Origin: Coriobacteriales bacterium
Lineage (GTDB): Bacteria > Actinomycetota > Coriobacteriia > Coriobacteriales > UMGS124
DNA: 64,000 nt
Assembly (NCBI GenBank): GCA_017515595.1
Contig: JAFWFL010000120.1
Coordinates: forward strand, 18,069-82,068
Direction of reading: 5' to 3'
Shown here: one piece after another, positions 1-64,000 of the stretch
Numbering within the stretch: position 1 is the stretch's first letter
Layout: every line of letters starts with the position of its first letter
Translations under genes and position numbers: made by a program
Notes under the pieces: model-generated
The model's database searches: none
The model's input: the letters and a program-made list of their open reading frames with translations, nothing else
Told to the model about the DNA's origin: nothing

Positions 1-1365
1 GGGCTGCCGCAGGTTTGTTTTGCGGCTTCCGGCGAGAATACTCGGCGCCGAGAAGTCCCTGATCATACGAGAAATACGGGCGTGTTGCGGAGTCGCTAAG
101 ACATCATGGGCGAGCACGTCTATGAGAGTATCCTCCTCGTAGGGTTGCCATGCGCCGGTGCGAAACAGCTCTTCGAGTCCGGTCCCGCCCAGGAGAACAC
201 AGGGATATAGCTTAATTTCATCAGGTGCAATAACGGGATTGGTAACAAAAGCTTCAAAGTCCTTCTCGTCAAGCCCGGGTGTTGAACCGGGAAGATTCAC
301 CATAAAGTGGGCATGGCTCTTAAACCCAAAAGCCCGGGCCAATTCGAATGCCTGCTCAAGCATGTGCGGCGTCGTAGGCCTGTGACATGCGTCTGAGATA
401 CTCTGGTTGAGTGTTTGAACACCCATCTGGAGTTTAGTGCAGCCCAATTGGCGCAAAAATGTGAGTGACTGTGCATTTACCGTTGCGGGGCGTATCTCAA
501 CCACAAGGCCAACCACACGGTGCGCAGCGTTTTCATTGCGGTGATGTTCTTGTTCAAGCTGATCGAGCGTGGCTGCTTGCCATGAAGCAATTGATTCCCA
601 TGCGGTTTTCTCACCATAGAGCATGGAATGCGCCTCGTTGTAGGTAAGCTCTTTCTTATTTACGCGCTCTTGCAGGCAGGCAGTTTGTTGCCGAATCGCT
701 TCGTCCTCGCGGAGTATGCCGGCTTGGACATACAGCCTTTCGCGCTCCTTAACAAGCTCGGTAAAGTTGGTTTGATCTGCATTGTTCAACGCTTTAAAGA
801 GCTCGGTGATAAACCATGTTTGGTAAGAAGACGGATAATCCAAAAACGTACCGCCCAGCACAATGAGCTCTATTTTATCGGTCGCATGTCCCATGACATT
901 AAGGGTATTGAGTCTGCGGGCGACCTGCAAAAACGGGTCAAAGAAGTTATACTCCGCGCGCTGGCATGCCGGTTCGTCGTGCATATAGCTTTTGGGCATA
1001 CGTATATCATTGGGGCAGTATATACATGAACCGCAACATGGATACGGTTTGGTAATGACCGTGATAGTTGCTACGCCTGAAGCGGTTCTCCGGGGCTTAA
1101 GCTGAATACTTGCCAACAGATTGCGCTCAAGGGTGCTGTCAATATTCCAGGCCTGCCACCGCATGGGTTCATGCTGCTTGATGACAAAGTAGAAGGGAGC
1201 GAGCTGCTTTTTGGTAAAATATTTATAAGGAACGTGATGCTCCTTGTTATGCTTTGAAATAAGATGATCCAAGACGTCGCCATCAAGGACGCCATGGTCA
1301 CGGATGCTCTTCAAAATGTCGAGTAACAGAGCTTCGAGCTCTTGTTCGCTGGGAAAAGTATTCAT
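1..1365 (-). CDS. Elp3-like radical SAM enzyme (N-terminal 455 aa; C-terminus beyond window start)
   Basis: It is absent from the ORF track because it runs off the window edge. Manual minus-strand translation from the ATG (complement of 1363-1365) gives MNTFPSEQELEALLLDILKS... and stays open to base 1. It contains CCGSCIYCPND (radical-SAM CxxxCxxC), ELIVLGGTF, VGLVVEIRP and GCTKLQMGVQTL, as in the Elp3 family. Confidence 0.7.
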   Translation of the reverse strand, partial: MNTFPSEQELEALLLDILKSIRDHGVLDGDVLDHLISKHNKEHHVPYKYFTKKQLAPFYFVIKQHEPMRWQAWNIDSTLERNLLASIQLKPRRTASGVATITVITKPYPCCGSCIYCPNDIRMPKSYMHDEPACQRAEYNFFDPFLQVARRLNTLNVMGHATDKIELIVLGGTFLDYPSSYQTWFITELFKALNNADQTNFTELVKERERLYVQAGILREDEAIRQQTACLQERVNKKELTYNEAHSMLYGEKTAWESIASWQAATLDQLEQEHHRNENAAHRVVGLVVEIRPATVNAQSLTFLRQLGCTKLQMGVQTLNQSISDACHRPTTPHMLEQAFELARAFGFKSHAHFMVNLPGSTPGLDEKDFEAFVTNPVIAPDEIKLYPCVLLGGTGLEELFRTGAWQPYEEDTLIDVLAHDVLATPQHARISRMIRDFSAPSILAGSRKTNLRQP

Positions 1366-1490
1366 AAATCAAGTATAGCACATGTTTTTTGCCGGGCTTA
1401 AGCACAGGATACTACAGAAAGATATAATTATAAACAACACGCTACGGTTCCTCGGTAAACAGGAGCAGATAAGAAAAGGAGGACAGAACG

Positions 1491-2297
1491 TTGATTGGTG
1501 CAATTTTGGGCGATATGATTGGCGCGCCGTATGAATTTGACCAGAGCAACAAAACCAAGGAGTTCCCGCTTTTTTGCCCGGATTCTCAGTTTACTGATGA
1601 CTCGGTTATGACCATTGCCGTGGCCGAAGCGCTCATGGATACGCTGAACATGTCAGACGAGAAGATCAGGGCTACCCTTATAGCGTCCATGCAAAAGTGG
1701 GGCAGGCGTTATCTTGACGCAGGTTATGGCTGGAATTTTTTCCAATGGCTGCAGGAGGATTATCCGGCGCCTTACCGGAGCTATGGCAACGGCTCAGCCA
1801 TGCGCGTGTCTTCTGCAGGCTGGCTGTTTGATGATTTGGCAACCACACGTCATGTAGCAAGGCTCACGGCTGAGGTCTCGCACAACCATCCTGAGGGCAT
1901 GAAAGGCGCCGAGTCAACAGCAAGTGCGATTTTTCTCGCCCGGAACGGCAGTAGCAAAGATGAAATCAAAAATTATATAATCAAAGAGTTTGGCTATGAC
2001 CTTTCGCGTACCTGTGATGAGATTCGCCCAACATATAAGCATGTCGAAAGCTGCCAGAAGACCGTTCCCGAGGCCATAACCGCCTTTTTGGAAGGAACTG
2101 ATTTTGAAGACGTCATTCGCACGGCGGTTTCGCTCGGCGGCGATTGCGACACGCTTACCTGCATTGCAGGCAGTATGGCTGAGGCTTTTTATGGTGTGCC
2201 TCAAGAGCTGGAAGCTGAATGCAAAAAGCGCCTCCCGGCCGATATGCTTGCGGTTTTAGACCGCTTCACCGCAATTGCACACGCAGATAAGCAATAA
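1491..2297 (+). CDS. ADP-ribosylglycohydrolase family protein
   Basis: 268-aa ORF with a TTG start after AAAGGAGGA. Its motifs are IGAILGDMIGAPYEF, YGNGSAMRVS and GGDCDTLTCIAGSMAEAFYG, typical of the ARH/DraG-like family. Confidence 0.85.
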   Translation: MIGAILGDMIGAPYEFDQSNKTKEFPLFCPDSQFTDDSVMTIAVAEALMDTLNMSDEKIRATLIASMQKWGRRYLDAGYGWNFFQWLQEDYPAPYRSYGNGSAMRVSSAGWLFDDLATTRHVARLTAEVSHNHPEGMKGAESTASAIFLARNGSSKDEIKNYIIKEFGYDLSRTCDEIRPTYKHVESCQKTVPEAITAFLEGTDFEDVIRTAVSLGGDCDTLTCIAGSMAEAFYGVPQELEAECKKRLPADMLAVLDRFTAIAHADKQ

Positions 2298-2325
2298 AAC
2301 CAGACACAACAGAAGGGGTTTTGCC

Positions 2326-2787
2326 ATGCTCTATTCAAACGATATGCAGCAGCTCGCCTATATAAGCCGCAAAGCCGGCGCCTTTGTGCGGGAGCATGAT
2401 CTCCTGACGCTCGAAAACGGCCGGTATGACCTTGGCGACGGAGACTACGTGAACGTCATGGAGTATACCTCCAAAACGAGAAGCGAAGGCAGTTATGAAT
2501 CGCATAAAGACTATGTTGACATACAGTGCGTTATCAAAGGAGAAGAATATCTCGAAGTTGCTCCGACAAGCGCTTTGTGTGTAACCAAGCCCTATGACGA
2601 AGCCGGCGACTATATGCTCTTTGACGGTGCATACAGCGGAGAAAAATACCTTTTGACTCCCGGACGTTTTTGCCTGGTCATACCAGATGATGCTCATATG
2701 CCGGGTGTCTCGCCAACCAATATCCCAGGCCCGGTAAAAAAGGCTGTCTTTAAAATACAGGTAAGCCATCTTGAGCCTATTGTATAA
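2326..2787 (+). CDS. YhcH/YjgK/YiaL (DUF386) family protein
   Basis: Start trimmed to the ATG at 2326 (AGAAGGGG upstream). The sequence MLYSNDMQQL...GDGDYVNVMEYTSK...HKDYVDIQCVIKGEE...DDAHMPG resembles the DUF386 cupin-like family. Confidence 0.75.
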   Translation: MLYSNDMQQLAYISRKAGAFVREHDLLTLENGRYDLGDGDYVNVMEYTSKTRSEGSYESHKDYVDIQCVIKGEEYLEVAPTSALCVTKPYDEAGDYMLFDGAYSGEKYLLTPGRFCLVIPDDAHMPGVSPTNIPGPVKKAVFKIQVSHLEPIV

Positions 2788-2894
2788 ACCTTTTATACTT
2801 CTGACTGTAAGTGTTCCGAGTACTGTCTGTACAAAGCCGGGAAGGACATCTGTAAGAAGGCGTTTATTCTCGGCAATACACCAAAGGAGTCCTT

Positions 2895-4556
2895 ATGAAA
2901 CAGCATGTATTCCATAGGGTAGGTCCGGGATTGGTGCTGGCTTTTATTGCGGCCGTAATTGTTTTATGCGCTGTCTTTGCGGTTCCGCTTGGTATGGCCG
3001 GCGAAGCATCCGGTGATTTTACGTATGAAATCAATGATGAGGGAACCATAACGCTCACGGCTTATACCGGCAGCGACTCAAACCCCGTCATTCCGCAGGA
3101 AATTGATGGTGTCTCCGTGACTCACATTGGCGAAAGCTGCTTTAGCGGCCTTTTGTGCATCAATAAGGTGCATATTCCCGAGGGCATTGTGAGCGTGGGC
3201 GATTATGCTTTTGAATGTTGTAATCTCCTGCAAAAGGTGTACTTCCCTGATTCTTTGATTTCCATTGGAGACGGCGCATTCTCAGGGTGTAATCACCTTG
3301 TTTTGGCAGATATGCAGGATGGTATTGAGTCAATTGGACGAGGAGCGTTTTTATACTGCTCGGCTCTGGTGAATCTTGATCTTCCGGCTAATCTTAAGAC
3401 GCTCGGTGATTTTGCATTTGCCATGTGCAGCGGTCTTATGAAAGTAACCTTTAACGGAGAATCGCTTGATACCTTGCCTGACCGCCTGTTTTACGAATGT
3501 TCAAATCTCACAAAAATCTCGTTCCCCAAAAGCATTACTCAGATTGGCAAGCGCACATTCTCCGGGTGTGGAAGCTTAACATACCTTTATTTTGCCAAGC
3601 CTCTCACGAGTATAGGAGAATACGCTTTTGAGCATTGTTCATCTCTGACCAGGGTCGAGTATACTGCAGATACAATTGGCAAAGGTGCGTTTTTTGGGAC
3701 ACAAATCGAGTCGCCTGATACCTCCGATGCTGATGATGACAGCGCAAACAATGATGCCGGGAATGCTCCGGCTCAGGAAGCATCTGCCCAGCAAGAGAGC
3801 ACTCAGGAAGATGCCGTTCCTGAGGCTCCCAAAACAATTGGTTCTTACGCGGGAGACAAGAGCCTTTTTGATGAGGACATGTTTAAGGATTATGTTGTTA
3901 TAAGCAATGACGACTTTGCTTCCTGGTGTGAGAAATACCTGGCCTGTAACAGCGACCCGGTACCGCTCAGCCGCGAAATAACACCCTATATCTTGCTCTA
4001 TAAGGCAGAGGTTATTCCCCGGTACCTCGCAATGGTAGCTGTTCAGAACCATGACCCGGCTCAGTGGGCAGAAGCGGTCAACCTATGCGGAGACGACTTT
4101 GAACAGATGTACCTCATGATTAACCACGGTCTCTTTACTGAACTCAGCCGCGGGAAAATGTGCGATAACCTGATTCTTTACAGCGGTGTTTATGACAGCC
4201 AGCTTGAAGCCGCAGCCGGCACCGACACGGTACCCACCCTTGACCAGCTGGCTGCGTCTGTGGGCAGGACTTTTGTTGATCCCGTCATGATAAGCACCAC
4301 CACGAGCATCGAGATAGCGTGTGGTTTCTCGGATACGCTTTTTATCATATATGCTTCACGTGAGTCCATGGAAGCGCTTGGTGCAGTATGCATTGATGCC
4401 TATTTGCATACTCGCGAAAACGAGATCCTCATGAGCGCCAACGCGACTTACAAGATTCTCGACGTTGGCACGATGGAAATTCAAACCGAGGATTACCAGG
4501 GCAATCCTCAAACTCTTGTTCGCGACTATCTTAAAGTAGAGCTGCTGCTTCCGTAA
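2895..4556 (+). CDS. Secreted/anchored BspA-type leucine-rich-repeat protein with a C-terminal ADP-ribosyltransferase-like domain
   Basis: N-terminal hydrophobic signal or anchor (GLVLAFIAAVIVLCAVFAV). Repeated IGxxAFxxCxxL units are BspA-like LRRs. The C-terminal region has FVDPVMISTTTS (STS-like) and RENEILM (ExE-like), spaced as in R-S-E class ARTs. Confidence 0.65.
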   Translation: MKQHVFHRVGPGLVLAFIAAVIVLCAVFAVPLGMAGEASGDFTYEINDEGTITLTAYTGSDSNPVIPQEIDGVSVTHIGESCFSGLLCINKVHIPEGIVSVGDYAFECCNLLQKVYFPDSLISIGDGAFSGCNHLVLADMQDGIESIGRGAFLYCSALVNLDLPANLKTLGDFAFAMCSGLMKVTFNGESLDTLPDRLFYECSNLTKISFPKSITQIGKRTFSGCGSLTYLYFAKPLTSIGEYAFEHCSSLTRVEYTADTIGKGAFFGTQIESPDTSDADDDSANNDAGNAPAQEASAQQESTQEDAVPEAPKTIGSYAGDKSLFDEDMFKDYVVISNDDFASWCEKYLACNSDPVPLSREITPYILLYKAEVIPRYLAMVAVQNHDPAQWAEAVNLCGDDFEQMYLMINHGLFTELSRGKMCDNLILYSGVYDSQLEAAAGTDTVPTLDQLAASVGRTFVDPVMISTTTSIEIACGFSDTLFIIYASRESMEALGAVCIDAYLHTRENEILMSANATYKILDVGTMEIQTEDYQGNPQTLVRDYLKVELLLP

Positions 4557-4611
4557 AATGCACAGGGAGCAGAGTCCCGGGCAGCAATAGTTCGCACGCA
4601 TAAGTATGTAA

Positions 4612-4645
4612 AAATGCACAGGATTTGCCCCTGTGCATTTTTTTG
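4612..4645 (+). terminator. Rho-independent terminator after the LRR/ART-like gene
   Basis: The stem atgcacagg / cctgtgcat (4614-4622 / 4630-4638) is followed by a T-run. Confidence 0.6.
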
Positions 4646-4780
4646 AGCTAAAACGGGCATGCTTGCGTATAACGATTAAAGCGCATTGCGTTTTGATACT
4701 CAAAAGCGGCGCCCCAGATTGGCGGGCATCGCTCATGATATGCTTTGGATTGGCGCTTGATACGAGAGGATGCTGCTATT

Positions 4781-7327
4781 ATGATGTTTTGGGACAATCA
4801 AAAGTCCGGCTTCTTACACTCCTGCAAAGCTATTGTATGTACGGCTTCACTGGGGCTTGCTTTAGGCTTGTTTGGCGCTGCCCCCGCTTTGGCAGACAAT
4901 ACCTTGGCCATGCAGGCCGAGCAACCCGCAGCAATCCAGACAGTTTTGTCAGATCAGCTGACCTTAGAAGATATTGATGCTCTCAGCAAAGGCACCGCAA
5001 CCGTATATTTCCATGACGGCCGCGTGACCTTTGTAGACGGCTCCTGCACAACAAACCCGGTTTTAAGCATGGATGACGCTGCCGGGGTGGTCGCTTCAAT
5101 GACCACGCTTTTAGGCGGAGACACCCGCACCCAGTTTGAGCCATGGCGCACACTGCAGGATAGCAGCGGAAACGTTTATTACGTATTCCGGCAGATGTAT
5201 GCCCACACAACGGTTTCGGGCGGAGCGGTAAAGGTTATTACTGATGCCCAGGGAACCATGATTGGCCTGGTTGGCAGTATAGAATCAGAACTGCCTGATG
5301 TTGAGGATATCGAGGGTATCTCAGCCGGCGAAGCAGAACAAATAGTTTTGGATCATGCCACAAATGAAGGCGCCTATCATCTGAGTATTCTTGACGCTAC
5401 CGAGAAAATCATTTTGCCGGTAAACCTTGAGATTGATGTTAACTCAACAGAAGAAAAAGAAGAAAGCCATTTTGTATGGGTTGTATACACCAATAACCCC
5501 CAGAGCAGCAATAAGCAAAACTCCGGCCTGCCTTATCTTGCTCATTACGTAACCATGGACGGTGCATACCTTTATAACATGCCCACGGTTCTTCCCGGTG
5601 ACGAGGCAGGATCATCCGGTTTCGCTTCTTCATATACCTTTGAATTTATGGAACCAGCCGTATATCAGGGCCCTGTTACTCTGACAGACGGTTCTGAACA
5701 CGAGATTACGGTCCCCGTTATGCGCGATACCCGCACCGGTATGTATTACTTGGGCGACATTGAGCGCAGAATTGTGGTAGCTGATTGCTATGAGTTTTTA
5801 TATAACGATACAAACCTTGTACTTGTTTCCAGCCCTGACAACACAGGTTGGGAACAAAACGCCTTGATTTCGCTCTACAACTACGGCCGTATATGGGATT
5901 ACTATCATGAGTTTGGCTGGACGGGAGGCGACGGAGAAAACACCCCCATCCTCATTCTCAATAACTATTGCGATGAGCATGGAGAGCCGGTAGACAATGC
6001 CGCATATGCGGGCAAATACCTGGGTTGGCAAATCTTTCTTTCAAGCTCATCGAATACGCTCAGCGAGTCTTTAGATGTAATCGCGCATGAATATACTCAC
6101 TGTGTTACCGGCTCTGTTACCACGTATAACTCATACAAAAATGATTACGGTGCCATCAACGAAGCAATAAGTGATATCCAGGGCAATCTTTGCGAAATGA
6201 TGTATGACGAGAAAAACGGCAAAGCATATGATGAGTATTGGGCGCTGGGCGAAGACAGCTCAATGACCGTACGCAGTATGAGCAATCCTCATAAGTATGC
6301 ACAGCCGGAGTATACCTGGGATGTGTATTACAAAGCGAATGTCATGAAGCCCTTTGATCTCAATGACCGGGGCGGAGTACACACCAACTCTTCGCTTCTG
6401 AATATGGTGGCATATAAGCTGTGCGTTGAGGGCGGCATGTCATATGAAGAAGCGCGTCTCTATTGGTTTGCTGTTGACTGCTCAATGGTACCGGGTACAG
6501 ACTATCCCCAGCTCGCCGAGCTTTTGCCCTGGGTTCTCGACAACCTGGGCATGAACCAATACCAAGAAGTTCTCGAACAAGCCATAGACTCTACAAAGCT
6601 TGGTGATAAAGATATTCCCGAGAGCTTTGACGAGAAGCACGCGCTCGTAGAACTCCAGTTACCCGACTCCGAGATTTTCTCTGACGGAAACTGGGTCATG
6701 GGCTTTATGAGTATCAATTTTGAAGGCCTGAAAGCCAAAACTCATGAGATTTTACACGCGTGCTTGCATGGCGATCTGAGTATGCTTCCTCCCAACTGGT
6801 CTGAGCTGATATTTGGGTCTGCAGATGAGCAGGAAGACTCCTTAGACCTTGGAGCATACATGGAGTTATATGCGTGGTTTAACGAGCAGTTTGGCGAGGT
6901 TATTTATGCCGACATGACCTCATCAGGCCAGGATGGCCGGACCATACGCATGGTAAGCAGGCCCGGTGACACAATGCCCGTACTCTTCCATGTGGCAATG
7001 AACGATGACTCCACCTTTGATTATGAGCATATCTACTTTATGCTCTACATAAACAACCGCTGGTATGATTTCTCCGCTTTGATTGTTCCCTATATTGAGA
7101 TAATTGAAGAAGCCAGCACGGCTGAAGACGAAGAAGCAATTGAGGATGCCCTCATGAATCTCGAATTAGATGCGTCCGTTCTCTTAGATTTGACCTTTGA
7201 TCTCATAGATGTATTTTTTGAAAGCGATGGCATGGGGGATTTCTACAATAACCTCGTCTATTCAATCGAGGGCGCCCAAATCAACAACGTTCCTTTGGCC
7301 AATCTCGAAGAAATAGTTGCCGCTTAA
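4781..7327 (+). CDS. Secreted M4 (thermolysin-like) metallopeptidase
   Basis: Motifs VIAHEYTHCVTG (HExxH), GAINEAISD (third zinc ligand) and GGVHTNSS. A signal-like N-terminus is present (LGLALGLFGAAPALA). Start set at the ATG at 4781 rather than the TTG at 4745. Confidence 0.85.
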   Translation: MMFWDNQKSGFLHSCKAIVCTASLGLALGLFGAAPALADNTLAMQAEQPAAIQTVLSDQLTLEDIDALSKGTATVYFHDGRVTFVDGSCTTNPVLSMDDAAGVVASMTTLLGGDTRTQFEPWRTLQDSSGNVYYVFRQMYAHTTVSGGAVKVITDAQGTMIGLVGSIESELPDVEDIEGISAGEAEQIVLDHATNEGAYHLSILDATEKIILPVNLEIDVNSTEEKEESHFVWVVYTNNPQSSNKQNSGLPYLAHYVTMDGAYLYNMPTVLPGDEAGSSGFASSYTFEFMEPAVYQGPVTLTDGSEHEITVPVMRDTRTGMYYLGDIERRIVVADCYEFLYNDTNLVLVSSPDNTGWEQNALISLYNYGRIWDYYHEFGWTGGDGENTPILILNNYCDEHGEPVDNAAYAGKYLGWQIFLSSSSNTLSESLDVIAHEYTHCVTGSVTTYNSYKNDYGAINEAISDIQGNLCEMMYDEKNGKAYDEYWALGEDSSMTVRSMSNPHKYAQPEYTWDVYYKANVMKPFDLNDRGGVHTNSSLLNMVAYKLCVEGGMSYEEARLYWFAVDCSMVPGTDYPQLAELLPWVLDNLGMNQYQEVLEQAIDSTKLGDKDIPESFDEKHALVELQLPDSEIFSDGNWVMGFMSINFEGLKAKTHEILHACLHGDLSMLPPNWSELIFGSADEQEDSLDLGAYMELYAWFNEQFGEVIYADMTSSGQDGRTIRMVSRPGDTMPVLFHVAMNDDSTFDYEHIYFMLYINNRWYDFSALIVPYIEIIEEASTAEDEEAIEDALMNLELDASVLLDLTFDLIDVFFESDGMGDFYNNLVYSIEGAQINNVPLANLEEIVAA

Positions 7328-7392
7328 CAATAAGCGCTTACCGATCCTCTCGTAAACAGGGATCTGTGCCACCCATTCTTTTCAACATGCTT

Positions 7393-10300
7393 TTACTGGG
7401 CGTCGCGAAGGGTTTGCTCTAGGTGGGGGAGGTCCTGGTGGGTGTAGGTGTAGCGGACGGTTTGGGGCTCCTGGGGGTTGGACGGGTCGGGGACTTCTAC
7501 GCGGACAAAGCAGAGATCAACGCTTTGGTAGCCTTGTAGGAGGACTGCATAGGCATAGCATTGGGCCTGGAGAAGATGCTTCTCATGAAGCTGCTCGGGT
7601 GTCTCGGCAGGAGAGCCACCGGTTTTATAGTCTATGACGAGTGCCTTGCTGTTTTGAGCACTACCTGCGGCGTGGCAGAGAAGGTCGATGGAGCCTTCAA
7701 GGCGGAGGGGCTCTCCCTGGTGACCGAGAAGCGTCACATAGAGCGAGGCCTCAGGTTCAAGACATTCATATGCATAGGCAGCTTGGGCAGCTGAGCTGTG
7801 AGCCCATAAGGAAAGCGCAGCTTTAAGTCTCGGCATGCCATATACGGGCAGATTCCAGGTGCGGGCGATTTGGGCAAGACGTTCGTTGGAAGGAAGATAA
7901 TCTGAGACATCAAACTCGTTAAAGCTGTTTGCGCCGGTACGCGTTGCAAGAATCTTCTCGGCCATCCATTGAGCGCTTGCGTGAAAGGCGGAACCAAATG
8001 ATGTTGCGTCAATATACCTGTGAGGAGCAGCTTCGAGCGGTTCGGCATCAGATTCGGTATCAATGTTCAAGGGACTCTCGGACTCCGGCGCAACTTCATC
8101 AGGGTCGGTCTCGGCGGCACCTGACGTGTCACCATGTTTGGAAAGCATAGTGTACGAGAAGGTCCCGGCCCGCAAGGGATTGCAGGGGAGAACAAGCGGC
8201 AAAAGTGTATTGATATCGAGAGGTTCGGAGACATTCACCTGTTCCTGCGGAGTCTCAAGGGAAGCGTTAGAGGTTAGCAGCTCATTGCGCATGGTATCTG
8301 ATACCAGGTAGTCTTGTAAAGGCCGGTCAACCGTGCTAATGACTCCCAATTCATCAACTTCGATTTGGATTTTTGTGAGCGTCATAGGAATATCGCCGCC
8401 AAAATCGACCTGCATTGGGATATTTGGGAAATCCCGGTCTGGGCCAACCAACGCATGACGAATGTCCTCAATGATTTCTGAATTGTAGTATTGGCCAAGC
8501 TCCCGTTTGTCTTGCGATGCGCTTGCGCCTTCGGCTGCCAAAATAAGGACTTCGCGCGGACGGGTGGCTCCTACATAAAACTTACGCCGCAGCTCGGCAA
8601 GCTCGCCCGCTTGGGCGTGCGCAATGATTGCCTGGTAAAAAGACAGCGCGTCATAAGTCTCGGCCGGGTTATTGCCCGGAGCTTCTTCGGTTTGAAGATG
8701 TTCGCTGCCGGTTGCCTTGGCGTAATCTGCAAGCGCCTTACTGAGCGTTGAGTTGGTGGTTTTACTCAGTGTACCGTATAAATCGAGAACGCTTGAGGGC
8801 GGGGTGAGTGTCATATGAATGGTCCCGCCAATAGTTTCGAGCTTTAAGGAGTTGTTATCTCTGAGCGTGTTGTGGAATGCAGCAAGAGCAACCACGGGGA
8901 ACTCGAGTCCTTTTGACGCATGAATGGTCATAATGCGCACGGCATCCTGGCCACTCACATTGAGGGCGCCGGGCTTCTCCTTTATACCTTTGTCCTCGGA
9001 GAATTTTGCAGCCAAACGCTCTGCCACAGCCGACATACCTCGCTGAGCAGGCTTATTGTCTTCCTGACTCCTTGCGACACGAATCGCTTTGAGAATATTG
9101 GCGGCTTGCGCGGTACCCTGAGGTCCTTCTTGCTGCAGCCGGTTGAGCCAGCCACTCTCGGCAACCGCATATTCAAGTACCCGGGAAGGACTCATGGTAC
9201 GGCTGCGCCTTACAGCATTGTTCAGCACATCTGATGCAAGTTGTATACGAGCCGGCAGGGAAGACGCATCTGCGTTTTTGCAAAGCTCCTGGATTCCGTG
9301 CCAAAGCCCGCTGCTGCCACCGCGTTTTAAAGCGGTAATACTTAAAAGCTCGTCAGCATCAAGCCCAAACATATCGCTTACAAGTAGCTCTTTGATGGCA
9401 TAATCATCCAGGGGATTTGCGATTGCCTGAGCGAGCGTGCATATGGTCTGTGCTTCGGGCATTTTGATAAAGGTTGAGCCGCCCGTAACAATGCAGGGGA
9501 TGCCCCGTTCGCGCAGGGTATTTGCAAAAAGGCTGGCAAAGGTGGTTGTTCCCAAGAGAATAACCATATCGCCCCAGTTATAATGCACCGTGTCGCCATT
9601 CTCTGAAATAATGCCTTCATGCAGCTTGCAAAAACGGTCGCAGATATAAAGTGCTTCGGACCTGTAGCGTTCCTCGGTATGTGCTTTGTTAAAGGCGTTT
9701 GTTATGAGCGCCATGTCTATGCGCGGCATGCAGGGATTATCATGTTCGCGCGCAGCGTCAAGTTCGATGAATTCGCTCGCAGAGCCACGTCCAAATACAC
9801 GCTCCTGGGCAAATACGCGGTTCACAAAATGAATGACGTCTCCATGGGAGCGGTAGTTGGTGCCGAGTTCCTGATAAGTAGCGCCTGCCTCTCCGCGCAT
9901 ATGGCGCTTGTGTTCTCTATAGGTATCTACATCAGCACCGCGAAAACGGTAAATACTTTGCTGCGTATCACCAACCGTACAAAGCCGTTCGTCACGCGCG
10001 CCGTCAAGCAAGGATATAATCGCGATCTGCAGAGCGCTTGTGTCCTGGAACTCATCCACCATCACAAGCTTAAATTTATCACGGTACTGGCGGGCGAGAG
10101 ACTCGTGATTTTTGAGAGCCAAGAGTGCCTGTTGCAACAGGTCATCCTGGTCAAGCTTGTGTATAGCGCGCTTCTTTTGTGTGTAAAACTCCCGGGTTTT
10201 GAGAGCAAGCTGCAAAAGCTCCTGCTTGCTCTGGCCGGCAATACCAAGCTTGCACGCGGTAACCGTAGAATAATAAATAATCTTGAACTCAAGAACAGGT

Positions 10301-11130
10301 GCTTTTAACGCTGCGGTGGTTGACCCAAAGCTTGCGTTAATAGTGCCGAGAATAACTGCAAGCTCTTCATATGTAAGCAGCTTGTTTGCCTGTGCACGCT
10401 CAAGAGCGGCAAGGCCGCAAATGGGATCGGCCGCAAGGGCCTGGATTTTCTCGGCAACAGCCGGAGGCTTCTTTTTACCAATTTGATCGAGAACCATCTC
10501 GAGCGTTCCCACAAGGTCGGTAAGTGCATCATACACATCGCCTGCAAGGAGGTTCGCAGGGCGTGTAGGAGCGCCAAGATTGATGGCATTTGCACCATCC
10601 TGGACGCTGCTCATGGCGTTAAGCAACTGCTCAAGCATCTCGCGTACGTATGATGCGCTAAAAAGCTCAAAGAGGTGCGCGGTAGCATAGCCGCTTGATG
10701 CGATGGCTTCGTTTATGGCTTCGAGCATGAGATTGTTTTTATCAGTATCGTCAAGAATGCCGAACGCCGGATCAAACCCCAGCTCGAGAGCGTGATCATG
10801 GAGGATTCTCGAGCACATGCCGTGGATGGTGCTGATCCAGGCAGAGTCAACCTTAAGCGCCTGGTCAATAAGGCCGGCCGAGCGCAACGTAGAACGCACG
10901 CGTGCCTTGATTTCTGCGGCAGCGAGCTCGGTAAACGTGATGGCGAGAACGTCTTCGCTTATATCATGCACGCCGCTCTTCTCGGGGTGGAGCAGGACAT
11001 ACGCAATACGACGGGTGAGCATAAACGTTTTGCCGCTGCCTGCTCCGGCCGACACCAAAAGCGGCCCGTCAACGCACTCAACGCAGGTTTTTTGGCAAGG
11101 ATTCAGCCCGGCAACAAGATCAACGGCCAT
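7393..11130 (-). CDS. addA: AddA/RexA-like UvrD-family helicase-nuclease
   Basis: Start trimmed to the ATG at 11130, with AGGAGGA upstream. It overlaps the upstream gene's stop. Motifs are Walker A SAGAGSGKTF, VMVDEFQDTS and the C-terminal RecB-type nuclease GSIDLL...VIDYKTG...QAQCYAY. Confidence 0.85.
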   Translation of the reverse strand: MAVDLVAGLNPCQKTCVECVDGPLLVSAGAGSGKTFMLTRRIAYVLLHPEKSGVHDISEDVLAITFTELAAAEIKARVRSTLRSAGLIDQALKVDSAWISTIHGMCSRILHDHALELGFDPAFGILDDTDKNNLMLEAINEAIASSGYATAHLFELFSASYVREMLEQLLNAMSSVQDGANAINLGAPTRPANLLAGDVYDALTDLVGTLEMVLDQIGKKKPPAVAEKIQALAADPICGLAALERAQANKLLTYEELAVILGTINASFGSTTAALKAPVLEFKIIYYSTVTACKLGIAGQSKQELLQLALKTREFYTQKKRAIHKLDQDDLLQQALLALKNHESLARQYRDKFKLVMVDEFQDTSALQIAIISLLDGARDERLCTVGDTQQSIYRFRGADVDTYREHKRHMRGEAGATYQELGTNYRSHGDVIHFVNRVFAQERVFGRGSASEFIELDAAREHDNPCMPRIDMALITNAFNKAHTEERYRSEALYICDRFCKLHEGIISENGDTVHYNWGDMVILLGTTTFASLFANTLRERGIPCIVTGGSTFIKMPEAQTICTLAQAIANPLDDYAIKELLVSDMFGLDADELLSITALKRGGSSGLWHGIQELCKNADASSLPARIQLASDVLNNAVRRSRTMSPSRVLEYAVAESGWLNRLQQEGPQGTAQAANILKAIRVARSQEDNKPAQRGMSAVAERLAAKFSEDKGIKEKPGALNVSGQDAVRIMTIHASKGLEFPVVALAAFHNTLRDNNSLKLETIGGTIHMTLTPPSSVLDLYGTLSKTTNSTLSKALADYAKATGSEHLQTEEAPGNNPAETYDALSFYQAIIAHAQAGELAELRRKFYVGATRPREVLILAAEGASASQDKRELGQYYNSEIIEDIRHALVGPDRDFPNIPMQVDFGGDIPMTLTKIQIEVDELGVISTVDRPLQDYLVSDTMRNELLTSNASLETPQEQVNVSEPLDINTLLPLVLPCNPLRAGTFSYTMLSKHGDTSGAAETDPDEVAPESESPLNIDTESDAEPLEAAPHRYIDATSFGSAFHASAQWMAEKILATRTGANSFNEFDVSDYLPSNERLAQIARTWNLPVYGMPRLKAALSLWAHSSAAQAAYAYECLEPEASLYVTLLGHQGEPLRLEGSIDLLCHAAGSAQNSKALVIDYKTGGSPAETPEQLHEKHLLQAQCYAYAVLLQGYQSVDLCFVRVEVPDPSNPQEPQTVRYTYTHQDLPHLEQTLRDAQ

Positions 11131-14100
11131 TTTGTATCCTCCTTGGGCATTGTGCGGCGAGCGAGCAAAATGCGCATGAAGCCGAGCCAAAGCGCGGATT
11201 GGGCTCGATGTCGCCCATAAAAAGGTGCTCATGAATCGCCTCATAGGATACGGCTTCCAGAGCATCGAGTAGCTGGTCAAACGTGAGCGCAGGCAGAACC
11301 TGGTTGGTCAGACAATCATGCGTTAGCTTTTGTGATGAGAGAGGTATTGCGACACTCGGGTCAAGCATTCCGGTTACTTCAGGATAAGAATAACCCATAT
11401 AAAACGCACCGAGAGGAGCAGGCATTTGAGGAGCATTGCGTAATGCCGCAGCATACATGAGTATTTGCGTATGAAGCGGTAAGAGCGCTTTCGCTGCCTC
11501 GAGAGGGTCGTCTTGCGAGACGGCAAGCTCGAGAGCAGGGTCCTTTTGAACGTCCTTGGGCAAAGGCATGTGATGAGTGCCGTAGAGGCGTGATTTATAA
11601 TCAATAATGATGAGATTGCCCTGGTCATTCTTATCTATGCGGTCAATACGGCCTTTAAGCTTAACACCCCCAAAGGAGAGCGCCGGGATTGTACTGTCTT
11701 CGAGGCCAAATGACCATTCGTGAAGCCAGGGAACATAGCCCTCGGGGAGCTCGGCATCAAGCAAAAGACAGCCATAGATGTTCTTACGCAGCTGTTTTAG
11801 CTGGTATTCTTCAAGGCGGTCAACAGCGACCAACCGCGGATTGATGTCCTCATCCCGGTTTTTGTGAAGCGACACCTGGGTATCGAACTTCTCGGACACC
11901 AATAAATCAAGCGCAAGCGCGTTGGTGCGGTCCCGCAAAAAATCGTGGTCAATGCGAGGCGTACCGCGATTGGCAAGTTCGGTATGCACATCACACAAAA
12001 CCGCATGGCAAAACGCTCCTTTTTCGAGCGCGCCAAACTCTGCGTCAAGCCCGTCCTGCGGTATGCGCTGCTCATAAAACCACCTGGCAGGACAGCGCAA
12101 ATAGCCTTCAAGCACGCTCGGAGAAAGAGCCTTTTGCGGGTCAATTAAGAGCTCTTTAACAGAAGCCTGCCTTATCAAAAGCTCAGGAACAGGAGCCTTT
12201 TCCCAAGCACGGTCAAGGGCGCCAACCGGGCTCAGGACATCAGAGAACTCCTCCTCACCAATTTGAGGTTCCATTGCGAGCCGCCCATCTTTGGGGAGCC
12301 CGGTGAGCTTATCAAGTTCATCAATCTGTGTACTGTCAGGCCGGTAACAGTCAATAACCTCTTCAAAAAGCGCGCTCGGTCTTTCCTCAGAAGCAGCGTC
12401 GTTGTTAAGCGGACGCTCAAGTACAAAAAAGTCGCTCGCAGCCTCAAGTGCATTCATAAACTGCCAGCGCAGGTTATCAACAGGAGTTGCAAGAGGCACG
12501 AGCCCCTTATGAGCCAAAAACGTTTGAGCGGCATCGCCCTCAGCCTCAAGCGCATAATTCTGTGCAGTAAGCCCGCAAACAATCACAGCCTTAGCCTTGA
12601 TACTCTCGGCCTGGCCCAATGTCACTAAACGAACAGCATTGGGATTACCCGCAAGCACCGCAGCCTCCTTTTGCGCCGCAAGCGCCAGAGGAGGGAGATG
12701 TAAAAGCGTCTGAGAAACCCGCAGGCCTTCAAGCAGGCAGTCTGTGTATTCAGACAAATCAATGTCAAGGCTTAACGCATGAGCAAAGAGTTCATCCAAA
12801 GCAACCGCAGTTTTCCTGTCGAGAAGCTCCTGCGTGTTTTGAGGGTTTATCCCCGCAGGTAAAAGCCCGAGCATAAAAGCAGTAGCGCTCATATGGCCTT
12901 GGCGCATTTCTCTAAAAGTGCTCGCAGCTAACGGAGCATCTTCCTCGAGTGCCGTCTGTATGTCATCCAAATACGTACTGACATTCGCAAGTCTGTTGGC
13001 TCTCCAAGCAGCATCAAGCTCAAAAGTCCGGTAAACAGGAAGTCCCAAGAGGGGATTAAGCGCAAGATCAGTAGCCATGCTGCGATACTGAGGAGCAGGT
13101 TTTGTGTTGTCTTGTGTCGTTTGATCCTCTCGGAGAAGTACAAGCAGCGATGCAAGCAGCTTCCCGGCTGGAGTTGCCCCTACACTTTGCGATTCCCGTG
13201 CAATACAAGCTATATTATGAGCAGCAAGTCTCCCGCTCAGTGTCTGTGTGAGCGTGAACGGATCTTTGCAGATAACAGCAATATCGCGAGCTTTCAAAGG
13301 ATGATCAGGGTTTTCTATGAGCGAAGTAATGATGTTTGTAAGCGCCTGAGGTTCAGCATAAGCGCCGGTGGGCAAAACAAACCGCAAAGCGCCCGAAGGC
13401 GTGATAGCATGCCCGGGTGTAGGATGAAAGATCTCCTGTGCCAGTTCAGCAAGTTCAGTCGAGTTCCATGGTTTCTTTAGCTTGCCAGCAAACGAAAGCT
13501 CGTTTGTCTCAATAACTCGAACCGGAACTTGAGCCTCCCGAGCACAATCCAAAAGATACTCTGCGCAATTTTGTGCTTTAGTAGAAGCTGAAGTCTCATG
13601 ACCCGCATCATGCCTGGTCACAAACGTGACGCCCGCATGTGCTGCCGCAGCACATATCAGGTCAAAGTAAGAATGATCAAGCTCACTAATACCGTCAAGC
13701 ACCAGATGCTGCCAGCCACTACTGCCCATCATGTGAGGCAGTTTATGAGCAGCGCTGCAAAGCTCAATGTAACCATGACTGCTTAAGAGCTCATCATAGC
13801 GCTCAACAACCCTCTGAGCCTCAAATTCCGCAGGAGTCAAATCATCCCCGACTTGAACAGTTTCTCCCTCATATTCCGAAAGAGAACGCACGATTTTCTC
13901 GATAAAGGTAACCGTTCCAACAGCATGCGCATCAAGGTTTTTAAGGTCAGGAGTATCGAGCAAAGCCCTCAGCACAAACAATCGCCTCATCTGAGGCGTT
14001 ACCGGAGTCCTGCCATCGCCAAACAATTCCCAAAGCGACTGCACCCACTGTCCGGTTGTGGCTATTGTAAGCCCCAGTGTTTGAGCGCCACTGTTCGCAA

Positions 14101-14287
14101 GCCCCTGCGCAGTCCGAGTAACCAACTCAACCGAAGACATAAGCCGAACCGCGCGCCAAGATTTCTCAACAGCTTTTATACAAAGATCATCAGCAATATC
14201 ATGGCACATAAACAGCGTAGAAGCATTAACAACCGTAAGCCCCGGCTGTACAAGCAATTCTTCAATTGATCCAACGTTTACCGCCAT
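11120..14287 (-). CDS. addB: AddB/RexB-like nuclease subunit
   Basis: 1055 aa with no N-terminal Walker A. The C-terminus has a PD-(D/E)XK motif (GRIDRIDK...LIIIDYKS) and a Cys cluster (YLRCPARW ... CAFCSLAAQC). It is translationally linked to the addA-like gene, and GGAGG precedes its ATG. Confidence 0.75.
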   Translation of the reverse strand: MAVNVGSIEELLVQPGLTVVNASTLFMCHDIADDLCIKAVEKSWRAVRLMSSVELVTRTAQGLANSGAQTLGLTIATTGQWVQSLWELFGDGRTPVTPQMRRLFVLRALLDTPDLKNLDAHAVGTVTFIEKIVRSLSEYEGETVQVGDDLTPAEFEAQRVVERYDELLSSHGYIELCSAAHKLPHMMGSSGWQHLVLDGISELDHSYFDLICAAAAHAGVTFVTRHDAGHETSASTKAQNCAEYLLDCAREAQVPVRVIETNELSFAGKLKKPWNSTELAELAQEIFHPTPGHAITPSGALRFVLPTGAYAEPQALTNIITSLIENPDHPLKARDIAVICKDPFTLTQTLSGRLAAHNIACIARESQSVGATPAGKLLASLLVLLREDQTTQDNTKPAPQYRSMATDLALNPLLGLPVYRTFELDAAWRANRLANVSTYLDDIQTALEEDAPLAASTFREMRQGHMSATAFMLGLLPAGINPQNTQELLDRKTAVALDELFAHALSLDIDLSEYTDCLLEGLRVSQTLLHLPPLALAAQKEAAVLAGNPNAVRLVTLGQAESIKAKAVIVCGLTAQNYALEAEGDAAQTFLAHKGLVPLATPVDNLRWQFMNALEAASDFFVLERPLNNDAASEERPSALFEEVIDCYRPDSTQIDELDKLTGLPKDGRLAMEPQIGEEEFSDVLSPVGALDRAWEKAPVPELLIRQASVKELLIDPQKALSPSVLEGYLRCPARWFYEQRIPQDGLDAEFGALEKGAFCHAVLCDVHTELANRGTPRIDHDFLRDRTNALALDLLVSEKFDTQVSLHKNRDEDINPRLVAVDRLEEYQLKQLRKNIYGCLLLDAELPEGYVPWLHEWSFGLEDSTIPALSFGGVKLKGRIDRIDKNDQGNLIIIDYKSRLYGTHHMPLPKDVQKDPALELAVSQDDPLEAAKALLPLHTQILMYAAALRNAPQMPAPLGAFYMGYSYPEVTGMLDPSVAIPLSSQKLTHDCLTNQVLPALTFDQLLDALEAVSYEAIHEHLFMGDIEPNPRFGSASCAFCSLAAQCPRRIQNGR

Positions 14288-14307
14288 GCCATGCCTCCGT
14301 AAAACAT

Positions 14308-14562
14308 GATTTTGTTTTTGATAGAGTTTGGAGGTGCTGATGAATTTGATTTAAGTTTTGCCGGGGACGAGTATTATCTTTCCGAGCGTCTCTGTACGCG
14401 CGGTTGCATAGACACGGCCCGAGTAGAGAAGACGCTAAAGTAGTATGGGAGCCGCGTCGTTCATGCAACCCGCGGCAGGCTAGCGAGGAAAGATAATACT
14501 CGTCCCCGGCAAAACTTAAATCAAATTCATCAGCACCTCCAAACTCTATCAAAAACAAAATC
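14308..14562. repeat. Perfect 76-bp inverted repeat (arms 14308-14383 and 14487-14562) around a 103-nt unique centre
   Basis: I reverse-complemented the left arm base by base and it is identical to the right arm (76/76). It lies 7 nt past the icd stop and 20 nt before the addB start. Confidence 0.95.
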
Positions 14563-14569
14563 CCCCAGG

Positions 14570-15772
14570 TTAACCCTCGAGCATGTCTCGAATAGCCAAA
14601 ATAAACTCTCGGCTGTTAAGCACCTGAGGATTCTCAATACTGGTTATCAGCGCAAGATCTTTAGTCATCTTTCCGCTTTCGATTGTGGCCAGCGTCGCCC
14701 GCTCAAGTCTGTTCGCAAAGTCCACAAGCTCAGGCAGCTGATCAAGCTCTCCGCGCTTGCGCAATGCACCGGTCCAGGCAAAGATTGTTGCAACCGAGTT
14801 GGTCGAGGTTTCTTCGCCCTTAAGATAGCGGTAATAGTGGCGTTGTACCGTACCGTGAGCGGCTTCATATTCCCAGCAGCCTTGCGGAGAAACCAGCACA
14901 GATGTCATCATCGCGAGGCTTCCGAATGCGCTCGAGACCATGTCGCTCATAACGTCGCCGTCATAGTTTTTGCAAGCCCAGATAAAGCCGCCCGGGGACT
15001 TCATCACACGAGCAACCGCGTCATCAATGAGCGTATAGAAGTAAACGATGCCGGCTTCCTTGAACTTCTCGGCATACTGAGCGTCATAGATTTCCTGGAA
15101 GATGTCCTTAAAGCGGTGGTCATAGGTCTTTGAGATAGTGTCTTTTGTTGCAAACCAGAGATCCTGCTTGCTGTCGAGCGCGAAACTAAAGCATGCATGG
15201 GCAAAGCTTGCGATTGAGTTGTCGAGGTTGTGCATGCCCTGAGCAACACCGGGTCCTTCAAAGCGGTGGACAAGCTCGCGAGTCTCGGTACCGTCGTCGG
15301 CTGTGTACACAAGCTCGACTTTGCCCGGGCCGGGTATGCGCATCTCGGTGTTGCGGTAGACGTCGCCATAGGCATGGCGGGCGAGAGTGATGGGCTTTTG
15401 CCAGTTGCGCACGTTGGGCTCAATGCCCTTGACAAGGATGGGCGCCCTGAATACCGTGCCGTCAAGCGCTGCGCGAATGGTCCCGTTGGGGCTCTTCCAC
15501 ATGGATTTGAGGCCGTACTCCTCAACGCGCGCGGCGTTTGGGGTAATGGTGGCGCACTTAACAGCAACACCCAGGCGCTGAGTTGCCCGGGCGGACTCGA
15601 GCGTTACAGCGTCGTCAGTGTTGTCGCGATTCTTAAGACCCAGGTCATAATACTCGGTCTTGAGGTCGACATAGGGGCAAATGAGATTATCCTTAATCAT
15701 TTGCCAGAGGATACGCGTCATTTCATCGCCATCCATCTCGACAAGCGGGGTGGTCATTGCAATCTTTGCCAT
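14570..15772 (-). CDS. icd: NADP-dependent isocitrate dehydrogenase (IDH1/2-like homodimeric type)
   Basis: Start trimmed to the ATG at 15772 (GGAAAGGAAC upstream). The sequence [23 protein letters not shown]...KCATITPN...NYDGDVMSD is typical of this family. Confidence 0.9.
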
Positions 15773-15794
15773 GAAAAAGTTCCTTTCCGGGGGA

Positions 15795-17348
15795 TTATGC
15801 ATCCTGTGACGTGGTCTTTTTGGTGCGGGGTTTACGTTTGGATTTTGATTTGGTTGTTAATGACGGAGCGTTGTCTTTGTCAGCGGGAGACTCCTGAGCA
15901 TCTGCTGTCTCTTGTAGTGATTGTTCTCCCTCGTTAGCCGTGGTATTCTCGAGAATCTCAACTTCAGACTCCTCGCTTGCGGCGTCTTCTTCCTGTGCAT
16001 GGAGCTCTTTAAAGAGCGCCGTCATGGTAGGATTGCCGCGAGTGAGTTTTTTGATGGTAAGATCCTCTGCCCTGCGGTTAGCGAGCTCAAGATTGCGCTC
16101 AGACCCAACAAGCGACTCCCTGACCTTCATAAGCTGTTCAATTGTTTTGTCAATGTCTTCTATAGCCTTTGCGAACTTCTTGCTTGCCTGCTCATAGTTG
16201 TAACCAAATTTTGTTTTAAAGTCCTCGAGCTTCGCCTCAAAGTTGGTGACATCCAAGGATTGTTGCTGGGCTTTGGCGAGCTCGCTCTTGTAATGGAGCG
16301 AATTGAGCGCGGCGTTGCGCAAAAGCGTGATGAGCGGGATAAAAAACTGAGGCCGTACCACGTACATCTTGGGGTAACGGTACGAGACATCCACAATGCC
16401 CGTGTTATAAAGTTCGCTCTCAGGCTCAAGCAGCGAGACAAGCACCGCGTATTCGCAGTTCTTTTTGTTGCGGTCTTCGTCAAGCTTCTTAAAGTGTTCC
16501 TCGTTCTTTTTGTGGCGTGTACCGGTGTCGTCCTCGTTTTTCATTTCGAACATGATCGAGATGAACTCAGTTCCGTCTTCGCCCGATTCCCTAAAAATGT
16601 AGTCGCCCTTGGTGCCGCCAATGACGTCGTTGTCTTTTTCGAAGTAAGCGTGGGGGAAGGCGGTCATACGCAGCTGGTTAAAGGCGATTTCGCAGTGCTG
16701 CTCGAGGCTCTCGCCGAGCATCTTGGTAGACAGTTTTGCCTTCATGTCGCGAATGCGCTCGATTTCGCGGTCGCGCTCGGCAATCTGCTCATCTTTGGCT
16801 TTGAGTTTCTCGGCCAGCTCTACCTGGTGTGCTGCCTGCGCGCGGGCGTTCTCGGTTTTTTGCTGTTCAAGACGGGCGGTGAGGGCGTCGCACTGACGCT
16901 GCAGCTCAAACTGGGCCTCCTTCATGGTCTGGGTTGCTTCCTGAACCGCAAGCGATTGCTGAGCCTGCGCCTGGTTCTTTTGAGCGCTCAGTTCTGTTTG
17001 AGCTGCGGTTATCTTGGCCTCAAGCTGGGCTTTGAGCAAATTGGCTTCATTTGAAAGCTCAAGCCTGGTCTTCTCGACAGCTTCGTCTTTTTGCGCGGTA
17101 ATGATCGCGAGCTGCGATTTAAGCTCGGTAATTTGTTGTTCGCTCTGTGCGAGTTCCTGCTTCAGAGACTCCTGGGCTTTAGAAACAGCAAGCTCACGGG
17201 CCTGTTCCTGCTCAACTCTAAGATGAGCTTCCCGGTCTTTAAGAGCGCGCGTAAACTCGGCATCGCGCACCTGCGCAACAATTTGTGTCCAGCCGCTTTC
17301 ATCAACGGTAAATGCTTCGCCACAGTGAGGACATTTAATCTGATTCAT
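15795..17348 (-). CDS. DUF2130-like protein (zinc ribbon, coiled coil, conserved C-terminal domain)
   Basis: N-terminal [13 protein letters not shown], then a long Q/A/E-rich coiled coil and a conserved C-terminal region ([10 protein letters not shown]...FEMKNE). The tail is K-rich. Confidence 0.65.
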
Positions 17349-17558
17349 GAAACACGTTCCTCCTTACCGGCTTGAGTATTCCGTAGCGTTCGAATTTTGC
17401 GATCTCACATCATACTCCATCTTGTACCGTAAGAATGTAGAGAAACAATTAAGTAAGCCATTTTAAGCACTTTTGTTGTATAAATATACAAGGTTTTGCA
17501 GATGATCTTATTGTCAGAAATTATGCGGAGAAACCCGCCGGAATGATAAGAGGAACAC

Positions 17559-19355
17559 ATGATATTTGAAAGAAACGAGATCGAAGAGCGCTATACCTGG
17601 GATTTATCGAGCATGTTCGAGAATGACGAGGCGTTTAATGCCGCATTTGAGCGGGCAAAAGCCCTGCCCGAGCAAAGCCAGGCACATGAGGCAACCGCGA
17701 CCTCCTCGGCAAGCGGGCTTTTAGACTATCTTAAATTTGTTGACGATGGTACCGTTTTGGTATCCAAGCTCTTTAATTATGCGGCGAGGCGCCAGGACGA
17801 GGATACCCGTGTGTCAACGTACCAGGCGTTCCTGGGCCGTGTTACCATGCTGTATGCACAGGTAAGCACCGCAAACGCATGGTTTACTCCGGCTCTTATT
17901 GCGCTTGATCCGCAGGTGCTTGATGGCTATTTTTCCCAAGAGCCCGGGCTTGAGGTATACCGCCGCAAGATTGAGAGCATTGTCCGCCTGCGTCCTTACA
18001 CGCTTCCGGCCGAGCAGGAGGCCCTGCTTGCGGCCGCATCAGAGATAGCTGCCCAGCCCGAGCAAATCAATTCAATGTTTAATGATGCTGACCTCACGTT
18101 TGGAACTGCTCTTGACGCTGAGGGTGTGGAACATCAGGTTACTCACGGTTCGTTTGTGACGCTCTTGCGTTCAAGCGACCGCGTGTTGCGCAAGAACACG
18201 TTTGACGCGCTTTACTCGGTGTATGAGAAATTCCGCAACACAAGCTCGGCCATTCTGAACTCTCAGATTAAGCAGCTCGAGTTTTTTGCGAATGCGCGCG
18301 GTTATGCATCAACGCTCGAAGCATCAATGTTCCCCACCGAGGTTCCCACCCAGGTGTATAACAACCTCATTAACGCGGTAAACGCAGGCATGGACACCAT
18401 GTACAAATATGTTGACCTGCGCAAAAGCATGCTCGGAGTGGATGAGCTTCACAGCTATGACCTCTATGCTCCCATGGTAGATTCGGTTGAGAAAAAATAC
18501 ACCTATGAAGAAGCATGCGAGATCATGTACGAAGCCCTTGCCCCTCTGGGCCCCGAGTATGTTGCCCAGGTGAAAAAGGGTGTTGAGAGCCGTTGGATTG
18601 ATGTGTACGAGACTCCCGGCAAGCGCAGCGGCGCATACTCGGCAGGCGGGTACGGCATGCAGCCGGTGATTCTGCTCAACTTCCAGGGTACCATTGACGA
18701 CGTCTTTACCCTTGTGCACGAAATGGGCCACTCAATGCATACGTTCCTCGCGTGCGAAACCCAGCCGCCCTGCTACAGCGAGTATGAGATGTTTGTTGCC
18801 GAGGTTGCCTCGACCACAAATGAGAGTCTCCTTATGCAGTGGTTCTTGGATCATGCAACAGATGCGCGCGAGCGGGCCTGGCTTTTGAATCACTATCTCG
18901 AGGAATTCCGTACAACGCTCTTCCGCCAGACCATGTTCGCCGAGTTCGAGCGCGATATTAACCAGATGTCCGCCAACGGCGAGGGTATCACGGCAGATGC
19001 GCTCTGCGATGCCTATGGCAAGATTATTGAGAAGTACTTTGGCCCGGGTCTTGCCCATGATGACTATATTGCGCTTGAATGGGCGCGCATCCCGCATTTC
19101 TATTACGATTACTATGTCTACGTGTATGCAACAAGCTTTAGTGCCTCAGTTGCTCTTGCACGCAAGATCCTGACAGAAGGAGCTCCGGCGCGTGAGGCGT
19201 ATATCAATTTCCTCCGTGGCGGCAGCTCAAAGGCGCCCATTGATCTGCTCAAAGGCGCCGGCGTGGATATGTCTACCGCCGAGCCCATAGAAGCAGCGAT
19301 CCAAGTATTTGCTGATACTGTTGAGCAATTGCGCGAACTTGCCCGCGAATTATAA
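17559..19355 (+). CDS. pepF: Oligoendopeptidase F (M3B)
   Basis: 598 aa with the HEMGHSMH zinc motif, and length and sequence typical of PepF. AAGAGGAA lies upstream of the ATG. Confidence 0.9.
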   Translation: MIFERNEIEERYTWDLSSMFENDEAFNAAFERAKALPEQSQAHEATATSSASGLLDYLKFVDDGTVLVSKLFNYAARRQDEDTRVSTYQAFLGRVTMLYAQVSTANAWFTPALIALDPQVLDGYFSQEPGLEVYRRKIESIVRLRPYTLPAEQEALLAAASEIAAQPEQINSMFNDADLTFGTALDAEGVEHQVTHGSFVTLLRSSDRVLRKNTFDALYSVYEKFRNTSSAILNSQIKQLEFFANARGYASTLEASMFPTEVPTQVYNNLINAVNAGMDTMYKYVDLRKSMLGVDELHSYDLYAPMVDSVEKKYTYEEACEIMYEALAPLGPEYVAQVKKGVESRWIDVYETPGKRSGAYSAGGYGMQPVILLNFQGTIDDVFTLVHEMGHSMHTFLACETQPPCYSEYEMFVAEVASTTNESLLMQWFLDHATDARERAWLLNHYLEEFRTTLFRQTMFAEFERDINQMSANGEGITADALCDAYGKIIEKYFGPGLAHDDYIALEWARIPHFYYDYYVYVYATSFSASVALARKILTEGAPAREAYINFLRGGSSKAPIDLLKGAGVDMSTAEPIEAAIQVFADTVEQLRELAREL

Positions 19356-19388
19356 TGGTCCCGTATGGACAGTTGAGAGGAGTAACGA

Positions 19389-21602
19389 ATGCATAACAAC
19401 ATGAACGTTGATTCCCATCGCCAGTATACCGGATTTACCCGCAGGACATGCATTGAAATGGCAGGTATTGGTGCGCTTTCTCTCTGGGCGTCAGGCGCTT
19501 TGCATAAGCAGGCTGCATGGGGCAGCTCGCTTTTCTGGAGTAACGCTGAAAAAGCGGTTGTCACTGAAACAAGGCCCTCGTTTGTTGACCCGGCTGACTT
19601 TGCGGCCGAGAAGCCCGTGGCCTTAGTGCCTCCGTATACCATTGCACCCGGTCTTGCGAATGTTATCAATGAGAGCGAGGTTTACGGAAACGTCAAGCGG
19701 CAGCTCCTTGAGATTTTGGGCTTTGCCGTAACGCTTCCCGAGTACGGCGGTGGCGAGGAGTTCTTTGCGACCTATGAGAACAACCGTTACTATTACCGGC
19801 CCAACTTTGTAACGGTTGACTCTATGATGCATACCTACCACCTCTACTTTATGTATCTCATGAAGAACCTCGAGCGCAACGTGCTTTCGCGCGAGCTCGA
19901 GTCTGTGACAATGAGCATGCTCGATGCAACTCAAACTCAGCTTGAGGTCCTGCGCGGGACGGCATGGGAAAATGCCGCAAAAACAAACTTTGCGTTCTTT
20001 AACGTAGGCGCATATCTTTTGGGCTTGCCTTACGTAGTTCCCGCAGAAGTTTCTGATTTGGTATATGCCGAGACAAGCCTCATAGAAGCTCATGCCGGTA
20101 TGACTAATAGCCCGCTTAAGGGCAGCGTAGAAGACTACACGCAATACATTGTGCGCGGCTATTATGAGGGCGATCCCACACTCGAATCATACTTCAAAGC
20201 AATGATGTGGTATGGCCGCATGGGTTTCTCGCCTATGAGCGAAGATGCAACGCGCGCGGCACTTTTGATGACGCTTGCTCTGGAAGAGGGCAGCGTTGCA
20301 ACTTGGGAAAAGATTTACCAGGTAACCGCTTTCTTTGCCGGAGCGAGCGATGACAACGGCTACTATGAGTACCTGCCCCTGGCGCAAAAGGCATACGGTG
20401 AGGGTGTAACCCTCAACGACCTCGTAAATAATACCGGTGCCTGGCAGACGTTCATGAATGATGTCGCAGCGCTTAAGCCGTCACGCATGATTACCTTCAT
20501 GCTTGATGAAGGCGAAGCAACAGAAGCTGTGCCTGAGTTCCGCTTTATGGGACAGCGCTTCTCGTTTGATGCAGCCATTATGCAGCAGCTTGTTGCAAAC
20601 TACGTAGGTCCAAATGCTGAGGGCGAGTACCGCCAGCTGCCAAGCGCGCTTGATGTTGCCGCAGCAATGGGTTCTATTGTTGCAAAGGCCGTGCTTGATG
20701 CCGCAAATATGACCCAGTTTGAGGGCTATGAGGAGCATCTTGCGCGTCTTCAGGCCAAGCTTGAGGAGCTGGATGATTCCGAGTGGGTCTCGAGCCTCTA
20801 CAGCATGTGGCTCCGCACCATCCAGCCGCTGCTTGAGGCTAAGGGAGAGGGTTATCCCATGTTTATGCAGCAAGAAGCATGGTGGCGCAAGAGCCTGCTT
20901 ACCTATATGGGCAGCTATACCGAGCTCAAGCATGACACGGTGCTCTATGCCAAGCAAGTCATGGCGGAGGGCGACGGCGGCATTCCTCCCGCAAAGGATG
21001 ACCGCGGCTACGTAGAGCCCGAGCCGGTAGTATTTAAGCGCCTGGCCGCTCTTTCGCACGCGACCGCCGCGGGTCTTGAAGGTTTTGGTTATCTTGACGA
21101 TAATGACGCCTACAACCTGGGTCTTCTCGAAGAGCTTGCAACCCACTTTGCGGAGATTGCCACAAAAGAGCTTCAAAACGAGCTCCCAACCGAGGAAGAG
21201 TTCGAGATTATTCGCAGCTATGGCCTCCAGCTTGAGCATTTTTGGCAGGAAGTCTACAAGAACGAGCCGGGCGATTACCACACCACACGCAACTTCCCGG
21301 CTGCTGTTATTACCGATATCGCAACCAATGCCCAAACCGGCAACGTTCTCGAAATCGCAACCGGCAGGGTTGCCGAGATAAGCGTTGTTGTCCCGGTAGA
21401 TGGCTCGCTGCGTGTGGCTACCGGTACGGTATACACCTTCTATGAGTTTGAGCAGCCCGGATATGACCGTCTGACCGACAGCGCCTGGCGACAGATGATT
21501 GGCATCGCCGCGGGAGAGGACGGCCGCTACAACCGTGACAACCCCCATGATATAGCCTGGTGGGTACGCGATTTTGCGCTCTACAACTCCGAGATGCAGT
21601 AA
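19389..21602 (+). CDS. Tat-signal secreted protein, DUF3160-like
   Basis: Twin-arginine N-terminus (FTRRTCIEMAGIGALSLWASGA). Conserved stretches such as YTELKHDTVLYAKQ and FRFMGQRFSFDA recall DUF3160. Confidence 0.55.
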   Translation: MHNNMNVDSHRQYTGFTRRTCIEMAGIGALSLWASGALHKQAAWGSSLFWSNAEKAVVTETRPSFVDPADFAAEKPVALVPPYTIAPGLANVINESEVYGNVKRQLLEILGFAVTLPEYGGGEEFFATYENNRYYYRPNFVTVDSMMHTYHLYFMYLMKNLERNVLSRELESVTMSMLDATQTQLEVLRGTAWENAAKTNFAFFNVGAYLLGLPYVVPAEVSDLVYAETSLIEAHAGMTNSPLKGSVEDYTQYIVRGYYEGDPTLESYFKAMMWYGRMGFSPMSEDATRAALLMTLALEEGSVATWEKIYQVTAFFAGASDDNGYYEYLPLAQKAYGEGVTLNDLVNNTGAWQTFMNDVAALKPSRMITFMLDEGEATEAVPEFRFMGQRFSFDAAIMQQLVANYVGPNAEGEYRQLPSALDVAAAMGSIVAKAVLDAANMTQFEGYEEHLARLQAKLEELDDSEWVSSLYSMWLRTIQPLLEAKGEGYPMFMQQEAWWRKSLLTYMGSYTELKHDTVLYAKQVMAEGDGGIPPAKDDRGYVEPEPVVFKRLAALSHATAAGLEGFGYLDDNDAYNLGLLEELATHFAEIATKELQNELPTEEEFEIIRSYGLQLEHFWQEVYKNEPGDYHTTRNFPAAVITDIATNAQTGNVLEIATGRVAEISVVVPVDGSLRVATGTVYTFYEFEQPGYDRLTDSAWRQMIGIAAGEDGRYNRDNPHDIAWWVRDFALYNSEMQ

Positions 21603-21610
21603 GTAAACTC

Positions 21611-23203
21611 ATGATGTTTGGCACGCATACCAAAAGCTTGTTCCTATGGCATAGCCTTTTGGTATGCGTGCTCTTTTTGTGCCTGTTCATAGGATTAACA
21701 GGTGCGCATCAAAGCTACGGTGATGAAGGCGTGGCCGAGATACCCGCATGGTCAACTCCCCAGGAATGGGCTTTGGAATACGATTTTGATGCTGACGGTT
21801 ATACAGAAGCAATAGTACTGCATAACGGCGTCATAACGGTTACTCGCTTTGGTGAGCTTGTTTTTACAAGTGAAGACGAGCCGTGGCGCGTGGATGACTT
21901 TGTATTCGGAGACCTTGACGCAGATGGTTGCCAAGACTTCGCGCTTCTGGTGTGGAAACGCGGAAACCATGGCACATCGCACCCGTTTTGGGAGGAGCAG
22001 GACAAAGAAGACTGGCTCCAGCACATCTTTGTGTATACCTGGCAAGACGGAGGTTTTCGCCAAAAGTGGCTCGGCTCCGAGATTGGCGTTGATGTAGAAG
22101 CAATAACCCTGACAGATGACGCATTGCTTGTGTTGTACGAGAGGCGCGGTGTGGTCTCGACCTGGAGATGGAATGAGTGGGGATTTGAGTTACTCAGCGT
22201 CACAGCAGAAGGCGAGTTCAGTGAAGAGATTGACGAGGATTCCACTCTTCATGATACCGAATCTGTTCAACGCGTATCTATCCTCATAGCAGGAGACAAC
22301 ATCGCACACCGGGGAGTTCTCTCATCAAGCTATGATTATGACAAACACACCTACAACTTTGAACCAGTCTACGAGCACGTAGCCGAGTTTGTCTCGACAT
22401 TTGATTATGCCGGCATAGTGCAAGAAACTCCGCTTACCAGCCATTATGACCTGGTAGCAGGATATCCCAACTTTGCAACGCCCGACAAAATGGCAGACGC
22501 TTTGGTAAACACCGGCTTTGACGCAGTCTTCTGCGCAACAAACCACGTAAATGACCAGGGCCAGCTGGCTCTGGAAGACACTCTTGCGTATTGGGAAACC
22601 CATTATCCCGAGATAGAAGTCCTGGGCATACACAGCACTCCGCAAGATGCTCAAAACATAGATTACGTCGAGATTAAAGGTATTAAACTCGCATTCTTTA
22701 ACTATACCTACGGCCTCAACGGCTATCAACTTCCAAAAGGCCTGGAGTACGAAGTAGACCTCTTAGATGATCTCGATAAACTTCTCAGCGATGTCTCCGA
22801 AGCTACCCAAAACGCCGATGCCGTGGTATGCGTTCTGCACATAGGGGAGGAGTACCAACCAGAACCTTCATCAGAGCAAAAAGCAATAGTTGAGCAGCTC
22901 ATAGACGCCGGAGCCAATATCATAGTCTGCTCCCACTCCCATGTAGTAGGCCCTTACGGTCGAGTAAAAACTCCATCTGGCAATGAAGCTCTCGTCTACT
23001 ACAGCCTCGGCAACTTCATGTCCAATCAAACCGATCCCGCCTGCCAAGAAGGCGCTTTGGCAACCTTCAATTTAGAAAAAACCGTCAACCCCGATGGCAC
23101 CACAGAAACCCGTATATCCTCCTATGATCAAGTGCCAACCATATGTACCTTTGATAATAACTACAACACAAGAGTTTGCCTTAAGGACGAATATTCATCA
23201 TGA
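21611..23203 (+). CDS. CapA-family metallophosphatase-like protein with an N-terminal membrane anchor
   Basis: Start set at the ATG at 21611. A TM helix is followed by ILIAGDNIAH, FCATNHVND, VCVLHIGEEY and IVCSHSHVVGP, which are CapA/PGA_cap-like motifs. Confidence 0.7.
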   Translation: MMFGTHTKSLFLWHSLLVCVLFLCLFIGLTGAHQSYGDEGVAEIPAWSTPQEWALEYDFDADGYTEAIVLHNGVITVTRFGELVFTSEDEPWRVDDFVFGDLDADGCQDFALLVWKRGNHGTSHPFWEEQDKEDWLQHIFVYTWQDGGFRQKWLGSEIGVDVEAITLTDDALLVLYERRGVVSTWRWNEWGFELLSVTAEGEFSEEIDEDSTLHDTESVQRVSILIAGDNIAHRGVLSSSYDYDKHTYNFEPVYEHVAEFVSTFDYAGIVQETPLTSHYDLVAGYPNFATPDKMADALVNTGFDAVFCATNHVNDQGQLALEDTLAYWETHYPEIEVLGIHSTPQDAQNIDYVEIKGIKLAFFNYTYGLNGYQLPKGLEYEVDLLDDLDKLLSDVSEATQNADAVVCVLHIGEEYQPEPSSEQKAIVEQLIDAGANIIVCSHSHVVGPYGRVKTPSGNEALVYYSLGNFMSNQTDPACQEGALATFNLEKTVNPDGTTETRISSYDQVPTICTFDNNYNTRVCLKDEYSS

Positions 23204-23319
23204 GATAGTGCTATTAATCTTATAAATGATATACAAAACAAATCTATCGTTTCCTGATTTAATATGCAATTTGTGTTACTATGTACGTGGTAACAATGGC
23301 AGCAATAAAAGAGGAAGGC

Positions 23320-25356
23320 ATGAGCATGCAAACCATCACCCGCAGATCATTTGTTGGACTTATTGGAGCAACGGCGGTATCAGCTGCGTTAGGCACAGTA
23401 GAAGCTTTTGCATCAGAAAGCCGCCAAGCCAACGCAGCCAGTGATTTTGAGTTTGTGGAAAGTGATGGGTATATTATTATCACAGGTTATGTTGGGCAGG
23501 CAGAAGAAGTTGTGATCCCCAGAAGCATAAATGGCAATTTGGTTATTGCAATATGGGATGAGGCATTTTATAAAAAGACTGCTCTTTTTAGCATAGAGTT
23601 ACCAAAAGGTATGACATACATAGGTGATCGCGCTTTTGCAGGATGTGTTTCTCTTGAGACAGTTGTTTTACCGCAACGTTTGTTCCATATAGGTGAGTCA
23701 GCTTTTGAGGGGTGCACATTTCTTGAAGAGATTGATTTACCCGAAAGTATGACAGAGCTTGGCGATCGCGCATTTGCAAATACATATCTTTCAAGGGCTA
23801 CTATTCCTGACGGTGTAGTCTACGTCGCAGAAAATGCTTTTCCTAAGAACTGTCAGCTCAAGCGTTCAAACGGTTCAGATGTTGTGCTGTATACACCGTT
23901 CTCGGAATTGGTGGTATATAATGGTGGTATAGCAGGTTATAACGGTAATAGTGCTAACTTGAGGATTTATCCTGTAACCGCGGATAATACTGAGATTACA
24001 GCAATACTTAACGGAGCTTTCAAGAATAATAAAACACTTAAAACAATTATTATACCGGAAAACGTACGTAAGATCGGTGCTTCAGCTTTCGAAGGATGTA
24101 CATCTCTTGAAAAGATTAATCTGCCCGGAAAACTTGTGTCTCTTGGTAACCGTGCATTTGCAGGTTCTGGACTCGTTGATATTTCGCTGCCAGGGACTCT
24201 GACCCAACTCGGAGATTATGTTTTTGCGCAAACTAAACTGACCGAAGCAGTTGTTCCCGTAACGGTTGGATATGTGTCAGAAGGCACTTTCCCTGAAGAA
24301 TGCCGAATTATATATTCTGATGGATCAGAAATAGTGTTGTATACACCGTTTTCTCAACTAATACTTAATGGTGATGGTATTGCTGACTATACCGGGAGTA
24401 TTGTTGACTTGAGAATCTATCCTGAAACACCTGATGGAGTGAGTATCACGAAGATTCTCAGCGGAGCTTTTAGGAATAATGATAAATTAAGATCAGTTAT
24501 TCTCCCTCAGGGTTTACGTGAAATCGAAACCTCAGCATTCAAAGGCTGTATATCGCTTAAAGAGATTACACTTCCAAATTCGCTGGGAACAATAGGACGT
24601 TTTGCTTTTGATGGATGCACATCTCTTAATGAGGTAGTTATACCCGATAGTGTCAAAAATATATCTTCCGGTATATTTCCATCAACTTGTAGATTATTAA
24701 GAGCTAATGGCGAAGTGATTGTAATAAAGCTGATACAACCATGTGGCACCGACAGCCAAACAGGTTTGTCAATGATTACATTTGGCCAATACCAGCAAAC
24801 AAACAATAGTTTCGAACTGATTCAGTGGCTTGTTCTTGAAGAACGCGAAGATGGTACAGCACTACTCTTGAGCAAATATGCACTCGATTGCAAGCGTTAT
24901 AATAATAAATATGAAGATACAACATGGGCAGATTGTGGTCTTAGAACTTGGTTGAACAATCAATTCTTAAACTCCGCTTTTAGTGCTGAGGAGCAACAAC
25001 TAATTAAGACAACTCACCTGGAAAATAAGAGCAATCCTGAATATGGCACGAAGGGTGGCGTAGCCACAGATGATCAGGTATTTCTTTTGAGTTATGATGA
25101 GATTAAGAGATACTTTGGCGCTGCTCCCCGTGATACCGAGGAGAAGCTGATTGCTTACCCAACTCAATATGCTAAGAGTCAGGGAGTTAGTACAGATAAC
25201 TCTGGCGCGTGCGTCTGGTGGCTCCGCTCGCCGGGCAGCAGCTCGTCCGACGCGGCGCTCGTCCTCAGCAACGGCTACGTGTACTCCCTCGGCTGGGGCG
25301 TCAACTACTCCGACTACGGCGTCCGTCCCGCTTTGGTTGTGAATCTTAAATCTTAG
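23320..25356 (+). CDS. DGR target protein: Tat-like signal, BspA-type LRRs, DUF6273-like/C-type-lectin-fold C-terminus carrying the VR
   Basis: Start at the ATG at 23320 (AAAGAGGAAGG upstream). The signal is MSMQTITRRSFVGLIGATAVSAALG. LRR units are present as an internal duplication. The C-terminus has IQWLVLEEREDGTALLLSKYALD...TWLN... and then CVWWLRSPG...GVRPALVV, which covers the VR. Confidence 0.9.
   Translation: MSMQTITRRSFVGLIGATAVSAALGTVEAFASESRQANAASDFEFVESDGYIIITGYVGQAEEVVIPRSINGNLVIAIWDEAFYKKTALFSIELPKGMTYIGDRAFAGCVSLETVVLPQRLFHIGESAFEGCTFLEEIDLPESMTELGDRAFANTYLSRATIPDGVVYVAENAFPKNCQLKRSNGSDVVLYTPFSELVVYNGGIAGYNGNSANLRIYPVTADNTEITAILNGAFKNNKTLKTIIIPENVRKIGASAFEGCTSLEKINLPGKLVSLGNRAFAGSGLVDISLPGTLTQLGDYVFAQTKLTEAVVPVTVGYVSEGTFPEECRIIYSDGSEIVLYTPFSQLILNGDGIADYTGSIVDLRIYPETPDGVSITKILSGAFRNNDKLRSVILPQGLREIETSAFKGCISLKEITLPNSLGTIGRFAFDGCTSLNEVVIPDSVKNISSGIFPSTCRLLRANGEVIVIKLIQPCGTDSQTGLSMITFGQYQQTNNSFELIQWLVLEEREDGTALLLSKYALDCKRYNNKYEDTTWADCGLRTWLNNQFLNSAFSAEEQQLIKTTHLENKSNPEYGTKGGVATDDQVFLLSYDEIKRYFGAAPRDTEEKLIAYPTQYAKSQGVSTDNSGACVWWLRSPGSSSSDAALVLSNGYVYSLGWGVNYSDYGVRPALVVNLKS
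25204..25332 (+). other. DGR variable region (VR)
   Basis: This 129 bp aligns without gaps to 26501-26629. There are 17 mismatches, all opposite TR adenines. It is in frame with the target ORF. Confidence 0.95.
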
Positions 25357-25437
25357 ATTTGTGAATCTTGAACAAGTATGGTTTATAACACTTCATATTT
25401 CTAGTAACTGAAATGCATTAGGAGATGTTAAACAAGA

Positions 25438-26073
25438 ATGATTAATAACTTAGTTAACAATGGCCTGAACTTAACTGAATGGATCGAGAACAATAATCAT
25501 TGCCATATTGAAGGTTTTGAGAAAGACCTAATAGGAGAGTTCCTTCTCAGTTCTCCTGCATTAGAAGTTACAGCGCGTTCAAATGGTTTTATAGAAAGAT
25601 TCAAAATAGTTGATTCGGTAGGAGCTGATGTTTTATTCAATCATTTAACGAGAGATATAGATTTGTGCTTAGTATTAGATAGTTCAGAAAAACTCAAAGA
25701 TAAACTAGAGGAGAAAAAACTCCTATATAAACATTTTTGGGAAAAAAGCGAATTCATCTTAATGACGTGTAATGTTCCAAATAATATTGAGAACTATATA
25801 AAAGAGAATTATTGTGTAAAGCATACTGGATTAGCTAAGGAGCGCAATAAAATGGTCCTTACAAGTTATAAAAGGCTCGATGCGCTATTCCGACATATTC
25901 GTAATTCGCTAGCACATGGGTTATACAGCTCTTTTGGTGAAGATGATAATCAAATATGGGTATTTCAAGACCATAACCAGGATCAAAACATATCGGCACG
26001 GTTAGTATTAAAACAGAAAAGAATACACGATTGGATAACTGACTTCTGTAGATTTGAAACTGAAGGTGTTTGA
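25438..26073 (+). CDS. Hypothetical protein with a C-terminal Rx4H (HEPN-like) motif, inserted inside the DGR
   Basis: 211-aa ORF preceded by AGGAG. It contains LFRHIRNSLAHGLY (R-N-x-x-x-H). It is markedly AT-rich; one 60-nt line I counted was 18/60 G+C. Confidence 0.45.
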   Translation: MINNLVNNGLNLTEWIENNNHCHIEGFEKDLIGEFLLSSPALEVTARSNGFIERFKIVDSVGADVLFNHLTRDIDLCLVLDSSEKLKDKLEEKKLLYKHFWEKSEFILMTCNVPNNIENYIKENYCVKHTGLAKERNKMVLTSYKRLDALFRHIRNSLAHGLYSSFGEDDNQIWVFQDHNQDQNISARLVLKQKRIHDWITDFCRFETEGV

Positions 26074-26074
26074 T

Positions 26075-26479
26075 ATGTTTGATGGCTCGTACAACGAGCT
26101 TTCCGTTATTACTCATGCTAAAGAACTCTGCTCATACGTGCTGACGGTTACCCAGAAGTCACCCAAGCACTTTCGCTATACGTTTGTAAGCAGGTTACAG
26201 AACCTTGCACTTGATGTGGTTGAGCAGTTGTTTCGAGCAAATGAGGTGTTTGTTAAAAGGGGAGATGCTCGTGCAGCAGCGAAGCGTATCGAGCACCAGC
26301 GGAATGCCTCGACGAGTTTGAAACTTCTCATCTATATGGCACAAGTTGCTTATGAGCAGGGATGCATCCTTATGAAGCAATATGAACAGATTTCTACGCT
26401 CGGTCTTGATTGCAGGAGGGAACTGGGAGCATGGATTAATTCTGATAAAAAGCGGTTCCACTCCGACGAGGAGATGTAA
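26075..26479 (+). CDS. avd: DGR accessory variability determinant (Avd; four-helix-bundle protein)
   Basis: About 134 aa, starting at the ATG at 26075 (a TTG at 26054 is also possible). The helical sequence SVITHAKELCSYVLTVTQKSPKHFRYTFVSRLQNLALDV...ANEV resembles Avd and the 23S-IVS four-helix-bundle family. It sits immediately 5' of the TR. Confidence 0.8.
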   Translation: MFDGSYNELSVITHAKELCSYVLTVTQKSPKHFRYTFVSRLQNLALDVVEQLFRANEVFVKRGDARAAAKRIEHQRNASTSLKLLIYMAQVAYEQGCILMKQYEQISTLGLDCRRELGAWINSDKKRFHSDEEM

Positions 26480-26500
26480 CTGGGGGATTTGACTGTGACA

Positions 26501-26629
26501 GGCGCGTGCAACTGGTGGCTCCGCTCGCCGGGCAACAGCTCGTCCAACGCGGCGAACGTCAACAGCAACGGCAACGTGAACTCCAACGGCTGGAACGTCA
26601 ACAACTCCAACAACGGCGTCCGTCCCGCT
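26501..26629 (+). ncRNA. DGR template repeat (TR)
   Basis: In the VR reading frame it contains 14 AAC codons and 30 adenines in total. It is identical to the VR except at 17 adenines. It lies between avd and the RT. Confidence 0.95.
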
Positions 26630-26824
26630 CAGCCCTGACGGCCAGAAGCTTAACCCTAAGGAGGGAAGCCCGAGTCCAGGGAGAAGGAGTCAAATTCCTG
26701 CCTTACCGCGTGAGGCAAATAAAAGCCAATGGGAGCGTGTTACGTCACGAGCTTAACACCTGGAGCAGAAAGCACCTGTCCCATTGGCATTTTAACTGAA
26801 CGTCACGGAACAAGGATACTGGGT

Positions 26825-27823
26825 ATGGCGGAGCCATTACCAACATTTAAAGATGTCTATGAGTTCAAAAATCTCTATGATGCTCATATGAAGGCGCGCC
26901 GAGGCAAGCGCAACAGACGCGAGGTCATAGATTTTGAGCTCAATTTAGGGTATAACCTGGCTGAGTTATCGCAATTGCTTAAAGACGGCACATATCATCT
27001 TCAGCCGTATACGCGTTTTGTAGTGACTGATCCAAAGCGCAGAGTAGTACACGCGCTCTGTTACAGAGACCGAGTGATCCAGCATTCTTTGTGTGACAAC
27101 GTTGTTGGAACTATCATTGATCCAAGGCTAATTTATGACAATGCGGCGTGTCGCAAAAATAAAGGTGCTCATTTTGCCCTCAACAGGCTCGAAGGGTTTC
27201 TCGGCAGCTATTATAAAGATTATGGAAACCAGGGGTACTTTTTGAAGTGCGATATCAGACACTACTTCGCGAGTATAAATCATTGTGTGCTTCAAGACAA
27301 ATTGCTAAGATGCCCATTTGATGTTCGCACCAGGGAGTTTTTAGGATCAATAATTAATAGTTACCAAGAGGATCCGAACAAAGGTTTGCCTCTTGGTAAT
27401 CAAACAAGCCAATGGTTTGCGCTCTATTATCTCGACAGTCTCGATAGGCTGATTAAAGAACGTTTACAAATAAAAGGTTATGTACGTTATATGGATGACT
27501 GTATACTTATCCACCACGATAAATATATCCTAACGCAGTGCCTGCGAGCGATGCGATGGCATATAACCGCTCTCGGCTTAGAGTTTAATAATAAAACACA
27601 GATAGCACCATTAAAAAACGGAATAGATTTCTTAGGCTGGCACTTCTATTTGACCAATACCGGTAAGGTAATTCGCAAACTCAGACAGTCAGCCAAGCAC
27701 CGCATCAAGAGAAAACTCAAGCAACTGGAACATGCGGAGCCGCAATATGCGGCTATAGTACGAACAAGCATAAAAGCACACTTAGCTTATGGTAATACCG
27801 GTTGGTTACAGTATGGTTGGTAA
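26825..27823 (+). CDS. DGR reverse transcriptase
   Basis: Start at the ATG at 26825. It has the YMDD catalytic motif and LPLGNQTSQWFALYYL, the [I/L]GxxxSQ motif characteristic of DGR RTs. Its size (332 aa) and its position 3' of the TR also fit. Confidence 0.9.
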   Translation: MAEPLPTFKDVYEFKNLYDAHMKARRGKRNRREVIDFELNLGYNLAELSQLLKDGTYHLQPYTRFVVTDPKRRVVHALCYRDRVIQHSLCDNVVGTIIDPRLIYDNAACRKNKGAHFALNRLEGFLGSYYKDYGNQGYFLKCDIRHYFASINHCVLQDKLLRCPFDVRTREFLGSIINSYQEDPNKGLPLGNQTSQWFALYYLDSLDRLIKERLQIKGYVRYMDDCILIHHDKYILTQCLRAMRWHITALGLEFNNKTQIAPLKNGIDFLGWHFYLTNTGKVIRKLRQSAKHRIKRKLKQLEHAEPQYAAIVRTSIKAHLAYGNTGWLQYGW

Positions 27824-27869
27824 CATGTGGTGTTAGCAGGCGAAATATCCCTGTCAACACCACCTGTTA
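27821..27869. terminator. Hairpin between the convergent RT and Rpn-remnant genes
   Basis: The arms taacatgtggtgtt / aacaccacctgtta form 14 bp with one mismatch. There is no clear T-run. Confidence 0.35.
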
Positions 27870-27901
27870 CCAAAAGGTTGTTGAAGAACAAAAACTACGC
27901 G

Positions 27902-28424
27902 CTATGCGTCGAGCGTGAGATTAAACTCTTTAAGAAGAGTGTTTCGATAAGCCTCATCTGTGGTTACACGGGCGATCTCATCATTGCGACCAAGTGAGAG
28001 TAGCTGATTGATGAGGTTACTCAGAAGGGCAAGCCCTTTTTCACAGCCTTTTTCGAGTCCTTCCTCGAGGCCTTCCGCACGTCCCTCTTTTATACCTTCT
28101 TCTTTGCCAAGCTCGTACTGTTCTCGTTTAATATCTTCAAGGAACATATATTCCTTCTTCCAACGCTGGTTAGAATGTGCTTCTATAACAGCAGCCTCTA
28201 AGCGTTTGGTAAAGTCATCAGAAGGCTTGTTGGTATGAATGTAATCAAGAAAACCATCAAGCTTTGTGTCATCACCAAGACGCGGAGCAGAAGCTGCTAA
28301 AAAGATAGTATGCGTACCATCATAAAGTGTCAAGCTTTTCATATGCTTCATATATGCCTTTAGCTTCAAGCAAAGCACTCTCATTATTATTTTGGAAATC
28401 TTGGTTGGAAACTACATCACTCAT
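27902..28424 (-). pseudogene. Internally deleted, frameshifted copy of an Rpn-family recombination-promoting nuclease/putative transposase
   Basis: The ATG (complement of 28422-28424) gives MSDVVSNQDFQNNNESALLEAKGIYEAYEKLDTL and then a stop. The C-terminal part (LYDGTHTIFLAASAPRLGDD...) continues in another frame and closely matches residues from about 170 onward of the intact copy at 34342-35271. The PD-(D/E)XK core is missing. Confidence 0.8.
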
Positions 28425-28474
28425 ATGCAACTCCTTTGCGCTTAGGGCTAAAACCTGCGCCACTCAACATATAC

Positions 28475-28591
28475 ATTCCTCGCGTGCATATCTTGTTGTG
28501 CATCATCCAACCGACATTATTGTTGGAACAATCATAGGACTAGTTTTAGGTATATGTTCCTATTATCTGGTAAAAGCAGTCATGTCCAAAT
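28475..28591 (+). pseudogene. 3' fragment of a PAP2 phosphatase gene (inverted duplicate of 33483-33600)
   Basis: It encodes RAYLVVHHPTDIIVGTIIGLVLGICSYYLVKAVMSK, against SRAYLVVHHPTDIIVGTIIGIVIGICSYYLVKAVMSK in the intact gene. No N-terminal part is present. Confidence 0.85.
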
Positions 28592-28592
28592 G

Positions 28593-30836
28593 TCAGTCTG
28601 TTGGGAGAGCGTCTGCGTAGGTATTGTACTTGTCTGCCAATGTATTGGTGATGATCTGCCAGTTTGCCTGCATGGCTGCCAGATTGCTATTCTGGTAATA
28701 ATGCGGCAGTTCAAGCGTTTGAATATCTCCGGATTCACTCAGCACATAGAGGCCGGAACCGTCAGACGAGAATCTCAACGCAGATACTGAGTTTCCTTGA
28801 GTTTGCAACTCCGCTGTTAAATACATATGCTCCGTTTCGTAGACTCTGACCAGGCCGTCTGGATAACCAAAAGCCACATATCCCTCATCTGCAGAAACCG
28901 CAACGGCGGTGTTGGCATCTATCCTCTCGGTCTCAGGTACAAAGAAGAGATTTTTTGCGGGATTGTTCAAATTAACTCTCTCGCAAAAAACAGTACTGGC
29001 GCCTCCTCGGTTTACTGTGAACATATATCCTTTTTTCTGAGCCAATTCCATGGTAAAGCAGGGCATAAAAGCCAGGTTAGTCCTATAGAAATCAGTAAGT
29101 ATAGTCATGGTTTCATCAATAACGGTATACTGCCCGTAATAATCGGTAAGAACAAAGTTTTGACCCCAACGAGCTATGTTCCACAGATACAGAGGCAGAT
29201 CCCCGTATGTGATAGCGCCGGAATCCAAATCTATTTTAGCTGCCGTACAGCCAAACGCTGATGCATAGAGTGAATTCCCATCAGCGTTAAACGCAAGTCC
29301 TGTCAGACGGTAATCAGAAGCTATGCTCAGCTCTGTGATTCCGTTCTCGAGATTAATACAGGTCACGCCATAGGTTCCGTCTTTCTCGTATATCATAGCC
29401 GCCGTTCTGCCGTTGTCTGTAACTGCGAGACTTGCGGGCAGTAATACTCCTTCGACAGCGATATTAATGGTTTTCAATTCGTGATCCCTGTTTATTATAA
29501 GGTCGTTCCCATCTACAAAAACCGCAGTTGGTACATCCTGATTCTGCAGAAACACGCCATAGTTTATTCCCTGCCTTTCTACAGATCCCGGCTTTATGGG
29601 GTTCTCCCATAAAAGTGCAGTTCCCCTCTCTGTTATCGCTGTAATATAGGTACTGCCGTCTATGTCCATAAATCTCAGAGAATTGATTTTCTCGTAGTTC
29701 TCCGCCAGGCTTATTGGATTCCCATAACCCGACGGGTCATAAACATAGACCTTGCTCCCCGAGGCGAATGCCAAATATCTGCCGTCATCGCTCCAAGAGA
29801 AGCAGTTTACGGTACCCGGAGTATTTATTGTCCATGTTAAACCGTTTGTAAGCCTGGTGATCTGCATGCTGCCGCTGTCATCCTGAGGTTCGGCTCTGTA
29901 CAGACTGCCGGTTAGCACGGGCTTCTTGGCTAATACGCTGTTGTACAGGTCGCTGTCTTTTTTGGCTACAGATGCCGGAAGATTGACATTTTGCAGTCTG
30001 ACAGCATTCATATTGAGGGTAAAAAACGAGGTTACTTGTAAATAATCGGTATTCATATTTACGGCCTTGCTGATAGCCAGCAAGGGGTCTATCTCCCTGA
30101 GCTCGGCTATTTGCCCAGAAACTGCCTGGCCGTTATAAACATTGGTGTTTTCCTGGGTTCCGCTGCCAATGGCTATGACTCCTGCTATAGCCATTACCGC
30201 CGAAGCTATTGCCAGCAGTGCCCCAAGCACAATCCCTCCGACTCTGCGAATGGTACTGTTTCTGGCAAACTTTATGTACTGCTCCATATACGGATACATT
30301 TCCGGATTAAGCTGCTTGTAGTTTTCTGATTTCATTTGCGTGCTCAAGCTGCCCAAATCAACAATCAGATAATCCATGGTATCGTTGAAACCCCTTGTGT
30401 GCTCAACCAGCTGGTAAGGATCCACGTTGGTTTTTAGCTCGTAAGCGGCCGAGAAGAGCTGGGTGCGATTGCTGTTTTTCTCGTTATTGACTTGTTGAGT
30501 ACAGAACAGCCTGACCTTCTCTATAGCGGCTTCCGGGTCTTTTTCGACCTCGTCGGGATTCAGTTCCAAATAGGGAATAGCACACTTTTTTATGAGATCA
30601 AACTCATTTGCACAGTTCACTGATTTGTCCCAGTACTCCGAGCGGAATATAATTGCTGCGCTTGCAAGATACAGAGCTTCGGTAATTACGTCGAACCACT
30701 TTGTGGAGAAGGGGATACCGGTACCCGCGCCTGATTTATCTTGCCAAATACTGTATCCCTTGTCTTTTAAGAGTTGGGTAAACGCATCGACAACCGCTTC
30801 GTTTTTTCTGGAGTATGAAATGAAAATGTGATTCAT
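28593..30836 (-). CDS. TIR domain / single TM helix / WD40-like beta-propeller protein
   Basis: Start at the ATG at 30836 (GAGGAG upstream, 1 nt after the upstream TAA). The TIR part is MNHIFISYSRKNEAVVDAF...AAIIFRSEYWDKSVNCANEF. The TM helix is RRVGGIVLGALLAIASAVMAIAGVIAIG (about 30168-30242). Propeller blade signatures are CFSWSDDGRYLAFASGSKVYVYD and VSALRFSSDGSGLYVLSESGDIQTLEL. Confidence 0.75.
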   Translation of the reverse strand: MNHIFISYSRKNEAVVDAFTQLLKDKGYSIWQDKSGAGTGIPFSTKWFDVITEALYLASAAIIFRSEYWDKSVNCANEFDLIKKCAIPYLELNPDEVEKDPEAAIEKVRLFCTQQVNNEKNSNRTQLFSAAYELKTNVDPYQLVEHTRGFNDTMDYLIVDLGSLSTQMKSENYKQLNPEMYPYMEQYIKFARNSTIRRVGGIVLGALLAIASAVMAIAGVIAIGSGTQENTNVYNGQAVSGQIAELREIDPLLAISKAVNMNTDYLQVTSFFTLNMNAVRLQNVNLPASVAKKDSDLYNSVLAKKPVLTGSLYRAEPQDDSGSMQITRLTNGLTWTINTPGTVNCFSWSDDGRYLAFASGSKVYVYDPSGYGNPISLAENYEKINSLRFMDIDGSTYITAITERGTALLWENPIKPGSVERQGINYGVFLQNQDVPTAVFVDGNDLIINRDHELKTINIAVEGVLLPASLAVTDNGRTAAMIYEKDGTYGVTCINLENGITELSIASDYRLTGLAFNADGNSLYASAFGCTAAKIDLDSGAITYGDLPLYLWNIARWGQNFVLTDYYGQYTVIDETMTILTDFYRTNLAFMPCFTMELAQKKGYMFTVNRGGASTVFCERVNLNNPAKNLFFVPETERIDANTAVAVSADEGYVAFGYPDGLVRVYETEHMYLTAELQTQGNSVSALRFSSDGSGLYVLSESGDIQTLELPHYYQNSNLAAMQANWQIITNTLADKYNTYADALPTD

Positions 30837-30837
30837 G

Positions 30838-32454
30838 TTATTCCCACTCCTCACCGTCTCCGCCCGGATATACCGAGAGTCCCAGGGTATTCCATACCTC
30901 GGATGATACGAGGTCTTTTACCTGTACTGTCACTCCCGAGTGCAGCTTTGTTTTAACGCTTTCGTAGATGCCCTTCTCGGAAATGGTATTAATGCCGGTC
31001 CGGCATTCCCAGTATCTCCCAGCTGCGTCTTTGAGCATATAGCCGTCTTTGGTTTGATATATTGCTGTTATAGCTGTCCTGGAGGGAATAACATGCTCGC
31101 AGGTCTTGGTTATGGTTCCCTTCTCTGTGTCCAGTGCAAGTTCAAAAAAGCTTCCGTCAGAGCACCCGACAAGGATATAATAATAATCAGTATTGTTCAG
31201 CTCATTTGCTGCAACGAACCGTATGCCGGCCACCGTGGGCAAACCATAGGTCATAAAAGGTTCATCTTCATAGTACAGATAGTCATCGGGAAGTACCGCC
31301 ACGTCTTCTTGGGCATAATGACCGCTATTGTTGTGCAGTATCATTGCCGGGTCGAGCATTGCGGTAACGGGTCCGTTTGCGAGCTGAAGTTTCATGGTAA
31401 TAACACCGTTATCGGCGATTTCAACGCTTTCTACGCCTTTGCCACCGGTTGCACTCAGATCTGCCGTAGCGTTTTTGCTGTCATATACGGTTTCTGATGA
31501 AGCGCTCTTCTTCTTGAGTATACCTTCAAGAGAAACCGGCCTGCAGTCAGATTCACTCATCATCAGCAGCATATCCTCTGTTGCATAGATATTGTTTAGC
31601 GCACGAAAATCCGAAAGCACGCTTCTGTAATCAAAGAATTCGTCAATATCGTAGAGACCGGTTCCGATGTTTCTCTCGTGATATACCACCGTGTAGTCGT
31701 TTACAAATCTCAGCGCCAGAGCTTGAGGCAAAACGAGCGGAATCCTTTCTGTCATGGTTCCGGTTACTTTCCATACCTGACCGGTGTCATCAGTAACTAT
31801 AAGGACATCTCTCCGGATATCCGAGACGGGCCTGTTATTTACTGTTATACCTGTGGCGATGTAATTGAGAATATCATCCTCAGACCAAATGCCTACAAGC
31901 AGATTACCGTTATCGGATGCTGCAACAATAGTTTTCCCTTCTGCAGTGATACCCGCATCAAGAACAGTAAAAGTGCTGCTTGTATTTTGCAAGAGCGTTG
32001 TCGTCTGAGCATCATACTGCTCCAAAGTGTTGCGGTCATAGATGAGTACTGTGTTATCTGACATTTTGAGTCTTGCAGCTGCCGGGTTAACGGAAGAAAC
32101 AACACCGGTATCTTGCCAACCTTTGCCATCGCCTCGGTATAATTCCCCGTCACTATCCATTGCTGCTACGTTGCCCAAAGAATTGGCCGCTATGCAAAAC
32201 AGTTCGCCATCGGTGAGCTTTTGTTTTGACTCAATTTGTCCGGTATAGGTATCCCACAGAAGCGCTTTACCACCGGAATCCGCTGTCCAGATATACCGCG
32301 AACCCGCCGGAATAGCTGCATCATTTATTGTATATTTATAATTTTGGCCAATCGGAGTTTGGTCCCAAACTTTATCCATGAAAGCTACGTACTTCTCGTA
32401 TGCGATCTTTTTTGCCATCTCCGTTGAAAACGGATTGGTGATAGCTTCTGTCAT
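30838..32454 (-). CDS. Beta-propeller-like protein (a separate gene coupled by ATGA, or the C-terminal part of a frameshifted TIR-TM-propeller gene)
   Basis: The ORF track gives 30838-32604. The internal ATG at 32454 overlaps the upstream stop as ATGA. WD-like strings are YIWTADSGGKALLWDTYTG and VAASDNGNLLVGIW. No signal peptide is visible from M51. Confidence 0.55.
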   Translation of the reverse strand: MTEAITNPFSTEMAKKIAYEKYVAFMDKVWDQTPIGQNYKYTINDAAIPAGSRYIWTADSGGKALLWDTYTGQIESKQKLTDGELFCIAANSLGNVAAMDSDGELYRGDGKGWQDTGVVSSVNPAAARLKMSDNTVLIYDRNTLEQYDAQTTTLLQNTSSTFTVLDAGITAEGKTIVAASDNGNLLVGIWSEDDILNYIATGITVNNRPVSDIRRDVLIVTDDTGQVWKVTGTMTERIPLVLPQALALRFVNDYTVVYHERNIGTGLYDIDEFFDYRSVLSDFRALNNIYATEDMLLMMSESDCRPVSLEGILKKKSASSETVYDSKNATADLSATGGKGVESVEIADNGVITMKLQLANGPVTAMLDPAMILHNNSGHYAQEDVAVLPDDYLYYEDEPFMTYGLPTVAGIRFVAANELNNTDYYYILVGCSDGSFFELALDTEKGTITKTCEHVIPSRTAITAIYQTKDGYMLKDAAGRYWECRTGINTISEKGIYESVKTKLHSGVTVQVKDLVSSEVWNTLGLSVYPGGDGEEWE

Positions 32455-33245
32455 TTTGATAGCGCCGCTAATTGGATCTGCCGATTCAGAATCAACCGAG
32501 AGTGCGAGCGTAGCATATGATGCCCTGTTAAAATAGACTCCGAGCCAGGAATTAGCAACAGTACCGTCACGGCGAGAGCAATAAGGATGCCGCGTCCAAT
32601 CCATCTCAAAACTTTTTGTCTTGTGAGTTTTTTCGCATAGCGGTCTGAAGCTTCCAGATAATCAAGTATGCCTTGTATTTGGGCTCGTAAATACTCATCT
32701 CTTTGCTTGGCCAGGTTTGTCTCGAAAGCCTCCCGGTATTGCTTTATGTCTTTGCGGTTTGTGAGCAGATCGCCCTCGTAACCCGCAATAGCCCAGCTTT
32801 TGTACCTCAACATCAGGTGATTTTTTATTGTATAAAACTGGGGATCCGTTGTAAGTGAATCAAGAATGTTCAAATAAAGTTTGTCATCAATCCTAATAAA
32901 ATTGATTTCTTCCAAAACAGGAGGCATTACCATTGGATCGTTAAAATTTACTGTTTCGATACCGCAGTCAACCGGTATAAACCTGACATTCTGTGCGCTT
33001 GCATCTATAAAGTTGCGCCAGTCACGGTTTGCGGTCGCCGCATCAGATACGAATACAATGACAGAATCCATGGCGATGTTCTGCCGGGTTATGAGATGCT
33101 GCCGTACACACCCGCTTGCTGTTACATCAGACTCCCGGTCTTTCTCGGCAACACCGGATTGCTGCAGCCACTCGAGAGTACCAATGCCCCACGTTGCGCA
33201 TGAACTCTCGTATATCACCTCAATATAATGGGTTACTGTGTCCAT
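32451..33245 (-). CDS. Degenerate TIR-like domain protein with a C-terminal TM helix
   Basis: Start at the ATG at 33245 (GGAGAAGG upstream) rather than 33293. By eye, HYIEVIYESS...DSVIVFVSDAATANRDWRNFID aligns to the TIR region of 28593-30836 but lacks the Glu. The TM helix is RWIGRGILIALAVTVLLLIPG. Confidence 0.5.
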   Translation of the reverse strand: MDTVTHYIEVIYESSCATWGIGTLEWLQQSGVAEKDRESDVTASGCVRQHLITRQNIAMDSVIVFVSDAATANRDWRNFIDASAQNVRFIPVDCGIETVNFNDPMVMPPVLEEINFIRIDDKLYLNILDSLTTDPQFYTIKNHLMLRYKSWAIAGYEGDLLTNRKDIKQYREAFETNLAKQRDEYLRAQIQGILDYLEASDRYAKKLTRQKVLRWIGRGILIALAVTVLLLIPGSESILTGHHMLRSHSRLILNRQIQLAALSK

Positions 33246-33267
33246 ACTACCTTCTCCACATGTCAGA

Positions 33268-33419
33268 TATGTCGGGGGACGGTGGTTTTTCATATTTAAA
33301 TCATCGAGCTGCTCTTTGCATTACTTATCCTCGACGCAGATTGTCCTCAAAAACTAATGATCATATTCCGGTATGATACCATTCCCATCAAACATGTCAA
33401 ACCACCGTCCCCCGACATA
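33268..33419. repeat. Perfect 21-bp inverted repeat (33268-33288 / 33399-33419) flanking a 110-bp segment upstream of the TIR cassette
   Basis: The arms are tatgtcgggggacggtggttt and aaaccaccgtcccccgacata, which are exact reverse complements. A related motif, cgtcccccgacata, recurs at 35492-35505. Confidence 0.9.
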
Positions 33420-33461
33420 AAGAAACTAATTCAAAGATAGACTTCTGGCACTAACCCCGGT

Positions 33462-34076
33462 TTACTCAAGAATCATAGCAGCACGGTATTGAAATTTGGA
33501 CATGACTGCTTTTACCAGATAATAGGAACATATACCTATAACTATTCCTATGATTGTTCCAACAATTATGTCGGTTGGATGATGCACTACAAGATATGCA
33601 CGTGAGAAATCCATGAGCAAAACGAGGGCTATAGCTCCGAGCGTCCAGCCCATAGTGCGCTTGCTCAACGCAATAATCATCATATACGAAGCCATCATTG
33701 CCGCATGTAGTGATGGGAAAGAAGACCCTCCCGGTGATAAAGCGCCTACTGCCGTCCACCACTCAGCCCATTGTTCGTTTTGCTCAAAAGGGCGAGGCCT
33801 GTCAACGAGGGTTTTTAATCCAAGATTTGCAAATAAATAATCCAGTAGAAGCGAAACCAACATGCAAATGCCAATTGTTCGCGTCTTTTTAAAACACATA
33901 AGCACAAGTGCAAGAATAATAAATCCTATACCGTGATCACCAAAATAGGCCAATACCTGACAAAGCGGGGTAAGTACACTGCCCAAACAGCTCTCCGCAA
34001 CCTCATGACAAAATGCCAACCCAGACATATCAAACGCAGAGAATGTAGTATCAAGCCAAGTTGCAACCTGCGACAA
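33462..34076 (-). CDS. PAP2-family membrane phosphatase
   Basis: 204 aa and multi-TM. The motifs are KTLVDRPRP, SFPSLHAA and SRAYLVVHHPTD, the three PAP2 signature motifs. Confidence 0.85.
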   Translation of the reverse strand: MSQVATWLDTTFSAFDMSGLAFCHEVAESCLGSVLTPLCQVLAYFGDHGIGFIILALVLMCFKKTRTIGICMLVSLLLDYLFANLGLKTLVDRPRPFEQNEQWAEWWTAVGALSPGGSSFPSLHAAMMASYMMIIALSKRTMGWTLGAIALVLLMDFSRAYLVVHHPTDIIVGTIIGIVIGICSYYLVKAVMSKFQYRAAMILE

Positions 34077-34341
34077 TCAAATCTCCCCCATACTGTTCTA
34101 GTCAGTAGCCGTAATACTCATCTCAGTTAGTGACGCAAAATGACTTCGTTCACACGTACAAGTTACATTTTTTTGGATAATTTATGTATGACATCTTATT
34201 ATCCACATAGTCCGCACAATTGAGCTGCCGTGTTAGATTTCTGTAAGGGTTTTTGAAAACCTAACACTCCTTTTACAAAACTTATGCTGCGAAGAATGTA
34301 TATGTTGACTGGCGCTGGTTTTAGCCCTAGGCGCAAAGGAG

Positions 34342-35271
34342 TTGCATATGAATGATGTAATGGCTAAAAGTGATTATGAGAATAATGAGAGCGCTTCATT
34401 AGAAGCTTTTGGCAAGCCAGAAGCATATGAAAAGCTCAGACTCTCAAATAACTTCTTGTTTTCAAAAGTCATGTTAGATGAAGAGCTCTGTAAAGAAACC
34501 ATCGAGACAATTCTCAAAGTACCCATTGAGCGTATAGCCTATTTAGTGCATGAAGCAACTCTTGATGCAGTAAGTGACAGTAGATCAGTCAGACTCGATG
34601 TGTATGTAAAAGATGGCAAAGGCACATCCTTTGATCTTGAGATGCAGGTTATCAATAAAGATGACTTACGCAAGCGATCTCGCTACTACCATTCTCTTAT
34701 TACAATTGATCAGCTTGAGAAAAGTATTGACTATAGTAAGCTTCCGGATTCCTATGTAATCTTTATCTGTAACTTCGATCTCTTTAAAGAGAATAAGCGT
34801 ATCTACTGGTTTGAAAACACTTGTCTGGAAAACCAAGACTTGACACTCAGGGATGGTACGCATACTATCTTTTTAGCAGCTTCTGCTCCGCGTCTTGGTA
34901 ATGACACAAAGCTTGATGGTTTTCTTGATTACCTTCATAGCAACAAGCCCTCTGATGACTTTACCAAACGTCTTGAAGCCGCCGTAATTGAGGCACATCA
35001 TAACCAGCGTTGGAAGAAGGAATATATGTTCCTTGAAGATATTAAACGAGAACAGTACGAGCTTGGCAAAGAGCAAGGCATCAGCATTGGCAAAGAAAAA
35101 GGCCGTGCTGAAGGACTTGAAGAAGGCCTTGAAAAAGGGTTTGCGCTTATGAGTAGACTCATCGATAAGCTGCTTTCGCTTGGTCGTATTGATGATGCTG
35201 CCCGTGTAACCACAGATGCAACATATCGAGACGCTCTCCTTAAAGAGTTTCATCTCACGCTCAACACATAG
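34342..35271 (+). CDS. Rpn-family recombination-promoting nuclease/putative transposase (YhgA-like PD-(D/E)XK)
   Basis: 309 aa with N-terminal LSNNFLFSKVM, DVYVKD...FDLEMQ (nuclease core) and a C-terminal helical E/K/G-rich tail. AAAGGAG lies upstream of the ATG. Confidence 0.8.
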   Translation: MHMNDVMAKSDYENNESASLEAFGKPEAYEKLRLSNNFLFSKVMLDEELCKETIETILKVPIERIAYLVHEATLDAVSDSRSVRLDVYVKDGKGTSFDLEMQVINKDDLRKRSRYYHSLITIDQLEKSIDYSKLPDSYVIFICNFDLFKENKRIYWFENTCLENQDLTLRDGTHTIFLAASAPRLGNDTKLDGFLDYLHSNKPSDDFTKRLEAAVIEAHHNQRWKKEYMFLEDIKREQYELGKEQGISIGKEKGRAEGLEEGLEKGFALMSRLIDKLLSLGRIDDAARVTTDATYRDALLKEFHLTLNT

Positions 35272-35302
35272 CGCAAGGTTTTTGTCTTTCAACTAACTTT
35301 TT

Positions 35303-35344
35303 GGTAACAGGTGGTATTAACAGGGTTATATATCACCTGTTACC
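35303..35344. terminator. Hairpin downstream of the Rpn gene
   Basis: The arms ggtaacaggtg / cacctgttacc form a perfect 11-bp stem with a 20-nt loop. It is the counterpart of the hairpin at 27821-27869. Confidence 0.35.
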
Positions 35345-35400
35345 TTCATAAGGATGCATCCCTGCTCATAAGCAACTTGTGCCATATAGATGAGAAGTTT
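35344..35400 (-). pseudogene. 57-bp avd gene fragment (identical to 26321-26377, inverted)
   Basis: The reverse complement of 35344-35400 equals aaacttctcatctatatggcacaagttgcttatgagcagggatgcatccttatgaag, the same string as avd 26321-26377. Confidence 0.9.
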
Positions 35401-35421
35401 CTGAGAGTATGACAGGGGACT

Positions 35422-35483
35422 ATGACAGATAATATGACCCGAACAACGGAACTTTGAGTTGTTCGGGTCATATTATCTGTCAT
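35422..35483. repeat. Perfect 26-bp stem hairpin with a 10-nt loop
   Basis: atgacagataatatgacccgaacaac (35422-47) pairs with gttgttcgggtcatattatctgtcat (35458-83). Confidence 0.9.
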
Positions 35484-35689
35484 AGACATATCGTCCCCCG
35501 ACATATCCTGACATATAGGGGGGGTCGCCTGCAGTATGATTCTTGGTTGTTCGCCGTTCAAGGGACTTAAACTGTTCAGACGCATGACGTTTCAAGCTAT
35601 ACTTTGTAATGTTATGGTTCTGCTTCACGCACTTTTTGGAAAAGAGCCATATCAGACAGGAGAGGCTTAGATCTTTGGAGGAGGAAAAA

Positions 35690-37399
35690 ATGAAAGAAAC
35701 AAAACTTGATCGTAGGAGTTTCTTGAAGGGTACCGCCGCTGCTGCAGGTGCTGTCGCAGCATCTGGCGCCATAAGCGCCATGGCCGACGAGGCTGCACCC
35801 GCTGTACTGAACCATGATTCTGTCGACGGTAAATGGTCGTTCGAGATTCCTCCCGAGGCAATCGGCGATGATCAGATTGCCGAGACCCGCGAGGCTGAGA
35901 TTATAGTCGTAGGCGCCGGCACCGCTGGTCTGGTGTGCGCCGTGGCTGCTGCCGAGGCCGGCGGCAAGGTTATCCTCTTTGCGAAGGGCGCCGGCCCCAT
36001 TGGCCGCGGCGGCTCCAACTTCGCATTCCATAGCAAGTATCGCGAGAGTCTTGGTCTGGAGCCTATTAAGTTCCGTCCCTTCTACAAGACTCAGATGCTT
36101 ACCAACAGCCTCAACATAGACCAGGCCAAGTGGATGCTCTGGTATAAGACGAGCGAAGACTACATGAACTGGCTCATCGACATTATGGCTGAGCCGGGTA
36201 ATTATGAGCTGTATCTCGAGCAGGTCCAGCATCTTAACCGCTGCGATGATCCCGAGCTGTGGGAGTGGAACCCGCTGGCGACGCATGGTTGGATTGACCC
36301 CGAGATCGCCCTTGGTGTAGGCGACGGCCAGCCATTTGTTGTGAGCCAGCTTGCCAAGAAGGCCCAAAGCCTCGGCGTCGAGATCTACTATGACACCTGC
36401 GCCAAGCAGCTTGTCCGCGGCGGTGTGCCCAATGGCACCGAGGGCCGCGTTGACGCCGTTATCGCACAGGATGCCAACGGTAACTACATCAAGTTCGTGG
36501 GCACCAAGGCGATTGTATTGGCTACCGGCGACTTCAGCCGCGACCGCGACATGATGAAGCGCTATGCCCCCGAATGGTACGACGTTGTTAAGAACTTCGA
36601 CGTTGATGAGGACTTTGACCCCGAGGCCGGCAAGGTTTACGGCGGTCTCTACGAGGGAGACGGCCAGAAGATGGGTCTGTGGGTTGGCGCAGCCTGGCAA
36701 AAGAACTTCCCCTGCCCTGCAATGGTTGGTGGCGGCTATGGCGGTGTTGACACCATTACCGCAATGATCAACGTCCAGACCGGCAAGCGCTTCCACTGCG
36801 AAGGCGAGACTGGCGGTTTCTATTCGTACATCTACAAGAATCATGTGTATGGCAACAAGATCGCCGAGATCTGGGACAGCGCTTATGCTGAGAACGCCCA
36901 GCCGTGGCCCAAGCGCAAGACCGGCTACACCACACCGCTCTACGAGCCCGAAGAGATAATCGCGCAGTGGGATGCCAAGGTTGAGGATGGCACCTATGTC
37001 AAGGCCGACACCATCGAGGAAGTTATCGAGAAGCTCGGCTTACAGCCCGAGATCATCGATGAGATCAACCGTTACAACGGCTTCTGCGAGACAGGCGTCG
37101 ATGAGGACTTCCTCAAGCTCCCCGAGTTCCTGATTCCCATTAAGACCCCGCCGTTCTATGGCTTTGTGGGCGAGCCCTCCTACAACATCCTCACCGTTAT
37201 GGGCGGTCTGCGCACCAACGACAACATGCAGGTCTGCGATGCCGCCGATGAGCCCATCCCCGGCCTTTACAATGTCGGTACCATGATTGGCGACGTTTAC
37301 TACGGCTGCTACCAGTTCAAGATCCCGGGACAGAACCTCGGCATGAACTGCGGCGCTCTCGCCAAGTACACCGGTGAGTTCATTGTAGCCAACGAGTAA
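35690..37399 (+). CDS. Tat-exported FAD-dependent oxidoreductase (fumarate-reductase/flavocytochrome-c-like flavoprotein)
   Basis: Start at the ATG at 35690 (GGAGGAGG upstream). The Tat signal is KLDRRSFLKGTAAAAGAVAA and the FAD dinucleotide-binding motif is IIVVGAGTAGL. Confidence 0.8.
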   Translation: MKETKLDRRSFLKGTAAAAGAVAASGAISAMADEAAPAVLNHDSVDGKWSFEIPPEAIGDDQIAETREAEIIVVGAGTAGLVCAVAAAEAGGKVILFAKGAGPIGRGGSNFAFHSKYRESLGLEPIKFRPFYKTQMLTNSLNIDQAKWMLWYKTSEDYMNWLIDIMAEPGNYELYLEQVQHLNRCDDPELWEWNPLATHGWIDPEIALGVGDGQPFVVSQLAKKAQSLGVEIYYDTCAKQLVRGGVPNGTEGRVDAVIAQDANGNYIKFVGTKAIVLATGDFSRDRDMMKRYAPEWYDVVKNFDVDEDFDPEAGKVYGGLYEGDGQKMGLWVGAAWQKNFPCPAMVGGGYGGVDTITAMINVQTGKRFHCEGETGGFYSYIYKNHVYGNKIAEIWDSAYAENAQPWPKRKTGYTTPLYEPEEIIAQWDAKVEDGTYVKADTIEEVIEKLGLQPEIIDEINRYNGFCETGVDEDFLKLPEFLIPIKTPPFYGFVGEPSYNILTVMGGLRTNDNMQVCDAADEPIPGLYNVGTMIGDVYYGCYQFKIPGQNLGMNCGALAKYTGEFIVANE

Positions 37400-37432
37400 T
37401 CTCAGATAAGCTCTACGAGCTGAGTTAAATGC

Positions 37433-37468
37433 CACGCCCCGGGCTAGGGAAACCTGGCCCGGGGCGTG
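37433..37468 (+). terminator. GC-rich hairpin after the flavoprotein gene
   Basis: The arms cacgccccgggc / gcccggggcgtg form a 12-bp stem with a 12-nt loop. No T-run follows. Confidence 0.4.
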
Positions 37469-37535
37469 AACTATGACCCGTCTCCTGTTCATTGGGATAA
37501 AGATGAGAGCCACACGCTGCTTTGGTCAGAGGTTG

Positions 37536-37875
37536 TGGCAAAAAGGTGACGATTTGTTGTCTCAGACACGAGTTTGGGGCTTCTCAGCCAGAGGCTGGTG
37601 GCAAAAAGGTGACGATTTGTTGTCTTGAAGCAATGATTTGGTCTCTCGGACACGTGAAAATGGCAAAAAGGTGACGATTCGTTGTCTCAAATAGGCTCTT
37701 ACCCGGATATTACTATTTTAACAATCAATATAATACCTGATAAATGCATATTACACTATTAAAATAAATCACAAAACTCAATCTACTGACAACGAATCGT
37801 CACCTTTTTGCCACAACCTCTGGCCGAGAAGCCCAAAACTCGTGTCTGAGACAACGAATCGTCACCTTTTTGCCA
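37536..37875. repeat. Five copies of a 26-bp repeat (3 direct, 2 inverted) around a ~100-bp AT-rich core
   Basis: The repeat tggcaaaaaggtgacgattYgttgtc occurs at 37536-61, 37599-624 and 37661-86 on the + strand, and at 37788-813 and 37850-75 on the - strand. The spacing is 62-63 bp. The longer flanks (about 95 bp) are also inverted copies of each other. Confidence 0.95.
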
Positions 37876-37931
37876 CCAAGCTTGGGTTGTGCAATATTTG
37901 CTTGTCGCAAACTGCGATGAGGGTTTTTATA

Positions 37932-38603
37932 CTACCAGACGAATGGGATTAATCGGTATTTGACCCGGGTTTTGTATTCTGCGTATCCGTCAAGGCCGGC
38001 TTCGAGGACTTCTTCTTCATTGCGGATGCGCTTGGCTATGATGGGGATGTAGAGAAGCATAATTGCAAAAGAGAAAGGGGAGCCCAGTACTAAGGGCATA
38101 CTGAGAAACAGCAAGAGTGTGGTCATATACATGGGATGGCGAACGATGCCGTAAAGACCGGTATCGACAACGGTTTGGTTTTCCTGCACCTCAATGGTTC
38201 GCGAAAGGTAAGTATTCTCGCGCAGGACCTCTGCATAGAGCGCGTATGCAACAAGAAAAAGCACTGCAGCTACAATAGAAACCCAGCTCGGCAGAATGAA
38301 CCAGCCAAATCTGCTATTCAACCCGGCAATAACAAAAGCAGCTATAAACATAAGTCCGCTGAGAAGTATCACCTGTTTTTGCTCCGATTGCTCTTCTTTC
38401 GCATCTAACCGTTTTCTGAGCAAATCCGGATTCTTGACCATCATTACAATGCCGGCGCAGAACATAGGAATAAACAGGATCCCCAAAAGAAGCCAAGCCT
38501 GCCAAAAATCAAACGTTCCGGCCGGGAGAAACAGGAGGATTGCAACAATTAATAGTCCGCACGCAAACTTTGTTATAGCCTGAATAAAGAGTTTTCCATC
38601 CAT
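37932..38603 (-). CDS. Isoprenylcysteine carboxyl methyltransferase (ICMT/PEMT-like) family membrane protein
   Basis: Start at the ATG at 38603 (GGAG upstream). It is multi-TM and has the motif GLYGIVRHPMYMTTLLLFLSMPLVLGS. Confidence 0.7.
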   Translation of the reverse strand: MDGKLFIQAITKFACGLLIVAILLFLPAGTFDFWQAWLLLGILFIPMFCAGIVMMVKNPDLLRKRLDAKEEQSEQKQVILLSGLMFIAAFVIAGLNSRFGWFILPSWVSIVAAVLFLVAYALYAEVLRENTYLSRTIEVQENQTVVDTGLYGIVRHPMYMTTLLLFLSMPLVLGSPFSFAIMLLYIPIIAKRIRNEEEVLEAGLDGYAEYKTRVKYRLIPFVW

Positions 38604-38882
38604 GTTGAACTCCAATTGCCCGCCAAACGTCCAATAAACAGCATATGGTGATCGCCAGACTCGTAAAACCTTGTCTCTGATCACTGACTACTTACCATGC
38701 TACAGAATAATACTGCCCCGCCTTCGTGCAGTGAACCACATCTCAAAATCTTATACTTTCTTCTTGTCCAAGATTTGGGATACGGTTCACTTCATAGTTT
38801 CGAAGGCGGGGCATCGTGTTATCCGGAATCCTTTTGAGGCTTTACTGTGCTCCCAAAGGATTCCGGAACTAAAGTGCGTCGC

Positions 38883-40571
38883 TTATGCTTGAGCAAGCTT
38901 CTTGCCGAGGAGATAGCCAAAGGTAATGCAGCTACCGTAGTTGAGACCCTCAACCAGGAAGGTATAGGTGTTGTTGTAGTAATCACCAATCATGGTACCA
39001 ACGCAGTAGAGACCCTCAATGGGTGTGTCGTCATCTTCGCAGATCTGGAGGTCAGCATTGGTGCGGGGGCCACCAAGAACGGTGAGAAGGCTCGGACGGA
39101 TGGCGCTGCCGTAGAACGGGCCTTCCTTAATGGGGATAAGCTCGTCAGAGCGCTTATGGAAGTCTTCATCCACGCCCTTCTCGGCAAGCTCGTTGTAGCG
39201 TGCGATGGTAGCGAGAGTCTCTTCTACCGGGAGACCAAGCGCGGCAACGAGTTCTTCGAGGGTGTCGGCCTTGGTATAGCGGCCAAACTCTGCATATCTC
39301 TCCCAGCTTGCGAGGGTTTCCTCGGCGGTCAGATCTGCAACGTTCCATGCACCGCGCTGTTGCCATGCTGCACGGTCAAAAGCGTAGTTGGTTGCCCAGA
39401 TAGCAAAGCAGGTGCGCTCGGGCTGGAGCAAGAGAGCCTCGGCGGAGAAGGCAAAGCCGGTGCATTCGTTCATGAAGCGCTCGCCGTTAATGTTGACGTT
39501 GAGACCGGAGTGGTTGATATAGGGGTCAGAAGCCAGCATCATTGCGGTGAGGATCATTGGGGTGTTGGGAGTGCGCTGCCAGCCGGCGCCTGCCCAAAGA
39601 GCCATCCTGTGGCCGTCGCCCTTGTAAAGGCCGCCCATAGAACGGCCGGCGTCGTAGTTATTACCCTCGCTCATGATAAGCGGGAGAACTCTCGGGCAAT
39701 ACTTCCTGACCATTTCTTTGTTGGCGGAGAAGTCACCGGTTGCGAGGACAATACCCTTCTTGCCTACAAACTTGGTGTAGGTACCGTCAGCAAGGCTGGA
39801 GGCGATAACGGCCTCAACGGCACCGGTGGTTCCGTTTGGAACGCCACCGCGTACAAGCTGCTCGGCCTTCATGCCATAAATGAGGGTACCGCCCTTCTCC
39901 ACAAAGATGTCAGCCAAAGCGGCAACAATGAGGGGCTGGCCGCCGCCGGGGGCGTTCTCGTCGTCATAAGCGGTGTGGGCTGCAATGGGTGTATACAGAG
40001 GATCGTCCGGACCAAAGATCTTGGGAGAGGACTCGAGTGTCATTGCAACACCCTTGGCGTCCATCATGTCAACGAGCCAGTTCATGGCTTCTTCGTTGTT
40101 GTTCAGGAAGAGGTTAACCTTCTTCTGGTCAATGGCGTTGCCGGCAATATAGCGCTCACGGTCGATGTATCGGTCAACGTCGTAGCTCTCTATGCCCTCG
40201 CGCTCCATGATCTTGGAGTGGGTTGCATGGTTTGAACCGCCGCGGCTGCAGGGAGCAAGGCTTGCGGAGAACAGGATAACGCTGGCGCCGGCTTCGACAG
40301 CAGAAACAGCGGTGCAAAGGCCTGAGGTACCGCAGCCGACAACGATAACATCGGCTTCCTGGGTATCGGCAATTGCGTCTTCAGGGATGGGCTCGGGGGC
40401 GATCTCAAAACTCCACTTTGCGTCTGCCTTTGCAGCATCCATGACAAAATCTGCAGGTACAGCTGCTTCTTCAGCAATTCCTGCGCAAGGTGCAAGACCG
40501 AGCATGGTTGCACCGGCTGCGGCGGCGATGCCTGATCCCTTGACAAAATCTCTGCGGCTTACATTCTTCAT
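38883..40571 (-). CDS. Tat-exported FAD-dependent oxidoreductase (paralogue of 35690-37399)
   Basis: Start at the ATG at 40571 (GGAAAGGGGA upstream). The Tat signal is MKNVSRRDFVKGSGIAAAAGA and the FAD motif is VIVVGCGTSGL. Confidence 0.8.
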   Translation of the reverse strand: MKNVSRRDFVKGSGIAAAAGATMLGLAPCAGIAEEAAVPADFVMDAAKADAKWSFEIAPEPIPEDAIADTQEADVIVVGCGTSGLCTAVSAVEAGASVILFSASLAPCSRGGSNHATHSKIMEREGIESYDVDRYIDRERYIAGNAIDQKKVNLFLNNNEEAMNWLVDMMDAKGVAMTLESSPKIFGPDDPLYTPIAAHTAYDDENAPGGGQPLIVAALADIFVEKGGTLIYGMKAEQLVRGGVPNGTTGAVEAVIASSLADGTYTKFVGKKGIVLATGDFSANKEMVRKYCPRVLPLIMSEGNNYDAGRSMGGLYKGDGHRMALWAGAGWQRTPNTPMILTAMMLASDPYINHSGLNVNINGERFMNECTGFAFSAEALLLQPERTCFAIWATNYAFDRAAWQQRGAWNVADLTAEETLASWERYAEFGRYTKADTLEELVAALGLPVEETLATIARYNELAEKGVDEDFHKRSDELIPIKEGPFYGSAIRPSLLTVLGGPRTNADLQICEDDDTPIEGLYCVGTMIGDYYNNTYTFLVEGLNYGSCITFGYLLGKKLAQA

Positions 40572-40822
40572 TGTATCCCCTTTCCATGCATGTATGTTTG
40601 TGACTACGTCCCTGCGTAGTATGCGTAAGGGACTCTTAAGCGGTGGATTTCTCAGTCCGCCGCGCACATTGTAGCGAGGCAGATATACCATGTCAATCTG
40701 TGAATCCGTGTTTGGCAGCTCAATGCAGAAGGATTCGTCTGGTTTTTGCAAAATTGTTAAAGGACATATCTGGAGTTCTGTAGCTTTTCATCTGATACCA
40801 TGCTATAATACGCAGTTAAATA

Positions 40823-41506
40823 TTGTTATTTGTGAAAGCAGGAACGTTGAAAGAAAACACTATAAACGGATCAATAGAACGTTTCCACAAATTTATTGCA
40901 TCAGCAGGCGCAGTTCTGTTGGTTGGTGTTCTGGTGGTTGTTGCTGTTAATGTATTTGGCACAAAAGAAGAGCCGGCCATCCCGTTACAGGTTACTGATG
41001 AAGCAATTGTCGAAGAATTAGCTACAGAAGATACCATTATGCAGGAGCCGGTTATTATCGATGAACCGGTATACCTTGCAGAAGAAGAGGTAGAAGAGGA
41101 AGAAATTGATTATGGGCTAAGTTATACCCAGTATGTTCTTCTCGATACCATTCCATACATTCCTTCTCCCGGTCCCAGTCTTTGCGCTCAATGGGTCTGC
41201 GATGTTTTTAACGCAATGGGTATTGAAACTCCGCTGCTTGGTTGTGCACGTGATTATTATTTTATGTTCTGCAACAGCCAGGATTTTTCTGATTTAGAGG
41301 TTGGCATGATTGTTGCGGGTGTTGGCAACAATATTTACGGCCACATTGGTATTTATGTTGGTGACGGTACGGTAGTAAGCTCAGAAACCTGGGGCGGAGA
41401 AGGCACCATTGTTTATACATCTATTTGGGAATTTATGGTGCAGTACGGTTCAATGTATGAGGTTATGTGGGGCTGGATGAGCGATCTTGACCTTTCTTTG
41501 ATGTAA
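40823..41506 (+). CDS. Membrane-anchored NlpC/P60-like (Cys/His) hydrolase
   Basis: TM helix AGAVLLVGVLVVVAV. The C-terminal LCAQWVCDVFNAMGI and GHIGIYVGDG resemble the NlpC/P60 Cys and His motifs. The start is uncertain (TTG at 40823 or GTG at 40832). Confidence 0.5.
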   Translation: MLFVKAGTLKENTINGSIERFHKFIASAGAVLLVGVLVVVAVNVFGTKEEPAIPLQVTDEAIVEELATEDTIMQEPVIIDEPVYLAEEEVEEEEIDYGLSYTQYVLLDTIPYIPSPGPSLCAQWVCDVFNAMGIETPLLGCARDYYFMFCNSQDFSDLEVGMIVAGVGNNIYGHIGIYVGDGTVVSSETWGGEGTIVYTSIWEFMVQYGSMYEVMWGWMSDLDLSLM

Positions 41507-41623
41507 TAATCTCATTTTCAAGACGAGCTTATGAATTAAATAATTACCCGGCACACATATTGACTTCGTGATAAAATAAATCTCTTAAACTGAGTCTAAC
41601 CTGAGTAGCAGGGAGCGTGTCAT

Positions 41624-42934
41624 ATGGCAGAAGGTAAACATTTTGCAGAACCGGCGAGTTCTCAACCACAAGAAACAAAAATCCAGGGATTCAACAAAGC
41701 AGGAACTCTTGAGGCTGAGAAAACAGGAGTTCCGCTTGCAGTCAAAGTTGTAATTCCCGTTCTTATTGCGCTTGCTGCCGGCGGGTTTGCAACCTGGACG
41801 TTTTTGCCGGATTCGGTAAAAGACGTTATTACAAATATGGTAACGCCCAATCAGACACAAGACGCTCAGGAATCGAGCGATGCCTCGGCAGATGATGATT
41901 CTGCTAAGCAGGCTTCTCAGACGAATGATCAAAATGCTGCGGGAACAACTGCTCAATCAGAAACCAACGCCGCAACAAGTGATACGGCAAACGCAACGGG
42001 TGAGGATGTCACAAGTACCGAGCAACAGCAAATTGAGGTAAAACCTCCGGTAGATAAATCTGCTTTGTACGCGCTTATTGTGGAAGCATGGGAAGTAGAC
42101 GGCAGTGCATATACTTCAGGGAGCTACAAGTCTCTTAGAGATCTTATTGAGCTCACTGATGAGTCAAGTGCAAACCAGCCGGCCAGAGTTTATAGCAATG
42201 AGGATGCAACACAAGAGCAGGTAAATGCCGCAGCTCGTACACTGCGTTCAGCAATTGACAATTTGGTTCCGGCACAAGCGGTATCTTACACGCAGGATCA
42301 GTCATATACTGCTCAGCAAACATATTATGAGCCTACGTATGATGATTACTATTACCCGGACACCACCGCAGAAGAAGAGACTCAGCCAGCTGACGAGTCG
42401 CAAACCGCAACTCAGCCTGATGACACCTCTGCCGAGACAAACACAGATAACAATATTCAGGAGCCTGGCGAGAATAACACCGATACCAACAATGAACAGA
42501 ATTCTTCTGACGAGAATAACCAGCCGTCAGATGAGAATGGCCAGCCTGATGACCAGAATCAGCAGCCTTCAGATGAGAATAATCAGCCCGATGATCAGAA
42601 TCAGCAACCCTCGGATGATCAGCAATCCTCGGAAGAGAATAACCAGCCTGATGACCAGAATCAGCAACCCTCGGAAGAGAATAACCAGCCTGATGACCAA
42701 GGCCAGCAGCCCTCGGAAGAGAACAATCAACCTGAGGATCAAAACCAGCAGCAGCCTGATGACAATAACAACCAGTCTTCCAATATTGACACCATGGATA
42801 CCACAAGCGACACTGATGCACAAGACATCCAAACCGCACTCAATAATCAGGGTGACACTACGATTAGTGAGGAAGATGCTCGTGCTCAAGAACAAGCTAA
42901 GAATCAGGAAGAGGCTGACGGAACAAATCCGTAA
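41624..42934 (+). CDS. Membrane-anchored acidic low-complexity protein with Q/N/D/E/P tandem repeats
   Basis: TM helix VVIPVLIALAAGGFATW. The C-terminal half is made of NNQPDDQNQQPSEE-type repeats. Confidence 0.6.
   Translation: MAEGKHFAEPASSQPQETKIQGFNKAGTLEAEKTGVPLAVKVVIPVLIALAAGGFATWTFLPDSVKDVITNMVTPNQTQDAQESSDASADDDSAKQASQTNDQNAAGTTAQSETNAATSDTANATGEDVTSTEQQQIEVKPPVDKSALYALIVEAWEVDGSAYTSGSYKSLRDLIELTDESSANQPARVYSNEDATQEQVNAAARTLRSAIDNLVPAQAVSYTQDQSYTAQQTYYEPTYDDYYYPDTTAEEETQPADESQTATQPDDTSAETNTDNNIQEPGENNTDTNNEQNSSDENNQPSDENGQPDDQNQQPSDENNQPDDQNQQPSDDQQSSEENNQPDDQNQQPSEENNQPDDQGQQPSEENNQPEDQNQQQPDDNNNQSSNIDTMDTTSDTDAQDIQTALNNQGDTTISEEDARAQEQAKNQEEADGTNP
42506..42770 (+). repeat. Tandem repeat of ~42 bp inside the acidic protein gene
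   Basis: gaccagaatcagca-type units recur at 42551, 42593, 42653, 42695 and 42737. Confidence 0.8.
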
Positions 42935-42977
42935 GAGCGTATAAGCTGTTACCCATGCGGCTTTGCTTCTAAATTAC

Positions 42978-43025
42978 AGTCCGGCCCCACCGTTATGATC
43001 ACACCGGTGGGGCCGGACTTTTTTA
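42978..43025. terminator. Bidirectional rho-independent terminator
   Basis: The arms agtccggccccaccg / cggtggggccggact form a 15-bp stem followed by a T-run. It lies between convergent genes. Confidence 0.8.
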
Positions 43026-43045
43026 GATTTTGCTGAATCCTCTGG

Positions 43046-44224
43046 CTACTTATAGCTCTCCATCAGCGCCTTGAATGCGGGCATACTGTTTACAATCGTA
43101 TCCTTTGCGATGCAGTAACTCAGGCGTACCCAGCCGGTTACACCAAAGCTGTCTGACGGTACAAGCAAAAGCTCAAACTGCTTGGCACGCTCCGAGAAGG
43201 CCTTGGCGTCAGGTTCTAATGCCTTAACCCAAAGGTAGAATGCTCCGTCCGGCTCAACATACTCATAGCCGAGCGCGCCCAGGCCCTCGGTGAGCAACTT
43301 GCGGTTTTCGCGATAAGATTCAACGTCAGACGGCAAATCAATGCACTCTTTAAGAATGCGCTGGAACAAAACAGATGCGCAAATGTAGCCAAGCGCACGT
43401 CCCGCACCGGCAATAGCGAGTGAGGTTTCGGCATCATTGTCCATTTGATCAGCGACATAGATGTAACCAATACGCTCGCCAGGGAGCGAAAGGCTCTTGG
43501 AGAACGAGTTGCATACAATGGTACGCGGGTAAATGCAGGGAACCCAGGGTATCTCGGCACCGTAACTAATGAGACGGTACGGTTCATCTGAGATAAGGTA
43601 AATCTGGCGGCCAAGCTCTTCTTCTTTTTTGGTGAGCAGCGCTGCCAAGTCATCAAGGCTCTTTTTGGTATAAACCGCGCCAACGGGGTTGTTGGGCGAG
43701 TTAATAATAACGGCGCTTGTCTTGGGGCCAATAGCCTGGGCAAGGGCCTCAATGTCTGGCTGGAAGCTTGGCTGTGCGGCAGGAACTTCGACAATGGTGC
43801 ATTGGAACTGGTCAATCCATGTTTTGTACTCAGGGAAGTACGGGCTGATAACAATAACCTCGTCATCCGGCACGGTAATGGCTGCAATGGATATGGCCAG
43901 CGCCGCAGCGGCGCCATGAGTGAGATAAACATTTGATGCGCTTGCCGAGACATCATAGCGACGGCTGATATGGCTGGCTACCGCTTCGCGTACGTCAGGT
44001 GCGCCGGCAGACGGCGTGTAACCGTGAAGGGCTACCGGGTCGCTGTCCAAAAGACGCTTTGCAACTTCTGCTACCTGGGGCGGAGCAGGAACGCTTGGGT
44101 TACCGATGCTGTAGTCAAAGACTCTATCAGCGCCAATCTCGGCCTTACGCTTAAGGCCATAGGCAAAAAGCACGCGAATTGCGCTGGGCTCGTCACCCAA
44201 TGCAAACATTTTTTCATTAATCAT
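43046..44224 (-). CDS. PLP-dependent class I/II aminotransferase (aspartate/alanine type)
   Basis: Start at the ATG at 44224 (AAAGGAAGGGA upstream). The motifs NPSVPAP, INSPNNPVG and the NSFSKSLSLPGERIG lysine motif are present. Confidence 0.85.
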   Translation of the reverse strand: MINEKMFALGDEPSAIRVLFAYGLKRKAEIGADRVFDYSIGNPSVPAPPQVAEVAKRLLDSDPVALHGYTPSAGAPDVREAVASHISRRYDVSASASNVYLTHGAAAALAISIAAITVPDDEVIVISPYFPEYKTWIDQFQCTIVEVPAAQPSFQPDIEALAQAIGPKTSAVIINSPNNPVGAVYTKKSLDDLAALLTKKEEELGRQIYLISDEPYRLISYGAEIPWVPCIYPRTIVCNSFSKSLSLPGERIGYIYVADQMDNDAETSLAIAGAGRALGYICASVLFQRILKECIDLPSDVESYRENRKLLTEGLGALGYEYVEPDGAFYLWVKALEPDAKAFSERAKQFELLLVPSDSFGVTGWVRLSYCIAKDTIVNSMPAFKALMESYK

Positions 44225-44312
44225 AAAGGTCCCTTCCTTTGATTTAATGTGTCTCAAATAGCGTATCACAATTGTGTTTCGAGAACATAATTATTTTTGT
44301 GCAGTCTGCCAA

Positions 44313-45251
44313 TTACGAACGGGGAGGTACGGTTACCAAGGTGCTCGATGCAACGCAGCGTTTGAGCTCATCAATGTAACGCAGTGCAAGTTCGCTTGGT
44401 TTACGGTCCTTGTGCACAATGTAGCCAACGCGCATAGTCTCGTCGGTCTCTAATGGAATCGCAACAATTCCCGAGCCGGATTGCATTTCTATGGAGAGAA
44501 CGCCGGTAGAAAGCGTATAGCCCTTGCCATGAGTCAAAAGGTTGGTAAGGGTTCCTCGGTCGCTAAAGGTAATGTTGCGGTCATGGGGGAGCATCGAGAG
44601 CGGTTCCTCAGAATAGTGGAAGGAACGCTCGGTGCCTTGTTCAAACGAGTAACGCGGGTAGGGAATGAGATCCTGAGGAGCGATAAGTGTCTTTTGGGCA
44701 AGCGGGTGTTTGGAACCCACAAATATATGAACTTTTGCTTCGAAGAGCAGATTAAACTCAAGGCCTGATTCATCGAATTCGCCCAGGAGGGCACGCTCGT
44801 TAAAACTGTCAAGATAGAGAATGCCAAGATCGCTTCTAAACTCGCGAACGTCTTTTATGATTTCACTTGTACGGGTTTCCCGGAGCGAAAAATCATAGCG
44901 TGCATCATCAAAAGAGTTTGCAAGCGATACGAATGCTTCAACAGAAAATGCATAGTGTTGTGTACTTATTGAGAGTCTGCTGTGGTGTGAATGTGCTGAT
45001 CCTGCGTAACGAGCCTTAAGAAGATCAGCTTCATCCACTACCTGCCGCGCATACGCCAAAAGATCGGTGCCGTCATTGGTGAGCGTAATGCCATGATTGG
45101 ACCGCATAAAAGCCTGAATGCCAAGCTCCCGCTCAAGGTCATGAATAGCGGTTGAGAGCGTTGACTGAGATATATAGAGCCGCTTAGCTGCCGAGTTAAA
45201 CGAGCCCGAGTTGGCAATTTCAATAAAATAGCGGAGTTGTTGCAGTGTCAT
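44313..45251 (-). CDS. LysR-family transcriptional regulator
   Basis: Start at the ATG at 45251. The N-terminal HTH is MTLQQLRYFIEIANSGSFNSAAKRLYISQSTLSTAIHDLE, followed by a LysR substrate-binding domain. Confidence 0.85.
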   Translation of the reverse strand: MTLQQLRYFIEIANSGSFNSAAKRLYISQSTLSTAIHDLERELGIQAFMRSNHGITLTNDGTDLLAYARQVVDEADLLKARYAGSAHSHHSRLSISTQHYAFSVEAFVSLANSFDDARYDFSLRETRTSEIIKDVREFRSDLGILYLDSFNERALLGEFDESGLEFNLLFEAKVHIFVGSKHPLAQKTLIAPQDLIPYPRYSFEQGTERSFHYSEEPLSMLPHDRNITFSDRGTLTNLLTHGKGYTLSTGVLSIEMQSGSGIVAIPLETDETMRVGYIVHKDRKPSELALRYIDELKRCVASSTLVTVPPRS

Positions 45252-45456
45252 ACGAATAAGCTTCCTCAAAGATAAAATATGGTTTCTGTAATGATGCAGT
45301 ATACGGTACCATGTTTGCCGGTTATGAGAAGTTACGTATTTTGTCTAACTAGCTATAGATAATACATATAACCAGGTTCTCGGAAAATAGTGCATTATAC
45401 GTAATGCATGTTTGTGTGGTATTTATATACCGGTAAGCTAAAAGAGGAGAGAACGT

Positions 45457-46800
45457 ATGGCTTTAAAGAACATTCCCTATGATCAAAAGTACTATGATCC
45501 CGAGATCGAGACCATGCCTCGTCCCGAGCTCGAGAAATACCAGCTTAAGCTGCTTAAAGATGAGCTGCGATTTTCTTATGAGCACTGCCCCTATTACAAG
45601 CGCACATGGGATGAGCTGGGATTATCGCCTGATATTGAGTCTCTGAAGGATCTCGAGAAGTTCCCCTTTATTGACAAGAGCACCGAACGTGCTACCCAGG
45701 GCGTAGGCTCATTCTTTGGTGAGCTGTGCGGCTGCCCTGAGGACGACGTAGTTTACATGGCCACAAGCTCAGGCTCAACGGGCGTTCCAACCATGAGTCC
45801 CTTTAACCAGGATGACTTTGACCAGTTCATGGCCGCAGAAAGCCGCCTCTTCTGGCAGGCGGGCATGCGTCCTAATGACCGCTACCTTCACGGCATGAAC
45901 TTCGCATTGTACGTAGGCGGTCCCTGCGTTATTGGTGCACAAAACCTTGGCGCACTCGGTATTTGGGTTGGCGCTGTTCCGAGCGACCGTCTCCTGTGGG
46001 CCATGAAGCATTATCAGCCCACCTTTATGTGGTCAAGCCCCAGCTACGCATGGCTTCTCGGCCAAAAGGCCATTGAGAAGGGTTATGACCCCAAGGTCGA
46101 CTTCGCAAGCCTTAAGACCATTATTATCTCGGGTGAGCCGGGCGGCTCAATCCAGACAACCCGTAAGGCCATTGAGGACATTTGGGATGCAAGCGTTTAT
46201 GACTTCTTTGGTCTCTCTGACATTTATGGCGCCTGCGCAGGTATGTGCGAGTACAAAGACGGTCTCCACATTATTGAGGACCAGATTCTGGTCGAAACCG
46301 TTGACCCTGCAACCGGCGAAGTTCTTGAGCCCGGTCAAAAGGGCGAGCTTGTATACACCACCCTTCAAAAGCACGCACGTCCTATGATTCGCTTTGCGAC
46401 AGGCGACATTGGCTGGGTAGACAATACGCCTTGCAAGTGCGGCCGTACCCATGCCCGCATTCATATCTCGGGCCGCAAAGACCAGATGTTCATTGTAAGC
46501 GCCGTAAACGTATTCCCCTCTGACATTGAGTATGTAGTCCGTGCAGACGCAGGTCTCTCGGGCGAGTATCGTATTCGTGCGTATGATGAGAATTACACCA
46601 CAAAGTACGAGGTCTCGGTTGAGCGCGTGTTTGGCAGCGACGAGCCCTTTGACAAGATTGCCGAGCGTGTTGAGAATGCCCTTAAGACCCACACCGGCGT
46701 ACGTCCGTCACGCGTTTTGGTGTACGAGACAGACGGCCTTGGCGTATCTGCAGAGCACAAGGCTTCACGCTTTATTGACGAGCGCGAGCATAAGAACTAG
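45457..46800 (+). CDS. Phenylacetate-CoA ligase (PaaK)-like adenylate-forming enzyme
   Basis: 447 aa with the motif TSSGSTGVPT (AMP-binding P-loop-like). Length and sequence resemble the PaaK/F390-synthetase family. Confidence 0.75.
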   Translation: MALKNIPYDQKYYDPEIETMPRPELEKYQLKLLKDELRFSYEHCPYYKRTWDELGLSPDIESLKDLEKFPFIDKSTERATQGVGSFFGELCGCPEDDVVYMATSSGSTGVPTMSPFNQDDFDQFMAAESRLFWQAGMRPNDRYLHGMNFALYVGGPCVIGAQNLGALGIWVGAVPSDRLLWAMKHYQPTFMWSSPSYAWLLGQKAIEKGYDPKVDFASLKTIIISGEPGGSIQTTRKAIEDIWDASVYDFFGLSDIYGACAGMCEYKDGLHIIEDQILVETVDPATGEVLEPGQKGELVYTTLQKHARPMIRFATGDIGWVDNTPCKCGRTHARIHISGRKDQMFIVSAVNVFPSDIEYVVRADAGLSGEYRIRAYDENYTTKYEVSVERVFGSDEPFDKIAERVENALKTHTGVRPSRVLVYETDGLGVSAEHKASRFIDEREHKN

Positions 46801-46817
46801 GAGAGGAGCACAGACTC

Positions 46818-47468
46818 ATGTCAAATACCTTTGCCGTAAGCGGCCAGCATTATCTCTTTGATGTCCAGGCTTTTGCCCATACCGTTTTGCAGGCCGGAGG
46901 CGCCGAGTACTCGTATGCTCTCCGCGACCGTACCACACGCGGTGTTATTAACGATGTTGCCCAAGGTGCGAGCGAAATTGGCGTATTGCTCGAAACCCAA
47001 GGTACCGCAGGCGAGCTTGAAGCTGCAATAGAAGAAGCCGGCCTCGTATTTACGCCCCTTGTAGAAAGCTCTCCGCAGATTGCTCTGCCCAAGAGTCACC
47101 CGCTCAGCAATTCCAAGACCCTCTCCATTGAGGATCTCGCAGCCTGGCCGTATTTGTACTTTGAGCAGGAAGAAGATGCCGCAGTAGCCTTTGCCGAGGA
47201 AGCTCTGGCCCAGGTTCCGCGCGCTAAAACCGTTGCATGCACTGACCGTGCATCTTTGAGCGAACTTGCCTCGGCGCTCAACGGTTACACCGTAACAAGC
47301 GGCATTTTGGTTGGTATCACCGACGGCGGCTCCCTTACCACCATCCCGCTCGAGACTGATGTCAAGCTTATTCTTGGCTATGTGAGCAAAAAAGGCGCCG
47401 AGCTGAGCCCCCTCGCCCAAAAGTTTGTTTCATACCTTGATGCAAGCCTGAAGCGCTACGCAAAGTAA
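46818..47468 (+). CDS. Stand-alone LysR-type substrate-binding domain protein (no HTH)
   Basis: 216 aa. It aligns by eye with the effector domain of 44313-45251 (for example IPLETDVKLILGYVSKKG against IPLETDETMRVGYIVHKD). The start lies 18 nt after the ligase stop. Confidence 0.55.
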   Translation: MSNTFAVSGQHYLFDVQAFAHTVLQAGGAEYSYALRDRTTRGVINDVAQGASEIGVLLETQGTAGELEAAIEEAGLVFTPLVESSPQIALPKSHPLSNSKTLSIEDLAAWPYLYFEQEEDAAVAFAEEALAQVPRAKTVACTDRASLSELASALNGYTVTSGILVGITDGGSLTTIPLETDVKLILGYVSKKGAELSPLAQKFVSYLDASLKRYAK

Positions 47469-47496
47469 ACAAGATTCAGCTTTTAAAACTGCTTAA

Positions 47497-47536
47497 TAAA
47501 AAACCGCCGTGTTATCAGAGCGCGGCGGTTTTTTGA
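47497..47536. terminator. Bidirectional rho-independent terminator
   Basis: The arms aaaaaccgccg / cggcggttttt are flanked by A and T runs. It lies between convergent genes. Confidence 0.7.
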
Positions 47537-47553
47537 ACTAGAAAGAAACTTGA

Positions 47554-48246
47554 TTACGTTAGTTTGAGAGCGTTCACAAACCAGCTGGTAATGCTTGTGG
47601 GGTGTGTAATGGCGGTACCCACTACCACGCTCCAGGCGCCGGCTGCAATGGCGGCTTGGGCGTCGGCGGGGGAGTGGACACGGCCTTCGCAGACTACAGG
47701 GAATCCGGGGAACTCGGAAGTTGCCTGCTTGAGCAGAGCGATGTCGGGACCGTCGGCCATAGTGCAGTCTATGGCGGCAACGCCATGACTCAATGTGGTA
47801 GAAACAAGATCGCAACCGGCCGCAACGCCGCGACGTATATCTTCAATGGTCGCGCAGTCAGCCATAATAAGAGTAGACTCGGTAGCGCGAAGTCCGGCAA
47901 CTATTTCTTCGAACGTACTCCCGTCAGGGCGGGGGCGGTCTGTCGCATCAATGGCAACAATGTCTGCTCCTGCGGCAATGCAAGCACGCGCATGGCGCAG
48001 AGTGGGCGTGATATAGACGCCCTCATGGCCTTCTTTCCAAAGGCCAATGACCGGTATTTCTACCCGGCCTTTTATAGCTGCAATATCCGAGAGGCCCTGG
48101 CAACGTATGGCGGCAGCGCCTCCAAGCTCGCAGGCCCGGGCCATTTGCGCCATGGTTTCAGGGTGACGCAGAGGCTCGCCAATGTAAGCCTGACAGCTTA
48201 CAATAAGCTTTCCTTTGAGGCTCTCAATAAGAGCATTCATATGCAT
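47554..48246 (-). CDS. nanE: N-acetylmannosamine-6-phosphate 2-epimerase
   Basis: 230 aa. The sequence LIVSCQAYIGEPLRHPETMAQMARA... resembles NanE, and it sits in an operon with a ROK kinase and a DapA-family lyase. Confidence 0.8.
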   Translation of the reverse strand: MHMNALIESLKGKLIVSCQAYIGEPLRHPETMAQMARACELGGAAAIRCQGLSDIAAIKGRVEIPVIGLWKEGHEGVYITPTLRHARACIAAGADIVAIDATDRPRPDGSTFEEIVAGLRATESTLIMADCATIEDIRRGVAAGCDLVSTTLSHGVAAIDCTMADGPDIALLKQATSEFPGFPVVCEGRVHSPADAQAAIAAGAWSVVVGTAITHPTSITSWFVNALKLT

Positions 48247-48257
48247 CCTTCCTATGG

Positions 48258-49265
48258 TTATTGTGCCAGCTGTTCGAGGAGCTTCTCGGCTGCGCCAATG
48301 AGGGGAGCATGAGCGCCGAGCGTGGCGTCAACTACCTTGATGTCGCTGAATTCCTGCATAAGCCGGGAATGCAAACCGTCGTCGAGGGCCTGGCGCCAGA
48401 GCGGTCCGGCATTTGTTACAGAACCGGAGACTACTACGACGTCGGGATCAAAGATGCTGGCCCACGATGCAATGGATTCGCCAAGACTCCGCCCGGCTGT
48501 ATCCAGAATCTGAAGCGCGAGGGGTTCTCCGGCATAAGCGCGCTTTGAGATTTCAGGCCCGGTAATTCTCTCATACTCTTCAGGAGGTCTCCCTGCTTTA
48601 GCAGCCGCCTCACGGTAGCATGCTTCCATGCCGCTTCCGCTTGCTACAGCTTCCAGGTGGCCCTCAATGCCGCAGGCACACCGGTGTCCTTCTGCCAAAT
48701 GATGGAGCGTGTGACCAAGCATACCGGCAAAGCCGTGCTTGCCGTACAAAAGGTGGCCGTCCACAATAACCGCTCCGCCAACTCCTGTTCCTGTGGCAAC
48801 AACAAGAGCGGTTTGTGCTCCGGCAGCGCTGCCGTGTTTTAATTCACCCAGTGCATGGGCATGTACGTCGTTTAGCACCGCACAAGGGAGTCCAAAGGTT
48901 TGCTCAATATGCGCGCGTACCGGCTGCCCCATCCAACCGGGCATAATTTCATTGGCAAAAGCAATAGAGCCGTCATGAGGGTCAACGGTGCCCGCAGCGC
49001 TTATGCCAATTCCCAACACAGGTATACGTTTCGGGTCAGACTGGCCCTCGCCAGGTATAAAACCGGCTTCCTGTAAAAAGCTCTCGGCAAAAGCCGTTGC
49101 ACGCGCAAGTACGGCATCGCCGCCCTCTTTGGCGTTTGTGGGAATCGTGCGATACGACAATACTTGAGGTACGGGGTTCTCGTTTACGTTATAGCTCACA
49201 ATTCCGCCGGCAATTTTGGTGCCTCCCACATCAAGAGAGACAATGTTAAAAACCCTGGGATTCAA
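48258..49265 (-). CDS. nanK: ROK-family sugar kinase (likely N-acetylmannosamine kinase)
   Basis: LDVGGTKIAGG ATP-binding motif and the ROK Cys/His motif (HRCACGIEGHLE). Start proposed at the TTG at 49265 (GAAAGGA upstream). The ATG at 49322 is the alternative and overlaps nanA by 29 nt. Confidence 0.7.
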   Translation of the reverse strand: MNPRVFNIVSLDVGGTKIAGGIVSYNVNENPVPQVLSYRTIPTNAKEGGDAVLARATAFAESFLQEAGFIPGEGQSDPKRIPVLGIGISAAGTVDPHDGSIAFANEIMPGWMGQPVRAHIEQTFGLPCAVLNDVHAHALGELKHGSAAGAQTALVVATGTGVGGAVIVDGHLLYGKHGFAGMLGHTLHHLAEGHRCACGIEGHLEAVASGSGMEACYREAAAKAGRPPEEYERITGPEISKRAYAGEPLALQILDTAGRSLGESIASWASIFDPDVVVVSGSVTNAGPLWRQALDDGLHSRLMQEFSDIKVVDATLGAHAPLIGAAEKLLEQLAQ

Positions 49266-49293
49266 GCAACGTTTCCTTTCTAAAACAACCGGA

Positions 49294-50238
49294 TTACTCG
49301 CGAATTGGCGCGTCGCTTGCAATGAGATTTGCTTTCTTGAGCACCTCTACAATAGCTTTGACGTCGTCACCAACAAGCGCCTGTACCGGTTCGCGCATTT
49401 GGTTGGTCGAGAAGATCCCCATTTGCCAAAGGGCTGTTTTGAAGGAGCCCACGCCGGCGCCAAAGCCCACGGTTGCTTTTGATCCGCGCACAATGTACAT
49501 AAGGCGGGCAAGATAGTCTTGAATGCGTGCAACCTCTGGCCAATTGCCTGCTTGGAATGCTTTCCACTGAGCAACATACGAGTCAGGGTCAACGTTTGCA
49601 AGACCGGGAACACTACCGTCGGCGCCGGCAAGATAGCAACCGTCAACGCATACCTCATGGCCGGTGAACAGTTGCAAAGGATGACCAGCGTCTTCATTCT
49701 CGAGAATAAGCCACCTGAATGAGACGTCGTCGCCCGAGGAATCCTTGACGCCTTGGAGAACTCCGTCCTTACCCAGGCGTACGAGCATAGTGGGATCGAG
49801 CTTGGTGTGTACGCAAACAGGCAAGTCATAGGCATAAAGCGGGAGCGAGATATTCTCGTGAATAACCCTGAAATGACGCTCAACCTCACGCGGACCGCCC
49901 AGAGCATAGAACGGAGCTGTTGCAACTAGGCCGTCAACGCCAATTTTCTCGGCACGCTTTGCCTGCTCAACAACGCGCAGAGTTTCAATATCAATGATAC
50001 CTGCAAGAACCGGTACACGGCCTGCTACCACAGAGACAGCTTCGCTCAATATCTCATCGCGCTGAGCGTCGGTTGCAAATGCGACGCCGCCGCTTGAACC
50101 CAAGAAAAAGAGGCCGTTAACGCCGGCGTCTATCATGCGGTTAATATTGCGGGCAAACGAATCTTTATCGAGCAGGCGATCCTTGGTAAGGGGAACTACT
50201 ACCGGTGGTACAACGCCTTGCAAAGTTGAAATATCCAT
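49294..50238 (-). CDS. nanA: DapA-family class I aldolase, likely N-acetylneuraminate lyase
   Basis: 314 aa with GLFFLGSSGG and the general DapA/NAL pattern. The function is inferred from its nanK/nanE neighbours. Confidence 0.65.
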   Translation of the reverse strand: MDISTLQGVVPPVVVPLTKDRLLDKDSFARNINRMIDAGVNGLFFLGSSGGVAFATDAQRDEILSEAVSVVAGRVPVLAGIIDIETLRVVEQAKRAEKIGVDGLVATAPFYALGGPREVERHFRVIHENISLPLYAYDLPVCVHTKLDPTMLVRLGKDGVLQGVKDSSGDDVSFRWLILENEDAGHPLQLFTGHEVCVDGCYLAGADGSVPGLANVDPDSYVAQWKAFQAGNWPEVARIQDYLARLMYIVRGSKATVGFGAGVGSFKTALWQMGIFSTNQMREPVQALVGDDVKAIVEVLKKANLIASDAPIRE

Positions 50239-50318
50239 ATGTTCCTTCTCGGTTCAAAGATTATAGATAATGCCGCACCCTGAGAATGGGTGCGGCATTT
50301 GTGACACTAAAACAAAGG

Positions 50319-51167
50319 TTAAGCGCGAGGCTTCAATACGCTCTCGTCGGGATGTAAAAGCGAGGGAGCAGCGCCAAGCAGGAGTCTTGTGTAATCATCT
50401 TTGGGGTTGCTAAAGACTTCTTGTGCCGTGCCTTCTTCTACGGCAAGTCCACCGTTCATAACAACAATCCGGTCGCTGATGTAGCGCACAGTTTGAATGT
50501 CATGGCTAATGAACACCATAGCCAGGTTGAGTTCATGCTTAAGGTCCATAAGCAGGTTCAGAATCTGGGCACGAACCGAGACGTCAAGGGCGCTCGTGGG
50601 TTCGTCGGCAATAATGGCGTCGGGTTTGAGCGAAAGCGCACGGGCAATAGCTACACGCTGACGCTGTCCTCCCGAGAGCTGGCCCGGAAGCGCTTCCATA
50701 ACCGATGCCGGCAAACCTACCATCTCTATGAGGTCAAATGCCCGGCGTTCACGCTCTTCTGCCGTGCCAATGCCATGCACTAAAAGCGGGTCAATGAGCT
50801 GGTCATGAACGCTCATGCGGGCATTCAGAGCAGTTGCGGGATCCTGGAAAACTACTGAGATAACACGGCCAATCGTGCGTCTGTCGGCAGCAGTGCGGTT
50901 GGTAACATCCTTGCCTTTAAAGTAGACATGGCCACTGGTGGGTTTTTGAAGGCCGCACATAACATTTGCCGTAGTTGATTTGCCGCAGCCTGATTCTCCT
51001 ACAATGCCCAGAGTTTCGCCGGGCATGAGTTTGAGTGTGACACCGCGCACGGCATGAACCTTGTTGGGATGCAGAATAGAGCCGGTACGGGTTTTAAAGG
51101 TCACATGGACATCATCCAAGAAGATGATGGGGGTTTGCTCGGCCTTAGTTTCTTCGAGAGCAGCCAT
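50319..51167 (-). CDS. ABC transporter ATP-binding protein (peptide/Opp-Dpp type)
   Basis: Walker [10 protein letters not shown], signature LSGGQRQR and Walker B IIADEPTSALD. Confidence 0.85.
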   Translation of the reverse strand: MAALEETKAEQTPIIFLDDVHVTFKTRTGSILHPNKVHAVRGVTLKLMPGETLGIVGESGCGKSTTANVMCGLQKPTSGHVYFKGKDVTNRTAADRRTIGRVISVVFQDPATALNARMSVHDQLIDPLLVHGIGTAEERERRAFDLIEMVGLPASVMEALPGQLSGGQRQRVAIARALSLKPDAIIADEPTSALDVSVRAQILNLLMDLKHELNLAMVFISHDIQTVRYISDRIVVMNGGLAVEEGTAQEVFSNPKDDYTRLLLGAAPSLLHPDESVLKPRA

Positions 51168-53308
51168 TAGTTGTCACCTCCCGTGATATACCGTTTGATG
51201 CCCAAGCGTTTGAGCTCGTCATCAGGTAGTTCTGCATAATAGTGATCAGTATTGCCCACGCGTTTAAGAACAGGACGAACGTCTGAGACTTTGTCTGCAT
51301 GGCTTGAACGCGGAGTAAAACGGTCGCCCTGCGGGAAGTCTGCCGGACTCGGTACAGAGCCGGGAATTTGATGCAAGCGGTCGCCGCCGGCTTCGATAGA
51401 AAGTACCGAACCCAAAAGGCCGCGCGTGTACTCGTGTACGGGGTTGGTGAGAACGTCTTTGACCGGACCCTGCTCAACAACCTGGCCCGCGTACATGACG
51501 GTGAGCGAGTTTGCGACCTCGGCAACAAGCGCCAGGTCATGACTTACAAAGACCATTGCAAAGCCAAGCTCTTTCTGAAGTTTGTTCAAAAGATCAATAA
51601 CCTGTTTTTGAACGGTTACGTCAAGAGCGGTGGTGGGCTCGTCGGCAATAATGAGCTTGGGGTCGCGCGTAAGAGCCATAGCAATAAGAACGCGCTGGCG
51701 CTGTCCGCCCGAGAGCTCATGCGGGTACGAGTCAAGCGTACGGGCCGGGTCAAGGCCTACGAGTTCGAGAAGCTCCTCAGCCGTGCGGGTTCCTCCGCGC
51801 TTGGTAAGCTGCTTCATTTGAGCCTTGATAAGCATCGAGGGGTTAAGCGAAGAAAGAGCGTCCTGGTAAACCATTGAGATCTCATGGCCACGGAGAGCGT
51901 TCATTTCTTTTTCGCTCAGATCAAGAAGATTCTTGCCGTTATAAAGAATCTCGCCGGAGATCTTTGCGCGCTTGTCGAGAAGCCCCATGATGGCAAGCGA
52001 GGTAATTGACTTGCCACAGCCGGATTCTCCCACCAGACCCATGGTTTGACGGGGACGTACCACAAAGCTCACGTTGTCAACTACATTCACGTCGCCGTGA
52101 CGCGGGAACTTGATGCAGAGATTCTTGACTTCGAGTACGGGTTCGGCATCCGTTGTTGCTTCAAAGCGGTCGGTGCGTATTTCTTCCATAGCTTTGAGCT
52201 GGGCAAGGCGGTTCGAGAGCATCTCAGCCTGTGCAGCATAAGCAAGAGCCGGGTCAGCAACAAGGCGGTCAGCTTCGCGGTCAGTGTTGAGGTCTGAGTC
52301 GCTCGGCTTAATAGCAGCTTTGGGAGCAGCCATGGCGTCGGTGATTCCCTCAGAGAGAATATTGAGACACAAAACGGTAATAACAATGAGAAGGCCGGGG
52401 AAGAAGGCCTGCCACCATTTACCGGCAATGACAACCTGGCGTGCGTCTGCAAGGATATTGCCCCATGTGGGGTTATAGCTCTCAAGGCCTACACCGAGGA
52501 AGGAGAGCGAGGCTTCGAATACAATCGCGTCGGCTACCAGAACAATGGTAAATACCAAAACAGGCGCGAGGCAGTTGCGCATGACGTGCTTCCAGAGAAT
52601 CCAGGGAGCCCTTGCGCCTGAGACAACGACGGCGCGAACATAGTCCTGACCGTACTCACTTACCACGTTTGCGCGAACAATACGCGCAATCTGTGGTATG
52701 TACAAACAGCCTATTGCTAAGATGAGCGTTTGGACCGAGGCTTCACCAAAAGCAATAATAAGCGTAGTGGCAAGTGCGATACCCGGGAATGACATAATAA
52801 TGTCGAGGATACGCATGATAACTTCTGATACCCATTTGCGGCTAACCGCAGCAATAGAGCCAATGATTGAACCTATGACCAGAGCAAAAGCCGTAGCGCC
52901 AAGGCCAATGACAAGCGAGAACCGCGCACCAAACATAACGCGCGAAAGCACGTCGCGCATCTTGGCGTCAGTACCAAACGGATGCTCTATTGACGGCGGC
53001 TGCAGCGGTTTGAATGATGTCTCATATGGGCTGTAAGGTGCGAGGAAGTTTGCAAAGATTGCAATAAGAACAATGATAAGAATAACAATGAGAGAGATTC
53101 GTGCCGGAATGGTCATGTTCTTCCAGCGGCGGAAGCGCACTTTACCGGCATTTGCTTCAAGTTTACGGGTGAGGCCGCCTCTCAGCTGAGGACCCGGGAT
53201 AAGAGGTTTTTCGCCGGTAGCGGCTTCTACCTCGGCAGCGAGCTCGGTATCAAAGCGTTCCTCGGCTGCTTCGAGTTTTTCATTGAGTGTTTCATTCAGT
53301 GTTGACAT
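51167..53308 (-). CDS. Fused ABC permease (DppC/OppC-like) and ATP-binding protein
   Basis: 713 aa. The N-terminal half is multi-TM with a BPD-transporter permease pattern. The C-terminal half has [16 protein letters not shown] and [11 protein letters not shown]. Confidence 0.85.
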
Positions 53309-53312
53309 AGCG

Positions 53313-54275
53313 CTACACCGTCCTTATGCGAGGATCAATAAGGATGTAGAGCATGTCGACAATAATGTTAATGATAATAAACGCTATTGCGACAACCAGC
53401 ACCACGCCTTGTACGAGCAGTGTCGAGCCGCCCACAATACCGGTAACAATCGAGTTACCCATACCGTTAAGCTGGAAGATAACTTCAATAACAACAGCGC
53501 CGCCAATGAGGTAACCAATGCGCAGACCCAAAACGGTAACAGGGGTAATAAGCGCGTTGCGCAAAACGTTGCGGGCTACCACAATTCCCTTGGGAATGCC
53601 AAAGCCCATGGCGGTACGCACATAGTCTTTGTCAAGCTCTTCTACCATTGATGTTCTGATAACACGGGTGAGCTGGCCTGCAACCGGAACCGCCAGCGCA
53701 AAAGCGGGAGTAAGCATGCGCATAAACCAGCCGCCAAAATCCTGACCTATATCCGGCAAGGGTCCCGAGAAGGGGAAGACCGTCTTCATACCCGTGTTAA
53801 AGATAAGCGTGATAAGCAAAACACCAAGCCAGAATGAAGGCATGGCGATGCAGATGATGCTTATAACACGAATAAGCTGGTCAGGCCAGCGATCCCTGAA
53901 CAATGCGGAGATAACGCCGAGAGGAACGGCGAACAAAAGCGCAATAATTAAGCCAAAAAATGTGAGCTGAAGCGTAATGGGCAACGACTCGGCAATTTTG
54001 TCGGCTACCGACATGTTAGAAGCGCCATAGGTGCCTAAATCGCCGTGGAGCAAACCGCCCATATAGTTGAGATACTGCACCCACAGGGGATCGTTGAGTC
54101 CGTGGGCTTCTCGATAAGCTTCCACCTGGGCTTGTGACGCGCTTTCGCCGAGTGCGGAATACGCAGGATCGACGGGCGACACCGCCATAAGGAAGAACAC
54201 GAGCAAAGTGACGCCAATAATCATAATAGGCAGCGCTATAAGACGTCTGCCTATGAGGCGCAGGAGGTTGCTCAT
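53313..54275 (-). CDS. ABC transporter permease (DppB/OppB-like)
   Basis: Start at the ATG at 54275 (AAGGGAGGA upstream). The sequence MSNLLRLIGRRLIALPIMIIGVTLLVF is typical of this permease family. Confidence 0.85.
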   Translation of the reverse strand: MSNLLRLIGRRLIALPIMIIGVTLLVFFLMAVSPVDPAYSALGESASQAQVEAYREAHGLNDPLWVQYLNYMGGLLHGDLGTYGASNMSVADKIAESLPITLQLTFFGLIIALLFAVPLGVISALFRDRWPDQLIRVISIICIAMPSFWLGVLLITLIFNTGMKTVFPFSGPLPDIGQDFGGWFMRMLTPAFALAVPVAGQLTRVIRTSMVEELDKDYVRTAMGFGIPKGIVVARNVLRNALITPVTVLGLRIGYLIGGAVVIEVIFQLNGMGNSIVTGIVGGSTLLVQGVVLVVAIAFIIINIIVDMLYILIDPRIRTV

Positions 54276-54530
54276 GTCATCCTCCCTTCTCTTAACTTGG
54301 CATGCGTTCCCACGAACCAACGTACTCGCAAGCAATCATGCCGGTGCGTGTACAGACAGAGTGTATTTTAGCGGATTTTTTGTGCTGATAGTGCGTGAAT
54401 GTCAACGAATTATCAAAAGGACAGTAAGTAAAGTTTGGACCCATGGGATGTCAAAATCTCCCATGGGTCCAAACTGTTTGTCATACTATAAGATTCTTAG
54501 ACTGGCTGAGCAGCCGGTCTGTTTAAAATG

Positions 54531-55270
54531 TTAGTTTGCCGGTACGAAATTATCTTTATAAGTTTCACCGCAACGCGCGCATTTATAGAGATCATATCCG
54601 TCTTGGCCTCTGGAAGGAAGAACCTTGGTCACAAAATACCAGTCATGCCCAAGAGCATCTCCACCCTCGAAATACTCAAGATATTCTGCTCCGCAAACGC
54701 TGCATCTCCAGCCCTTATATCCGGCATGTGTGCAGTCAGGCGGGCTGCCACCTTCGCGTTCCCAACTATGACCGGCTGCCGGTACGTAATTGTCGGTATA
54801 TTCCTCACCGCAGCGTGAGCATTTATAGAGATCGTACCCGTCTTCTTCACAGGTGGGAGGAACCGTGGTTACATAATACCAGTCATGCCCGAGAGGATCT
54901 CCGCCCTCGAAATACTCAAGATATTCTGCTCCGCAAACAGTGCATCTCCAACCCTTGTATCCGGCATGTGTGCAGTCAGGCGGGCTGCCGCCTTCGCGTT
55001 CCCAGTTATGGCCGGTTGCCGGTACGAAATTGTTGGCGTATTCCTCGCCGCAGCGTGAGCACCTGTAGAGATCATACCCGTCTTCTTCACAGCTGGGAGG
55101 AACTGTTCCTGCAAAATGCCAGTCATGTCCGAGTGCGGGCGCATCATCGAGATACTCGAAATACGACTCATAGCAATAGGTGCAAACCCAAGCCTTGAAT
55201 CCGGGTTCCGTACAAGAGGCCGGGCTGCCGCCTTCGCGTTCCCAATTGTGGCCGGTAGCGGGATATATAT
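54531..55270. repeat. About 3 tandem copies of a 240-bp unit encoding the Cys-rich modules
   Basis: ccggcatgtgtgcagtcaggcgggctgcc occurs at 54721 and 54961 (period 240). A diverged copy lies at 55201. Confidence 0.85.
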
Positions 55271-56708
55271 CGGTGTATGTGTCACCGCAAATGTTACATT
55301 GGTAGGTAATGTAACCGTCTGTAGTGCACGTTTGGTCTACCCACTCAATAATTTCATAGTCATGTACATGATCTATGGGAAGTTCGGGTAAGGTGGGAAA
55401 CTCAGGTCCCGGTTTAGGAATTAACGGCGGATCATCCTGCGGTAACACCGGAAGTTTTGGTGTTATAGCTGGGTAAGTGATTTCAGGCAGCGGTTTAATC
55501 TCAATTTTGCCGGTCAATGTCAGTTCTTTGTCTGACTGTTCAACTCCGTCGAGATAAATCATGCCGTTTACTGTGCAACCCGGTTCAAGTGTCAAACCGG
55601 CAATACAGCTTTCAGAGGTAATATTCCAAATAGCGCCGTCTTTAAGCGATACGTAAAGGCCGTGCTGAGTGTCATATGCGGTGTCGGTACAATAGTCTTC
55701 AAACCCCTCTTGCTGAGCGGCATTTTGCCAGGAGTCAAAGCCATATTGATTCAAAGCGCCGGTGAACTCGGTAGAAACAAGATCCAGCGTAAAGTCGCGC
55801 TGATAATCCTCATGAACAATATCGCCTGAGACTTCCATGTCCTTCAGAGTAACAGAGATACCGGGATAGCTCTCTCCATCAGGAACCGCAAAGCCTGAAG
55901 ATGTATCATCACTGATAACGGTTTGAATCAGATAACCGGTTCCGTTCTCGTCAGCAAAAAGCTCGCAAGCGTCAAGTGTTATCTCGGCATTGGTCGATTT
56001 AACGAGAATAACGCTTCCCTTGGTATGGTCAATATAAGCTTGCTCCTGATCTGTATAAGCCTGCTCCTGCTCTGGGTTTTCGGCCTTTATGTCAAGTGTG
56101 AGGTCAGTTTTTAAAACGGTATTATGAGCCTGGATGCTTGCTGATAAAAGCGCAAGGTCTTCTTTGAGATAGTCCTTATATTCCTGAGATAGCTCCTGAG
56201 AAGTGCTTTGAACTACCAAAGCACTACGCCCGCCCTCGACAAGTGTTCCGATCTTTTTATCTTCTTGTTTACTTTTGTCTGCGTCGCTCAATACTGCCGC
56301 AAGTTCCGTGTTGTTTTCTCCGTCAGAGATATTACCCAAGACAACTTTGCCGTAGGTATCAGATATGATGCCTGTCTCTGCGGCCTGGATACTGCTGCCG
56401 TATGCGAAGAAATTGCAGAGAAGACCAAGATAAACACCGCAGCCATCATCACCGGCAATCGTTTTTGATCCGTATAAATAAACAGCTGGTTCTTTTGCAT
56501 TTTCCTGGAGTACAGGCAGCGCGCTCTCAGAACGCGAAGCTCCAAGATCAGCAGACTCGACGGTAGCGTTAATGTAATAGCTCTGAGTGCTTTCCTGGTC
56601 TTCAGCAGCAAAAACCGTTGGTGCATTCTTAAAACACATGAACGCCGTGACGAGCATCAGGATAAGGCAAATACCCACAGCGCCTATCCTTTGAAGCTTC
56701 ATACTCAT
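54531..56708 (-). CDS. Secreted/anchored protein with C-terminal Cys-rich GHxW repeats (paralogue B)
   Basis: Signal or anchor MSMKLQRIGAVGICLILMLVTAFMCF. Six C-terminal units have the form GH(N/D/S)W-x8-C-x5-6-(Y/F)-x3-4-C-x2-C. GGGAGG lies upstream of the ATG. Confidence 0.6.
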   Translation of the reverse strand: MSMKLQRIGAVGICLILMLVTAFMCFKNAPTVFAAEDQESTQSYYINATVESADLGASRSESALPVLQENAKEPAVYLYGSKTIAGDDGCGVYLGLLCNFFAYGSSIQAAETGIISDTYGKVVLGNISDGENNTELAAVLSDADKSKQEDKKIGTLVEGGRSALVVQSTSQELSQEYKDYLKEDLALLSASIQAHNTVLKTDLTLDIKAENPEQEQAYTDQEQAYIDHTKGSVILVKSTNAEITLDACELFADENGTGYLIQTVISDDTSSGFAVPDGESYPGISVTLKDMEVSGDIVHEDYQRDFTLDLVSTEFTGALNQYGFDSWQNAAQQEGFEDYCTDTAYDTQHGLYVSLKDGAIWNITSESCIAGLTLEPGCTVNGMIYLDGVEQSDKELTLTGKIEIKPLPEITYPAITPKLPVLPQDDPPLIPKPGPEFPTLPELPIDHVHDYEIIEWVDQTCTTDGYITYQCNICGDTYTDIYPATGHNWEREGGSPASCTEPGFKAWVCTYCYESYFEYLDDAPALGHDWHFAGTVPPSCEEDGYDLYRCSRCGEEYANNFVPATGHNWEREGGSPPDCTHAGYKGWRCTVCGAEYLEYFEGGDPLGHDWYYVTTVPPTCEEDGYDLYKCSRCGEEYTDNYVPAAGHSWEREGGSPPDCTHAGYKGWRCSVCGAEYLEYFEGGDALGHDWYFVTKVLPSRGQDGYDLYKCARCGETYKDNFVPAN

Positions 56709-56750
56709 GATCTCAACCTCCCTTAAAACTAAGATGCCTTATATTACAAA

Positions 56751-58988
56751 CTATCCTTTGGGTCCGTCATAACCGCATTCGGCACAGGGATTTCCATAGT
56801 GGATTTCTGCCTTTATCGTACCGCATTCAACGCATACATAATAGTGATATACGGTATCGTATTCACCTGAGAGTACGTAAGTATGTCCGTATCCTTTATC
56901 AGTACCTACCGGAGCTCGGTAATTAAGATATAAGAGTTCACCGCACATCGAACACGTATACAAATCATAGCCGTAAGAAGAGCATGTGGGAGCTTTCATG
57001 TAACTGTACAAGAAATTATGCTCGATCTTTGGCACATTGTAATCACTGTACGTCTCGCTGCAGCGTGCACACTCATATATATCATGCCCTTCTACCTCAC
57101 AGGTAGGAGGAACAGTGACCTTGAGATACCAGTCATGTCCCAAAGGATCACTGATATATTCAAGATACGTATCCCCGCAATTGGTGCATACCCATCCCTT
57201 GAATCCGGGATGTGTACAATCAGCAGGGCTGCCACCTTCGCGTATCCAATTATGACCGGTAGCAGGAATGGGATCTGCGTAGCCTTCGCCGCAGTAAGAG
57301 CACTCGTAGTATACGTAGCCGTCAGTTTCGCATCCGGGAGCAAGATAATCGACAGCAACAAAGTCGTGGCCGGTCGCGGGATATATATCAGTATATGATT
57401 CCGTACATTCAGTGCATTGGTAGGTAATGTGACCGTCTGTAGTACACGTCTGGTCTACCCATTCAATAATCTCGAAGTTGTGTTCATGAGTCTCTGAAGG
57501 CTCAGGTGTTGTAGCCGGTGTTCCGGGTAACGGTTTAACCACAACATCACCGGTATATGACATTTCTTTGCCCGACTGCTCAACACCGTTGAGATAAATA
57601 ATGCCGTTAACCGTGCAGTCCGGTTCAAATTCAAGGCCGGTGAGATAGCTGTCAGCGGTTACATTCCAAACGGAGCCTTTGGCAAGTGATACGTAAAGCC
57701 CATGATGAGTGTCATATGCTTTGTCAGTGCAATAATCTTCAAAACCTTCTTTTTGGGCGGCATCTTGCCAAGCGGCAAATCCAAATTGATTCATAGCGCC
57801 GGTGAACTCAGAAGAAACAAGATCCAACGAGAAGTCACGCTGATAATCCTCATGAGCAATGTTACCCGAGACCTTCATGTCTTTTATAACGGCAGAAATA
57901 CCGGGGTAGCTTTCACTCTCGGGAACAGCAAAGCCTGAAGACGTATCATTGCTGATAACGGTTTGAATAAGGTATCCTGTTCCGTTCTCGTCGGCGAGAA
58001 GCTCGCAAGCGTCGAGTGTTATCTCGGCATTGGTTGATTTAACGAGGATAACGCTTCCCTTGGTATGGTCAATGTAGGCTTGTGCTTGTTCCGGATATTC
58101 AACATTCTTATCAAGTGTGAGGTCGGTTTTAAGAATTGTGTCATGAGCCTGAATGCTTGCGGACAAAAGCTGAAGCTCCTCTTTGAGGTAGTCCTTGTAT
58201 TCCTGAGAAAGCTCACGGGAAGTGCTTTGAACTACCAAAGCGTTACGTCCGCCCTCGATGAGCGTATCGAGTTCTTTGTCCGAATATCTGTTTTTGTTTT
58301 CATCGGTAAGGACTGCCCCAAGCTCAGCGTTGTTTTCTCCGTCAGAGATATTGCCTAAGACAACACTGCCGTAGGTATCAGAGATAATACCTATTTCTGC
58401 AGACTGAATATTGCTGCCGAATGCGAAGAAGTTGCAGAAAAGATCAAGATAAGCTCCGCAGCCGCCATCATTGGCGACAGCTTTTGACCCAAATAAATAA
58501 ACAGCGAGCTCTTTTGAGTTCTCCTGGAGCGCAGGCAGTGCTTTCACAGAGCACAAAACCCCAAGATCCGTAGACTCAACAGTAGAATTAATATAATAGC
58601 TCTGGCTGCTTTCTTGATTCAGCGTAGCGGGAGCGCTGCCGGCAATAAAAAGGCTGTCTCCTGAAGGAGCAGTTTGCGGCGTTGATTGAGTACGGATATA
58701 TGAGTCTCGTACAATGAGGTCAGAGCTGCCCAAAACCTGAACAGCAGGGTTATCATGGTTTATAAGCTGCAGATCATCAAGAACCTGATTTCCCAAACTA
58801 ATATTAAGCGACGCTTCCATGGCGCTGCTCTCATCATATTCGCCCACATAGCCATAGAGCGCATCAGTTTGAGAATCAGCTTCTGTAGCAAAAACCGCCG
58901 GTGCATTCTTAAAACCTATGAACGCCGTGGTGAGCATCAAGATAAAGCAAACAAAAATAACGTCTATCCTTTGAAGTCTCAAGCCCAT
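56751..58988 (-). CDS. Secreted/anchored protein with C-terminal Cys-rich GHxW repeats (paralogue A)
   Basis: Start at the ATG at 58988 (GGGAGG upstream). Long stretches are near-identical to paralogue B, for example DHTKGSVILVKSTNAEITLDACEL. Confidence 0.6.
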   Translation of the reverse strand: MGLRLQRIDVIFVCFILMLTTAFIGFKNAPAVFATEADSQTDALYGYVGEYDESSAMEASLNISLGNQVLDDLQLINHDNPAVQVLGSSDLIVRDSYIRTQSTPQTAPSGDSLFIAGSAPATLNQESSQSYYINSTVESTDLGVLCSVKALPALQENSKELAVYLFGSKAVANDGGCGAYLDLFCNFFAFGSNIQSAEIGIISDTYGSVVLGNISDGENNAELGAVLTDENKNRYSDKELDTLIEGGRNALVVQSTSRELSQEYKDYLKEELQLLSASIQAHDTILKTDLTLDKNVEYPEQAQAYIDHTKGSVILVKSTNAEITLDACELLADENGTGYLIQTVISNDTSSGFAVPESESYPGISAVIKDMKVSGNIAHEDYQRDFSLDLVSSEFTGAMNQFGFAAWQDAAQKEGFEDYCTDKAYDTHHGLYVSLAKGSVWNVTADSYLTGLEFEPDCTVNGIIYLNGVEQSGKEMSYTGDVVVKPLPGTPATTPEPSETHEHNFEIIEWVDQTCTTDGHITYQCTECTESYTDIYPATGHDFVAVDYLAPGCETDGYVYYECSYCGEGYADPIPATGHNWIREGGSPADCTHPGFKGWVCTNCGDTYLEYISDPLGHDWYLKVTVPPTCEVEGHDIYECARCSETYSDYNVPKIEHNFLYSYMKAPTCSSYGYDLYTCSMCGELLYLNYRAPVGTDKGYGHTYVLSGEYDTVYHYYVCVECGTIKAEIHYGNPCAECGYDGPKG

Positions 58989-59208
58989 AATCCCAACCTC
59001 CCTTTTAAATAAACACCTACCCACTCCCCATATATTTTCTGAACTAATACACCTCTTGTCAATTAATATTCTATGGTGTTTTGTATTCGGAGACTATCTT
59101 GCCCCTAAGGGGTTGTTTTGAGTCAGAAGTCACAGGCGGAGACCAATATTTTCAAGAAGTCTTCGAGAAAAGCAGTTTTATAAGTGCCGAGTGGGTGCGA
59201 GGACTGGA

Positions 59209-59248
59209 TACAAAACACCCGCCGCGTCTAATTCGAGCACGGCGGGTG
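59209..59248 (-). terminator. Rho-independent terminator/attenuator after the solute-binding protein gene
   Basis: The arms cacccgccg / cggcgggtg are followed by TTTTG on the minus strand. Confidence 0.55.
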
Positions 59249-59278
59249 AATCACTCAAAGTATACCGAGGTACAGGTA

Positions 59279-60838
59279 TTATTTTACGCTTGCGCCAATG
59301 AATACCAAACCGGTGGTAGCGATGGGCTCAAAGCCCTCAATCATATCGCTCCAGTAACCGGTTGCGAGCTCGCGGTGGAAGAGAGGATACAGCGGAACCT
59401 GCTCGGCAAGAATGTCGAAGCATTGGTTCCAAAGCTGCTGCTGCTCGTCGCCGGTTGCCTCGCGTGCAGCCTGCATGAGTTCCTGGAACTCTGCCCACTC
59501 GGGAGTGGAGTTCCAGCAAGAACGGCCGGCGGTCCAAATGTTGTCGCCGTACCACCAGCTCATGAGAAGGTCAGGGTCAGCGCCAAAGCAGCTCGGGTCG
59601 CCCGGGGTCAGCATGACATCATAGGGGAGGATGTCATCAGACGGAGCAAGCTGTGCCCACTGAATTGCCTCGGTGCGGAGAGAGGTCTTGATGCCCACGG
59701 CGTCAAGGTCGTTCTTGATCTGTGCCGAGAGATCGCTTACCCAGTTGTTGTTGCAGAGAAGCTCAACGTCAATGCCGCCCTCAAAGCCGGCCTCAGCAAG
59801 AAGCGCCTTTGCCTTGTCGGGATCATAGGTGTAAACGGTTGAAGCCTCATGGAAGTTGGGATAATGCTCGGGGAGGAAGCTCTTGAGAGCATGAGCATGG
59901 CCGCCCATGATGTTCTCGATAAGCTTCTCAACGTCGATGGCATAGAAGAAAGCCTGACGAACGCGATAGTCATCAAACGGCGGCTTCTTGGTGTTGAACA
60001 TAAGGAACGGCAGGCTGAAGCCAGGCTTGTAGTCTACCGTGATGCCGCTTGACTTGATGTCCTCAACGAGGGTGTCGGGTACGGCTTCCATAACCATTGC
60101 GGTGCCACCAATGAGGTTGACGTAACGAGAGGTGCCGTCCTTCTGGATGTCCCAGTGCATGTGGTCTGCAAGAGCGGGCTTTGAACCGTTGTAGTAGGGG
60201 TTCGGTGAGAAGTCAATGGCGCCAAGGTCGTCGCCGTTGATGCCTGCGTCATACATCCAGGGGCCGGAGCCAATGGGAGCAGCGGTGAGCTCTTCTGGAG
60301 TCATTGAAGCCGGGAAGATCTTAACAACGGCAAGACGGCCCTCAAGAAGTGCCTCAAACGGGAACTTCAGCTTAAAGGTAACGGTCTTCTCGTCCTTGGC
60401 CTCAACGGCGTCAATGAATGAGAGGAATGCGCTGTAGGTGTCATTGGCGATGTTGCGTGCGAATGACTCGACAACGTCAGCGGTGGTAACGTCTGAACCG
60501 TCGGAGAACTTAGCGCCGTCGCGGAGGGTTACCTCATACTCGGTGTCGCTGATCTTTGCGGGTGCGCCGGTGGCAAGTGCCGGATAGGTCTCATAATTGT
60601 GAAGGTCAAGCTCATAGAGGCCCTCAAATACGTGCCAGGTAGCACCAAGCATCAGAGCAGAGCTGCAGCCAACGGGGCTGTAGTTGGTGGAGCTGTAGGC
60701 GCAGGTAGCAGTGATTGTGCCACCTGCTGCATGGGCAAGCTCACCGTTACCGAGATTCCAATCTGCCAGCCCGGCAAGAGCGGCTGCTGCGGCGGTACCG
60801 GCAACAAATGTGCGGCGGGAAAGTGTGCGATCGTTCAT
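59279..60838 (-). CDS. ABC transporter substrate-binding protein, family 5 (peptide/nickel type); possibly sialic-acid-specific
   Basis: Tat-like signal MNDRTLSRRTFVAGTAAAAALAGL. It is 519 aa with a family-5 SBP pattern and heads the operon containing nanAKE. Confidence 0.8.
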   Translation of the reverse strand: MNDRTLSRRTFVAGTAAAAALAGLADWNLGNGELAHAAGGTITATCAYSSTNYSPVGCSSALMLGATWHVFEGLYELDLHNYETYPALATGAPAKISDTEYEVTLRDGAKFSDGSDVTTADVVESFARNIANDTYSAFLSFIDAVEAKDEKTVTFKLKFPFEALLEGRLAVVKIFPASMTPEELTAAPIGSGPWMYDAGINGDDLGAIDFSPNPYYNGSKPALADHMHWDIQKDGTSRYVNLIGGTAMVMEAVPDTLVEDIKSSGITVDYKPGFSLPFLMFNTKKPPFDDYRVRQAFFYAIDVEKLIENIMGGHAHALKSFLPEHYPNFHEASTVYTYDPDKAKALLAEAGFEGGIDVELLCNNNWVSDLSAQIKNDLDAVGIKTSLRTEAIQWAQLAPSDDILPYDVMLTPGDPSCFGADPDLLMSWWYGDNIWTAGRSCWNSTPEWAEFQELMQAAREATGDEQQQLWNQCFDILAEQVPLYPLFHRELATGYWSDMIEGFEPIATTGLVFIGASVK

Positions 60839-60962
60839 ACCATCCTCCTAAATAGAGCCCATCTTGATAGAACGCGCCCGCATCTTTGCGGAATCGCTGT
60901 TCAAAATAATACTCTAAAACCGTGTTTGTAGATAGGGGTATTTTGCAATGTCTATAGGAAAA

Positions 60963-61769
60963 TTACCCTTCGATCGCATCGATTGCGTTGAGAAATGCGG
61001 CCCGCAAGCCGGAGCGTTCAAGAGCGGCAACACCCTTAATGGTGGTACCGCCCGGCGAGCAGACGGCATCCTTGAGAGCAGCAGGAATGGTGTTTGTCTC
61101 GACAGCGAGTTTACCGGTGCCGGCTATCATTTGTCCGGCGAGCTCATATGCAAGCGTGCGGGGAACACCGTGTTTTACGGCGGCATCGGCCAGGGCTTCC
61201 TGGCACATGGCAATAAAAGCCGGTCCGCAACCGGTGATGGTACCGGCAATGCCCATAAGAGCGGTGTCAACCATAACAACACGGCTGACTTTGCCGAGAA
61301 GATCTTGCACAAGTTTAAGCTCGTCCGCATTAAGCGAATGAGCATTTTCGCAGATCCATACACCTTCGCACACGCGGACAGGCGTATTGGGAAGCGTGCT
61401 TATATGGTGCGTTCCGGGAGCAAGGATGGTTTCATATGTCTCATACGGCATATTGACCGCAACTGAGACAACGGTTTTACCGAGAAGCGCATCGCGAACA
61501 GGTTCAAGGACTTTGGCTACGAGATATGGTTTTACGGCAATAAAGATGAAATCTGCATTGGAAATAACATTCCGAGGAGATGCCTCGGCAATAATTCCCC
61601 GCATTTGAGCACGGGGAATGAGTTTCTCGTAAGAGTTAGCACAAACATGAATGTTTGATGCGGGAATCGCGTTTGCTTTAAGCAGGCCGTCAACGATGGC
61701 AGAAGCCATATTTCCGAATCCAATAAAGCCAAGCTTAAGGTTTTGATAATCAGGGCAAGAGTTCTGCAT
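60963..61769 (-). CDS. proC: Pyrroline-5-carboxylate reductase
   Basis: LGFIGFGNMASAIVDGL NAD(P)-binding motif, with the C-terminal PGGTTIKGV pattern. Confidence 0.85.
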   Translation of the reverse strand: MQNSCPDYQNLKLGFIGFGNMASAIVDGLLKANAIPASNIHVCANSYEKLIPRAQMRGIIAEASPRNVISNADFIFIAVKPYLVAKVLEPVRDALLGKTVVSVAVNMPYETYETILAPGTHHISTLPNTPVRVCEGVWICENAHSLNADELKLVQDLLGKVSRVVMVDTALMGIAGTITGCGPAFIAMCQEALADAAVKHGVPRTLAYELAGQMIAGTGKLAVETNTIPAALKDAVCSPGGTTIKGVAALERSGLRAAFLNAIDAIEG

Positions 61770-61939
61770 GGCAACCTCGTTTCACAGATAACCGATGTTT
61801 TGTCACTGAGCATACTATACCTGTTTCGTTTCTGCTGTGAGTCATGTTGAATTGCAGACTTCAAAAGTTGAACATACAATGTACAACAGGTAGGCGTATG
61901 GTTTATGCGTTTAATATGCACAATGCAGAGGAGTTAAAA

Positions 61940-63196
61940 ATGCCGCAGTATTCAGATGTTGTTGAGCGTTTTTTACGTTATGCCCGCACTGATTCTCAGG
62001 GTGATCCGCTTAACGAGACTCAGGTTCCCTCAACCCAGTGCCAGTTTAATATGACATACCTTTTGGCTGAGGAGCTTGCCGAGGTTGGCGCTCTCGATAT
62101 TACTACCACCGGGCATGCTTATGTTACCGCCCATGTTCCCGCATCTGAAGGCGCTGAGGATTTGCCCACACTTGCTTTGAATGCTCACATAGATACCGAG
62201 GCGAGTGTTCCCGGTAACGGCGTAAAGCCTCAGGTGGTAACTTATACCGGCGGCAAGCTTGTTATGGGCGTTGTTAACGATCGCGAAGTTTTTACTGATC
62301 CTACCATAAATCCCGAGCTCAATGATATGGTGGGTGAGCAGATTATATGTACAGACGGGAGTACGCTGTTAGGAGCAGATGATAAAGCAGGCGTTGCCGA
62401 GATTATGGCCCTTCTTGAGCGTATTCATAAGGATCCGTCTATTGCGCATCCAAGGCTCGCGATCTCGTTTGTGCCTGATGAAGAAATTGGCCATGGCGCC
62501 TCTTTGCTTGATCTCAAAGAACATGGCGCTACCTGGGGTTATACACTTGACGGTGGCCCGCTGGGCGTTATGAATTATGAAACATTTAACGCAGCGCAGG
62601 CGCGTGTGCATTTTGCGGGTTTCTCGGTACATCCCGGAACCGCAAAGAACCGCATGGTTAACGCGATTGATATTGCATGCGAGTTTAACAGCCTTATGCC
62701 CGGAGCGGCAAAGCCTCAGTATACTGATGGCTATGAGGGTTATATTTTACTCCATCGCCAGCAAGGAAATGTAGAAGAGGCAGATTCGCTTTATATCTTG
62801 CGTGACCATGACGCCCAAAAATTTGCCGCCAAAAAGGACCTTGTTCTTGAGGCAGCCAAATATATTAATCTGAAGTACGGCAAAGAGGTGGTAAGCGTTG
62901 AGATTCTCGACGAATATCGCAATATGGCCGAGGTCGTAACAAAGCATCCTCATTTGATAGAGAATGCCCGTAAAGCGTATAAAGACAACGGTGTCGAAAT
63001 GTGGACCGAGCCTATGCGCGGCGGCACCGACGGAGCTCAGCTTTGCTTTAGAGGCCTTCCGTGTGCTAATATTAGCGCCGGGTACCACAATGCTCACGGC
63101 GTTAAGGAGTTTGTGGGTGTGCGCGAGCTCGAAACCATGGTTGACGTTTTGCAGAGTTTGGTTGGTTTGTATGCGCAGCCGCAGAATGAAGCATAA
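61940..63196 (+). CDS. pepT: Peptidase T (tripeptide aminopeptidase, M20B)
   Basis: Start at the ATG at 61940 (GAGGAG upstream). The sequence VERFLRYARTDSQ..., LGADDKAGVAEIM, PDEEIGHGA and GGTDGAQL is typical of PepT. Confidence 0.9.
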   Translation: MPQYSDVVERFLRYARTDSQGDPLNETQVPSTQCQFNMTYLLAEELAEVGALDITTTGHAYVTAHVPASEGAEDLPTLALNAHIDTEASVPGNGVKPQVVTYTGGKLVMGVVNDREVFTDPTINPELNDMVGEQIICTDGSTLLGADDKAGVAEIMALLERIHKDPSIAHPRLAISFVPDEEIGHGASLLDLKEHGATWGYTLDGGPLGVMNYETFNAAQARVHFAGFSVHPGTAKNRMVNAIDIACEFNSLMPGAAKPQYTDGYEGYILLHRQQGNVEEADSLYILRDHDAQKFAAKKDLVLEAAKYINLKYGKEVVSVEILDEYRNMAEVVTKHPHLIENARKAYKDNGVEMWTEPMRGGTDGAQLCFRGLPCANISAGYHNAHGVKEFVGVRELETMVDVLQSLVGLYAQPQNEA

Positions 63197-63225
63197 GGCT
63201 ATATAACGAGAATGCCGGGTTATAA

Positions 63226-64000
63226 ATGAATTGGTTAAAGCAGACAGCAGGCAAAGTAATAGCTATTTTGAGCGTAGTGGCTCTCGTGTTGGTTTGCGTG
63301 CTATTTGTATCTTGGTTTGATTCTCGCGATGTTGTGATGAATAGCGACACGCCTGTCCAAAGAACTCCGGCATCTAATCCTGTTACAGAGGTTACTCCGG
63401 TCGAGAAGCTCTCTGTAGAAGAGAGCGATACCGCGAGAGAAACAAACCCTGTGCAAAACGGAACCGTTCAAAACGAATCGGTTCAGAGTGATACCTCCCA
63501 GCAGGAGATTCCTCAAAATGAAACTGTTGAGAATGAGAGTACCTCTGTAGACCAACCGGCAGACGAGGCGGCCGTGGCTCGCTTGATAGTTTGCCTGGGT
63601 GACAGCATTACCTATGGTATTGGAGCTGACACCGGCATAGATACCAATTCATGGCCCGCTGTGTTGAATGAACTTTTGGGTCCTCAATATGAAGTGCTTA
63701 ATTACGGAGTTCCGGGAGCCTATATTACCGACGGAACAGTTACGCCGTATAGAGAGTATCCCTATATTGACCGTGCGCTCGAACAGTATCCGAGTATGAT
63801 CATAATACTGTTTGGATCAAATGATTGCCGCGCTGATTCCTGGGATCCCGAGGGCTTTAAGGACTCTTATGCTGCAGTCATAGAGCAAATACGCGCTACC
63901 AGCCCGGGAACCGCCGTGGTTCTTTTGAGCCCTCCTATGGCTTACGAAGAAGAAATTTACGAGGGGGATCCATCTGAGGTAGCACGCAATGCGGTTATTA
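63226..64000 (+). CDS. Membrane-anchored SGNH/GDSL hydrolase (partial, continues beyond window end)
   Basis: It is absent from the ORF track because there is no stop in the window. The ATG at 63226 is followed by the TM helix VIAILSVVALVLVCVLFV, then LIVCLGDSITYG (GDS block) and ILFGSNDC (block III). Confidence 0.7.
   Translation, partial: MNWLKQTAGKVIAILSVVALVLVCVLFVSWFDSRDVVMNSDTPVQRTPASNPVTEVTPVEKLSVEESDTARETNPVQNGTVQNESVQSDTSQQEIPQNETVENESTSVDQPADEAAVARLIVCLGDSITYGIGADTGIDTNSWPAVLNELLGPQYEVLNYGVPGAYITDGTVTPYREYPYIDRALEQYPSMIIILFGSNDCRADSWDPEGFKDSYAAVIEQIRATSPGTAVVLLSPPMAYEEEIYEGDPSEVARNAVI

Follow-up and report, generated by a model that had tools for sequence, protein, structure and literature searches.

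A perfect-armed quasi-palindrome between icd and addB in an uncultured gut Coriobacteriales bacterium, possibly formed in place

How does a perfect inverted repeat with arms of 76 nt come to lie between two bacterial genes, and what, if anything, does it do there? The question is raised by the space between icd and addB in an uncultured gut bacterium of the order Coriobacteriales, which belongs to an isolated lineage (its nearest Icd relative is 83% identical and its nearest AddB relative 39%). The DNA that we analysed is a stretch of 64 kb, to which we refer as the window and from which all coordinates are taken. Our answer is given with some hesitation: the element is perhaps best regarded as a genuine, apparently single-copy quasi-palindrome that was formed in place. 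We infer both its origin by template switching and its role at the level of RNA.

The inverted repeat and its surroundings

The two genes had been called icd and addB in a reading made from the letters of the DNA alone (hereafter the sequence-only reading), and both calls hold. The 410-aa product of the upstream gene scores 663 bits against the profile NF006156, for which the cut-off is 335, and matches positions 1-399 of the 403 in the model, with an intact C-terminus. The downstream gene overlaps the start of an addA-like gene, which encodes a UvrD-type helicase-nuclease and ends at 7393. Judging by their sequences, the 1055-aa nuclease and the UvrD-type helicase-nuclease are an AddAB-like pair, with the qualification that the AddB-like protein falls below the NCBIfam cut-off for AddB. 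The surrounding genes stand close together, with overlaps of 8 nt (DUF2130 and icd) and 11 nt (addB and addA). The DUF2130-icd transcription unit has the element at its 3' end, and the locus is composed of the following features.

11120-14287, minus strand: addB-like gene for a PD-(D/E)XK nuclease subunit (1055 aa, by domain match), the downstream gene
14288-14307, minus strand: 20-nt spacer between the element and the addB ATG, which holds the addB Shine-Dalgarno sequence and ATGTTTTAC
14308-14383, no strand: addB-proximal arm, 76 nt, 36.8% GC
14384-14486, no strand: GC-rich centre of 103 nt (60.2% GC), an imperfect palindrome by its predicted fold
14487-14562, no strand: icd-proximal arm, the exact reverse complement of 14308-14383
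14563-14569, minus strand: 7-nt spacer from the element to the icd stop codon, without complementarity to the other flank
14570-15802, minus strand: icd, NADP-dependent isocitrate dehydrogenase (profile NF006156), the upstream gene

The arms had been described as complementary at all 76 positions, and both the repeat finder and a pattern search agree with this: they are 100% complementary and, with the 103 nt between them, make up an element of 255 nt. The distances of 7 nt to the icd stop codon and 20 nt to the addB ATG are likewise as first reported. When the whole window is searched for the arm pattern with up to three mismatches, the only two sites are the arms themselves, with 0 expected in shuffled sequences; the longest perfect inverted-repeat arm in 20 shuffled windows was 11-14 nt, as opposed to the 76 nt observed. 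The Shine-Dalgarno sequence of addB is GGAGG (CCTCC at 14294-14298 of the plus strand), and the run ATGTTTTAC stands directly 3' of the hairpin on the minus strand.

The base composition of the element is uneven. The GC content is 36.8% in the arms (32.7% in their outer 55 nt), 60.2% in the centre and 49.4% in the window as a whole; the centre is thus like the stem of a terminator in this respect, and the arms are like spacer DNA. Each arm further carries the same short arrangement, namely GGAGG, five nucleotides and then ATG AAT TTG ATT TAA. In the addB-proximal arm it is found on the plus strand (GGAGG at 14330-14334, the codons at 14340-14354) and in the icd-proximal arm on the minus strand (GGAGG at 14540-14536, the ATG at 14530-14528). 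It has the form of a strong ribosome-binding site followed by an ORF of four codons, one in each arm.

The 7-nt spacer next to icd is not complementary to the other flank, hence the outer boundary of the repeat is sharp; so is the inner one. The inverted repeat does not run on into a palindromic duplication. The sequence-only reading had seen no target-site duplication and we find none either: the flanks, ...GTAAAACAT (...AAAACAT) and CCCCAGGTT... (CCCCAGG...), have no direct repeat in common at the junctions, not even one as short as 2 nt.

The centre is predicted to fold into an imperfect hairpin with 28 pairs and an asymmetric apical loop of 28 nt (14421-14448), with energy z-scores of -2.4 (minus strand) and -1.8 (plus strand). 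It scores 6 for self-complementarity, compared with -11 +/- 6.7 in shuffles, and 66 of its 103 positions, about 64%, are the same in its reverse complement. Given that the centre is itself an imperfect palindrome, all 255 nt fold as one hairpin with a loop of 28 nt; for the whole, the predicted RNA fold has an energy of -193 kcal/mol (z = -22.5) and the DNA fold one of -111 kcal/mol (z = -24.5). Two pairings within the centre had been pointed out before. Both exist, although the position of one partner needs a correction by one base: agcgtct is at 14385-91 and agacgct at 14430-36, and gcggttgcat (14400-09) pairs with atgcaacccgc (14463-73) with one bulged C. It is the latter pairing, not the former, that the minimum-free-energy fold uses. 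No Rfam match was obtained up to E = 1 on either strand between 13800 and 15100.

Support from independent assemblies and the number of copies

Perfect palindromes are a known artefact of short reads, and all data on this element come from short-read metagenome assemblies. Could the palindrome be a chimera produced by the assembler or during library preparation, as the sequence-only reading feared? The Icd protein is recorded on two ENA contigs. One of them is the 59.9-kb contig k141_1987580 of ERZ28018703; over 13.2 kb, 6 SNPs separate it from the window, and it carries the identical element, with its centre in the same orientation. In the assembly of the other, ERZ28653837 (SAMN15830013), the locus is divided between scaffold_3389, which breaks off at window position 14508, and scaffold_2419, which begins at 14362; at the break, each of the two retains exactly the outer 55 nt of its own arm. 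Such breaks would be expected of a de Bruijn graph with k=55 where a genuine inverted repeat exceeds k in length and the graph branches at the outer boundary. At the outer boundary of the repeat, one and the same 55-mer terminates both flank scaffolds, in opposite orientation, hence reads from both flanks must enter the same arm sequence. A Logan contig with k=31 (SRR12529301), probably built from the reads of the ERZ28653837 sample, appears from its coordinates to end 30 nt into the addB-side arm. For the inner 21 nt of the arms and for the centre, support comes only from the two assemblies that read through the element.

Both flanks are, moreover, unique and the gene order is colinear. Since an identical element is present in an assembly that differs by SNPs, and a third assembly shows the 55-nt breaks, an assembly artefact is unlikely, and taking all points together we regard a chimeric palindrome as extremely improbable. 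The earlier concern is therefore largely set aside by one identical independent assembly and one k-mer break per arm. Perfect inverted repeats of this kind matter to others who work with metagenomes, as assemblies with k=31 and k=55 break at precisely this site and small ORFs are called spuriously, for example a 45-aa 'gene' in ENA.

Some further observations on these assemblies may be added. A third sample (SAMN15830014) has yielded scaffold_32932 of ERZ28655101, which matches window positions 1233-4098 with 99.1% identity (13 mismatches, 2 gaps) and whose gene calls differ downstream of the ADP-ribosylglycohydrolase gene. This match means that a more divergent strain of the organism exists, and this strain might serve as a comparator for the palindrome if its icd-addB region were assembled. 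By arithmetic on the coordinates, the two ENA assemblies end their contigs at nearly the same places, at about 41616/41750 of the window and about 18.1 kb upstream of the window start, which suggests repeats or strain-variable boundaries there. No sequence identical to that of the aminotransferase gene at 43046-44269 is on record, and a look-up of the AddA protein of the window returned no record.

A count of copies by BLASTN had been proposed in the sequence-only reading. We covered 72.5 kb of the organism, that is the window and 8.5 kb further to its left, with blastn at low stringency (word size 7), and one copy only was found. Low-stringency blastn found no copy in the corresponding loci of relatives, exact 21-24-mers of the arm and the centre have no match in GTDB species genomes, JGI metagenomes or IMG/VR, and the whole icd-addB spacer has no blastn match among plasmids and phages. 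Further, the MEGAHIT contig of ERZ28018703 (k=141) crosses the whole 255 nt, as a contig would normally fail to do if there were an identical second copy; this speaks against other identical copies in that metagenome.

Searches at the level of protein were also carried out with the ORFs of the element. An ORF of 98 aa on the minus strand (14262-14558) spans the whole element, and one of 45 aa on the plus strand (14306-14443) lies inside the palindrome; the latter is called as a gene in ENA (P0003), on a single contig. The 98-aa ORF has no relatives among 5.8 billion clustered proteins, and in a full HMMER search of 1.84 billion representatives its sole true match is the 45-aa ORF of the element itself; three further weak matches are TPR/repeat proteins and spurious. 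With neither a Pfam domain nor homologues, both ORFs are best treated as spurious, and we reject the idea that they are coding.

Origin of the perfect arms

The reading that we favour, and in which our confidence is limited, is that the element is the hairpin at the 3' end of icd, that template switching has recently homogenised its outer arms or lengthened them, and that it now acts as an insulator at the end of the transcript. The starting point would be a GC-rich imperfect hairpin downstream of icd, at the position where relatives have the icd terminator. A template switch during replication would then perfect the outer arms, extend them, or both: the nascent strand would snap back on the hairpin and copy its own first arm outward. 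Gene conversion from arm to arm would be an alternative route to this outcome. From either process one would expect an old, imperfect inner stem, outer arms of 76 nt without mismatches, sharp boundaries, no target-site duplication and no other copy.

Several observations speak for such an origin in place. The perfect tract adjoins an imperfect inverted repeat, as it should in a product of template switching, and the intergenic DNA of the window has other unusually long perfect hairpins and inverted repeats. The earlier suggestion that the perfection of the arms reflects a recent event also gains support, with homogenisation as the alternative to recency, from the combination of perfect, sharp-edged outer arms with an imperfect core. 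The correction of quasi-palindromes by replication template switching is reportedly the subject of a model by Ripley and of work from the Lovett laboratory on E. coli hotspots. Template switching homogenises and expands the arms of inverted repeats (PMC8604942), and passages in PMC13100816 and PMC7202029 likewise speak of inverted repeats being homogenised and enlarged by it. Our element resembles such quasi-palindromes, namely those of the yeast work on homogenisation (PMC8604942) and those in the same passages of PMC13100816 and PMC7202029, in that an imperfect hairpin is combined with a perfect tract, in a single copy, with sharp edges and no target-site duplication. The mechanism needs no protein encoded by the element.

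There are also points against it. The converted tract would be at least 76 nt, whereas the documented tracts are usually a few to a few tens of nucleotides, and it is longer than those described in the literature cited above. No outgroup is at hand with the ancestral state (nearest AddB 39%, nearest Icd 83%, synteny lost). The two bases just inside each arm (TC/TC on the minus strand) do not pair; it is thus not evident how a snap-back could have been primed exactly at the present boundary, and the switch would have had to occur within the tract that is now perfect. Microhomology at the inner and outer junctions, which could be a footprint of a template switch, amounts to a 2-nt 'TC' at the return junction, and this is uninformative. 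Finally, the hairpin is not a canonical terminator. If the template-switch origin is nevertheless true, the locus represents an unusually large natural expansion of an inverted repeat in a bacterial chromosome that has become fixed in wild populations. It would also be one that is tolerated despite an effective loop of about 28 nt, and it bears on the stability of palindromes in this lineage.

The main rival explanation, which in our opinion is somewhat unlikely, is that we are dealing with a single-copy foldback or MITE-like non-autonomous element with 76-bp terminal inverted repeats, which was recently inserted at the compact icd-addB junction and has no local function or an incidental one. 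Its termini are indeed perfect, its outer boundaries are sharp, and its arms, with 37% GC, stand out against the 49% of the genome. Conceptual excision reduces the present spacer of 282 bp to one of 27 nt with a good Shine-Dalgarno sequence, amid overlapping genes; such a tidy junction resembles the result of an insertion into a compact operon, and it counts against formation in place. A family of few copies may exist as well: at a density of one per 50 kb, the 72.5 kb searched would be expected to contain no more than about 1.5. On the other side stand the lack of a target-site duplication and of any other copy in these 72.5 kb or in the public collections, whether searched by DNA or by ORF, and the passage of the k=141 assembly through the element, which makes an identical copy unlikely. 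The window encodes no transposase with matching ends; the only candidate is a PDDEXK_2 (Rpn-like) protein 20 kb away. Except for the inverted termini, then, this explanation comes without any positive hallmark of a mobile element. A MITE-like insertion was what the sequence-only reading had considered, and with no second copy in the 72.5 kb or the searchable collections and no transposase in the window it has gained no positive evidence.

A comparison with known families leads in the same direction. The Correia/NEMIS, ERIC, RUP and BOX elements and the REPINs are multi-copy, and they mostly combine terminal inverted repeats of about 10-40 bp with a target-site duplication or with a cognate transposase or RAYT; perfect terminal repeats of 76 bp around a palindromic interior are atypical of bacterial MITEs. 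Our element is like these families in its size class of 100-300 bp, in its intergenic position between co-directional genes, in the long hairpin formed upon transcription, and in possible processing by RNase III or use as a transcript end. It is unlike them in that no second copy, duplication or transposase was found, and in that its arms are perfect and 76 bp long. The element belongs to no named family. It is an orphan intergenic quasi-palindrome or foldback. We also considered attC, dif, telomere-resolution sites and sso origins and dropped them, since the size, symmetry and context of the element speak against them.

The end of the icd message and other structures in the window

What could the element do at its present place? 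The next relatives of Icd, at most 83% identical, are from Slackia, Adlercreutzia and the Eggerthellaceae. In Slackia and Adlercreutzia a canonical GC-rich hairpin with a T-run follows icd within about 40 nt, hence the palindrome occupies the position of the transcript end in this lineage, and an insulation of addBA from read-through out of icd is plausible. A transcript arriving from the icd side would contain the 255 nt as a hairpin of about -190 kcal/mol with a perfect 76-bp duplex. This hairpin would end or protect the icd message, be it by weak termination at AUGUUUUAC, by blocking 3'-exonucleases or by offering a substrate to double-strand-specific RNases, and the icd message would thereby be separated from addBA. 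That the element defines or protects the 3' end of icd and keeps icd apart from addBA would be the most economical guess at a function. Cleavage by RNase III, insulation and extrusion of a cruciform, all of which the sequence-only reading had brought up, are consistent with the predicted fold.

The likeness to terminators goes only part of the way. As in intrinsic terminators and 3'-stabilising hairpins, a stable hairpin with a short U-run comes directly after the stop codon; unlike in terminators, the stem is about 5-10 times longer and AU-rich at its base, and the inner hairpin has a loop of 28 nt. Where relatives have a canonical terminator, there is a stem of 76 bp with an inner stem on top, followed by AUGUUUUAC with a U-run only 4 long. 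The terminator scanner reports nothing between icd and addB, and no sigma-70-like promoter is found in 14308-14562; consensus scans are not enriched over shuffles in this genome, which makes both scans weak tests.

The promoter scan bears on another possibility, namely that the element is an inverton, in which the 103-bp centre flips between the 76-bp repeats and thereby switches the transcription of addBA on and off. We regard this as very unlikely. Like the invertons of gut bacteria, a short segment between perfect inverted repeats stands directly upstream of an operon, the host is of the gut/rumen type, and recurrent inversion or recombination would keep the arms perfect. Unlike in invertons, the arms exceed the usual length, the segment comes close to symmetry (with 66 of 103 positions identical to its own reverse complement, a flip changes little), and the centre has the same orientation in both assemblies that resolve it. 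Neither a promoter, by the weak scan just mentioned, nor a nearby recombinase was found, as no recombinase or integrase domain occurs in the scanned ORFs of at least 120 aa in the 64-kb window.

It could also be imagined that the arms are actively maintained as a working structure, either a long double-stranded RNA or a cruciform that gates read-through from icd into addBA, or a switch that works by recombination between the arms. To us this seems quite improbable. If true, the structure would represent an unrecognised class of giant-hairpin cis-regulators in Coriobacteriales, of which the hairpins at 35420-35485 and 37524-37889 of the window, described below, could be further examples.

A cis-element tied to AddAB and DNA repair, for example a cruciform or hairpin by which expression of the hairpin/DSB-processing nuclease is sensed or regulated, is in our view highly improbable. 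Its position 20 nt upstream of addB is the one point in its favour, and the sequence-only reading had called this position curious. The adjacency of icd and addB is, however, absent in Slackia and Adlercreutzia, and no recognisable operator, of the LexA type or other, was seen. No relative of the AddB protein was found in GTDB species genomes. The protein database contains one distant relative, with 39% identity, from a Coriobacteriia MAG; there Fic and Metallophos genes precede addB, and the inverted repeats upstream are of 8-11 nt only, which is chance level. A special link to AddAB is thus unsupported, and with icd-addB synteny not conserved, the available data offer no orthologous site for comparison.

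Apart from the element at the end of icd, the window holds several other palindromic structures. A perfect stem of 28 bp with a 10-nt loop (35420-35485) lies about 150 nt downstream of the gene for the PDDEXK_2 protein, an Rpn-like 'transposase' (34342-35271), and far exceeds the usual stem of a terminator. A second large inverted repeat at 37524-37889 is located between genes for a FAD-dependent reductase and an ICMT-like protein. It consists of five copies (three forward, two reverse) of a motif of about 27 nt, TGGCAAAAAGGTGACGATTYGTTGTC, around an AT-rich core (37690-37785), and has 72-nt arms (37535-37876) that are 89% complementary. This could be an operator array or another palindromic element, and it has no sequence relation to the element between icd and addB. 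At 42978-43019 there is an intergenic palindrome with arms of 21 nt (90% complementary). Between two minus-strand genes, at 33268-33419, two arms of 30 nt (90% complementary) enclose a spacer of 92 nt; the right arm of this inverted repeat and the adjoining spacer contain, on the minus strand (33400-33373), the best sigma-70-like match of the window, TTGACA-16-TATCAT with an upstream TG (11 of 12 positions).

Further, the window carries a complete diversity-generating retroelement (DGR) at 23281-27823.

23281-25356: target gene of the DGR, BspA-type LRR/DUF6273, with its VR at 25204-25332
26054-26479: bAvd-like gene
26501-26629: TR
26729-27823: reverse transcriptase

TR and VR differ at 17 of 129 positions, all of which are adenines in TR. 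A link of the palindrome to a retron or DGR was considered on account of this reverse transcriptase and rejected: the enzyme is 12 kb away and is part of the DGR just described, which is complete and classical, has a TR and a VR of its own and is unconnected to the palindrome. Next to the DGR, at 28593-32604, a gene whose 753-aa product combines an N-terminal TIR domain with WD40/beta-propeller repeats overlaps one for a 588-aa protein without a family match, and the two may be a defence-type gene pair.
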